Of a DNA stretch of 64,000 nt, positions 1 through 64,000 are shown piece by piece. Source of the stretch: Pristiophorus japonicus (Eukaryota); assembly GCF_044704955.1 (NCBI RefSeq), contig NC_091977.1, positions 261,702,001-261,766,000 on the forward strand, given 5' to 3'. Position 1 is the first letter of the stretch. Each line of letters opens with the position of its first letter. The notes below the pieces were generated by a model. It was not told where the DNA came from. It worked only from the letters and a program-made list of their open reading frames with translations, and did no database searches. The position numbers were made by a program, and so were the translations under genes.

Positions 1-469
1 AGCCAGGGAGCGTAGAGGAGGGAGTGAGCAATCAGGTGTTGGGGAGGGGGCGGGGGGCAATCGATGGGCAGGGCCAGAGAGAACAGGGGAGAAGGGGCCA
101 TTGACGGGGTTCGAGAGGGAACATCCATGGTGGGGTCTGAAGAAATTGGGGAGGAGGAAATATCGAGAGTTAAAATTACCCCCAATGCCTTAATACAATT
201 GACTGAGAAGCATTGTTTCTAAAATAGCTATTGCAAGGAAGCTACATGAACTCTTGATCTTACTTGTTTACTACTACACCCCAGATTTGTTTGTATTAAA
301 GATTGCAGCACGCTACTGGTCACAGGTTGTAAACTGAAGTCCAGCTTACTCTGAGCCTGGGAGATTTTGGCAACAAAGCCCAAATAACCAATTCGAGCTC
401 TGGAAATGCAGCCAACCTCCCAGGGAAAGAGCCAAAATTTCTGTTGGAAATTTGTTGTTTATACTTAGA

Positions 470-1162
470 GGGCGGAATTGCCCTGCGTCCCGATTGGGGG
501 CGGTAACCTGCTCGGGGCGGTACGTCCTGCGACCGGCGTGGAAGTCCCGCCCTGGCCACTGAATTGGGATTACCGCCCCTCAAAGGAAGTGGCGTGTAAT
601 CTCGCGCACTCCACTTCCTTTAGGGGAGGTTCCAGCGGCACTAACGGGGCGAGTTGTTCAGTGCTACGTGGATGCTCCGTGTAGCGCTGACGGGCTTAAA
701 GGGGAGGACCGTTGCCCACTCTGCAAAGCCTCTGATGGCCTCCACTACACCACCGGGCAGTGTGCGACCGGAGCTGCAGCCCAGCACACAAAACGGGGTG
801 CTGGGCTGCACAATGGAGGCCCTGACCATGCCAGGGGGGGAACGAGCTGAAGCTGGCCCGAGAGTCGGCAGAACGTTAAAGATGGCGGCGCGGGCGTCCT
901 CCCCTTTAACTTCCGCCCTGCGAGCGGATGTCGGCCATCCTCGCGGGACAATTTCCCCCGTGGGGCAGAAAGTGGTCGGCGTGTGATGCAGAGGGGCCGC
1001 CGCGTATGGTGATGATGTCATCATGGTTGCACGGCGACCATAGCAGCGCCTCCACAAACTCCCAGGCAATTTCCTGGCAGCTGGTAGTGCCCCATCTCCC
1101 CCTCCCGAGCAAAAAGTGTCTTGTGCCCTGTTAGCACCTCCCAAAAAGGGGCAATTTCACCC
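470..1162. mobile_element. GC-rich non-autonomous TIR element (PIF/Harbinger-like MITE), family A
   Basis: Termini GGGCGGAATTGCCC ... GGGCAATTTCACCC are imperfect inverted repeats. The first ~200 bp match the reverse complement of ~16950-17117. Internal hairpin AGGAAGTGG..CCACTTCCT. Confidence 0.7.
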
Positions 1163-1361
1163 ATTTAGTTTCTAGCTACGTTTATCAGGTTTTCATTTTT
1201 TAAGCATTGTTACTTTTATTTTTCGACATAGAAACCAGCCTGAGTGAGAAGCCAAGATATCTATTGAAATTCGTTTGAGAAAAATATCTGAGCCAATTCA
1301 TTGGTTCACTTTATACTTGCTGCTTGTGAATTGGTATCCTTTTAGATGGCTGTTCAATAAC

Positions 1362-1745
1362 CAACAATTTCCATTTATATAATACCTTTAACATAGGAAA
1401 ACCTTCCAAGGCACTTCACAGGCGTGTAATTAAAAAATACTGTTATTGAGCCAAAGGAGGAGATATTAGAATGAGTGACAGAAAGCTGTGTTAAAGAGAG
1501 GTTTTAAGGAGGGTCTTAAAGGAAGAGGGAGAGGTGGAGGGGTAAAGCGAGGAAATTCCAGAGTTTGCGGCCAGTTCGGTTGAAGACACGACTGCCAATG
1601 GTGGGGCTGCATAAGAGGGAAGAGTTGGAGTAATGTGGAGTTCTTCAAGGGTTGTAGGGCTGGAGAAGGTCAGAGAAAGGAAGGGACGAGGCCAAGAAGG
1701 GACTTGAACATGAGGATGAGTATTTTAAAATCAAGGCATTGATAA
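1362..1745 (-). mobile_element. L2-like LINE 3' fragment
   Basis: Begins with the reverse complement of a tail (CAATTTCCATTTATATAATACCTTTAAC) shared with the Deu-SINEs in this window, followed by purine-rich L2-type 3' sequence. Family assigned from recalled consensus. Confidence 0.55.
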
Positions 1746-2899
1746 ACGAATTTTCCTGTAACAATTTTCCTGCCTTGGTATTAATTCTGCATCCAATCCG
1801 CACTATGCAGCAATCTGTAGGTCAACAGTGATTTATTGCTTCATGTACTTAAACCAGTCAATGTGCGACAGTGCTCTACTTTCAGTGCAACAGTCTCATT
1901 AGACACAAGTCTCATATGTGTCAGTATAGCTGTTAGTGGCAGCCTAGCTCATTCCCAGAAAGGCTCTATATGCAAGTTCCACGCTGTGAGCTGAAAAGTA
2001 GTTTCAAGTTCTTTAAAGTGCTTACTGCCCTTTTATCATGTAATAAAAGTGCAGTATATGTTTTAAAGAATTTAAGAGCAGTTCAGGAGAGTGCATTAAT
2101 TCTTGAAGTAACAAACATGCAGAATGGGCGTGTGCAGGGCAAACAAATTTCAATATAGATAAGTGCGAGGTGATGCGAGGCCGCTTACTGCTTGGAAAGC
2201 AAGGTCTCAATATTAACCACCTCCCACCCCCCAGCGTGATAGGCGAGAGAAGGTCAGGGAGGCGGTTAAAGAGTTAAATATACTGAATCCATCCCCAACC
2301 TACGCACACGCACAATTGTGGATGATATCGGGACTTTCAAGTGTCCGACGAAAGAGGTGGGACACTTAATTAACATACTTAAATCAGACTTTCACAGTGC
2401 AACTGAGAGCCCGATTTAAGATTCATTACTGCTGCATGTATTTCCCAAGGATTGGGAAACCCAGGAGTGAAAGGGAGGCTAGAACTGCTGGCTCCACAAG
2501 CCAAGTGCCTTTTCCAGCATTCCTTGTGGGCCAGGAGAAGCAAGTGCGCTCCACACCGCCCTCGAGGAAGCCCTTGGCCTTCCCGCTGCAGATTGTGGCC
2601 GCACTCTTCCCTGCGGCCGAGTTTGCCGACCTCTCCTCCCCTCCCCTCACACCAACCCCGATGGCCTCTCTCTCTCTCTGCCATCTGCCTTTCCACATCC
2701 CAATTGCCGGGGACCACCCTCTGGCTGTGGCCTCCTGCCACTGGTTTTCCCTGCGACCATCGGCAAGACTGTCATTGTGTCCAGCTGCCGGGCGTGAATC
2801 AGAACAAAAAACTGATATCGAATATTGCCGTCACTTTCGGCAAGACATCCGTGTCCCTGGCCTTACCAGGTTCTATGGTCATTGTTGACCACACCCAGT

Positions 2900-3820
2900 G
2901 TCAGCTTTGGCTCAGTGGGTAGCACTCCCAGCTCTGAGTCAGACGGCTGTGGCTCAAATCCCACTCCAGGGACTTGAGCACATAACTTTAGGCTGACACT
3001 CCAGTGCAGTGCTGAGGGAGTGCTGCACTGTTAAAGGTGCCATCTCTCGGATGAAACGTTAAACTGAGGCCCCGAGTTAGAAATTAACCCCCGTCGGAAA
3101 CTGTACGTGCCTACCGTCGCGTCTTGATTGATTTTCAACTCTTTGGCAATTTTTTGGGAGCGCCGGTAAGTACTCTAGCGGGGCAGAAGTGGGGGCGGGA
3201 TGGAGTCTCTGCCACTGTCAGTCAGTGGCAGTGTGGTGGTGATGTCAGTGCGTGTGTGCATCACCACGTCTCTCCCCTTATTATTTAGCTTCGGTCCACT
3301 GGGCCACCAAGGAGGGTTTCGGCCAAGCGGGCGGCCTGGCACCCAAGAGGGGGTGCCAGGCTGCCTGTTGACGGCCCGGCCAAACGAGGGGCCATAATTG
3401 TCCAGCCGATTGGGAAGTCGCCGGCAAAATAAACATGGTGGCCGCAGCAGTGCGCCCTCCCCTTGAAGGGCTGCCGCGCTGTCATGGCTCACACAGTGAA
3501 AGGAAGATGCACCGGCAGAAAAAGCTGTTGGGGGCACCACACGGTGGAGCGTGGATTTTTCCAGCTAAATTTCGCAGGGCGTGCCATAGAGATGTGCCCT
3601 TTGACGAAGTACTTAGGACGGTCGGAAGTGGGGACCAGCAGAAAAGTCTCTGAGGTGAATTTCGATCGAGAAAGCCATTGGACCAGAAGTCAGTGGGCAC
3701 TCGACTGAGCCACCTGGCCACTGCTTTCTGGCGGTAAGTGGCCTTTTTGGGAGGCTGAATTTCGGCCCCCCTGTCTGCTCTCTCAGGTGGACGTAAAAGC
3801 TCCCATGGCATGGTTTCCCT
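2900..3820 (+). mobile_element. tRNA-derived Deu-domain SINE (SacSINE1-like), interrupted by a MITE at 3074-3769
   Basis: A box TGGCTCAGTGGG and B-box-like GGCTCAAATCCC. The body matches 15370-15833 and resumes at ~3771 (CTGTCTGCTCTCTCAGGTGGACGTAAAA). Confidence 0.75.
3074..3769. mobile_element. Harbinger-like MITE inserted in a SINE
   Basis: Cleanly interrupts the SINE. Its right end TGAATTTCGGCCCCC is identical to the end of the transposase-bearing Harbinger at 46315-46329. Confidence 0.7.
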
Positions 3821-4169
3821 AGATAAGGAATCCCCATAAGGATGAATGGGAATTCCCCTACGATCATTTGTTGGGCCGGCCCACGTGATCCCAGGGGTGC
3901 TTGCGAACCCGTGCGCCCGAGATACATGGGCCTCTTCCCACAGGTACCCAGAGAGGCCAAGGACCGCGAGTCACCATTTGGCCCCTCGAACCTGCTCCGC
4001 CATTTAATAAGATCATGGCTGATCTGATCATATTCCACTCCTGCTCAATTCCCCTTTAATTGTCCCTCTTCCTCTTTAGCTTCTCCTGTTCCTCCACTTC
4101 TATCTGTTTTTTTTTTGCCACTTCTGACTCCCTTTTACTTTCTATCAATCTTGTACAGATGATAATGCT

Positions 4170-4428
4170 GCCCTTGGCCTATTTGGTGGTAGATGTAGCA
4201 GAGCTGGAATATGCTGGCAAAGTCAGCTTTGTGAGTTTCTACAGTGCATCCTGTAACTATTACATACTACAACTACAGTGTAGTGGTGGAGGAGGTGCAT
4301 ACTGAGGCCAGTGGTAGGGATGCTGGCCAAGTGAACTGCTGCATCCTACATGCTGTAAAGTTTCTTCAGTGTTGTTATGGCTGCACGCATATAAGCGAGT
4401 GGATAATAATCCATCACTCTCCTGACTA
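4170..4428 (-). mobile_element. Old CR1-group LINE fragment (same family as 23440-24018)
   Basis: Degenerate similarity, by eye, to the minus-strand LINE at 23600-23830. Confidence 0.4.
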
Positions 4429-4524
4429 AACTAAAATTTAAAGAAACTTGAGGGAAAAATACCGAGGAACAGGGTGAAAAAGCTAGAATATCAGACAAAC
4501 CTGGGTGGCTCGTGGGACACTCAT

Positions 4525-4618
4525 GTGAGTTCAGCTAACTGAGCACAGACTAGGCATCGAACCTGGCATCAGTCTGGTCTAACTGGCTCAGCTAATTGCA
4601 CAATTAACTGAGGGAGCC
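4525..4618 (-). mobile_element. tRNA-derived SINE head fragment
   Basis: Reverse complement resembles 15885-15985, with B-box-like GGTTCGATGCC. Confidence 0.4.
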
Positions 4619-5627
4619 AGAAATGTTACTTATGATGAAAATTTGAACATCTTCCCAATTAAACTAGTTTATATTTAAAATGTCATCATTGAATCATCCT
4701 GTGCAGTTTCTGCAATATGATTTCACCAGGAAACCATCGAAATTTCGTATATGTATAATAGAGCACATGGATTTTAAATATTTATAAAAACATTATGACC
4801 TCAGTAATCTTGGAAAAAGGCTGTTTTGACAACCCTGTTATTCCAGCTTTATATAACCATGAGTAACATGTGAAATCACCAAATTAGCAAACATTCACGT
4901 TTCACTATCAAATGGTGCTTCCAATGTAATGACTAAATGGATTCAATTTTAATGTTCCCAAACATTCAAATTAAACAAGACAATTTTGTATATAGAGTGT
5001 AAGCTTTTAGTAATTATATACAATGCGATAGTTTTGTTGTTAGTATTTTTCATTTGTCAGTGGTAGCTACAGTTTCTGCATGTTCCTACTCTGCAATAGT
5101 AAGGAAAGTGAGCTTTGTTCTCAATATAACACAGGACAGGAACCTTCCAAGTGACCTCATAAATATGTTAGATAGAATTATGAAACCTTTGTATTAAATT
5201 GATCTCGGCAAATTTTTCAGCCTCTCTGAAGGTTCAAAAACTAGTGGACAGAATTTGTTTTTAAAAGGCAGATCAACTATTTTGCACAGGATATGCATAT
5301 TGACTAAATTAGGAGAAAAGTTTAAATAGTTTATGTAACTGTGATTCTGAAGAAAAATAAGATGATGGTAACTTAAGAAGTTGGAGTTGCAATCGACTAG
5401 AAAGATGTGTGTTTGTTGGGCCAAATGGTCCTTTCCTTCACTTAAATCCCCTGTGCTCCTTTGTTCCCTTGTGACCATGCATGCTGAGGACTTTCAAACG
5501 ATTTGTCCAAAGACCCAACAATCTCGCTTGTGGAATTGGTCAACACCTTTGGGCTATAGTTTCTGTTCTGCTATGGTGACCATCATTTTTTGGTGGTGGT
5601 TTGAAATTTCACGTACAGGTATACTTA

Positions 5628-6340
5628 GGCCCCGATATTTGCGGGGAGGGAATTGGAGGGGAGGCAGTTTTGCAGTCGAGAAACCCGGAAGAATGGATTT
5701 CCTTCAAGTACTGCCGAATTTAACATATCGGGTCGGTAGGCCTTGGGCATTAGGCCAAAGTCGGGGAGCGGAGAGGTGGAGGGATCGGAAAGGCCAGAGA
5801 GGTGTCAGGGCAGGGTGGGGGGGTTGGGATCGTGGGTTTGGAAGCCAGTGTGGGGTGCGGTGGGATCGGAAAGGCCAGGTCGGTGGGCGATGGTGGTTCG
5901 GGAGCATATCGTGGCTCGGGGTGGGCTGTGGAGGTGTCAGCTGATCTCAGGAGTGGTTTACAGGTAAGCTTGGGGGGCGGGGGGCTGGGGGTGGAGGGAA
6001 TCACTCCTGCTCCTCCTGGCCCACAAGTAGTTCTGGAAAGGCACTTACCAGCTGGATTCAGCAATCCTCGACTGCCTTCAGCTGCCACGTTTCCCGAGGC
6101 CCAGGTGAACCAGTCGGCCAGTGGTAAAATTTAAAATGGAGATAAAAACTGAGGCACGCATAAAATATTTAAATGAGAGACCCATCTCATGGGAATGGGT
6201 TGGTCGTCTGCTCCCGTTTCACCTCCTTTAAAACTGGAAGTGGTGGGTTCAAGGCGAATGGGTTTGGATTTGAGATTTTTTACATTTATACATCCCACCT
6301 CAACCCAAACCTATCTCTTGCTGGGGATTACAATCTCCCC
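5628..6340. mobile_element. GC-rich MITE-like element
   Basis: Sharp GC-rich island in AT-rich DNA, TTA flanks, GGCCCCGATATT ... AATCTCCCC termini, internal GGGATCGGAAAGGCCAG duplication. Confidence 0.5.
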
Positions 6341-6510
6341 TTAATTTTCAGCAGATTTGGATATGTTTTCAGCCTACCTTCTAGACAAAATATTCCTGGA
6401 TGAGGTTGCTGTTGGTTACAGTCAGATAAACACCAACTTATTGTGGCTGAAAAAGCTTCACGCCTTCCAGTAGAAGTGTTCACACTGTTTCTGGAGATTT
6501 AGTTTTTTTT

Positions 6511-7154
6511 GGGCAGATTTTCGGCTCCTCTCTGCTCTGTTTTTTGACCCGGAGTGGCGGCAATGGTGGTGGTGAGGTGTTCTGGGCGGGCGGTCAGCCT
6601 CTAGCGCCCCACAGAGATCCTCGGGTTCGGTTTTGCGGCAGCGTGGAGCAGCACCGCCCGGAAAAGCTGCGCCTCTGTGCAACTCTTGCCCGACCCGTAC
6701 GCCCCGCAATGAACGTCCAGGAAATCAGGTGGTGCAACACCCCGACAGCGCAGAGGTAAGTAATGGACTCCTAAGGTGAGTGTGATTGTTTATTCTTTTA
6801 ATTTTTTTTTTTTGCAATTTGTGTCGTGGTGGCATGGGCAATGCTTTGGGAATGTTTTTGTGGGTTTTTTTCTTCCCATCTCCCCGCCACCCCCCCAGCT
6901 CCCCCGCCCCCCCCCCCCACCCCCACCCCCCACCCAGGCATCACTCGCAGCACTCCTGGCCCGGCTCTTTAGCTCGGGATTTTCCCATGCTAACGTCCAA
7001 CAGAGATGTACAATGCCTGTCTTAGCCCTACTCCCCCTGACTCAGGGCCCAGCTGCCCAACATTACTTACTGAGGCGCAAATTGTTCCCAGTCGCAAACT
7101 TTACCGCCCCACCACCACTACCACCCAAAAGCATCAAAGCCGAAAATCCAGTCC
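6511..7154. mobile_element. Harbinger-like MITE
   Basis: TIRs GGGCAGATTTTCGGCT / AGCCGAAAATCCAGTCC with TTT on both flanks (3-bp TSD). Confidence 0.7.
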
Positions 7155-7164
7155 TTTGTGTATG

Positions 7165-7900
7165 TATCTATACAGCCATGTTGCGGAGTACACAACATAA
7201 AAAAGTACTTTGTGAAAAGATTCATTAAGGGCCCTCTGGACCTCTTCATAAAATAGAATTTTTTTTTTCAGCAGTCCAAACTATTTCATCATATTTGTGC
7301 TCCTCTGGTGGCTTCACAAGTCATATCTTCAAATGATCTCCCAGGCCCCAAAGGGGCTGGGTATTTATTCTCCCCCTATTTTTGAATAACCGATATAGTA
7401 AGCAGACTCAATATAAAGGAATAGCAAATTGAGGCAGGGAAAGCTGGCAGACATCAGCAGCAATTCAGGTCTTTTTCATTTAATACAAGATCTGTATTTA
7501 GGGAATAATCCCCCTCGTGATTGATGGTTGGTGTTGAATTGTGCTTTGAGGTCCTTTTTCATTGCATGGGCAATCCACAACTCCAAGGACACAAAGGGAT
7601 CCAGCCTTAGGATGAAGTGCTTTTGGGTGGCAATGCATGCCTCTGGTAATTTTGGGAAGTGGATGCACTCTGTTCTCTGTGCGCATGCATCCTTTACCTC
7701 CTCAACACAATTCAATGTAGGAGACAGCGCGGTGTAATAACTATGTCCCTCTGGTGACCAGGAGTCTTCTTTGGCATAGAAATTGACTGCTTCAGTCACC
7801 TTGACTGTTACAGGCAGGGATGTAGCCATGAGGGGTAGATATTTAAGGTATTAATTGTGTATGTGAAAAATGTCAAAGAAAAGGATCTCTGAGACACAAC
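7165..7900 (-). pseudogene. Highly decayed Harbinger (HARBI1-like DDE) transposase fossil
   Basis: ORF 7476..7829 SLPVTVKVTEAVNFYA...CVEEVKDA...CIHFP parallels METKVTMALNFYA...CIRQVTDT...YISFP of 45087..45611. Downstream minus-strand frames give GENKYP, FGLLKKKF, MKRSRGPL and CCVLRNMAV, matching GDKGYP, IGIFKQRF, MDRSGGSL and CCMLPNLAM in order. Confidence 0.7.
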
Positions 7901-7931
7901 CCCCTCACATGCTTTGCAAATCAGCTCCAAT

Positions 7932-8704
7932 GGACCGGAATTTGCTGTCGAAATAACGGTGAGGCTAATGGCACTCGCCATTATTTATGCACAAATGGTA
8001 CAGCAAATTCAGGTAAGGTGAAGATGTGCGGTTCAACACGGATATCAAAAAGTTGCTGTCCGAGTTGTGAAACTCTGGCGTTAGCTTCACGAAAATGGCA
8101 TTTCTCGGTCTGCCTCACCATTGACATGCATTGAAAGGCATGAAGTTGCTGCAGTTGCGCGGTTGATACGAACTAAACTTGCCACAGAAAGTTAAGTCTA
8201 GTTATTTCAAGTCTATGTACTCTCTTAACGAGGTGATGAGTGTTAATTACTGCTAGTCAATCTCTCTGGCACTGAAAATGAACTATTACAAGTCTCATTG
8301 CTTCAGCTTTTAATAGTTGGAGATTGTAAACATATTAAATTTAACATTTTTAATTTTTATACTTTTCCGTTGTCTTTTTTCTCTCTCTCTCAATCCAATC
8401 TTACTTTCACTCTCTTTATTTTTCTTTCTGTACCTGATTCATTGAATTCATCCACTCTAATGTACACTTCCTTCTCTGTCCTTACACTATTAATTTCACA
8501 ATCCTTGAATCTGAATTTTTAAGGAGATACACGGTTGCTTGCCCTGTTCACTCTGAACCCAGCTTCCCAGTTTACTTCGCTGCGACATTAACGACTCACA
8601 CTTTTAACAACTTGCCATGAAAAATTCAAAAATCTAAACATGCAAGGGCAAATCTAATTAATGGCAAACATCATCAGATTCCCTGTTACAGCAAATTATA
8701 GCCC
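7932..8704. mobile_element. Harbinger-like MITE, family B
   Basis: TIRs GGACCGGAATTTGCTGT / ACAGCAAATTATAGCCC. The 5' end matches 12706 onward (AATAACGGTG.GGCTA). Confidence 0.65.
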
Positions 8705-8970
8705 GGTGTGGAGAATATAAAATAGAGGTATGTATCACAATCGGTGGAGTACTGGACTGGACAACAATCAGCAGCAAATTTGTTGTAACCTTAACCCGCA
8801 GAGGACAATCTGCACATATGTTCTTGCCCTCTTTTGGTCAAATGTAGATAGCAGGACACACACTAAAAAATAATGGTTTGGTCTAACCAGGAACGATTGT
8901 TCCCAAATTAAGTTTTCTGGACAGATTCATTGTCCATTTCTTATAAAACTGGTAATATGTATAAAAGATT

Positions 8971-9730
8971 GGCCCTGAATTTGGTGTCAGTACGACGGCG
9001 TACTCTGACTATGCTGCCATACCACCTTAGAAACTGACTGCAATTTCGGGATTTGGCGCATGCGTGAAATTCCAAAGTTGCGATTTGTCATTGACATCTC
9101 CGAAACTGGCTGCTCTGTGGTGCCCCCCTCTCCCCTCACAGAGCGAGAATCTGTGAAATCTCATAAATCATTGAAATTGATGAAAACTTCGGTTCTTCCG
9201 CAGCAAGTGCACTGTTAAATTCCCCACTAAAAGTTAGACTCAAGTTAAGTGTAACTGGGGTTTAAATAGCGTGTTGACTGTTAAACAAATGTTAAGGGCC
9301 TGGAAGACTAATTTTAATTTTGCACAATGTGAAATTTGCCCATTTTAATAAAAATGTAAGTTCTTAAGAAACTTTTCAAAAAAACATTTTCATCTCTTTG
9401 TTAAGTTTGTGTATCTTTATTTCAGGTTTGCCTTTTCCCCTTGTGAGAGCTCCAATCTTAGTTTTGCTTTTTCTAACTATTGTAAAAAGTTAGAATTTTA
9501 AGGGCTTACCCACTTCCTTGTTTGCTGTGAGAATTCTGCCTTTTGATTGGCTGCTTAAGCAGAGTGTTGCCATCACAGCAGCTCACACAAGGGGATTCCC
9601 AAAAAGCTCCATTAATTGAATTGACGGTGGGAAAACCCAAAGTTCTCGACACAAGGATTGCGAGATCCTTGTGCGAAGCATACTTCGCTTCACTTCGCTG
9701 CTGATTCCAGGCTCTCTTACCTGGGCTCAT
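8971..9730. mobile_element. MITE-like element related to family B
   Basis: Starts GGCCCTGAATTTG and has the same GC-rich end / AT-rich core layout. Right end degenerate. Confidence 0.45.
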
Positions 9731-9860
9731 GTAAAATTGTTACGTGTTGAAAGTTGATACCATTACTTTCCAGAAATTCCCTTTACTTAATGAAAATCAA
9801 AAGTCTGATTTCCCCCCCCCCCCCCCCCCCCCAAAATGATGATCCAATTTATTTCTGATA

Positions 9861-10568
9861 CAGGACTCCCTTATCCGGCACCACCCCTCGTCCGGCACCA
9901 TTCCTGGCCACCGGGTGGCACGTGCACAGAACGCGGCCGGTCAAAATTCTTCCTTCCCTGCCGACTCCCGCCATTGTGATGATCTATTTTTCTGTTGTTT
10001 ATCATTTTGTTTCCGATCTATGTTTCTGTTGCAGACCCCCCCCCCCCCCCCCGTGGCCTTCCTCGCTGCCGCACTTCTAGCCCCAAGCGAGCCAGCCCTG
10101 AAACACCGGCTGACTCCCGCGAATGTCTCAGAAATTAAATTTTAAAACATTTTGTACAGGTTACTCATCAATATAATCTTTCTCCTTGGCAGCCTCCTCC
10201 TCGTCACCCTGCTGGAACTCCTGCAGCCAGAGTCCTTGGGCCGGCTGCTCCTTCGCTCAGCATTCCCTTCGGGAGGTCGGGCCGGCGGGCCACATGCTCG
10301 GGCTGCGCCAACTCTTCAGCCTGCGCCGACCTCCCGCTGGTGCGACCGACACTTTGGGGCCTGCCGACACTCCGGGGCGACTGGGCCCGCTCAGGCCGCC
10401 TTCCCCTCCCCCCCTCCCGAAACCTTGGGCCACCTCACTTCCCAGCCCCCACCCCCGATCTCAGGCCGTTTCCCTTCTCCCCCACCCCGGGCCGCTGACC
10501 TCCCCTCATCCTACAAAATCCCTTATTCGACACAGGCCAGGTCTCGAGGATAAGGAAGGTTCAACCTG
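9861..10568. mobile_element. Tc1/mariner (pogo/Tigger-like) MITE
   Basis: TA|CAGG...CCTG|TA. The TIRs share CCTTATCC / GGATAAGG. TA target duplication. Confidence 0.65.
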
Positions 10569-11332
10569 TAATTGCACAAGAAAAACTGAAATATCCTCCA
10601 AAAAAGTGAATGAAGTCACATAAGTGCTAAGAAATCAGATAATTTGAATGAAGTAACTGTGAAGTAAGAGGAGTAGACTACTTATGATCCATGTTGTTAC
10701 TACTGATTGCATCTTAGTCCTTTGCTATAATGGTTCCTTATTGTGGTTCATTTAGGTTTGTCATAGTTTACATTTCTGAAAGGGCAATACTAAAGGCTTA
10801 TTGCACATTCATACAAGTGGTATTATTGATCTTTCCATTTGACACAAGGCAGCTTTAAGGGAAAATTCATGTAGTTTCATTTGTGGCCTTTTATACCCAC
10901 AACAGCAGTTACTTAATAGGCAGTTAGTTTGTTACATGTCTTGCATCCTGTGTTTGCAAGCAGCAAATCTAACTATTACAGGGAAAGTCTGGAAATTATT
11001 ACTGTTTATGCCGAGGTATTGAAGAGATCAGTGATTTTAGAAGTCCACACAAAAGCAAATTTCAAAGGAATTGAATTTAATCTGGGTTAATGTGACATGT
11101 AAGTGCTGTAATCAGCAACCATATTTAGCAGTATGCTACTCACTAAAAGGTGGTCACAATGTCACTATCAGAAATTGGCCTTCTCCCTTCCCTTAACAGC
11201 AATGGCCATGTTAATAATTGCTGGCTGTAGTTCACATACCCATTTATTAACCTGCCAAATATTCTTCATATGATATGTAACTGATAGACACTGCGCCCAG
11301 TGAAGGCTCACACAGAAGCTCCCACAGACAAT

Positions 11333-12050
11333 CGGCTTGAAATTGCGGTCGGAGACTTCCCGCGGGCGGATGCCTCCGACCGCAAATTTTTTTACAAAAG
11401 TACCTGGTGTTCCTCGGCCTAGATGCGCAGCCGGGCGCAGAGAACAATGTATCCCATCAGTGTCTGCGTTCGTACGCATCAGTGGGATCACATGGGCCGG
11501 TCCAACCTATCAAAATCAGTGTATTCCCATTGATAGTAACGGTGAGCTCCGTTTGTACGGAGCTGCCATAACAATGAATGTGGTTACCCCCAAAAACACA
11601 GAAACACATTAAATGAATAAAAAAAAACACGTCACATATTTAAAATTAATTAAAATTGAATTTAATTAAATGTTTCAGACAAAAATGTATTTTTTTTAAT
11701 ATGTTTTAACAGGGACAAAAATAAACTTACTTTAATGGACATGGTTTTTAATATAAGAATTAGTGATAAAATTTTTCTATCTTTTAAAACTCTTCTGCTG
11801 GTAAAAACTTTTATCAGTCATAAGAATTTGGAGGACATTCGCTGAGCTGGAGTTGGGCAAATACCCCAACTCTCCGCCCGCGGAGGTCCTTCTCCCGGGG
11901 ATGTGTGCGACCTGTCAAAAGAAATCTTGACAGATCGCAAGTTCTGGATTTCGCCGGATGTGCAGTGCATACCTAAACCCGGAACTTGTGCGGGTCCTAC
12001 AGGCACGTGCGCACCTTGTACATGCCCGTAGGGGCTGCAATTTCAGGCCA
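11333..12050. mobile_element. Harbinger-like MITE, family C
   Basis: TIRs GGCTTGAAATTGC / GCAATTTCAGGCC with AAT on both flanks. An inverted homologue lies at ~50418-51078. Confidence 0.75.
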
Positions 12051-12705
12051 AATTCCAATAGGTTAAGTGAGCGTTGACTGAGATTTACCATGCACTGGAT
12101 TCTGGAACAGTCACCAGGTTTACTCCTAAATTTTGATATTTGATCATAGCATTTTTTTTAAGCTGTGTCAAAGTGTTGATCAAAACATGAGATTTTTCAA
12201 AGATTCTCAATAATTCCCTTAAAGTTGTGAATGCATGATGGTGCATTGGGTATTCTAAACTTGGCTGTGTTGATTGGTCTTGTTCAGGAATTGACTGTTA
12301 ATACTAATAAACTGAGAAAATATTTGGACTGCTTTTGCAGACACTGATATATACTGTAAGACCCAATCATAATTTCCCTTATATCAATCGTTTGTTAGAG
12401 TATCAGCAGAATGTATGATGCATTATTATTCATTCTTCATCTTAAATATTTAAAACTGGCCAACAGATTAATATGCAGTGGACACATCAATACTAGATAC
12501 ACTGATGGGGGCAGCACTATAAAAAATAAAGCTGTTTTTTGTTTACAGTGAGTGAGAATCATTATTATATGTTGTGGATGCTTTTGGTCTTGACATTAAA
12601 TGAATTATTTAGTTTTGCGTAGAGTAGATTTGTAGAAAAGACAAAAAATTTGCTGCTATTGTGGCTTAAGATGAATTTTAAATCATAGAAAAGTTTAAAC
12701 TATGA

Positions 12706-13280
12706 GGGCCAGGATTTGCAGTGAGAATAACGGTGGGGCTATCAGCGCTCACCTTATAATGAAGGAAATCTGACAGCAACTTCTAGAGTACACACATGCG
12801 CAGTGAAGCACAGGAATCCAAATGTTGTTGTCAGTGATGCCCTGCCCCTTCACAGGGTGCACTGTGCAGTAATCACCGATTAGATTCGGCATTGATATGA
12901 CTGACACAGCATGCACATGCTGTACCTGCCCACTAGTTCCACACCAACAACAGCTGAAAAAGTTATGGCTGGTGCATTTGTGAGTAAACAACCTCTCCGG
13001 TCCTGAAAATTAATTTTACAAGTGTGGTGTCTCATTTCATCAGAAGAAAATGAGTGTCGAAGATCTTTAAAAATAATTAAAATTAAAAAAATGTTTTTGT
13101 ACTTTTTCTGTCTCTCTCTCTCTCTTTTAGCTCTCTTCCTTAATCCCATCTGTATTTCCCAATCTTCATTTTGGCTTCTGCGCATCATTTAAATCTAATT
13201 TATATTTCCTGCTTTTGACTGCGCGTCGCTGTGAAGATTCTTCAATCTGATTGGTTGAAGAGCCTCGGTGTTCTGTTTGT
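12706..13280. mobile_element. Truncated MITE, family B
   Basis: Homologous to the 5' part of 7932-8704. Confidence 0.55.
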
Positions 13281-13583
13281 ATCATTCTATGATTTAATCG
13301 GGTTGATGGAGACAAGGCTTGGGTAACCCTGAAGTATACATAGGGTACTGCTGGAGTATGCATAGGGTACAGCAAACATTATGTGGTTTACCAGAACTGC
13401 TTCCCGGTATTTGTGCAGTTAGGATCACCTACACATTAGTGCATTGACTTACAGGGTCATGGGAAGAAGACTGGCCCTCAGTGGTCAAACCCTCTCCTTG
13501 GCTGTCAATCATTAACAGTGCCCTGGAGTACTGCATATCTAATTGGTTCGGATATGGGATTACAAAGGTCACCACAGAGGGTT

Positions 13584-14040
13584 GAAAGAAAGAAAAACTT
13601 GCATTTATATAGTGCCTTTCATGACCACCCCACATCTCAAAACGCTTTACAGCCAATTAAGTACTTTTGGAGTGCAGTCACTGTTGTAATGCAGCAGCCA
13701 ATTTGCACACAGGCAAGTTCCCACAAACACCAATGTGATAATGACTAGATAATCTGTTTTTGTTGTTGTGTTGATTGAGGGATAAATATTGGCCAGGACA
13801 CCAGGGATAACTCCACTGCTCTTCTTCGAAATAGTGCCATGGACTCTTTTATATCCACTTGAGAGAGCATATAGGGCACTGGTTGAACGTCTTATCTGAA
13901 AGACAGCATCTCTAACAGTGCAGTGCGACCTCAGCTACCACAGAGTGTTAGCTCAGATTTTTTTTTTGTGCTCAAATGCCTGGAGTAGGACTTGAACCCA
14001 CAACCTTCTGACTCAAAGGTGAGAGTGCTACCCACTGAGC
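13584..14040 (-). mobile_element. Full-length Deu-domain SINE
   Basis: Reverse complement of 15370-15833, including tRNA head (GCTCAGTGGGTAGC, GGTTCAAGTCC) and tail. Confidence 0.85.
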
Positions 14041-14665
14041 TTCAGTCATCAGGCGAGCCATCTTGCAGTCAATTTGACCCCGAAGAGATCCTGTTTACGT
14101 GCTCTCATCAAGGAGCATAGTTACAAGCTAGTCATCCAACAGCTGACAATTTCAAGTTTGAGGAATTGATTCAGCAAGTAAGGTTGCTAGTGAGGCAGTT
14201 GCTGGATGTGGAGGGTGGGGGAAATCAGATGGAGAATGCAGTCACAGGTATAGAGTAGGAACAAACATATTTTTCTGCAATGCCTCCTTCTCTCATTGAA
14301 GTGACAGTGCAGAGCTACAAATGGAACAATTAGGCAGCATACCAAAGAAGCACCAGCATCCAAGCTTATTGAAGTAGACTTAACTACAATCGATTATCCA
14401 TATGATGGGCACTATAAGAAATATTGACATTTGAAATTAGAAAGAAAAAAATGAAAGGTAAATCTAAGGAAAACTACAATAAACAGTCTTGAATGTGGAT
14501 TTTTCTGAAGCAGCTGTTTCACCTTGGCAAGCTGATGGCTACCACTGGTCATGCTGAATCTTTCCCTGGTTCTTCAGTTAGAAAACTAAACTGTGCAAAT
14601 ATTTCTCTCAGCATAGGGGCACCCATACTATACCAAAGACTCCCTTGGGGGGGGTCTGTCACTCG

Positions 14666-14893
14666 TGGTCTCGTCACCGAGAACATGCAGAAAGCAAGCG
14701 CAGGCAGCGGAAGGAGCGTGCGGCATTCCCAGACTCCCCACCCACCCTTTCCTTCAACGACTATATGTCCCACCTGTGGCAGAGATTGTAATTCCCGTAT
14801 TGGACTGTGGACTGTTCAGTCACCTAAGAACTCACTTTTAGAGTGGAAGCAAGTCTTCCTCTATTTCAAGGGACTACCTATGATGATGATGAT
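14666..14893 (+). mobile_element. 5'-truncated RTE LINE 3' end
   Basis: Matches 19497-19700: C-terminal CPTCGRDC motif and (ATG)n tail. Confidence 0.85.
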
Positions 14894-15369
14894 CCTTTAC
14901 CTTCACCTGTATTCAGACAGGCAGAAATGTTTCTGGTAGAGAATGGTAGAGTCTGTTGGCCTAATTCATTGATGTCTGTGAGCTGCTACATGTTACCGCT
15001 TTGCACTGGCAGTACACTATAAGTCTGCCAGTTAGTTTTAGCTGAAACTCAGGTTACATTTTGTGTAGCACCCTAGATGTAGTAAGTAGTTTAGGAGGAA
15101 GAGCAGTTTTCTTGCTGCAGTTATCAGGATGGGACAATGCCACTTACCATTTAGTTTCAGATGAGTTGCTTTTCAGCTTTAGTGAATTGGAAAAAAAACT
15201 TTCATGTTTCCAAATAACAATAGTAAGATTATTCATCCATCTTCAATCCTTTGGTATTTCTTCCTTTGTCTTTCTGCTGCAACTTATTGTTGGTTCATTC
15301 ACTACAGGACATTTATTGATTGATTTACTTATAAGTTGTTGGGGTTCAGCTCTGGCTGACTGTCATCTA

Positions 15370-15833
15370 GTGGCTCAGTGGGTAGCACACTTACCTTTGA
15401 GTCAGAAGGTCGTGGGTTCAAATCCCTCTCTAGGAACTTAAACACATAAAACTAGGCTGACACTCCAATGCAGTGCTGAGGGAGTGCTGCCCTGTCAGAG
15501 GTGCTGTCTGTCAGATGAGATGTTAAACCGAGGCCCTGTCTGCCCTCTCAGGTGGATGTAAAATATCCCATGCACTTTTTTGAAGAGGAGCAGGAGAGTT
15601 CTCCCCGGTGTCCTGGCCAATATTTATCCCTCAATCAACATAACAAAAAAAACATATTATCTGGTCATTATGATACTGTTGCTTGTGGGAGCTTGCTGTG
15701 TGCAAGTTGGCTGCTGTGTTTTCCACATTGCAACAGTGACTACACTCCAAAAGTATTTAATTGGCTGTAAAGTGCTTTGAGATGACCAGTGATCGTGAAA
15801 GGCACTATATTAATGCAAGTCTTTCTTTCTTTC
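15370..15833 (+). mobile_element. Full-length Deu-domain SINE (SacSINE1-like)
   Basis: Pol III A box TGGCTCAGTGG and B box GGTTCAAATCC, Deu-like core (ATGAGATGTTAAACCGAGGCCC...CCCCGGTGTCCTGGCCAA), (TTTC)n tail. Confidence 0.85.
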
Positions 15834-15884
15834 ATTCCTAATCCACTAACTAGAAGTTACAGCAAAGAAATGTTTGTGACTACC

Positions 15885-16085
15885 TGCTAGCTCATCAAGT
15901 TCATTCAGTGAGTAGTTGAGCCAAACAAACCAGAGAGATTCCAGGTTTGATCTCGGCCTGTGTTACGCCAAATGGTCTCAGCTGGGGACCAGTAGGATGC
16001 TGCAATTAGCCTCAATATCCGTAATTATTAAATAAAATAAAAAATCAGCCAGTGTTTACAGCCTTGAGCACTATCCAGTGATCTC
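15885..16085 (+). mobile_element. Second tRNA-derived SINE family, degenerate
   Basis: A/B-box-like motifs. Homologous to the reverse complement of 4525-4618. Confidence 0.4.
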
Positions 16086-16092
16086 GGGTCTC

Positions 16093-17282
16093 CATCAGCC
16101 TCAGCTCAATGATAGCATTCTCCTCTCTCTGAGACAGAAGAGCATGAGTTGAAACCCCCTTTTAGAGTCTTGAGCACATATTCTAGGCTGACACTTGAAA
16201 GCATTGTCAGAGTTGGCGTCTTTTGCATGCGATCTTAAACAGAGGCCCGTTCTAGCCTTCAGGTGGATATAACAGCCACCTTGGAACATTTATCCATCAG
16301 CCAACACCACTAAAACAGATTATTTGGTCACTTCGGGGGTGAAATTGGGGCTCCTGTGCACATGCCGTTAGCGCCTCCGGTGGGGGGGGGGTGGTGCTAA
16401 AGGGGCACGAATGGATTTTCGTCCATCTGGGAGGGAGAGGGGTGCGCTTCCGACTCCCGCAAAATTGCACGGGAGTTAGCAGGGGCAGAACACTGGCAGC
16501 TCCCCGCTCCTGCCGCTAGTGCTAGAGGCCACAGCGCCGGTGTAATCAACGGTATAATGCCCGGTTTTCACCCCACACAGCCCGTTTCCGCCCCGTGGTG
16601 GAAATTGGGCAGCACCCCGTGAAGCCGCCACAGGTGATGTCAGTGCCAGTCTCACATGTTGCAAACAATGCCATACTCTGCTCACGGGGCGAAAATTAAA
16701 GGGGAGGTGTGTGCTGCCATCTTTTTTTCGCGGCTGACTTACCGGCCTTCCATTCTTCATATCGCGGGGTCCGTGCCGCGATGGTGCAGCCCGGCACTCT
16801 GCTTCTGTACCTGGCTGTGGCCATGGCACCATGCATCCCCAGTGGCCTAGTGGCGCCCCCTCCCCCCACTGCAGAGCTTGCAGTGTGCCCTCCCCTTTAA
16901 CAAAAGGGGAGGGCCGCGTTGCGCTGCAACATTCGTGCGCTCACCGCCCCAGTACCACCCCTGAGAGGAAGTGGAGCACACGACATTGTGCTCCACTTCC
17001 TCTCGAGGGCAGTAACCCCAATTTCACTGCTGGGGCGGGACTTCCGCACCGGGCACAGGAAGTCCCGCCTCGCCTCGGTTTCCGCCCTCAAACGGGGCGC
17101 TACTGAATTTTGACCCCTTATTCTCATTGCTGTTTCTGGGGCACTGCTGTGCACAAATTGACTGTCACATTGGTCGACATAAGAACAGTAACTACTTTTC
17201 AAACGTAATCTATTGTCCGTGAAGTGCTTTGGGATGTCCTGAGGTTGTGAAATGTGCTATATAAATGAAAGTTCTTCCTTCC
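16093..17282 (+). mobile_element. Deu-SINE interrupted by MITE 16335-17117
   Basis: SINE sequence CAGATTATTTGGTCA resumes as TTCTCATTGCTGTTT after the insert. Confidence 0.75.
16335..17117. mobile_element. Harbinger-like MITE, family A (inverted relative to 470-1162)
   Basis: TIRs GGGGTGAAATT / AATTTTGACCCC. Homologous to 470-1162. Confidence 0.75.
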
Positions 17283-17354
17283 ACTGAAAGTAAATCTATG
17301 TGTTTGTGTGTGCATTTGTGAGAGAGATGGGTACTGTGTGTGTGTTTGCGTGTG

Positions 17355-19700
17355 TGAGCGTGTCCCTGCCCCGTGTCCCCACGGATGACAAACTAATCCT
17401 CCTCGGTAACTTCAACGCCAGGGTCGGCAAAGGCACAGCCCTCTGGGGAGGCGTGATTGGCAGAGAGGGGGTAGGAAAAGCCAACTCCAGCGGTACCCTA
17501 CTCCTGACAAAATGTCTGCAACATGAACTTCTCATCACCAACACCCTGTTCCACCACAGGGACAAATACAAGGCATCGTGGCAACACCCTCGCTCCAAAC
17601 ACTGGCACCTGTTCGACTATGTCATCGTCCGAGCCAGGGATCGCAAGGATGTGCGCATCACCCGCGCCATGACAGGAGCTGACGACTGCTGGACGGACCA
17701 CCGCCTAATCCGATGCATCATTGACATCAACATAGCCTCAAAGCGGAGGGGACAGCAGAAGCAGTGTCGCAAAAAAACTCAATGCCAAGGCACTTAAAGA
17801 CCCAGCTAAGAGAGCCCTATACAGTCAGCGCCTCACAGCTAACCTGGCGTGTCTTGATGACCCTGAGACGCTGAATGCCCACAGCGCTTGGTCTGCCCTC
17901 CACGCCTCCATAACCAGTGCCTGTGAAGAAACGCTTGATTATTCAACCAGAAAATACCAGGACTGGTTTGATCCAAGAACTAATAGGTCGCAAGCACAGA
18001 GCATTTCTGAGCCTCAAGCAACAACCCAACTCGGGAACAGAAAAGCAACATTACAGGCGGCTCAAGGCTGAGATCCAACAAAAAACCCGGGACCTAAAGA
18101 ACAGGTGGTGATGGAGAAAGCATAGGAGATACAACAACTGGCCGACAGTCATGATATGCGGCAACTACAGAGGAATCTCTTTGATATCAGCCACTGGTAA
18201 AGTTATTGCTAGAGTCCTCCTCAACCGTCTTCTCCCTGTGGCCGAAGAGCTCCTCCCAGAGTCACAGTGCGGATTTCATCCCCTACACGGCACAATAGAC
18301 ATGATCTTTGCAGTACGACAGCTGCAGGAAAAATGCAGGGAGCAGCACCAGCCCTGATACATGGCCGCCTTCGACCTTACAAAGGCCTTTGACACTGTCA
18401 ACTGCGAGGGTCTCTGGAGCGTCCTCCTCCGTTTTGGATGCCCCCAAAAGTTTGTCAACATCCTCCGCCTGCTCCACAATGACATGCAAGCCGCGATTCT
18501 AACCAACGGATCCATTACAGACCCAATCCATGTCCGGAGGGGGTTAAAGAGGGCTGTGTCATCGCCCCAACCCTCTTTTCAATCTTCCTCACTGTCATGC
18601 TCCAACTCACAGTCAACAAGCTCCCCGCTGGAGTGGAACTAAATTACAGAACCAGTGGGAAGCTGTTCAACCTTCGCCGTCTCCAGGCCAGGTCCAAGAC
18701 CAACCCAACCTCTGTCGTTGAGCTGCAATATGCGGATGATGCCTGCGTCTGCGCACATTCAGAGGCTGAACTCCAGGATATAGTCGACGTACTTACTGAG
18801 GCGTACGAAAGCATGAGCCTTACGCTAAACATTCGTAAGACAAAGATCCTCCACCAGCCTGTCCTCGCCGCACAGCACTGCCCCCCAGACATCAAGATCC
18901 ACGGCATGGCCTTGGACAACGGGGACCATTTCCCATACCTTGGGAGCCTCTTATCAACAAAAACAGACATTGATGAGGAGATTCAACACCGCCTCCAGTG
19001 CACCAGCGCAGCCTTTGGCCGCCTGAGGATAAGAATGTTTGAAGACCAGGCCCTCAAATCTACCACCAAGCTCATGGTCTACAGGCCTATAGTAATACCC
19101 GCCCTCCTGTATGGCTCAGAGACATGGATCATGTAGAGTAGACACCTCCAGTCGCTGGAGAAATACTACTAATGATGCCTCCGCAAGATTCGACAAATCC
19201 CTTGGGAGAACAGACGCATCAACATTAGCGTCCTCGACCAGAACAACATCCCCAGCATTGAAGCACTGACCACACTTGATCAGCTCCGCTGGGCAGGACA
19301 CGAGACTCCCGAAGCAAGCGCTCTACTCGGAACTCCTTCATGGCAAATGAGCCAAAGATGGACAGAGGAAACATTACAAGGACACCCTCAAAGCCTCGCT
19401 GATGAAGTGCAACATCCCCACCGACACCTGGTAGTCCCTGGCCAAAGATTGCCCGAAGTGGAGGGAATGCATCCGGGAGGGCGCTGAGCGCCTCGAGTCT
19501 CATCGCCAAGTGCATGCAGAAAACAAGCTCAGGCAGCGGAATGAACGTGTGGCAAACCTGTCCCACCCTCCCTTACCCTCAATAACTGTTTGTCCCACCT
19601 GTGGCAGGGACTGTGGCTCTCGTATTGGACTGTTCAGCCACCCAAGGAAGAGTGGAAGCAAGTCTTCCTCAATTCCGAGAGACTGCCTATGATGATGATG
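17355..19700 (+). mobile_element. RTE-clade LINE, 5'-truncated and internally deleted (APE + RT pseudogene)
   Basis: APE motifs LILLGNFNARVG, DYVIV, TDH. RT motifs NYRGISL, FDLTKAFDTV, LQYADD, LLYGSETW. Stops and frameshifts throughout; (ATG)n tail. Confidence 0.9.
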
Positions 19701-19792
19701 AGAGAGACAGGTGTGCATGTGGACATTGGGTGAGGACAGGAATAAGCCTGGTTATTATTTTCTCCACAGTGGAATACTCTGCCAGTACTCAC

Positions 19793-22641
19793 TGTCATGT
19801 ATCCTACATGGCTACTGTTGATACTATCAAAAGGTGTGCCACCAGAGGCCACAGCAGTGGGAGACTTGTAGGTTATCTGTTCAGGTGTGCCTGGTCTAGT
19901 ATAAAAGGCAGGCCACCAGGTGTGATCCTCACTCTGGAGTTAACAAATAAAGAACTAAGGTCACTACAGTTCAAGTACAACACATTGCTTTGTGGAGTCA
20001 TTACCAGAGCGTCTAAGGACACAACAATTGGCGACGAGATTTCGAACTTTCACACGAAAATGGCTACCCTTGGTACGTTGCAGCAGTTTGCCGATGGTGA
20101 TGATTGGGATGCCTTTGTGGAGAGGCTATAACATTTCTTCACAGCAAACGACCTGGCAGGAGATGACCCGGCCACACTGGCTGATAAGCGGCGAGTTATC
20201 TTGCTAACCAGTTGTGGGCCCACCATCTATGGCCTCGTCAGAGACTTGCTGGCACCAGCGAAGACAACGACCAAGACGTACAAGAAGCTCGTAACCCTGA
20301 TCCATGAGCAACTCAAGCCCAAGGAGAGCATCCTCACAGCCAGACACCGGTTCTATACCCATCGACAGCCCGAAGGCCAGGAAGTCGCGAAGTACGCCGT
20401 AGACCTCAGGAGGGTGGCTACTCAAGTAGCACCATGCTGGCGTTGCGGATGGAATCACAAGGCTCACCAGTGCCGCTTAAAGACTATGTATGCAAAGGCT
20501 GCCGCACAAAGGGCCACCTCCAGCAAATATGTAAGAGAAATATGACTCACTGTGTTGATGAAGAGTCTGCAGATGGCCAGGAATCCAGCGCGGATTATGA
20601 ATCGCGAGGCAGAGAGGCAGCCCAGTCCCATGGGGAGGTACATAGCATGTTTACCTGTACAACCGAGTGTTCCCCGCTGAAGATGGAAGTCGAGATAAAG
20701 GGCGTTCCAGTCTTCATGGAAGTGGACACGGGGGCGAGCCAGTCAGTGATGAATCAAGAAGCCTCTGAGAGGATATGGGACAATCAATGAGAACGATCCA
20801 AGTTGATGCACACCTACACCGATGAAATCATCCCCGTCGTTGGTAGCGCAAATGTAAAGGTACTCTATGATGGCGCGGTGCACAAGTTACCTCTGTGGAT
20901 TGTTGCAGGTGATGGACCAACGCTACTCGGCAGGTGGATGGAGAAGATCCATTGCAAATGGTAAGATTTCACCCCTCCAGCGATCGACGCCCTCTGTGCT
21001 CAGAGGCAAAGCATGGCCTCACCTGAGGGTGGACCCTGCACCAGAGAGCAGACCAGCATGGCACCCGAGGCACAGACCGCTCAGCACGACTGCGTGGAGA
21101 TGATCCAGTTGAGACGACCCGAACGCACCTTCCAGGCTCCAGTGTCAGGAGTCCGGAGGAAGAAAATCGGATCCAGAGGCGACTTCCAAGCTTTGGAGGC
21201 AGAACCGGGAGAGAAGAGGATCACCGCAGTCGACATCGTGGAGGGAGGAATGATGGCACCCAAACCACAAGGTGAAGCGCGGAAGACAAAGATGGTCACA
21301 GCCAAACCACGAGGTGCAGCGTTGATGGAGCAACACGTGGCATGAAACGGAGAAGCGAATTGGGGTAAAGAAAGCAAGGATCTCTTAAAGGAGACCGGCA
21401 ACCCACCACAATTAGAGGGACAGTTCCACACACTTAAGCAATGTAATAGTAATTGTAAGTCAGAGGAAAAAGGTGAAAATGATCATGTAAAATGTGCAAC
21501 TGATAATCTGAATTGTATATACACAACCAGTGAGGAAAAGTCGGCAATTATGTAAAATGTGTAATTGATGATCTGAACTGTGCACATACAACTAGCGAGA
21601 AAAAGTCACGCAATCACAATCGGACCCACAGTGTGTCCAACATAAGTAATGAAAAGTTGTGCGATGCAGGATTTCAACTGCATGCAGCCAATGCAGTGAG
21701 CAGACACCCATCGGGAGCACAAAGGTCCAGTGAGTGACCCAATGCTGTAGCCTGTGTCCCGGGGACCAGAGTCATGCACCATGGAATGTGGCCACAAGCA
21801 GCCGTCACACACGAGCTGCAGAGCAAGTGATCTCAGCAGGGCAATGACACCGGTATCAATACCACGATACCCCTGATCAGCTGAACCTCTCAGGCACCCG
21901 ATGGCACCAACTGCCATGAGCCTGAAGGAGCAGACTGTACTAAGGCGCAGTCCACAGACTCCAAAGGGACCACGCCAACAGCCCCGAGAGCAGGCTACTG
22001 GAACCAAATGGGTTCCCACTGCCAGCACCGGGCACTGAGCCGCCACCAGACTGCAGGGACACAACCCAGCAGCCCCGGAACTAGTTTGTCCTCACGCACC
22101 GGTCACTGCATCGATAAGGCATCCAACGTACTTGTCGCACTACGGAACCACAAATATAATGCAAAAGCGATTTTCCTGAATTTGAATGCTAGGAGCCCCC
22201 GCCATAATCAATGTGGGGGGTGGGGGGGGAGAATAGAGTGGTTAGGAACACACACAAACTAACAACCACCAACACTCTACTGCACCAGCCACTCACCCAA
22301 GATTGAAATGACCTGCCAAGGGTCAACTGGACAGAGCCCACATAGAGCTAAGACCAGTGCACAGTCAATTCAGAGGCGGTTTGCACTAAAGGCTCAGGGG
22401 AGAGTGATGTCATGTATCCCACATGACTACTGTTGGTACTATCACAAGATGTGCCACCAGAGGGCTCAGCAGTGGGAGACTTGTAGGTTACCTGTACAGG
22501 TGTGCCTGGCCTAGTATAAAAGGCAGGCCACCAGATGTGATCCTCACTCTGGAGTTAACAAATAAAGGACTAAGGTCACTACAGTTCAAGTACAACACAT
22601 TGCCTCGTGGTGTCATTACTAGAGTATCCAAGGACACAATA
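19793..22641 (+). mobile_element. Non-autonomous Gypsy (Mag-like) LTR element with gag and protease remnants only
   Basis: Direct 234-bp LTRs at 19793-20026 and 22408-22641, TSD CTCAC, PBS TGGCGACGAG at 20029, PPT GGGGAGAGTGA. Zinc knuckles CWRCGWNH and CKGC..KGH, protease VDTGAS. No RT or integrase motifs. Confidence 0.9.
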
Positions 22642-24018
22642 CTCACCATCAAGGCTCACAGGTTAATGTCCTCTGGGCGAAGGTGCTGGAGGGAGACCAG
22701 CTTTGATAGAACCTTGTTCTAGGATATAAGGCAGAGAGAAAAGTGATGGAGAAAACAAACACACACACACATGTTTATGGTGAATCATTTTTATTACAAG
22801 TTAAACATTGATGCCCTGAACTTTCGCAAGGGTTGTCCTAATCTCCCACCGTAACTTCTCACCGTAAGCTGGAGATCAGTGGCGAAATTACAAAATAGTC
22901 TGAAAGTAGCTGTTTAGTCTCTTTAATTGTGGGTTCTGCAAAAATCCTGCCAAGCTTCTCTCCACAGATGCTCAGGGCCTGAATTTTTCTGTTAAAGTTC
23001 GCACATTATGTAAACCACCATCTTGAAAGCAAACCAAAATTGACGTGCTGATGGGCTTAGAACTGCAGTTCTGTCAATGCAACTGCTGCCGCTGTAGTTT
23101 TTTAATCTTAAAATTTAGTTTGCTAAGAAAAGGCATTGGAAAATAATAGAGAATAACTTGTCACGGCATTGGAGCAGGAGATTTCTTCAAGCAGCTTGTT
23201 TGCAGCGGAACCAAACCAAACATTTCCTTCACAACCAATGGCACTTTTCATGAACAAATATGTCCTTTGAAAATTTCAAGCAGTTTTTCAGGAAAGGAAG
23301 GAGTAACTTGCTCTTTGCCATGCTTCCCTATCGTCTTCACCAAAAATGAGCTTCATCAGATTTGTTCAGGTTCTCAGCTGGCCAAAACCACATTCGTTGC
23401 CCAACTCTTGTTGCCCTGAGAAACTGGGCCTTTTCCTTGTATGTTAATGGTGCTCCCACAACAGTATTAGCTAGGGCTTCCAGAATTTTGCCCAATGTCA
23501 ATCAAGGAATGGCAGTATATGTCCAACTCAGGCAGCTTTGTCACTTGGAGGTGATGGTGCTTCTTTGACATTGTTGCTCTTGTCCTTCTCAGTAGTAGAG
23601 GGCATGGGGCTGAGGGAGTAAGTTTGGAGAGTTACTGTACTGCATTCTGTAGACCATACATAGTGCAGATTTAGCCTGCTGGTGATACTCGGGCAGATAT
23701 TGAGTCAAGAGGCTGGATGCCAGTTAATTGCACTGTGTAATCCTGACTGATGTTGACATTCTTGTGTTGCAGCTTCATCCATTCAAATGAACAGTGAGCG
23801 TTTCGCTTTTGACTTTCTCCTTGTATATGGTGGAGAGGTGAGCCACCCGTCGCAGGGTAACCAGTCACTATCCTGTTCATGTGGCTGATCCACTTAAACT
23901 TCTAGTCAGTGGTAACGCCCAGGATGCTGATGGTGTGGACTTGGTGATGATGGTGGTGGCACTGAAGGTCACGGCCAAGTGATTAGGTCTTCTCTTGTTT
24001 GAGATAATCATTGCCTGG

Positions 24019-27000
24019 TGTAGTGTCCTTACACCTTACTATAGAATGACACGAGGCATGTACTGCAGACAAGGTCACTACGTAACCTGAACCTTTAATC
24101 CCAGGACCAAGAAATGCTGACCCTGCATTGGACCTCCCTTTACATACCTGGATGACCAAGTGAGGAGTGTCTCCCACAAGCTCACCCCCTCTGGTCAAGG
24201 TGTGCATTTCTCAGGTGTATACAGTGTACAGTGTTGTTACGCAAAGGTTACAGTTATGTGAAGGTTACAAACATGACATCACCTCCCCCCAACGTCTTTG
24301 GGTCAAAGATTGAGTCTTTCAGGCGGTCGACACTCTCTCATGGAGCGCCGCAGTTGGGGCTCTGGTTGTTGAGCCTTGGCATGCGTCTCTGTCGCCTGAG
24401 GTGATTCCGGCCTGTCCGGGCTGGCCGCAGGGACTGTGCATGCTGGTGAATGTCCTTGTTGCTCGTTCACTGGCAGTGGTGTGGGTGACATCTCATGATC
24501 TTCGTCAGGTTCCTCAGTGTCTATGCTGAACCTTTTCTTTACTTGGTCCAGATGTTTGCGGCATATCTGCCCATTGTTAAGTCTGACCACTATGACCCTA
24601 TTCCCCTCTTTGCCAATTACAGTACCCTCAAGCCACTTGGGCCCCAAAGCATGATTGAGAATGAATACAGGGTCATCAATTTCTATGCATCTCCACACTG
24701 AGTTGCGATCATGGCACTCGATTTGGGACTGGCGCTTACCCTCAACAATGTCTGACAGGTCTGGGTGAATGAGGGCCGGCCGCGTTTTAAGCGTGCATTT
24801 CATGAGTAGTTCCGCGGGCGGGACTCCCGTGAGTGAATGCGGGCGGGACCTATAGGCCAGCAGGAGGTGCTGAAGGGAGGGTCCTTGAATCTGGAGCATG
24901 CCCTGTTTTATGATTTGAACTGCACGATCTGCCTGGTCATTGGAAGCCGGTTTGAACGGTGCTGTCCTGACGTGTTTGATACCATTACCCGACATAAACT
25001 CCTGGAATTCATAGCTAGTGAAACACAGGCCATTGTCGCTAACCAGGATGTCCGGCAAGCCGTGGGTCGCAAAGACCGTACGCAGACTTTCCACGGTGGT
25101 GGATGTCGTGCACGAATTCAATATGATGTACTCAATCCATTTCAAGTATGCATCGACAACAATCAGGAACATTTTTCCCATGAACAGGCCCGCATAGTCT
25201 ACGTGATACCTGACCATGGCCTGATGGGCCAGGGCCATGGGCTGAGTGGGGCCTCCCTGGGGGCATTTCCCAGCTGAGAACACGTCGTGCACCTGCGAAC
25301 CCAGTGTTCCAGGTCTGAGTTAATTCCCGGCCACCATACATGTGCCCGGGCAATGGCCTTCATAAGCACGATGCCTGGGTGCTCGCAGTGGAGTTCCCTG
25401 ATGAATGCTTCCCTTCCTTTCTGGGGCATGACTACCCGGCTGCCCCATAGCAGGCAGTCGGCTTGGATGGAGAGCTCGTCCATCCATCTGAGAAACGGCC
25501 TGACCTCCTCGGGACACGGTCCGTGTGCGGGCGCCCAATCCCCAGTCAGGACACATTTCTTTATCAGGTTGTAGGAGGGGATCTCTGTTGGTCCAGATTT
25601 TGATCTGGCGGGCTGTGATGGGGGAGCCTGTGGTGTCAAAAGCCTCAACGGCCATGACCATCTCAGCGCTTTGTTCCGATGCCCCCTCAGTGGTCACCAG
25701 TGGGAGCCTGCTGAGCGCGTCAGCGCAATTTTCGGTGCCTGGCCGGTGTCATATGGTGTAGTCATATGCAGCCAGCGTGAGGGCCCACCGCTGTATGTGA
25801 GCTGACGCATTGGCACTGATAGCCTTGCTGTCAGACAACAGGGATGTTAACGGTTTCTAGTCCGTTTCTAACTCGAACCTTCTGCTGAAAAGGTACTGGA
25901 GCATCTTTTTCACCCCGTAGACACATGCGAGTGCTTCCTTTTCAACCATCCCATATCCCCGTTCTGCCTGGGAGAGCGACCTGGAGGCATAAGCCACAGG
26001 TTAGAGTTGGCCCTCATCATTACTCTGCTGCAACAAGCACCCAACCCCTTTGGATGATGCATCACACGTTAAAACCAGTTTCTTACAGGGGTTGTACAAG
26101 GTCAACAGCTTGTTAGAACAAACCAGATTCTGCGCTCGATTGAAAGCCCATTCTTGACAGTCTCCACAAAACCATTCACAACCTTTACGCAGGAGCACGT
26201 GCAGCAACTCCAACAATGTGCTTAAGTTCGGCAGAAAGTTCCCGAAGTAGTTCAATAGTCCCAGAAATGACCGCAACTCCGATGTGTAGCCGGGCGTGGG
26301 TGCACGACGGATCCCCTCCGTTTTGGATTCAGTAGGCCGGATCCCGTCTGCGGCAACCGTCCTGCCCAAAAACTCGACCTCTGGGGGAAAAACACACACT
26401 TGGATTTCTTTAGTCACAAGCCTACCCGATCCAGTTGGCATAGCACCTCCTCCAGGTTGTGGAGGTGTTCCTCGGTGTCTCGACCCGTGATAAGGATGAC
26501 ATCTTGGAATACGATTGTTCCAGGGATGGATTTAAGCAAGCTTTCCATGTTCCTCTGGAAGATAGCGGCCGCTGAACGAATGCCAAATGGACACCTGTTG
26601 TAAACGAATAGCCCCTTGTGCGAAGTGATGGTGGTCAGAAGCTTGGATTCTTCAGCCAGTTCCTGAGTCATGTAGGCTGAAGTGAGGTCCGACTTGGTGA
26701 ACAGCTTGCCATCTGCCAGCGTGGCAAAAAGATCCTCCGCTCTCGGAAGCGGGTATTAGTCCTGTAGTGACACTCGGTTGATGGTGGCCTTGTAGCCGCC
26801 ACAAATCCTGACCGAGCCATCTGCTTTAAGGACAGGAACGATGGGGCTTGCCCAGTCACTGAATTCAATGGGCGAAATTATGCCCTCTCTTCGCAGCCTG
26901 TCCAACTCACTCTCAATTCTCTCACACATCACATATGGCACGGCTCTGGCTTTGTGGTGCACTGCTCTGGCATCCAGGGTGATGCGTATCACTACTTTGG

Positions 27001-28666
27001 TGCCCTTAAAGGTCCCGACACCTGGTTGAAAAAGTGGCTCGAATTTTTTAGGACCTGTGAGCATGAACTTCGCTCCACAGATGAAATGGCGTGCACATCC
27101 CCCCCATTTCCAGTTCATCTCGGCTAGCCAGCTCCTCCCCAAGTGCGCGGGACCATTCCCCGGGACAATCCAGCCGGTTCTCCGATCCATTGTGTGTGAC
27201 CACCAAGTTTGCACTGCCTAGTACTGGGATGATCTCTCTGGTGTACATCCGTAGCTACGTGTCAATGCGTTCCAGTTTGGGCCTGTTAGCTTTGAGTGGC
27301 CATAATTATTCAAATTGTTGGGCACTCATAAGTGACTGGCTGGCTCCTGTGTCCAGCTCCATGCGTACTGGGATGCCATTTAATAGAACTTTCATAATCA
27401 TAGGTGGCGTTTTGGTGTACGAGCTGTGGATATCTGCCACATGAACCCGCTGGACTTCAGCGTCCATAGCTTTGCCCCAAGCATCACCCTGCCTTGCAGA
27501 CCCCTCGTCAGGTTCCTCTGCCTCGTAAACTAGACTCGCTACGGGCTTTCTGCAAATTCTGGCCAGATGTCCACTGAAGTTACAGTTTCTACAGATAAAT
27601 TGTTGAAATCTACAGGTTTTCGCAGCATGTCTGCCACCGCACCTCCAGCATGGGCTGAGATTGTTGTGAATAAAGGAACTATTACCAGGCATTCCTCTCT
27701 GATTGTCTCTGTGATTACTCCTGAGCACGCTGTTGCTGAGTGTCAATGGTCCCATCCCAGGACGCATTGTCCCTTGTTTTGCCAATTGCGTGAATTGCCA
27801 ATCCCCCTGCCATTGTCTCTGTTGCTGGCCCACCCTCGAGCCTGTTGCTGCCTGGGCAGTGTTGAATTACCGTTGCCCTTTTGTGGCGTTGTGTCTCGTT
27901 TACAATGTTAACTCCCTGGTCCATCGCCAGGTTGGAACCAGGGCTGCGCACATAAATTATCTTGGTCTCCTCTTCCCCTGCCATGAAGGTCTGAGCTATC
28001 AGCGTTGCCCTTTCCAAAGTCAAGTCCTTGGTCTCAATACGCTTCCTGAAAATCCCGGCAGGACCAATGCCCTCAATGAACAAATCCCTTAACATCTCCC
28101 CCCTGCAGGCGTCTGTGAACTTAAAGAGGATGGCCAAACGCCGAAGGTCCGCAATGAAGTCCGATATGCTTTGTCCCCCCCGATGCCAGTGTGTAAAGAA
28201 CTGGTGCCGGGCCATGTGTATACTGCTCGCCGGTTTGAGGTGCTCACTGATCAGAGTGCTGTGCTCTTCAAAGGACTTGTCCACCGGCTTCTCGGGTGCT
28301 AGCAGGTCTTTCATCAGCGCATACGTCTTGGATCCACAGCTGGTCAGTAGATGCGCCCTCTGTTTGCCAGTCCTTTGTGACAAAGCTCTGCTGGAGCCTC
28401 TCAGTGAAATCGTCCCAGTCCTCACCAACACAGTACCGTTCCTCTGTGCAATCGGTGACCATCCTCATGGGTCATTGATTCCCGTTTCTCGTCGCCAAAT
28501 GTCGTGTCCTTATACCTTACTATAGAATCACATGAGGCATGTACTGTAGACAAGGTCACTGTGTGACCTGAACCTTTATTCCCAGGACCAAGAAGTGCTG
28601 ACCCTGCGTGGGACCTCCCTTTATATACCTGGATGACCAGGTGAGGAGTGTCTCCCACAAGTTCAC
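24019..28666 (-). mobile_element. Gypsy (Mag-like) LTR retrotransposon, full gag-pol pseudogene, 5' LTR truncated
   Basis: Direct LTRs at 24019-24278 and partial 28500-28666. PPT adjacent to 24279; PBS (reverse complement CTCGTCGCCA) at 28488-28497. Gag, two CCHC knuckles, LDTGAS, RT, RNase H and integrase appear in Gypsy order. Confidence 0.93.
24303..25292 (-). pseudogene. Gypsy integrase (rve) region
   Basis: HVDYAG, VVDAY..WIE, VSDNG, SN.QADRAVQ (catalytic E altered to D). Ends RRSMRECRPPERLNL. Confidence 0.85.
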
Positions 28667-29065
28667 AGCGTGAATGTTACCTGCCATTTGTCAGCCCAAG
28701 CCTGGATGTTACCCAGGGTCTGTTGCAGGCTAGCAGGAACCGCTTCATTACCAGAGGAGTGGTGAATGGAAGACAACACTGTAGAATCTACAGTGAATAA
28801 TCTCACTCTTGAATTTTTGATCGAGAGAAGGTTATTGATCAAGCATTTATCGATAATTGGACTAAAACTCTGCTCAGATGAACTAAACCAATGCTTTGAG
28901 ACGGTGATGATTACCCTTGGACAACCATCACTATTTTCCTGTGTTTCAGGGTCCCCCACTGACCTCTGTTTTGTTAGGGTATCTTGGTGTTACTACTAGA
29001 CAGTCCCTTGTGACAACAATGACGCTCTTCACACCAAAAAGATGGGCTCGCAGGTATTACAATGA

Positions 29066-29240
29066 GTTACATCTTAAAGGGTGGAAGATGCCTGTGCGTG
29101 GATTTTTTTAACGTGTGGTAACCATTGCACACCAGCCACCACACGGGCTTGACAGAGCTAGGTCTTGGTCCACTGACGAGGATTGACCAAGACGATTGGA
29201 GACCATCTCTGTTGCGCCTCCCCTGGGCCCCGACCCCGCT
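29066..29240 (-). mobile_element. Fragment of RTE-tailed SINE
   Basis: Strong match to 37100-37250 (AAGGGTGGAAGATGCCTGTGCGTGGATTTTTTTAAC...CACACCAGCCACCACACGGGCTT). Confidence 0.8.
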
Positions 29241-30500
29241 GTTGTTAAATGCTGCGCCGTTCCTGGGCCACGGTCCCAATGCTGTTAAATGCTGCGCCGT
29301 TCCTGGGCCACGGTCCCAATGCTGTTAAATGCTGCGCCGTTCCTGGGCCACGGTCCCAATGCTGTTAAATGCTGCGCCGTTCCTGGGCCACGGTCCCAAT
29401 GCTGTTAAATGCTGCGCCGTTCCTGGGCCACGGTCCCAATGCTGTTAAATGCTGCGCCGTTCCTGGGCCACGGTCCCAATGCTGTTAAATGCTGCGCCGT
29501 TCCTGGGCCACGGTCCCAATGCTGTTAAATGCTGCACCGTTCCTGGGCCACGGTCTCAATGCTGTTAAATGCTGCACCATTCCTGGGCTGTGGTCCCGAC
29601 GCTGTTAAATGCTGCGCCGTTCCTGGGCCACGGTCCCAATGCTGTTAAATGCTGCACCATTCCTGGGCCATGGTCCCGACGCTGTTAAATGCTGCACCAT
29701 TCCTGGGCCATGGTCCCAATGCTGTTAAATGCTGCGCCGTTCCTGGGCCACGGTCCCAATGCTGTTAAATGCTGCGCCGTTCCTGGGCCATGGTCCCAAT
29801 GCTGTTAAATGCTGCACCATTCCTGGGCTGTGGTCCCGACGCTGTTAAATGCTGCGCCGTTCCTGGGCCACGGTCCCAATGCTGTTAAATGCTGCGCCGT
29901 TCCTGGGCCACGGTCCCAATGCTGTTAAATGCTGCACCATTCCTGGGCCATGGTCCCGACGCTGTTAAATGCTGCACCATTCCTGGGCCATGGTCCCAAT
30001 GCTGTTAAATGCTGCACCATTCCTGGGCCATGGTCCCGATGCTGTTAAATGCTGCACCATTCCTGGGCTGTGGTCCCGACGCTGTTAAATGCTGCACCAT
30101 TCCTGGGCCGTGGTCCCGACGCTGTTAAATGCTGCACCATTCCTGGGCCGTGGTCCCGACGCTGTTAAATGCTGCACCATTCCTGGGCTGTGGTCCCGAC
30201 GCTGTTAAATGCTGCACCATTCCTGGGCCGTGGTCCCGACGCTGTTAAATGCTGCACCATTCCTGGGCTGTGGTCCCGACGCTGTTAAATGCTGCACCAT
30301 TCCTGGGCCATGGTCCCGATGCTGTTAAATGCTGCACCATTCCTGGGCCATGGTCCCAATGCTGTTAAATGCTGCACCATTCCTGGGCCATGGTCCCAAT
30401 GCTGTTAAATGCTGCGCCGTTCCTGGGCCATGGTCCCGATGCTGTTAAATGCTGCGCCGTTCCTGGGCCATGGCCCCTACGCTGTTAAATACTGTGCTGT
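29241..30500. repeat. 40-bp minisatellite, 31 full units plus a partial unit
   Basis: Unit GCTGTTAAATGCTGCRCCRTTCCTGGGCYRYGGTCCCRAY in perfect register over 29241-30480, with no spacers. Confidence 0.97.
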
Positions 30501-31257
30501 CCCTCGCTGGGCTCGACCGCCTTCCCTCTTGTTACACTCAGTCAAATGCTGCTTTGATGTCGAGGGCAGCTACTCGCCCATCTCCTCCGTCATTCGGCTC
30601 GAGCCCATAACTCGATCATGTCTGAAGCTGAGTGGTTCTGGCGGAATCTGAAGTGAGTTTTGCCGAATAGGGAGCAGGTAATGGTTGATGGCACCCTTGA
30701 TGACTTCTTTCATCCCTTTCCTGGTAAGTTATAGAAGTCTGAGGAGACATTAATTGACTGGGTTAAATATGTCCTCCCTTTTGTAAATGTGATGTATGTG
30801 GACAATATTCCACATTGTCAGCTAGATGCTAATGTCAGATGCAATAGCAATAGTTTGGCTGCGGGAATGGTTCATTCTGATGCTCAGGTGTGATGCACTA
30901 CAACTGGAATATTATCAGGATGTATAACCTTCACTGTGTCCAGTGTACTCAGCTACTTAATTTCATGTAATACAAACTGAATTGTTAGGATGTTGACATT
31001 TTTGATGGTGGGTGCCTTGTGATGAGGCTAAGTGGGATTGTCCGTTTGGCATTTTTGGCGGAAGATGCTTCAATCATGTTTCTTAACCTTGTGTGCAGGA
31101 CTCTGCCATGGTTGATAATGGGGATGTTCATCAATATGTCTCTTGTTAGTTGACTAATTGGCCAATACCATTGTCAACTGGATAGGGCTACAGAGCACTG
31201 GTCTGATCTGGATATGTGTTTGTCTAGTTCTCCATAGCCTCCTGGATTTGGTGTTGA

Positions 31258-31700
31258 AAGAAATAGTATATTTATATAGCATCTTTAATGACCTCAGGAC
31301 ATACCAAAACACATTATAGCCAACTGAGTATCTGTGAGTGTAGTCACTGTTGTAATGTAGGTAAAAGCAGTAGCAAATGTGCGCACAGCAAGATAACACA
31401 AATGGCAATGAGATAAGTTACCGGATAATCTGTTTTTGGTGGTTTTGGTTGAGGAATAAATGCTGGCCAGGACACCAGAAGAACTCCTATTCTTTAATTG
31501 CTCTCCTGCTCTCCTTCAAATGGTGACATGGCACCTTACATTCACCTGAGAGATTAATGTTTCATCCAAAAGATGATGCTTAGACAGTGCAGCACTGCTT
31601 TAGAACTGCACAGAAGAGTTAGCCTACATTACCGTGTTCAAGGTACTGGAGTGGATCTTTTGTCTCAGAGACAGGAACGTGGCCACGGAGCCAAGGCTCA
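31258..31700 (-). mobile_element. Degenerate Deu-SINE
   Basis: Collinear with 13584-14040 (ATTTATATAGC..., GGCCAGGACACC, ACAGTGCAG). Confidence 0.75.
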
Positions 31701-31914
31701 CACATAATGCATAAGCCTGCAGATAGACCTGTGTTATAGATTCACTCGGTTAATGCCTCTTTCTAAGGTATGTATAGTGCTGCTCCTTGTTTAATTCTCT
31801 AGCTTAATGGTGATGGAGAAGTGAATCAGCCATTAGGTAATAAATTGGAGTAGTGTACAATTCTGACACTAGGTTGGTGAGGACAAAGTCAAGTGTTGAT
31901 GCAAGCCCAATCTG

Positions 31915-32043
31915 CCCACCACATTTCCTACTTCACATCTGTGACTGCACTTCTGTGCAAAAAAGTACTTAATTGGCTGTAAAGCACTTTGGGACATCTG
32001 GTGGTCGTGAAAGGCATGAAATAAATGCAAGTTTGTTTCCTTC
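31915..32043 (+). mobile_element. Deu-SINE 3' tail fragment
   Basis: AAGTACTTAATTGGCTGTAAAGCACTTTG...AATGCAAGT, as in 15750-15820. Confidence 0.7.
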
Positions 32044-32323
32044 TGTAATGTATGCACCTGTAAATATGCTCACAGGTTTGTAGAGCTGTTGTCTTGTGAG
32101 TGGCTTAGCCAGTCACGTGATGTTCACAAGACTCAATAAAATCCCAGTCAGTTGCGTCTAGGTCATCCATGATGAAGTATGGAGTTGTGAGCCTAGTGGA
32201 TGAACTGGTAATGTGTAGTGTGATTGTTAAACCCTTATTAATAAGCCAACAAGTTCAAGTTCTTAATAGCAATGTGTTGCTTAGAATTCTTAAGCAAATA
32301 ACCCATGAAGCAAATATATTACA
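32044..32323. mobile_element. Solo LTR
   Basis: TGTAAT...ATTACA termini, internal AATAAA, flanks CCTTC/CCATC (5-bp TSD with one mismatch). Confidence 0.7.
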
Positions 32324-32869
32324 CCATCCTTCCCCACCCCCTCTCTCTCTCTCTCTCTGCCTCCCTCCTTTGGGACTTGATCAGCTCCAATCAGTGAAGA
32401 TGCCAATGAACCACTCTTGGTGGACATTGAAGTTCTTCATCTTGAATACATTTTGTGCCACTGCTTCCCTCAGTGCTTCCCCTAAGTGTGTTCAACATAG
32501 AGTTGTGCAGGTGAAAGAGGGGGACAGTAGTTGGTAATGAGTAGGAGGTTGCCTTGGCTAGACTAGTGGCCTGGAATGGATATTGATTACTCCCAGTGCC
32601 ATGTCCACCAGATTTCATACCACTATCCCTGCCCTCTCTTCCTCAGTAGGTCTCTCCTGCTGAATGGACAGGAAATATCAAGGGATGGTGTTGGCTGTTG
32701 TTTGACTATTCACTGGGACAATTCTTCCAATTTGGGTAGCAATCCCTGGATTTTGCTGACAAAGGACATTGTAGGGTTAATTGAGCTGCGATTGCCCAAG
32801 TTTGTCCTCATCCAAAATAACAATTTTCTCAGACAGGTCTGTCAGATATTTCTCCTCTTGTTTGTCTGC

Positions 32870-33140
32870 TTCTGGCTTGCTGGTTACTTCAGAGTGATGA
32901 TTCAACCACATATTAGGGTACTGGAGTCGCATGTGGGCCAGACCGGATACCCTTCCTCTGAAGGACATTAGTGAATCAGTCATGTTTTGATGACAATCTG
33001 GCACCTCGAATGCTCTTCTTTTTTTGGTGCTAAACTTCAAATATCTACTTCATTGAATTCAGTTTTAGGACATGCTATAGTATGATGTAAACTCGTGAAT
33101 CTGGGTTGCTAGACTAATGACATGACCCCTAGACTACTGT
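32870..33140 (-). mobile_element. Degenerate SINE (third family)
   Basis: Reverse complement has a tRNA-like head and a CACTAATGTCCTTC..GGTCTGGCCCACATGCGACTCCAG core. Identified from recalled chondrichthyan repeat only. Confidence 0.45.
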
Positions 33141-33580
33141 ACCCATATCACAGTTTCCAGTAGTAGAATACAGACACTTAACATGGTCGTTTGACATTCC
33201 TCTGTCCACTATTTCTATTGAGTCATTCAACTGTTCAGAGGTTAATATCGCCATTACTATAATATGCAGATAAATTTCACAGAAAAGAATTAAACATTCA
33301 TGTATTAACATTGCAAACACTAAGTTCTAGTTTCATATTGCTACTTTATATTATATACAACAATAATTGCAGTCTTTGTAATCTACAAAAATAGTGTTTT
33401 AAACAGATAAAGCCAAAGAGGTTAGATTTCCAGATAATCCCTCACCAATGATCCACGATATAGTGTGTCAGTCAGTCCGTTGTGCTTTTAAAACACTCAT
33501 GTAAAAATGAGATTCACTGTGGCAATTTGGCTTGAATATGATTTGAAATCATCAACTGCATTAATTTTAATTTTAATATT

Positions 33581-33952
33581 GCCATTTTTCATTGAACAAC
33601 TCCAATATTAACTGGCTTGTATGTTTACAGTTAGTGACAGATAGATTTTTGGATAATAGATGTCAGAATTATTTATTTATTTTACACTGCATCGTGTTAC
33701 AGTGTTAATACTGCTGTGTTTGGTTTAGAACAACTACATTTTATTTTACTCCGGCAATTCTGGTCAATTTCCAGAATTGCCGGAGTAAAATAAAATGTAG
33801 TTGTTCTAAACCAACACAGCAGTATTAACACTGTAACACGATGCAGTGTAAAATAAATAAATAATTCTGACATCTATTATCCAAAAATCTATCTGTCACT
33901 AACTGTAAACATACAAGCCAGTTAGTATTGGAGTTGTTCAATGAAAAATGGC
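33581..33952. repeat. Near-perfect long palindrome (183/182-bp arms, 7-nt loop)
   Basis: 33581-33763 is the reverse complement of 33771-33952 except for one substitution and one 1-nt indel. Loop TCAATTT. Confidence 0.97.
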
Positions 33953-34378
33953 TGGTTCATGCTCACCTTTGATTCAGAGGTTATATGTTCAAACCTCAGT
34001 CCAGAATTAGAGCACGTAATCTAGTCTGACACCAATCCAGTGCTGAGGAGCTGTTGTATTGCTAGACATGTCATCTTTTGAATAAGACATTAAACTGGAA
34101 GTTCTGCCTGGGTGCTCTGGAAGCTCAGGTAGATTTTAAGATCCCATTGCATTATTCAAATAACAACAGGGAGTTTTCCCTTGACTGGGCCAGCAATCTT
34201 CCCTTAATCAACAGCAGCAAGGACAGATTAACTGGTTATTGACCTCACTGCTGTTTATAGGAGTTTGCTGTATGCTAATGCATTCTCCATTTGTCATTGA
34301 TCTTCAGAATAATTTATTGTATGTTGAAGTCATTGAGATGAAATAAAGTGCTATGTCAATATAAGTATTTGTTCTTCC
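33953..34378 (+). mobile_element. Degenerate Deu-SINE lacking its extreme 5' end
   Basis: Collinear with 15385-15830 (GTTCAAACC, CTGACAC, AAGATCCCAT). Confidence 0.7.
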
Positions 34379-34454
34379 TGTCTTTGAGATATATACAATT
34401 GAATATGTAACTCATGGGCAGGAGCCTGAAAAAAGATCATCTGTTTATACTTAA

Positions 34455-34685
34455 TGGGTGAGAGTTTCTGCCTCTACCACCCCTTCAGACAGTGAGTTCT
34501 AGACCCCCGGGTGATGAAATTTCCCCTCAAATCCCCTCTAAATCTCCCACCAATTACTTTAAATCTATGCCCCTGGTTGTTGACCCCTCTGCTAAGGAAA
34601 ATAGGTACTTCCTATTCACTCTATCTAGGCTCCTCATAATTTTATACACTTCAATAAGGTCTCAGCCTCCTCTGTTCCAAAGAAA
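34455..34685 (-). mobile_element. CR1 LINE 3' fragment
   Basis: Matches 53515-53755 (CCAATTACTTTAAATCTATGCCCC). Confidence 0.75.
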
Positions 34686-34689
34686 AGCT

Positions 34690-35110
34690 AAAGAGCCGGC
34701 CTCTGAGTTCCTTAAGAGAAAAAAAGTCAGTAAAAAAATCCACTAAAAACATTCCTAATATCTTGCTCACCCTACATAAACATAAATCGCAAAAAAAAAA
34801 AAACAATCACACTTACCTGATGTATTCATACCTTTCCTCACCGCTGTCGGACCAGCTCGGACCGCCCGCTTTCCCAAGCGGTCGAACGAGTGCACTACGG
34901 CATCAGCGGCAAACAAAAAATCATTGCGATGTTGAAACCGGAGGCGTTGCACACCGGCTCGATGCCCCCAGGTGGTACTGGTCATTGCCGCCAACACCAG
35001 CACACTGAATGTTCCGAGCGGCACAAATGCCAGCGCTCGCTGCACCAACCCCTTTCGCACCCCGGTTCCGACCCTTTTGAGGGGCGCAAAGCGAACAAAT
35101 TTTCTAACCC
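34690..35110. mobile_element. Truncated Harbinger-like MITE
   Basis: GC-rich block ending AATTTTCTAACCC, similar to the other MITE termini. Confidence 0.45.
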
Positions 35111-35968
35111 AATATATTTTTAGATATAGATAAATATTAAATAAAATATAATGTAATTCTGCATGAGTTGAGTTCCAGATCTCACCAAGCCTGAAGGAAA
35201 AAGATTTGCAGGGCGACGGAGAAAAGCCGGGGAATGGGACTATCTGAAGTGCTCTTGCAGAGAGCCAGCTCGGCAGGCCAAATAGCCTTCTTCTGTGCAG
35301 TAACCATTCTATGATTCCAAGCCACTAGGGTCTTTGTCACAGGGAAGCAGACCGTATTGGACGGAGTGTCATACAGGACCACGTGCACAACGGCATGGGT
35401 CTGAAACACATTTCTCAATGTGTCGTATGTTAACATAGAATAGAATGATAGATTTCACCTTATGTCTATCTGCCCGATCTATTAATCCGTTCCTCTCGTT
35501 CCTGCAGTGTGCTTCACAATATTTTTGTTTATATACAAATTTTGATATTGTGCCCCCTATATCCAAATCCAGATCAATATATCAATGTATATAATGTTGG
35601 AAATCTCTGGGTCAGGTAGCATCTGTAGAAAGAAAGCTGTAGTCAGAACTGGAGAGTGTTTGGAAATAACATATTCTTAACAAGCACTGAAAGGGGGAGG
35701 GAAAGAAAGAACAAAAGGGAAGGTCTGTGATAGGGTGGAAGGCAGGAGAGATTAGAGAGACAAAAGGGATGATGGGCCGAATTGAAATGGTGATGCCAGG
35801 AGTTAGAAAAACATTAGTCAAGGTAGGGTGTGAATGGCGGGATAATGACCAGCTGCCATTAGAGACAAGGAGAAAAAAAGAAACAAAGCAGGCTCAGGGC
35901 AGAGAGGGGCTGGGGTGGGGGGCCGGGGGGAGGGGGTGCGGGGGAAGGAAGCCAAAGATTTGCAGCGG

Positions 35969-36278
35969 TTACGCTCTGAAATTGTTGAATTCGATGTTGA
36001 GTCCAGAAGGCTGTAAAGTGCCTAAACGAAAGATGAGGTGCTGTTCCTCGAGCTTGTGTTGAGCTTCGCTGAAACAGTGTAGGAGACCGAGGACAGAGAG
36101 GTCAAAGTGGGAGTGGAGAGGAGAATTAAAGTGACAGGCGACCGGAAGCTCAGGGTCACACTTGCGGACTGAACGGAGGTGCTCTGCAAAGTGGTCACCC
36201 AATCTACACTTGGTCTCCCCAGTGTAAAGGAGACCACATCGTGAGCAACGAATACAGTATATTAAATTGAAAGAAGTA
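35969..36278 (-). pseudogene. Penelope GIY-YIG endonuclease C-terminal fragment (inverted copy)
   Basis: NLIYCIRCSRCGLLYTGET..RL..HFAEH...HF...EQHLIFRLGTLQPSGLN. Confidence 0.85.
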
Positions 36279-36997
36279 CCACAGCCACCAACCTCATAGT
36301 TCCCCAACCCCGTTCAGTCCGCTTCTACCTCCTTCCCAAGATTCACAAACAGGACTGCCCCGGTAGATCCATCATTTCAGCCTGTTCTTGCCCCATGGAA
36401 CGTTTTTCTTCCTATCTCGACTCTATTTTTTCTCCACTAGTCCACTCTCTTCCCACCTACATCCGCAACTCCTCTGACACCCTCCGTCACTTTAACAGTT
36501 TCCAGTTTCCTGGCCCCAACTGTCTCCTTTTCACCATGGACGTCTAATCCCATCCCCACAAGGATGGCATGAGGGCGCTCTGCTTCTTCCTCGAGCAGAG
36601 GCCCAACCAGTCTCCATCCATCACCATCCTCCTCCACCTGGCTGAACTTGTTCTCACATTGAACAACTTCTCCTTTAACTCCACTCACTTCCTCTAAATT
36701 AAAGGTGTTGCTATGGGAACCCGCATGGGTCCAAGCTATGCCTGGCTATTCGTGGGATATGTGGAACATTCTTTGTCCCAGTCCTACTCAGGTCCCCTCC
36801 CTCACCTCTTTTTCTGGTACATTGATGACTGTATCGGTGCCATTTCCTGTTCTCGCCTGAACTTGAATATTTCATTCACTTTGCATCCAATTTCCACCCT
36901 TCCCTCACCTTCACATGGTCCATCGCTGACTCTTCCTTTCCCTTCCTCGACTTCTACGTCTCCATCTCTGGGGATAGGCTTTCGACCAGTATCCACT

Positions 36998-37286
36998 CAT
37001 CATAGGCAGTCCTTCGAAATGAGGATGACTTGCTTTCATGCCAAAAAGGGATGAGTTCACAGGTGTTTCAATGAAAGACCTAACATTCTGGATCCTAAAC
37101 TATATCTTGAAGGGTGGAAGATGCCTGTGCGTGGATTTTTTTAACATGTGGTGGCCGTTGCACACCAGCCACCACACGGGCTTAACAGAACTAGGTCTTG
37201 ATCCAGTGGCAAGGATTAACCAAGACAATTGGAGACCAGCTCTGCTGCACGGACCCAGTGCGCACACATATCGCAGTGTGGGCTGG
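36998..37286 (-). mobile_element. RTE-tailed non-autonomous retroelement (SINE), 5'-truncated
   Basis: TSD TCCACT (36992-36997 and 37287-37292). The 3' end (reverse complement AAGCAAGTCATCCTCATTTCGAAGGACTGCCTATGATG) matches the RTE tail at 19656-19700. Confidence 0.85.
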
Positions 37287-37649
37287 TCCACTATATGCCC
37301 ACTGACTCCCACAGCTACCTAGACTACACTTCCTCCCACCCCGCATCCTGCAAGGACTCCATTTCATTCTCCCAGTTTCTCCGTCTCCGCCGCATCTGCT
37401 CTGACAACGCCACTTTTCACACTAGTGCCTCTAACATGTCTTCCTTTTTCCTCAATAGAGGATTCCACTCCGCCGTGGTTAACCTCGACCGTGTCTGTTC
37501 TATTTCTCGTACCTCTGCTCTCACCTTAGGGAGACCAAACGCAGATTGAGTGACCGCTTTGCGGAACACCTCCATTCAGTCCACGAGTGTGACCCTGAGC
37601 TTCCAGTCACCTGTCACTTTAATTCTCCACTCCATTCCCACTCTCCATC

Positions 37650-40600
37650 TGTCATGTACATACATGCAGGTTGTAGCCACCAGATGGCATCATTGTTGGA
37701 GGCCACTGAGCAGCACGCATATGGCCAGCCATTTTGTGAGTCAGGCACTTTGGGACTAAATAAAGCACAGACAAGGTTGTACATTGCTTCGTTAAACAGT
37801 ACTTTGTTTGAACCTTTATCGTTTACATAACATTTGGCGATGAGAATGAAAGAACCTTTATTTGCAAAATGAGCACGATTGGATTTTTAGAGCGATTCAT
37901 GAAGGGAGACCATTGGGCAGACTTTGTGAGCTGTTTGAACCAGTACTTCGTGGCCAACAAAATGAAGGGGGCCGACGATGCAGATCAGCACCAGGCTGTG
38001 TTCCTCACTGTGTGCGGTTCAAAGATCTACAGTCTGGTAAAGAATCTACTCATGCCTAGTTATCCAACAGAGAAAACGTACAAGGAGTTGTGTACATTGG
38101 TACGGGAGCACCTCAAGCCAGACGACGGCATCATCATCTCGAGGTGCAAGATTTATACACACGTTTGATCGGACGGCCAGAGCGCGGCGCAACTCGTTGC
38201 CGACCTGAGATGTCTAGCGGGACGGGGTTGTCAGACATGTTGCGGGACTTCTTTGTTATCGGTATCAACCACGAGGTGATCCTGCACAAACTTCTGGTGG
38301 TGGAGGAGTTGGATTTAAAAAGGGCCATCCAGATCACTCAATCATGTGTGACGACGGACAGGAGTTTAAAGCAAATGTCGGTGAAGAACCGAACCTCGGC
38401 AATTACTGTAAATGCAATTGATGAGGCGTTCGGCAGAGCGGCACATGGCAGGGCCTATCCGGCTGCATTCGCGAAACCTGTGGCTGCCCAAAGTCCGCCA
38501 GCGGGAATGTATCTGACTTCTCCGTGTTGGCATTGTGGGGGAAATCATCGGCACCAGCAGTGCCGATTTAAGCAATATAGTTGCAAAGGCTGTCTGAGAG
38601 TGAGGTATCTCCAGCGCAAGTGTCCGCAGATGAGCAAGCGAGCTGTGACGCATCACGTGGAGGATGAGAGTCAGACTAGTGCGGCTCCGGATACGCAATC
38701 CGAGATGCCAGAGGATGAACTGTATGGACTGTACTCTTTCATAACCAAGAGTAAACCAATTTTGAATAATGTGAAGTTTAACGGGTTACCGGTATCAGTG
38801 GAACTGGACATAGGGGCGAGTCAATCGATCATGAACATGAATGAGAGGGCATTTGATAAGCTGTGGGATACTAAGACTGCGCGATCCAGGCTGAGCCCTG
38901 TTAACGCCAAGCTGCGAATGTACACCAAAGAACTGATAAAGGTGACTGGCAGTGCACAAATTAATGTAGAGTATAACGGTACGGTTCACGAGTTACCGCT
39001 GTGGATTGTTCCAGGCAATGGCCCAACGCTGCTCGGCAGGAGCTGGTTGGAGGAAATCAGATGTGACTGGAATGACATAAAGGTGTTGTTGTCGGATGAA
39101 GATACATGTGCCCAAGCATTGAGCAAGTTCGAACCGGGGATCGGCAACTTCACGGCAGCCAAGGTGCAGATCTATGTGGACTCAGATGCAAGACCCATCC
39201 ATCATAAAGCTCGGGCAGTGCCGTATATGGTGAGGGAGGTCAAAATTGAACTGGACAAACTCCAGCATGAAGGGATCATATCACCGGTTGAATTTAATGA
39301 ATGGGCCAACCCCATTGTTCCTGTGCTGAAAAGTGATGGCACAGTCAGAATCTGTGGAGACTACAAGGCTACGATCAACAGGGTTTCGAAACAAGATCAG
39401 TACCCATTACCAAAGGCTGATGAACTGTTTGCGACGCTAGCCGGAGGGAAGTCATTCACAAAACTGGACTTGACTTCGGCCGATATAACGCAAGAGTTGG
39501 TCGAGACGTCAAAGAGACTTTAGTGCATTAACACACACAAAGGACTGTTTATTTACCACAGGTGCCTGTTTGGAATTCGCTCGGCTGCAGCAATATTCCA
39601 GAGGAATATGGAAAGTCTACTGAAGTTCGTTCCCAGAACTGTCGTGTTCCAAGATGACATCCTGATCACCGGTCGTGACTCCAAGGAATATCTGAACAAC
39701 CTGGAAGAGTTTCTACTGCGTTTGGACAGAGTGGGACTCAGACTTAAATGCTCAAAGTGCGTCTTCATTGCACCGGAGGTCGAATTCCTCGGGAGGAAAA
39801 TCGCCGCTGATGGCATCAGACCTACTGACGTGAAAACCAAAGCTATCAAGAATGCACCCAAGCCACAGAACGTGACGGAGCTGCGTTCATTCCTGGGTCT
39901 ACTCAACTACTTTGGTAACTTCCTACCTAAATTGAGCACTTTACTTGAACCACTGCACATGCTATTGAGAAAAAGCAACAACTGGGTTTGAGGCGCATTG
40001 CAAAACAGAGCTTTCAAGAAAGCCACCAATCTGCTTTGCTTGAACAAGCTGCTGGTACATTATGACCCATGTAAATGTTTAGTTTTGGCCTGTGATGCAT
40101 CGTCATATGGAATTGGTTGCGTGTTACAACAAGCCAATGAGTCGGGGAAACTTCAACCTGTCACGTATGCATCCAAATGTTTGTCTAAAGCCGAAAGAGC
40201 CTATAGTATGGTAGAAAAAGAAGCTTTAGCACGTGTGTACAGTGTTAAAATGATGCATCAATAACTGTTCGGTCTGAGATTTGAATTAGAGACCGCTCAT
40301 TTTGTTGTTTTCCGAGAACAAAGGTACCAATACCAACTCTTCATCCCGTATCTAAAGGTGGGCGCTGACATTATCTGCCTATGATTATGTCATTCACCAC
40401 AGACCTGGCACAGAGAATTGTGCCGATGCTTTGAGCCGGTTGCCATTGCTCACCGGAGGTGGAAACGCCACAACCGGCAGATTTAATGTTAATCATGGAT
40501 GCTTCTGAGAGTGAAGGTAGCCCTGTCACGGCTCAACAATTCAAGACCTGGACCAGCCAGGACCCGATTTTATCGGTGGTAAAGGGTTGCATCCTCAAAG

Positions 40601-42111
40601 GGGATTGGTCTGCCATACCTAAGCAAATGTGCGAGGAGGCAAGGGCGTACATTCGTCGCAAGGACGAACTGTATATTCAAGCAGATTGCATATTGTGGGG
40701 CAATTGAGTGTAATGCCTAAGAAAGGAAGAGAGAAGTTTGTGCGTGAGTTACACAGCACACATCCTGGTATAGTGATGATGAAGGCCATCACCAGGTCCC
40801 ACGTATGGTGGCCAGGAATTGATTCTGAGCTGGAAGCATGCATGCATCAGTGCCACACCTGCATGCAGCTCAGCAAAGCACCAGCGGAATCGCCGCTGAG
40901 TCTGTGGTCATGGCCATCCAAACCTTGGTCCTGGATCCATGTAGATGGTCCAGGATCCATGTAGGTCCCTTCCTGGGCAAGATGTTTTTAGTGGTGGTGG
41001 ATGCTTATTCGAAGTGGATAGAATGCATAATCATGTCATCCAGTATGTCCACAGCAACCATAGAGAATCCCAATGTAATGTTTGCGACACATGGTCTGCC
41101 TGACATAGTGGTGAGCGACATTGGGTCGTGCTTCACCAGTCAGGAGTTTGTAAAACTTAACGGCATAAAACATGCAAGGTCAGCACTATTCAAGCTTGCA
41201 TCCAACGGGCAAGCAGAACATGCAGTACAAATTATCAAGCAAAGCATGAGGAGGGTAACCCAAGGGTCACTGCAGACCCGCTTGTCTTGCATACTGCTGA
41301 GTTACAGGACAAGACCCCACACACTCACAGGGGTCTCGCCTGCTGAACTCATGATGAAAAGAGGTCTTAAGACCAAATTATCTCTTGTATACTCTGATTT
41401 AAGTAATCATGCTGAATACAGAAGACAGAGTCAACAAGGGTACCATGATCGCGCAACTGTATCATGCGAGATTTCTGTTAATGATCCTGTACATGTATTG
41501 AATTATGGTCAGGGTCCCAAATAGATCGCTGGTACGGTCATGGCCAAGGAGGGCAACAGGGTTATTAAGCTCAAGAATGGGCAAACTTGCAGAAAACACA
41601 TGGATCAAAAAAGCAGAGGCACACAGACGAGCCAGAGCAGTCGGACGAAGAAACTGTCGATGACCAACCAACCTACCAGCAGCCTTCAGTGGACTCAAGG
41701 TTCATCAATGAACCCGGAATTTCCATCACGGACTTGTTCAATAAAAATGGACTTGCAATTCCTGACATGGCCACTTCCACCCCCAACAAGTCAGCCATCC
41801 AGCCACCAGCCACATCAGACTCCGTACACTCACCCAAGGCCAGAATTGAACTGAAACGGTCAACCCAGGAGCGTAAAGCACCTGACCGTCTCAACCTGTG
41901 AAAGAGAATGTTATGTATGCAATAAAGGTTCAAACTGAGTATTGTTTAATTAAGCAAGGTACGACCTTGCATGTGTTTTATTTAGTCCCAAAGTGCCTGA
42001 CTCACAAAATGGCTGGCCTTTTTTACCCGAGCAGCACCATATGCGTGCTGCTCAGTGGCCTCCAACAATGACGCCATCTGCTGGTTACAAACCGCATGTA
42101 CATACGTGACA
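37650..42111 (+). mobile_element. Gypsy (Mag-like) gag-pol element flanked by INVERTED LTRs
   Basis: 37650-37832 is the reverse complement of 41909-42111 (the latter with a 20-bp extra segment). TSD CCATC on both sides; PBS TGGCGATGAG at 37835. Gag-PR-RT-RH-IN remnants span 37869-41901. Confidence 0.92.
37869..41901 (+). pseudogene. Gypsy gag-pol polyprotein, disrupted
   Basis: MSTIGFLERF gag start, CWHCGGNH, LDIGAS, WANPIVPVLK, RICGDYK, FTKLDL, FQDD, CDASSYG, HPGIVMMK, VVDAYSKW, end RKAPDRLNL. Multiple stops and frameshifts. Confidence 0.9.
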
Positions 42112-42381
42112 CCATCCTTGGTCTCCTACACTGTTCCAGCAAAGCTCAACGCAAGCTCGAGGAACAGCACCTCATCTTTCGTTTAGGCACTTTGCAGTCT
42201 TCAGGACTCAACATCGAGTTCAACAATTTCAGAGCGTAATCGCTACCGATCTTTGGCTCCCTTTCCACTCCGCCTCCTCCCCCCCACCCCGAGCCTGTTT
42301 ATTTTTTTCTCCTTGTCTCTAATGCCAGCTGGTCATTATTCCACCATTCACACCCTATCTTGACTAATGTTTTTCTAACTC

Positions 42382-42418
42382 CTGACGAAGGGTCGTTGAC
42401 CTGAAATGTTAACTTTGT
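42382..42418 (+). ncRNA. Degenerate minimal hammerhead ribozyme of the Penelope terminal repeat
   Basis: CTGACGA, stem II (GGTC GTT GACC), then GAAA at 42403. Lies in the Penelope 3' repeat, where such ribozymes are known to occur. Confidence 0.6.
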
Positions 42419-43779
42419 TTCTCTCTCCACAGATGCTGCCTGACCCGCTGAGATTTCCAGTATTTTCTATTTTTATTCCAGATTCCAGCATCCGCAGTAT
42501 TTTGTTTTTATATATATAAATACAAGTAACAGTCCCAGCACTGACCCCCGGGATTACCATTGTTTTCACCGCTCTAGTTCTGTTTTGTGTCTTTTACCAA
42601 CCTCCTATTCATAGTGCCACATTCCCTGAATACCATGTGCCTTTATTTTATCAACAAGCCCAAGCCTCCTATGACACCTTATCAAACACCTTTTCAAAAT
42701 TCATAAACATAACATCAATGACACTCTCTTTATCGATACACTTCATTATATCTGCGGAGGGCTTTTTGAAATTCATGGGTCATGACTTTCCTTTTACAAA
42801 TCCAAAGCTGGGAGTACATTAACACTACAAAAGTTGTTGCCCCTTCCAGTGTTGCACTCAGCATATTAAGCCTGGCTTTATAGGAAGAAAAGCTTTATGC
42901 ATTGATTTATATTTCATGAATATAGCAGGTACAAGAGTAAGAATGAACTATCTATCATTTTGCTTCCAGAATGCTTAGAATAATGATAGAGGTCAATGAG
43001 CCCACCGCTGCAGAGGTGCTGCTTTGCAGCTCCACTTTCCCACAAATTATTTGTAGCAAAATGAATAATTTACAGATAAGATCACATTCTAACCTAAATT
43101 TGGCACTTAGAAACCCAGACTGTATAGAAAACTATGAATTCTAAATTCCAAGCACTGAGCGTATTTACTGATTACTGAAAACTCATAATTCATGTGGCAT
43201 TTTTAAAGCATCTCTGTCTCCGTAGGATGAATTAAGGAAAAGGTATTTTCCTGAATGAACCCTTTGGAAGTTTTTCCAGTTGCATCAGAATTCCTGTCAT
43301 AGGAGCTGGGATTTGGATTCTCCAGGGGCAGGCGGTAAAGGCTTGTGATATCAAAAATGTTCGACTAGAGCTGTATTTTTATACGGAATGGGCTTTCTGC
43401 AAGAATCTTTTTTGATCACTGCTGGAGAGCACTTTGGGAGCAGTGGGTGGTAATTTTCCCTTTGAAGTTAGTAGTCTGAATGAAGTAATAATTTAATACC
43501 ATAAAATGTTATTGGATTATTTTATAAAATGGAACCCTGGGACAACATGGGTCCAAAATTCAGTACTGCTGGAAAGCTGGTGCTCCCCTAACTTTTTACA
43601 ACCATTGGTGCCAAAAATTTTTCGTGGCTGGGCCACCCCATGTTCAACTCCAAAAGTGAAAAAATGGATTCCAGCACTAATGAACCCTTCCAAAGTGGAT
43701 TTTTCAGCGGTGTGGCTGTCTTAATTTGAGCATTATCACCACTGAGAAATTCAGCATGCAGGTAAGGATTGCCAATGGC

Positions 43780-46329
43780 CAGGGTTTGCAGCAAGGCCCT
43801 GAGGAGGAAAAGAGTTTAAAAGGAGGTTGGAAGGATGTTGGAAGGAGGTTAGAAGGATGACTGGTGTAAGAGGTGCAAGGAGAGCCAACAGGTGGAGCTG
43901 GAGACACTGATGGACAGTGTGGAGGACAGAAGTAGATTACTGTTTCCTGACCTGGGGAGACCTGGCAGACAGGCAGTACATAATGGAGGGAGATTGCAGG
44001 GGAGGTGTCAGGCTCCACCATATATGTGAGGACGCACCCTCCTAGGAGGGTGCTGGCCAGTCTGCACCTGGCCCTTCCAGGCTCAGAGGTGTTCCAGGGC
44101 ATCTTAGAAGGACAGCTGTAGGTCCCAGAAAACAACCACAGCAGCCTTCCCGGACTCATGATGCAGATATAGAGATGACAGTTAGGTGTAGTTTTAGGGT
44201 AGTCACGCGTAACAGGTGTTTTGTGAGATGCACAGGGGTAAAAAATGATTACAGTGTTATATTATTCTTTATGTTCTGTTCTTGTAGTGATTTGGATAAT
44301 TGGATAAATCTTTATTGTTAGCACATATATCTGGCTAGGTGTTTCATCTGGGAGTGGGCAATTCTGTGTTAAGGCACTCATTGCGATGGCCATTGAAAGT
44401 GGTAGCTGAAGGGTCATGTGTAGATAGGATTATCTGATGCTAACAGCTATGAGACGCAGCTGTACCTCCCTTCCAGGGTTGCGATGGGTCGATGCCTCCT
44501 AACTCTGGGGCGACTTAGGTCCTCCCCCTCCTCCTCCTCCTCTTGCTGCGCCTCCTCCTCCTCCTCCTGCTCCTCCTCCTCAGGTGGTACAGCTGTCTCG
44601 ATCTCCAGCGGCTGTCCCCTCATCATGGCCAGATTGGGCAGCATGCAGCAGACCACGATGATTATGGAGACCCGTTGAGGAGAATGCTGCAAACTGCCAC
44701 CAGAGCGGTCCATATACCGGAACCTCTGCTTGAAGATGCCTATGCACTGCTCTATAATGCACCTTGTGGCACAATGAGCTTCATTGTATGCGTGCCCTGG
44801 CACTGTCTTGGGGTTCCGCAGTGGTGTGAGCAGCCAAGTGGACAGGGGATATCCCTTGTCCCCAAACAGCCAACCGCATTCCTGATTCGGGCCGGGGAAG
44901 ACGGCAGGCACACTGGTCTGGCGCACAATGAATGAATCATGGCTGCTGCCTGGGTATTTCGCATCAACCGCCAGGATCCGAAACTGGTGGTCACATACGA
45001 GCTGCACATTCAGTGAGTGTAAGCCTTTGCGGTTGACAAAGATCTTCGGGTGAAGATGTGGTGAACTCAGCCCAACGTGTGTGCAGTCAATGGCACCCTG
45101 CACCCTCGGGAAGCTTGCTATTTGGACAAATCCGAACTGCTGCTCCACCTCTTGTCATCGGGAAGGAGATGTACTGGACCCTTCTCCTGAACAGTGTATC
45201 TGTGACCTGCCGGATACACCGATGTGCCAAAAATTGTGAGATGTTGCAAATGTCTGCAGTGCCAGACTGGAAAGACCCTGTGGCGTAAAAATTCAAGGCC
45301 ATGGTGACCTTGGTCTCCATGGTGAGGACAATCCTGAGGTGTGTTTGAGGCTGCAGATCTCGCAGGACAGTGCAGAGCTCCCTGAGTACTTCTGTCCGAA
45401 ATCGTAGCCTTCGCTCATCACTGAACTGGAGGAAGGAGAACTGAGGTCTGTAGACGCTTTGAGGGTATGGCCTCCTTCCCCCACATCGGTGTTGGCCACC
45501 TCCCCTGGCAGCTGCTTGCTGGCCATCTCCCTGGTCCTCATTATTGGGCTTCATTGGAGTCTCTTGTTGGAAAGGCTCCTCTCCCAGTATTTGGAGAGGC
45601 GGGGTCAGCATCCCTCACCCTCCTCCGGACCAACCTCTCTAGCTGCAGGTCTGCACACATCTGCACACCCTTCTCTCTGTTGTGCAAACATGGCTGCTGC
45701 CTCCCTTGCCCGCTGCCTCTCTGCACGGTGCTGACGGCGATGCCTTCTCCTGCGTGCCACCCTGCGTCTGACCGGGTGTACGAGGTGTCGCCCTCCCAAC
45801 ACTCCTCCCATCCTCAGGGTGAACCCTGCCAAGCAGGACTCTGCAGCCCACAATGAGGCCTACAAGCCTCCACTAAAGAATGAGGCCTGTACAAAAGTCT
45901 TTCAAAACCTCTGAGCAGCACTCAGCAGGTTTAATGGAGCCAAATCAACTTACTGCACATTTAATTAACATTAAAAATTAATGAAACTATTTTCCTACCA
46001 AACGGCCCCAACCACAACAAAACTGCAGCGGTGTCGTGTTCGTGCACCGACTGGAAAACCTCGCGAGGGCACTGCCTTTAGAAGCCCTCCATTTTTGCAG
46101 GTGAATATCGCGGGTGTGACCGTATTCCAGTGGCCTGCCTGCTGATGACCTCACCGCGGCACTAACTCCTTTACCGCAGCTTCACCCCGCCGATTCCAGC
46201 GGAAGTGCGCACCGCTCATCTCCCCCCAAGCTGACTATGGCTCGGGTAGGAAAGGCCGATTGATTCTTTCGATTGGCTGCCCAAACCCCGCTGTAGCCAT
46301 CCCTTCAGGGACGGTGAATTTCGGCCCCC
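43780..46329 (-). mobile_element. Harbinger DNA transposon, decayed (one TIR visible)
   Basis: Transposase pseudogene plus terminus TGAATTTCGGCCCC at 46315-46328. Left boundary uncertain. The GC-rich stretch ~43780-44190 may be the remnant of the second (Myb/SANT) gene; not verified. Confidence 0.75.
44447..45811 (-). pseudogene. Harbinger (HARBI1-like) DDE transposase, frameshifted
   Basis: ALNFYATGSFQ, FPRVQGAIDCTHV, NRKG.HSLNVQLVCD, YPGSSHDS, GDKGYPL, YNEAH..TR.IIE...FKQRFR, spread over three overlapping ORFs. Confidence 0.9.
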
Positions 46330-46384
46330 ATGCCTCTGGACTATAATTCTGGCTTCCTTAGCAGAGGTAGAATTGTTAAATACA

Positions 46385-46590
46385 AAACCGTTAATGCTGG
46401 AAACGTTCAGCAGGTCAGGCAGTGGCTGGGGAGAGAGAAATTGAGTTAACGTCTTGTTTCGATGAGCTTTTGAAGGTCATCAACCTGAACCGTTAACTCT
46501 GTTTCTCTCTCCACAGATGCTGCCTGACCTGCTAAGTGATGGCAGCATTTTTAGTTCTCATTTCAGATTTCCAGCATCTGCAGTACTTTA
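46385..46590. mobile_element. Penelope-derived palindromic non-autonomous remnant
   Basis: CAGCAGGTCAGGCAG...GAGTTAACG / CGTTAACTC...CTGCCTGACCTGCT inverted arms. Matches 42400-42500. Confidence 0.75.
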
Positions 46591-46974
46591 CTCGGGTTGG
46601 AGTTGTTCATTGCTGATGGGCATAAGACCGGGTTACGTTTGGCCTTATCTTCACTTGCAATATTACAGAGCAGCAAAAAAAATGAGGGAAGTTACTGAGT
46701 GCACAAATAGTGTCAGTTAAATTTCCAAAAATATCCTCCTTCCTAGCACAGAGGATATATGAGAAATTTGGCAATTGGCCTTAAAATTAGATGAATGGCC
46801 ACTAAAAAAATCAGTCACTGATGCCAGAAGGGCAATTCCTGCTACGGCTGATAGCATTATCACACTCCTCTCCCGAGCTTCTGAATAGCTTCTCATTGCA
46901 ACTGATTACACTCACCCAAAATGGGTAGAGTTCAGTGATGGGCTACAGTGAGGGCTGAGAAAATGCTGCAAACA

Positions 46975-47237
46975 CTCCTTTAAAATGGAAGTGAGGAGGA
47001 ATTTCTTCTCTCAGAGGGTCGTGAATCTTTGGAATTCTCTATCGCAGAGAGCTGTGGAGGCTGGGTCATTGAATATATTTGACAGATTTTTGAACGATAA
47101 TGGAGTCAAGGGTTATGGGGAGTAGACAGGGAAGTGGAGTTGAGGCCAGGACCAGATCAGCCATGATCTTATTGAATGGCGGAGCAGGCTCAAGTGGCCA
47201 ATGGCCTACTCCTGCTCCTATTTCTTATGTTCTTATG
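46975..47237 (+). mobile_element. CR1 LINE 3' end
   Basis: RNFFSQRVVNLWNSL, 3' UTR hairpin and (TTCTTATG)n tail. Confidence 0.85.
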
Positions 47238-47244
47238 AGCTTGC

Positions 47245-48062
47245 AACATAGAAATATAGAAAATAGGTGCAGGAGTAGGCCATTCGGCCCTTCGAGCCTG
47301 CACCACCTTCAATATGATCATGGCTGATGTGCAACTTCAGTACCCCATTCCTGCTTTCTCTCCATACCCCTTGATCCCTTTAGCTGTAAGGGCCACATCT
47401 AACTCCCTTTTGAATATATCTAACGAACTGGCCTCAACAACTTTCTGTGGTAGAGAATTCCACAGGTTCACAATTCTCTGAGTGAAGAAGTTTCTCCTCA
47501 TCTCAGTCCCTCATCTTATATTCCTTAGACTGTGACCCCTGGTCTTGGACTTCCCCAACATCAGGAACATTCTTCCTGCATCAAACCTGTCCATTCCTGT
47601 CAGAATTTTATATGTTTCTATGAGATCCCCTCTCATTCTTCCAAATTCCAGTGAATATAAGCCTAGTCGATCCAGTCTTTCTTCATATGTCAATCCTGCC
47701 ATCCCAGGAATCAGTCTGGTGAACCTTCACTGCACTCCCTCAATGGCAAGAATGTCCTTCCTCAGATTAGGAAACCAAAACTGAACACAATATTCAAGGT
47801 GTGGCCTCACCAAGGCCCTGTACAACTGCAGTAAGACCTCCCTGCTCTTATACTCAAATCCCCTTGCTATGAAGGCCAACATGCCATTTGCCTTCTTCAC
47901 TGCCTGCTGTACCTGCATGCCAATTTTCAATGACTGATGTACTATGACACCCAGGTCTCGTAGCACCTCCCCTTTTCCTACTGTCACGATTCAGATAATA
48001 TTCTGCCTTCCTGTTTTTGCCACCAAAGTGGATAACCTCACATTTATCTACATTATACTGCA
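47245..48062 (-). mobile_element. CR1 LINE, 5'-truncated
   Basis: YRALVRPHLEYCVQFW, RGDLIETYKIL and (TTTCTATR) tail. Confidence 0.9.
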
Positions 48063-48794
48063 CCTGATGGGCTGTAAGTGACATTCTCTCCCCTTTCGCC
48101 TTTTGTGTCTCATAGCTTTTTATTTCTAATCATTGAAGGTGTAAATTCTTGAACACTCGTTATTATCCAGAACTGCACCGTGTATTCATATTTCTAAATT
48201 ATGCGTATTTTATCCCTTCAATGAGAATTAATGAATGGAATGGATGTATGAAAGAAATCTCCATATCCTGAACATATTACAGCATCTAACTTTGGAGCAA
48301 AATAACAGGTCTGCCACAAAATATTTTCTGCAGTGCACGAGGATAGAAAATCAGTGAATGTGAAAGAAGCAGATTCAGACACAGTCAGCAGACTGATGGT
48401 TGCATTGTGGGTCCCCGAGGTACGCACTGTGAGACTTTTTTTTATCAAGGCAGTCATTCATCATCACTGTCAGAAGTGATGATTAGCTGTTTAAATCACT
48501 TTTGTGGTAGATTGTTGTGGATGTTTACACGGCTATTGCCATGGATGAGGCCCGAATGGCGGAGGGAATCTTACTGAGCACATTGTCACTTTTGATTGTC
48601 ACTTGTATTATTTGAGGTAAGTCCAAGAGAGACAGTTTGGTTCTGGTTATGGTGGAAGGTTTCCTTGCCAGAGTTCACTAGAAGCTTGATTGGACTGAAA
48701 TATATTGTCGGGTTATGTGTTTGGAGAAGGATAGAGATGTTTACAGTATTAGCAGTAGTTACCTTTTTCGTTCTCTTGCGTACTTTCACTGTCT

Positions 48795-48795
48795 A

Positions 48796-48841
<46 letters not shown>

Positions 48842-48848
48842 TCTCTCT
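48795..48848. repeat. (CT)n microsatellite
   Basis: Directly visible. Confidence 0.95.
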
Positions 48849-49637
48849 GGTACTGCTTATTGTGGAAGCTTCTGAGAAACATTTCAAGAGGACAGGTAAT
48901 TATTTGTACAGAAAAATAATCTTATGGCTGGAATGCTAAACAGCATTAGGACTAGTTTGTAATTATATAGAAATTGTGTGTGGGCAATACTATGTGTGCT
49001 GTGGTTAATAAGATGTTCGATATGCAAAGCCAATTGCTTGTTGTCGTTCATCGTAGATTTATAGACTGCTTTCTCCAAATCTCATTGACCAGATTGTGCA
49101 GTCAATTTCACTTGAGTAAATATATCTGTTAAGTGACCAGAAACTGAAAATGTAATCTATTTTCTGTTCATTTGGATCATTCCTTCTCATTAAATAACTT
49201 GTTGGTGAAAATTCCTTTACAATGGATGAGTTTAGTGTCAGTTATGCATTTAATATATGTATACCCAAGTTGCACTCTCTGTCCAAGTGTCCCATCATTT
49301 GCTGTTTATATGTTGTCTGTTTTCACCCTTGCTCCCCCACACCCTATTTAGGCCCCCGGCCTTTAAATCAGTCCTGTACTCTACTTCCAACTACTGTGAA
49401 TGTCCCCAGAACCTGTCCAGTAGGAACAATGAAAAGGTGAATTTCCACAGTGATTCTTCCTTGACTTCAGCAGAAGAGTTGTGGAAAAGCCAAAAAACAT
49501 ATAAGCACCACTTACACTGCTTTTTCCAGGGGTTCTGTAGTATATCCGCCAAAATTGCAGGAGAGCCCCCAAGGAAATTCATCCCTCAACTATTCAAGTC
49601 TCACTTCTAGTTTTCTCTCTCTCAATCGCGAGAGACC

Positions 49638-51265
49638 ATAAGAACATAAGAAACAGGAGCAGGGATAGGCCATTCAGCCCCTCGAGCCTGCTCTGCCATT
49701 CAATGAGATCATGGCTGATCTACCTCAACTCCACTTTCTTGCACTATCCCCATAATATCCCCCTTGATACCCTTAATATCCAAAAATCTATCGCTCTCTG
49801 TCTAGAATATTCTTAACGACTGAGCTTCCACAGCACTTTGGAGTAGAGAATTCTAAAGATTCACCATGCTCTGAGTGAAGAAATTTCTCTGCATCTCAGA
49901 CCTAAATGGCCGACCCCTTATTCTGAGACTGTGACCTCTGGTTCTAGACTCCCCAGCCAGGAGAAACGTCCTCCCTACATGTACCCTGTCAAGTCCTGTA
50001 AGGATTTTGTATGTTTCATTGAGATCACCTCTCATTCTTCTAACCTCTAGAGAATATAGGCTGAGTCTACTCAATCTCTCCTCATAGGGCAATCCCCCCA
50101 TCCCAGGAATCAGCCTGGTGAACCTTTGTTGCACTCCCTCTATGGCAAGTACATTCTTCTTTAGATAAGGAGAACAAAATAGAACTGGAGAAATTAATTG
50201 GACTGAAAGCTGATAAATCCCCTGGACCTGATGGCCAACATCCTAGGGTTTTGAAAGATGTGGCTATAAAGATAGTGGATGCATTGGTTGTCATCTTCCA
50301 AAATTCCATAGATTCTAGAACGGTTCCCACAGATTGGAAGGTAGCAAATCCAAAGGGTTTATCGGCTTTCAGTCCCATTAATTCCTCCAGTATTATTTTC
50401 TTTACTCATTCTCGCTAGACCCTTGGAATTTAACCCCATGAAGACAGACACATTGGGGTTAAATTCCGGCCTTGCCGGGTCCATATGCAATGTGCATGTG
50501 CCGAAAACCAGCATTTCCGATCTGTCAAGATTTCGCTTGATAGATCCTCCGCACCCCCACAGGACGGACATTCGTGCTATTTGCCCATCTCTTGCCCAGC
50601 GCATGTCCTTGAAACTTTTACGCCTGGTAAAAGCAGGCACATAGCTTAAAACATATAAAAATTAAATTTAAATACATATTTTTAGAGTAAAAACCCTGTC
50701 TATTAAGATAGGTTTATTTTAAACCCTATTAAAACACACACAACAAAATTTTAAAAATATATATATTTCTAAAACATTTAATTAACTTGTTGTGTTTCTT
50801 GTTTTACGGGTTTATTCGCATTGATAGTAATGGGAACTTGTAAAAATGGAGTTCCCATTGCTATGAATGAGAATACTGCAGAGTGATTGGTGGTCTAGGG
50901 CCACATGACTCCAGCTTTTTTATAGGTGTGAGGGAGTCCTCTTCCCGTACGCGACACATCAAATCTTGGCCTCGGACCAGAATCGAAGACGCCTCCGGGA
51001 CCACCAGGTACATTTGTAGAAACATTTTGGGTCGGAGGCGTTCGTTCGAAGGAAGCCTCCCACCAGAATTTTAGGACCAAAGTATTTGTTTAATTTCTCT
51101 GCCATTTCCCTATTCCCCATTTTAATTTCTCCTGTAAGAGACCCACATTTACTTTCGCAAATTTTTTTTTCCTTTTAAATACCTATAGAAGCTTCTACAG
51201 TCTGTCTTTGTGCCTTTTGCTAGTTTACTCTCATTCTATTTTTCCTTTCTTTATCAATTTCTTGA
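49638..51265 (-). mobile_element. Rearranged CR1 (internal inverted segment ~50180-50350; MITE inserted at ~50418-51078)
   Basis: QRFTRLIPGM...RGDLNETYKIL on the minus strand, KSPGPDG.HPRVLK on the plus strand, and minus-strand CR1 resumes after the MITE. Confidence 0.8.
50418..51078. mobile_element. Harbinger-like MITE, family C (inverted copy)
   Basis: Reverse complement of the right end matches 11334-11415 (GCCTCCGACC.AAA..TT.TACAAA.GTACCTGGTG). Confidence 0.75.
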
Positions 51266-51928
51266 GAGGAATGTTGTTGCTAGGCTGCTATTGCTTCCCA
51301 TAGATTACAATTTAAAACAACAACTTACATTTTTATAGCACCTTTAACATTAAAAAAAAGTGCAAGGGCTTCCACAGAGACAGAAGAACTATGTTAAATT
51401 TTGCAAATTTGATACGTAAGAAATTAACCAATGCTAAATGGAGGTATGTGACATACAGTGTGTATCCTCCAGTGAAGCATACAGTGTGTATCCTCCGGTG
51501 AAGTAACTTAATAACTCAAGATAGATAAAGTCACAAGTGAGTTATTTTCGGCCCCTTGAGTGGAGCATAAATTAATATCCCACAGCATATTCTTTCAGCT
51601 ACACATGTTAAGTTAGCAATTACAGTTAAAAATAATACAATTTGAATTAGGCATTGACTTTAGATGGACTGTATTGGTTTGTTGATTGTGAAATGGAACT
51701 GATGACATCAGTGTAAAACATTTTTTCTTTCTCACATTGCTATCTTTATTACGTCACTACATTCAAAATATATTTCACAAAGGCCATGTCTTCACCTGTG
51801 ATAAAACATTGGATTTCTGATCAGTTAATGCAATAAGTCTCATAACAAACAAATTGTCCACGAACCAAGGACCAACCTAAAAAATAGTCTGATTTTGACA
51901 GAAAAAAGTGTGATGAACAATCCTCCCA

Positions 51929-54770
51929 CATAGAATCATAGAAAATTATGACAGAAGGAGGCCATTCGGCCCATTGTGTCTGTGCCGGTCGTAAAAGAGC
52001 TACCCAGCCGAATCCCACCATCCACCACTAGGTCTGAAGCCCTGTAGGTTACGGCTCTTTGGCCCCAAGTTTCCACATGATTTGCTCCTGGTTTTTAGGA
52101 GCAACTGGTGTAGAACAGAGTATCTTAGAAATCGGAATTCTCCACATTTAGTTTGCTCCAGTTCTAGTCAGTTAGAACAGTTTCACTTTAGAACAGATTT
52201 TTTTTTTCAAAAGGGGGCGTGTCCGGCCACTTACGCCTGATTTCAAAGTTTCGTGAGTGAAAACTTACTCCAAACTAACTTAGAATGGAGTAAGTGAAGA
52301 TTTTTGTATGCTCGAAAAAACCTTGTCTACACTTTAGAAAATCAGGCGTAGATTACAAATTAGGCGTAGGGAACGAGGTGGGGGGAGGAGGGGGGGGAAG
52401 GGAAGTCATTAAATTCTACAATCAATCCTTAGTTATACTTATACAAATATTATACAAATAAATCCAACCTGAATAAAAATTTATAAGCAAAGAAAAGATT
52501 AAATAAACCATGTTCCTACCTGTGTGAAAGTGCTTCAGGCAGGCCTTTCATGTTGGAGACAGGCACGTTGTGGCGTCAGTGTCTCGACGGCAGCGGCAGC
52601 AAGCTTCGAGCTGAGCTGCAGTGCTTGAGGCAGGCCTTCATTCTCTTCGTGGCTGGCCGCGAAGAAGCAGCACCGGACGGACCCGAGGCCATTCGGCCAT
52701 GAGATATCAGCGGCGTCAGTGGCTGGCCAGTAGCCGAAGAATCAGCAGCGGACGGACGTGAGGCCATTCGGCCATAGGATATCAGCGGCGTCAGTGGCTG
52801 GCCGGCAGCCGAAGATACAGCAGCAGCCTTCGAGCTGTGAGGGGGACTGAGGCCATTTGGACAGGGAGAGACAGTCACATCGACAGTTTTTTATTTAAAT
52901 TTGCAGAATGGGTGCTGCATTGTCAACACCACGTATTATTGCAAAGTTGAATTGGCACTCTTATTTCTCCAAACACACAGTCCTTAATTTGCATGCACCA
53001 ATGCAGCACCGGTTCTGCAAGTTTAGCAGTGAAAAGCTGAACTCACTGATTTCAGCAGGTGATTTATTCAGCAGTGCTGTTAAAAGCACTCCTTCATACA
53101 CAGAAATATCAAAAAAAATTTAATTACAAGCCTTTGCAGGGGTCCAAGAAACAAATCTTCACTTTTTCTGCAGTATTTTTAAAAATGGCCGAGTGCCAAT
53201 GTTTATGTGAGACTGCGCATGCGCGCACGCTCCAACGCGCACGTGCAGGGTTGCCGGCACCTCGAAGGCTAATTTAAATTGTACCCGCCCCCTGCTACTT
53301 AGAAAATCGGCGTGAGTGTTAGGCTCCGCCCCCTGCTGCGAAGAGCGCGCTGCGCCAAGCAGACATCGAGCTCCAAGGAGCTCGAGAATATCGGACTTTT
53401 TTTTAGGCGCAGTTTTCGGCGCGAAAAATAGGCGCCCAGCTCGGAGGTGCGCCGTTTTCGCTGCGGCACGATACTTGGAGCCTTTAAGTGCACATTCAAG
53501 TATCTTTTAAATGTGATGAGAGTTTCTGTCCCTACCACCCTTTCAGGCAGTGAGTTCCAGACCCCCACCACCCTCTGGGTGAAGAAATGTTTCCTCATCT
53601 CCCCTTGAATCCTTCCACCAATTACTTTAAATCTATGCCCCCTGGTTATTGACCCCTCTGCTGAGGGAAATAGGGCCTTCCTATCCACTCTTTCTAGGTC
53701 CCTCATAATTTTATACACCTCAATTAAATCTCCCCTCAGCCTCCTTTGTTCCAAGGAAAACAACCCTGCCTATCCAATCTTTCCTCATAGCTAAAGTTTT
53801 CCAGTTCTGGAAACATCCTCGTAAATCTCCACTGCACTCTTTCGACTGCAATCTTATTCTTCCTATAATGTGGTGACCAGAATTGTACGCTGTACTCAAG
53901 CTGTGGCCGAACTAATGTTTTATACAGTTCCAACATAACCTCCATGCTCTTGTATTCTGGGCCTCGGCTAATAAAGGAAAGCATTCCATATACTTTTTTA
54001 ACTACCTTATTGACCTGTCCTGCTACCTTTAAGGATCTGTGGACATATACTCTAAGGTCCCTCTGTTTCTCCACACTTCTTAGTATCCTTTCATTTATTG
54101 TGTATCCCTTTGCCTTGTTGCCCCTCCTGAAATGCATTATCTCACACCTTTCTGGATTGAATTCCTTTTTCCACTTTTCTGCCCAACTGACCAGTTCATC
54201 GATATCTTCCTGCAGTCCGGAGCTTTCCTCCTCACTGTCAACCACACGGCCAATTTTTGTATCATCTGCAGATTTCTTTATCATGCCGTCTACATGTAAG
54301 TCGAAATCATTAATATATACTACAAAAAGTAAGGGACCGAGTACTGAGCCCTGTGGAACCCCACTGGAAACAGCCTTCCAGTCACAAAAGCTCCCCTCAA
54401 CCATTATCCTTTACTTCGTGCCACTGAGCCAATTTTGGATCCAATTTGCCACAGTCTCTTGCATCCAATGGACTTTTGTTTTTTTGATCAGCCTACCATG
54501 TGGGACCTTGTCAAAAGCTTTCCTAAAATCCATGTATACTACATTAAATACACTGCCCTCATCGACCCTCCTTGTTACCTCCTCAAAGAACTCAATCAAG
54601 TTAGTCAGACACGGCATTCCCTTATCAAATCCATGCTGACTGACCTTGATAAATCTGTGTCTTTCTAAATGAAGGTTTATGCTGTCCCTCAGAATTGATT
54701 CCAGTAATTTGCACACCACCAAGGTTAAACTAACTGGCCTGTAATTGTTCGGTGTAACGCTTCCTCCCTT
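51929..54770 (-). mobile_element. CR1 LINE RT region, interrupted by the element at 52061-53482
   Basis: [37 protein letters not shown]. Tail (TTCTATGA)n at 51929. Confidence 0.9.
52061..53482. mobile_element. 1.4-kb Harbinger-like non-autonomous element
   Basis: TIRs GGCCCCAAGTTTC / GATACTTGGAGCC, TTT TSD, host CR1 restored on removal, internal ~75-bp tandem duplication at 52685-52820. Confidence 0.8.
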
Positions 54771-55432
54771 GGGGCTTAAAACTCAATCTGTAGTTTTTAG
54801 TTTTTGACTGATTTGAAAGTTACAATGTATGAAATTTAAAATTTCTAATTGGATCAATCCAACATTCCAATATTTCTTGAGATCTCTTGGGATACTTGTC
54901 TTTATTGCTGAGGCATGGAATACAAGAGCAGGGAGATTATGCATGAACTGTATAAAACATGAGTTAGGCTGCAACGAAACCTGTGGAATTCCCTGCCGCA
55001 GAGAGTTGTTGATGCTAGTTCATTGGATATATTCAAGAGGGAGTTCGATATGGCCCTCACGGCTAAGGGGATCAAGGGGTATGGAGAGAAAGCAGGAAAG
55101 GGGTACTGAGGGAGTGATCAGCCATGGTCTTATTGAATGGCGGTGCAGGCTCGAAGGTCCGAATGGCCGACTCCTGCACCTATTTTCTATGTTTCCATGT
55201 TTCTATGAAAGTACTGAGTGCAATTCTGGTCACCACATTACAGGAAAGATGTGACTGCACTAGATAGGATACAGATGAGATTTACAAGGATGTTGCCTGG
55301 ACTGGAGAATTTTAGCTATGAAGAAAGATTGAATAGGCTGGGTTTGTTTTCTTTGGAACAGAGGAGGCTGATGGGAAACCTTATTGTGATATCTTCTGTA
55401 CAACCTCACAAACACACAGGCTTTAAGATGGC

Positions 55433-56558
55433 TGCAAAGTTAAAGCACATGGGATTGGGGGTAGTGTGCTGACATGGATTGAGAACTGGTTGTCAGACAG
55501 GAAGCAAAGAGTAGGAGTAAATGGGGACTTTCAGAATGGCAGGCAGTGACTAGTGGGGTACCGCAAGGTTCTGTGCTGGGGCCCCAGCTGTTTACACTGT
55601 ACATTAATGATTTAGACGAGGGGATTTGCGGATGACACTAAGTTGGGTGGCAGTGTGAGCTGCGAGGAGGATGCTATGAGGCTGCAGAGCGACTTGGATA
55701 GGTTAGGTGAGTGGGCAAATGCATGGCAGATGAAGTATAATGTGGATAAATGTGAGGTTATCCACTTTGGTGGTTAAAAACAGAGAGACAGACTATTATC
55801 TGAATGGTGACAGATTAGGAAAAGGGGAGGTGCAAAGAGACCTGGGTGTCATGGTACATCAGTCATTGAAGGTTGGCATGCAGGTACAGCAGGTGGTTAA
55901 GAAAGCAAATGGCATGTTGGCCTTCATAGCGAGGGGATTTGAGTACAGGGGCAGGGAGGTGTTGCTACAGTTGTACAGGGCCTTGGTGAGGCCACACCTG
56001 GAGTATTGTGTACAGTTTTGCTCTCCTAACCTGAGGAAGGACATTCTTGCTATTGAGGGAGTGCAGCGAAGGTTCACCAGACTGATTCCCGGGATGGCGG
56101 GACTGACCTATCAAGAAAGACTGGATCAACTGGGCTTGTATTCACTGGAGTTCAGAAGAATGAGAGGGGACCTCATAGAAACGTTTAAAATTCTGACGGG
56201 TTTAGACAGGTTAGATACAGGAAGAATGTTCCCAATGTTGGGGAAGTCCAGAACCAGGGGACACAGTCTAAGGATAAGGGGTAAGCCATTTAGAACCGAG
56301 ATGAGGAGGAATTTCTTCACCCAGAGAGTGGTGAACCTGTGGAATTCTCTACCACAGAAAGTTGTTGAGGCCAATTCACTAAATATATTCAAAAAGGAGT
56401 TCGATGAATTCCTTACTACTAGGGGGATCAAGGGGTATGGTGAGAAAGCAGGAACGGGGTACTGAAGTTGCATGTTTAGCCATGAACTCATTGAATGGTG
56501 GTGCAGGCTAGAAGGACCGAATGGCCTACTCCTGCACCTATTTTCTATATTTCTATGA
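55433..56558 (+). mobile_element. CR1 LINE, 5'-truncated
   Basis: ORF 55740..56465 is the CR1 RT C-terminus; tail TTTCTATATTTCTATG. Confidence 0.92.
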
Positions 56559-56634
56559 TGTGTTCCCTCTTCATTGTTGTAAACATCAATAGCTGCATTA
56601 CCACAGTAGTCCACTGGGTGGAGCTATATATATT

Positions 56635-59030
56635 AGAAACATAGAAAATAGGTGCAAGAGTAGGCCATTCGGCCTTTCAAGCCTGCACCACCATTCAGCA
56701 AGATCATGGCTGATCATTCACCTCATTACCCCTTTCCTACTTTCTCTCCATACCCCTTGATCTCTTTAGCCGTAAGGGCCATATCTAACTCCTTCTTGAA
56801 TATATCCAACAAATTGGCCTCAACAACTTTCTGCAGTAGAGAATCCCACAGGTTAACAATTTTCTGAGTGAAGAAGTTTCTCCTCATTTCGGTCCAAAAT
56901 AGCCTACCCTTATTCTTAGACTGTGATCCCTGGTTCTGGACTTCCCCAACATCGGGAACATTCTTCCTGCATCTAACCTGTCCAATCCCGTCAGAATTTT
57001 CTATGTTTCTATGAGATCCCCTCTCATTCTTTTAAACTCCAGTGAATACAGGCCCAGTTGATCCAGTCTCTCCTCATATGTCAGTCCTGCCATCCCGGGA
57101 ATCAATCTGGTGAACCTTCGGTGCACTCCCTCAATAGCAAGAACGTCCTTCCTCAGATTAGGAGACCAAAACTAAACACAATATTCCAGGTGAGGCCTCA
57201 CCACGGCCCTGTACAACTGCAGTAAGACCTCCCTGCTCCTATACTCAAATCCCCTAGCTATGAAGGCCAACATGCCATTTGCCTTCTTCACAGTCTGCTG
57301 TACCTACATGTCAACTTTCAATGACTGATGTACCATGACACCCAGGTCTCATTGCACCTCCCCTGTTCTTAATATGTCATCATTCAGATAATATTCTGCC
57401 TTCCTGTTTTTGCCACCAAATTGGATAACCTCACATTTATCCACATTATACTGCATCTGCCATGCATTTGCCCTTCACCTAACCTGTCCAAGTCACTCTG
57501 CAGCCTCATAGCATCCTGCTCAGAGCCCACACTGCCACCCAACTTAGTGTCATCTGCAAACTTGGAGATATTACTCTCAATTCCTTCATCTAAATCATTG
57601 ATGTATATTGTAAATAGCTGGAGTCCCGGCACTGAACCCTGCGGCACCCCACTAGTCACTGCCTGCCATTCAGAAAAGGACCCATTCATTCTGACTCTGC
57701 TTCCAGTCTGCCAACCAGTTCTCTATCTGCGTCAGTATATTACCCCAATATCATGTGCTTTGATTTTGCACACCAATCTCTTGTGTGGGACCTTGTCAAA
57801 AACCTTTTGAAAGTCAAAATACACCACATCCACTGGTTCTCCCTTGTCCACTCTGCTAGTTACATCCTCAAAAAATTCTAGAAGATTTGTCAAGCATGAT
57901 TTCCCTTTCATAAATCCATACTGACTTCGACCGATCCTGTCACTGCTTTCCAAATGCGCTGCTATGTCATCTTTAAAATTGATTCCAACATTTTCCCCAC
58001 TACCGATGTCAGGCTAACCGGTTTATAATTGCCCGTTTTCTCTCTCCCACCTTTTTTAAAAAGTGGTGTTACATTAGCTACCCTCCAGTCTATCGGAACT
58101 GATCCAGAGTCGATAGACTGTTGGAAAATGATCACCAATGCATCCACTATTTCTAGGGCCACTTCCTTAAGTACTCTGGGATGCAGACTATCAGGCCTGG
58201 GGATTTATCGGCCTTCAATCCCATCAATTTCCCTAACACAATTTCCTGACTAATAAGGATTTCCTTCAGTTCCTCCTTCTCACTAGACCCTCGGTCCCCT
58301 ACTATTTCCGGAAGGTTATTTATGTCTTCCTTTGTGAAGAAGAACCAAAGTATTTGTTCAATTGGTCTGCCATTTCTTTGTTTTCCATTATAAATTCACC
58401 TGATTCTGACTGCAAGAGACCTACATTTGTCTTCACTAATCTTTTTCTCTTCACATAGCTATAGAAGCTTTTGCAGTCAGTTTTTATGTTCCCAGCAAGC
58501 TTCCTCCCATACTCTATTTTCCCCCTCCTAATTAAACCCTTTGTCCTCCTCTGCTGAAATCTAAATTTCTCCCAGTCCTCAGGTTTGCTGCTTTTTCTGG
58601 CCAATTTATATGCCTCTTCCTTGGATTTAACACTATCCCTAATTTCCCTTGTTAGCCATGGTTGAGCCAACTTCCCCGTTTTATGCCAGACAGGGATGTA
58701 CAATTGTTGAAGTTCATCCATGTGATCTTTAAGTGTCTGCCATTGCCTATCCACCGTCAACCCTTTAAGTATCATTCGCCAGTCTATTCCAGCCAATTCA
58801 CGTCTCGTACCATCGAAGTTACCTTTCCTTAAGTTCAGGACCCGAGTCTCTGAATTAGCTGCGTCACTCTCCATCTTAATGAAGAATTCTACCATATTAT
58901 GGTTACTCTTCCCCAAGGGGCCTTGAACAACAAGATTGCTAATTAATCCTTTCTCATTACACATCACCCAGTCAAGGATGGCCAGCCCTCTAGTTGCTTC
59001 CTCGACATATTGGTCTAGAAAACCATCCCT
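56635..59030 (-). mobile_element. CR1 LINE, 5'-truncated
   Basis: ORFs 58320..59081, 57962..58162, 57732..57953 and 57384..57689 (KFADDTK); tail at 56635. Confidence 0.92.
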
Positions 59031-62000
59031 ATACACTTCTCCCTCCTTAATGAAGAAGTACTTATAACAAATAATCATCATACATAACTTGCATGGTTAT
59101 ACATAACAAAGGATATGGAATTATTTTGCCATATTTGCAAATCAAACTTAACCACTGGTTTTCTGTTTCGAAAAGGATACCTTCGCTTTCGAACAGAACC
59201 TTCCAAACATTGAAGTTAGACTTATTCTGGGCTGATCCAAAGGAAAGTTTACCTCCAAGGGATGCCATTGATTTACATTTGAACTCTCTACAACTTCAGA
59301 CTGTCTCGAACTCAGACTTAAATTCTGACTTTCTCTTGGATTTGTTTCTAGTACATTTGATGTTGGATATGCTACTGGTACTGTGCTTGTAATAAGACTA
59401 TCTGATGAATCAGAAGTAATCAAATCATTCCAAATTTCAACTCCTTCCACATCTGAAGGTAAAATATGATCAATGTGAACAAAACTCAACTGTCCATGAT
59501 TAATCATCTTGACAAAATATGTGCGAGGACCACATATCTTCACCACTCTTTCTGGTAACTACTTTAACCATTTATGGTGATGGTTTTTCATTCTCATCTT
59601 CTGATTTAATTTCACACTTCTCTCTTTTATTCTAAATGGTAGCCTATTAAATTGATACAGGCCTAAATGAGTATTTATAGTCAAGCATGACTTGGACTCC
59701 ACATCTAGTTCAAGTTGTAAGTAAGCATTTTTAAGATCCAACTTTGAGAAAATCTGACCATCTGTCAGTGCTGTGAACAAATCTTCTACATTTGGCAATG
59801 TATTGGGGAGATTACCCTCGAGAACCTGGTTTATTTTATAATCACCACACAACCGTAACTTACCATCGGACTTAGGTACAACAACAATGGGTGTAGCCCA
59901 ATTACATAGATCTATTTTCGAGATAATGTTCGCAGTCTCTAGTCTTTTGAGTTCTTGCTCAACTTTCTCCTTGAGTGCATATGGTATGGGACGGGGCTTG
60001 CAGTAAACTGGTCTAGCATCTTTCTTTACTCTGACATTCGCCTTGAAGCCTTGGATCAGACTGCCTGTTTCACAGAACACCTTCGCATACTTCTTGGTTA
60101 TATCATCCTTCAATGCAAATCTCATTTCAACATGCAAAATCTCACTCCAATCCAGTTTCTGTGATCCCAACCAATTTCTTCCTAATAAGGCAAGCTTGTC
60201 TCCTGCCACTACGAAGAGAGGCAAGCGTGACCTGTTCCCTCTTTATTGTTTTAAACAGCTATGGCTGCATTATCAGTTGTCCACGAGGTGGAGCTATATA
60301 TATTACACTTATTGAGGTGCATAAAATTATATGGGGCCTAAATAGAGTTGATAGATGGGACCTATTTCCCTTATCAGAGGGGTCAACAACCAGGGAGCAT
60401 AGATTTAAAGTAATTGATAGGAAGTTTAGAGGATAGATGAAGGGAAATGTATTCACCCAAAGCATGGTGGGGGTCTGGAACTCACTGCCTGAAAGGGTGG
60501 TAGAGACAGAAACCCTCACCACATTTAAAAAGTACTTAGATGTGCACTTGAAGTGCCGTAACCTACAGGGTTACGGACCTAGAGCTGCAAAGTGGGATTA
60601 GGCTGGAAAGCTCTTTGTCGGCCGGCACGGACATGATGGGCTGAAATAGCCTCCTTCCATGCTGTAGAGTTCTATGATTCTATGATTTTCTTATTCAATG
60701 GGGATTCTAAAATCTGTCCAGATAGTGAGGAAATTGGTAACCAGAATATTTTATTTTTCTTGTGTTTTATGGGTTCATTACCATTTAATTTGTTTTTCTG
60801 CTACTTTTGTCTTTGTGGTCTCCCATGGTGCACACCTCCTAAACACAAGGTAAGTGGACAAGCTCCCAGACCTCTGCCAAAGCTGTCTTTGAGCTTACCA
60901 CCAGAAGCCTGGTGATAATCCTCTTGATTTTTTTTCTTCCTCCCTTCCTGGGAAAGGCACCTGGATTCATCTCAACCCGTTCCCTCACCACAAGGTTAAG
61001 ATAAGGAGCTGAGTGGGAATCAATCTTGTACCCTTTGCAGCACTGCTGTAAGTGCTTCATCTTTCCCACTGTCTAAATGGCTGCCCAGTTCGAGAGTTCC
61101 AGAAACAACATTCATTATTCATGCGGCACATCTGGGCATGTCCCACAAGCGTGTGGAGAGCATGAAGCTGAAAACAGCATAATCAAGAAAAGCAGGAGAG
61201 ATCGCAAAGAAAAAGCAGCAGGAGAGCCGGGGCAGAGGGAATATTGAAACTGAAAGGTGCAAACTGAGAAAAGTGTGGTTAAGATTTTATATTTAATGTA
61301 TGTTTCCTGCTAGTTTTTTCCCCTTGTATCTCCTGGGTGATTATCGTGCATACATTTGTTTTGGATTTACGTATCACCAATTGAAACATTTGTACATTTC
61401 CGAATTCATTTTCGCCTGTGTGTTTACAGAAAAATAAAAATATTATCAAGCAAATTTAGGAAAATATAAACAAAAAGTATAGTCTACAGCAGTTTTCCTA
61501 ACTTCAGCTTTTAGAAATTACTAATCATCAGCAGTGGCTATATACATATGTTCCATTAAGATTAATGAAGTATTGTTTTCTTAGTTTCACCCCATACCTC
61601 ATCCCTGTTAAAGGCACTCATGGGAATATACTTTCACAGGTGCTGATTGTTGACGATCTTCTTGTGTGAATCTGGATAGTGAGCATCCCTCTTCTCTTCA
61701 TTTATGAGGAGCCACGACATTCCTGGCATCAGCTGATGTCCACACTTCATACATTCCAGCAGGGGAATAGCTGTCCAGGGTTGGAACTCAGAGTTTCTGA
61801 GTCCAGTTGCAGTGTCCCCATCACCACGACTGCTGTGAATGAGATCAGCGAACTCTGCGTAGAGCAGAGATCAAAGCAGATATCGTTCTGGTTTGCATGG
61901 TGCACTGCCACTTAAATGCTTATCAGGCATTGAGGAGCCCAAATAAGTATTCTTTATGTGCCCCAGTGATATACAGGGTTTTGGTAGGAGGATCTGAGTT

Positions 62001-62045
62001 TGGAACTGCGATCCCAATATGGGCATATGAGAGACAAAAGTCCAA

Positions 62046-62707
62046 GGGGGAGAATTTGGGTTGTTTAGCGCCACCATTCGCGCCATGCGGGATGCTAAGT
62101 TGCTAACACCTACTGCCCGAGCGCCGTGCTATGACAGCCCACCTCAAACTTTACCGGTGGTTTAGCGGCGGCACTGTCATTTAGCGCTGCGCACTTTAGC
62201 ACCACCCACTTGGTGACATCAAGAGTCTGCAATGTCCCTTAGCAATGCATTTCCAACACTGACTGCTTCCGCTTGCCGTAGCACCTTGCGCTACTCCTGA
62301 CGGGGGAAGCAGACGGTGCACAGAGGATCCCGGGGCGATATCTGAAGGACTAACCAGGTAAGTGTTGAGAGTCAAATTTTTAACAATTACTTACCTTCTC
62401 TTACCTGTGGAAGGCTGTTGGTAGCCTCGTTTCCATTTTTCTGCAGGTTTCATATGGTCTCATCTCCTCTTTAGGCACGAGCATACCGGTATCCTCGTGC
62501 CTCAACTTGAGAATTGCTCAAGCCCTACTGCTCCGCAATGGGCCTTTAGAGCCCTAAGAGGATAGTGCAACGCTTCCTTGGCGTTCCGCTCTCCTCTTGG
62601 GGCGATACGACTGAATATCCCACTTTGAGGTGGCAGACATCGCACAGTGCTAAAGGTAACGCCCCGGCAGCATCACCGCCTCAAAGCGGAAAATACAGAA
62701 TTTAGCA
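62046..62707. mobile_element. Harbinger-like MITE
   Basis: Starts GGGGGAGAATTT. GC-rich with a degenerate GAATTTAGC right end. Confidence 0.5.
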
Positions 62708-62834
62708 TGTTTTTGCTTCTTTAATTTTGTCACAGTACATAATGGATGAAAGAAACAAGTTCACATGTAGAATTCATACTCGAGCTTGACTTGATGCAGT
62801 AGACATAAATCTGTCCATTCGTCTGTGCTGAATT

Positions 62835-64000
62835 TAAAAAAAACCCTTAAGACTCTGTGTCTCAATGCGAGGAGCATTCGTAATAAGGTGGATGAATTAA
62901 CTGTGCAGATAGCTCTTAACGGATATGATGTAATTGGGATTACAGAGACATGACTCCAGAGTGACCAAGGCTGGGAACTCAACATACAGTGGTATTCAAT
63001 ATTCAGGAAGGATAGACAGAAAGGAAAAGGAGGTGGGGTAGCGTTGCTGGTTAAAGAGGAGATTAAGGCAATAGTAAGGAAGGACATTAGCTTGGATGAT
63101 GTGGAATCTGTATGGGTAGAGCTGTGGAACACTAAAGGGCAGAAAACGCTAGTGGGAGTTGTGTACAGACCACCAAACAGCAGTAGTGTGGTTGGGGATG
63201 ACATCAAACAGGAAATTAGGGATGTGTGCACGAAAGGTACAGCATTTATCATGGGTGACTTTAATCTACATATAGATTGGGATAACCAAAGTGGCAGCAA
63301 TATGGTGGAGGAGGATTTCCTGGAGTATATAAGGGATGGTTTTCTAGAACAACATGGCGAGGAACCAACTAGAAAGCTGGCCATCCTCGACTGGGTGTTG
63401 TGCAATGAAAGAGAATTAATTAGCAATCTTGTTGTGTGAGGCCCCTTGCGGAAGAGTGACCACAATATGGTTGAATTCTTCATTAAGATGGAGAGTGACA
63501 TAGTTAATTCAGAGACTAGGGTCCTGAACTTAAAGAAAGGTAGCTTCGATGGTATGAGACATGAATTGGCTAGGGTAGACTGGTGAATGCTACGTAAAGG
63601 GTTGACGGTGGATAGGCAATGGCAGACATTTAAAGATCACATGGATGAACTTCAATACTTGTACATCTCTGTCTGGCATAAAAATAAAATGGGGAAGGTG
63701 GCTCAACCGTGGCTAACAAGGAAAATTAGGGATAGTGTTAAATCCAAGGAAGAGGCATATAAATTGGCCAGAAAAAGCAGCAAACCTGAGGACTGGGAGA
63801 AATTTAGAATTCAGCAGAGGAGTACAAAGGGTTTAATTAGGAGGGGGAAAAGCTTATTAGGGTAAGTTTTCTGGGAACATAAAAACTGACTGCAAAAGCT
63901 TCTACAGATATGTAAAGAGAAAAAAATTAGTGAAGACAAATGTAGGTCCCTTGCAGTCAGAATTAGGTGAATTAGGCAAACAAAGAAATGGCAGACCAAT
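62835..64000 (+). mobile_element. CR1 ORF2 APE endonuclease region, disrupted, running off the window
   Basis: LNARSIRNK, IGITET, VYRPP, MGDFN, ILDWVL, SDH. Near-identical to the reverse complement of 58350-59030. Confidence 0.92.

Follow-up and report, generated by a model that had tools for sequence, protein, structure and literature searches.

Recurrent Gypsy retrotransposon copies with an inverted 3' LTR and their possible origin from two U3 ends

Inverted LTRs cannot arise by the standard course of reverse transcription in LTR elements. The element at 37650-42111 of the window, the 64,000-nucleotide stretch of Pristiophorus japonicus DNA analysed here (C1:261702001-261766000), raises the question of how a Gypsy retrotransposon came to end in the reverse complement of its own LTR. 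An earlier note on this DNA had offered two readings: (a) a one-off aberrant cDNA inserted through two U3 ends, or (b) a member of an undescribed Gypsy lineage bounded by terminal inverted repeats (TIRs). From left to right, the copy consists of a direct 5' LTR, a PBS, a decayed gag-pol and an inverted 3' LTR, with CCATC on both sides:

37529..37644, + strand: host Penelope left of the insertion (basis: alignment to the paralog at 36106-36219)
37645..37649, no strand assigned: left target-site duplication (TSD), CCATC
37650..37832, + strand: 5' LTR, direct (U3-R-U5), 183 nt, TGTCATG...CATAACA, with an internal 20-nt deletion
37833..37844, + strand: TT spacer and PBS-like TGGCGATGAG
37869..41901, + strand: decayed gag-pol in Gypsy order, with protease (weak), RT, RNase H, integrase H2C2 and rve core
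41902..41908, + strand: inner junction, PPT region gone (at least 26 of 27 nt), AA at 41907-41908
41909..42111, - strand: 3' LTR, inverted, 203 nt, U5 inward and U3 outward
42112..42116, no strand assigned: right TSD, CCATC
42117..42384, + strand: host Penelope to the right, collinear with the left portion (basis: alignment to the paralog at 35797-36093)

Sequence comparison bore out what had been said of the two termini. The left LTR is followed by TT and the PBS, and the LTR recurs as its reverse complement 7 nt past the stop of the integrase frame (41899-41901). In self-comparison, the LTR of this copy matches only these two termini, which belong to the same LTR subfamily and differ at 21 of 183 aligned letters, in addition to the 20-nt deletion on the left. 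CCATC does flank both ends, and both Penelope flanks align, in the same order and orientation, to a single paralog within the window (35797-36219); the host is collinear, so no chromosomal inversion is involved. The reported absence of the PPT also held, since the GAAAGA anchor lies 27 nt from U3 in direct copies versus 3 nt (GAA) from it in the window copy. This loss is confined to the window copy, the PPT being kept in the other five inverted copies described below. The AA at the junction is, as had been claimed, the complement of the TT between LTR and PBS, and AA or AAA recurs in three of the six inverted copies.

The gag-pol, previously called full, is full in extent but carries many stops and frameshifts. 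Pfam matches were obtained for RVT_1, rve, gag-asp_proteas (E 0.007), RT_RNaseH_2 and Integrase_H2C2, and the sole PDB match was to Ty3 Gag-Pol. The PBS-like TGGCGATGAG is putatively of the tRNA-Ser type, and the element itself is presumably of Mag type, a label drawn from the PBS, the gag and two CCHC-like arrays. Folding of the left LTR gave no notable structure (z 0.46). Of the two junctions for which confirmation in reads had been proposed, the inner one is crossed with zero mismatches by unitigs from three of three runs (41876-41933, 41875-41932 and 41852-41932), which come from one sample, probably the assembled one, and extend 24-25 letters into the LTR, below the 31-letter bridge rule; none of the unitigs listed lies over the outer junction.

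Is this structure peculiar to one locus? The 5.9-Gb genome was searched with patterns spanning from the last part of the internal region into an LTR motif. Exact patterns returned 580 direct and 2 inverted 3' junctions, and a matched pattern pair with up to two mismatches returned 2161 and 4 (about 0.2% inverted). Two further anchor pairs added two more inverted copies, making six in total, all at different sites. The window copy is an ordinary member of a Gypsy family, with an inverted 3' LTR, and the family itself is canonical. These counts show that the family is not by nature a TIR-bounded lineage, and reading (b) lacks support also because no two of the six junctions are alike and a tree test rejects a single clade of the six copies (p-AU 3e-5). 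Nor are all paralogs canonical, given five further inverted copies at other sites. Reading (a) survives in its chemistry (an untrimmed U5, with AA or AAA in three of six), but not as a one-off event.

In direct copies the junction reads PPT-AT-TGTCA; the region was seen in all 40 of those fetched, with a deletion across it in one. Ten of the 40 had no 5' LTR in the fetched stretch and were excluded from pair statistics. Solo LTRs of the family are common in the genome. Searches for inverted 5' LTRs with two anchor pairs yielded none, where direct 5' junctions numbered 612, and the four matches that appeared at three mismatches were all false (direct, 3' or solo LTRs). The bias of inversion towards the 3' side is modest: six against zero corresponds to p 0.03 on the assumption of equal detectability, which is not assured with three anchor pairs on the 3' side but two on the 5', and the exact patterns alone give p 0.24.

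The six inverted copies, with their TSDs and inner junctions, are:

Window copy, 37650-42111: TSD 5/5, CCATC/CCATC; inner junction GAAAGA-G-AA-TGTT
C8:82522936-82527348: TSD 4/5, GGGCG/GGGGG; inner junction GGGTA-TGTT, with about 20 nt lost just after
C5:109708433-109713486: TSD 5/5, CACAG/CACAG; inner junction GAGG[GT]TATG
C1:61831654-61835384: TSD 4/5, CAATG/CAGTG; inner junction GGGTAT-AAA-TGTT
C5:27335719-27340167, - strand: no TSD; inner junction GGGTAT-T-AAA-TGTT
C1:122796367-122803342, - strand: TSD 4/5, AAAGT/AAGGT; inner junction GGG[TAT]GTATG

The outer ends look like those of ordinary insertions. A TSD matching at four or more of five positions is present in five of the six inverted copies, with U3 at both outer ends, versus 22 of the 30 direct copies that have both LTRs. 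In the sixth, at C5:27.34 Mb, about 41 nt of the left U3 are missing and the host carries a 27-bp duplication, while the inverted U3 end is exact. At C5:109.71 Mb the outer end reads TAACA, which is either U5-like or the result of a single C-to-T change.

The inner ends are more informative. U3 letters are found on the inner side in none of the six copies. Five break within the last 3 nt before U3, two of them exactly after AT; the window copy breaks 26 nt upstream of the PPT/U3 boundary. Integrase removes the AT from the U3 end, as is established for retroviruses. The whole U5 end is preserved in three copies. In each it is joined by AA or AAA, complementary to the TT+T that comes after the 5' LTR, and none of these three runs on further into the PBS; the rough chance of such letters in three of three is 2e-5, as computed after the junctions had been seen. 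Those letters are gone from an integrated 3' LTR, so that at no time can the inverted LTR have formed a normally integrated U5 end. Letters were lost across the junction in four of six inverted copies versus 1 of 40 direct ones (Fisher p 4e-4), three of the losses lying at microhomologies of 1-3 nt, which points to end-joining.

The LTR pairs also bear on when the flip took place. Whole-LTR nearest-neighbour ranking proved uninformative because post-insertion changes dominate it, and 13 subfamily columns were used instead. In these, the mean distance of an LTR to its own partner is 0.13 versus 0.41 to the others, and none of 100000 permutations was as low. The subfamily letters are thus common to both LTRs of each copy, so both came from one element. 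Divergence between the LTRs of a pair is 4-11.5% in inverted copies and has a median of 6.6% in direct ones (p 0.83), indicating that the flip is as old as the insertion. The flip likely preceded integration.

We judge it probable, on balance, that the inverted 3' LTRs stem from a rare side reaction that recurs during integration, the insertion of two U3 ends by integrase. Priming from the PPT is repeated in Ty1 and Ty3, and later plus-strand strong-stop DNA occupies the 3' LTR (PMC5371799). The four enzymatic steps that follow are what we infer from the junction letters of six old copies. Re-primed strong-stop DNA on the 3' LTR would leave a plus-strand nick at the PPT/U3 boundary of the cDNA. 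The internal U3 so exposed may then be taken as an end by integrase, which would cut the minus strand after CA and free the 3' LTR duplex. The left U3 and the internal U3 would be held in one intasome and inserted together, with a 5-bp TSD; such an insertion explains both the U3 at the two outer ends and the TSD. Finally, the leftover PPT-AT end and the unprocessed U5-TT(T) end would be joined by end-joining repair, either exactly or with loss at microhomologies of 1-3 nt. A host that joins ends skipped by integrase is described for ASLV and HIV-1 (PMC5041404). The product would be a dead end for normal retrotransposition, as with its 3' LTR inverted the 3' end of its transcript lacks R in the right sense.

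Other routes that end before integration are, taken together, rather unlikely, although they predict the identical junction GGGTAT-AAA-TGTT and fit the letters as two-U3 integration does. One of the two sharing this small chance starts from a 2-LTR circle: integrase would cut both U3 sites, and the self-compatible AT overhangs would rejoin with the LTR flipped. The extra T of GGGTAT-T-AAA fits a filled-in circle junction, but may equally be a non-templated addition. Likewise, 2-LTR junctions are cut by the HIV-1 and foamy integrases, but the cleavage reported (PMC4372172) is at the palindromic U5-U3 junction and not at PPT-U3. The other route belongs to reverse transcription, in which plus-strand strong-stop DNA would be joined to, or jump onto, the PPT end, and the finished two-U3 cDNA would integrate normally. 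Dead-end plus-strand strong-stop DNAs do build up in Ty particles (PMC5371799), but no base pairing at the PPT/U3 site would guide a template jump.

A change after insertion appears distinctly unlikely. The LTR ends form an 11-bp inverted repeat with one mismatch, through which a 3' LTR might be flipped in place, and the U5-like outer end at C5:109.71 Mb is what such a flip would leave. Recombination has been tentatively held responsible for the inverted 5' LTR of an ERV in guppy (PMC5210030). However, a crossover between the repeats would leave TGTC inside and TAACA outside, and TGTC is inside in none of the six copies; a flip in place also has no source of AA when the TSD is whole. Break repair that copied the 5' LTR the wrong way round would bring TT(T) along, but it need not stop 2-3 nt past U5, as three of three do. 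Such copying should strike 5' and 3' LTRs alike, whereas no inverted 5' LTR was found, and should yield a younger LTR pair, which is not seen (p 0.83).

Still less probable, in our view very unlikely, is a TIR-bounded sub-lineage that multiplies as such, even for only three copies of one subfamily. The copies at C1:61.83, C5:27.34 and C1:122.80 Mb do form a common subfamily by their LTR markers and by a 100/100 branch shared with one direct copy, in a tree whose direct copies were chosen on an exact motif that is altered in this subfamily, so that the subfamily was excluded by design. Two of their three junctions are nearly identical and the third could be derived by later deletion. Against this, divergence among the three is 7-10%, the same as that among direct copies, and the 5' LTRs of the three do not cluster together. 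The tree, built on the 3' end of the integrase from the 6 inverted and 16 direct copies (two of 18 direct candidates were too short to use), requires 4-5 label changes and rejects a single clade of all six. Moreover, direct copies outnumber inverted ones by about 500 to 1, and an inverted 3' LTR has no normal replication route.

Finally, an unrelated reverse solo LTR or second copy beside the PPT, an inversion by recombination between opposed LTRs, autointegration and an assembly error are together extremely unlikely: opposite-strand nesting does occur in the genome (in a second family) and solo LTRs of this family abound, but against these speak matching TSDs around the whole element, a collinear host, no leftover direct 3' LTR, the same subfamily letters in both LTRs, LTRs 11% apart, read unitigs across the inner junction, and the untrimmed U5, autointegration and nesting using a trimmed one.

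Comparison with known systems places the window copy as an aberrant product of a Gypsy family. With Ty3/Gypsy elements it shares TG...CA LTRs, a PBS after the 5' LTR, the PR-RT-RH-IN order and a 5-bp TSD, and other copies of the family, which have the PPT, are canonical; the six copies differ in their inverted 3' LTR and in having U3 at both outer ends. Direct LTRs with a PPT before the 3' LTR are found in the family, but not in the window copy. Autointegration joins a U5 end, inverted, to internal sequence, and its products have trimmed ends, scattered sites and the form of circles; autointegration inversion circles were reportedly described by Shoemaker et al. in 1980. The inverted copies also have a U5 end joined inverted to internal sequence, but in their case the U5 is untrimmed, the site is at the PPT boundary and the product is integrated.

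One-ended integrations of ASLV and HIV-1 can bring in additional viral sequence, placed either way round, and long duplications of the host (PMC5041404), and the left end at C5:27.34 Mb resembles them. In those integrations one host junction is abnormal (PMC5041404), whereas here both are normal in five of six copies and the repaired junction is internal and at a fixed place. PrERV-1 of guppy is also an endogenous LTR element with one inverted LTR; it differs in being a single case, with the 5' LTR inverted and, in the text available for PMC5210030, junctions and mechanism not worked out.

DIRS-1 (PMC7192593) is likewise a retroelement bounded by inverted terminal repeats, but it carries a tyrosine recombinase as well as an internal complementary region, while the window copy has a DDE integrase and TSDs. 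No tyrosine recombinase was found in the 16 frame pieces scanned, where rve and H2C2 integrase matches were, and self-comparison showed no internal complementary region, the LTR matching the termini only. DIRS identity was therefore ruled out on integrase, the lack of such a region and TSD. Ginger1, as described in PMC2836005, has a Gypsy-like integrase between 40-270 bp TIRs starting with TGT, lacks RT, has TSDs of the 4-bp CCGG type and multiplies. The 183/203-nt inverted LTRs of the window copy, which begin with TGTCA, fall within that TIR definition. The inverted copies differ from Ginger1 and Ginger2, as portrayed there, in keeping RVT_1 and RT_RNaseH, in their 5-bp TSD and in giving no sign of having moved again. 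Six different junctions that are not one clade do not make a multicopy family with common termini and interior, and Ginger identity was ruled out on the RT, the 5-bp TSD and the lack of such a family.

Within the literature searched, the recurrent copies with an inverted 3' LTR represent aberrant integration of an undescribed form. No description of the structure was found there, only the passing mention of an inverted 5' LTR in the guppy ERV, most subscription papers and Repbase Reports being outside the scope; the available parts of PMC9785060, PMC6894440, PMC12789967 and bioRxiv 2022.12.06.519325 hold nothing on inverted LTRs. The fixed break at PPT/U3 and the untrimmed U5 can be read as a fossil record of the pre-integration intermediate proposed for Ty1/Ty3, and the junction letters suggest that integrase can use an internal U3 end. 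LTR finders, to our knowledge, look only for direct pairs, so that inverted copies would be missed.

The inverted copies themselves are dead and rare, but they would place TIRs around a Gypsy integrase in a single step. Bao et al. (2010; PMC2836005) call it unclear how an LTR element became a DNA transposon, and suggest as the source of the TIRs two LTRs that by chance lay in opposite orientation; two-U3 integration would offer a concrete route for the transition from Gypsy to Ginger. A wider proposal, which we put forward tentatively and hold to be doubtful, is that LTR elements in general follow an undescribed side pathway, two-U3 integration at the PPT nick, in which about 1 in 500 insertions would place integrase genes between 200-bp TIRs with two integrase-competent ends, that Ginger-type DNA transposons originated from Gypsy by this route, and that one subfamily is perhaps prone to it or has passed such an element on in further copies.

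Three other Gypsy elements of the window had been credited with direct LTRs. This is clear for two (19793-22639 and 24008-28666), whereas the third, at 14668-19701, is a candidate, with direct repeats 75% identical to each other and a motif that resembles a PBS. The LTR of the element at 19793-22639 defines a second family, with AT as its U5 spacer where the window copy has TT, which was searched with one pattern, its direct copies being left uncounted; none of the four matches had an inverted 3' LTR, a weak negative on generality. One of the four is a direct LTR with a deletion, and three are opposite-strand insertions into the U3 of another copy, with a TSD of GTAAC in the one of these three that was checked.

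Three of the six inverted copies, the main-family Gypsy copies with a flipped 3' LTR, have one LTR subfamily in common (L038, L062 and L097), and the PPT is more G-rich in two of these three and in L079, their nearest direct-LTR relative. In L062 (G000:C5:27335719-27340167, minus strand), ~41 nt of U3 are absent from the left LTR, and a 27-bp host duplication is found on both sides of the element. The truncated left U3 and the host duplication, taken together, make this copy look like a natural one-ended integration.

Two solo LTRs, L009 and L019, lie at G000:C9:137.54 Mb with 8.3 kb between them. Their flanks match, which marks a tandem segmental duplication.

Three 3' LTRs of family B, the second Gypsy family of the window, known by the LTR of the element at 19793-22639, have each been hit by one of three related Gypsy copies within the first 9-35 nt of U3, with the TSD GTAAC where checked, at C8:3.10 Mb.

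Nested Gypsy insertions in family-B U3, opposite strand: G000 C8:3.10 Mb, C2:158.82 Mb, C3:91.63 Mb (L082, L083, L085-L091)

This U3 may be an insertion hotspot, although the search pattern for family B itself favours matches in the zone where the nested insertions sit.

Other repeats were observed within the window. A 40-bp unit forms a tandem array of >30 copies at 29090-30600, the start of which (29068-29228) is similar to a short insert (37101-37261) within the Penelope element that hosts the window's inverted copy. At 33581-33952 there is an inverted repeat with arms of 145 nt, 98% complementary, and a spacer of 82 nt. An old direct repeat pair (14668-19701, 75% identity), with a PBS-like motif at 19508 on the minus strand, is probably a further LTR element. 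Towards the end of the window lie:

58361-59037 and 63324-64000: LINE-like pieces, mutually inverted, 89% identity
59691-60239: Gypsy RT fragment, between these two pieces
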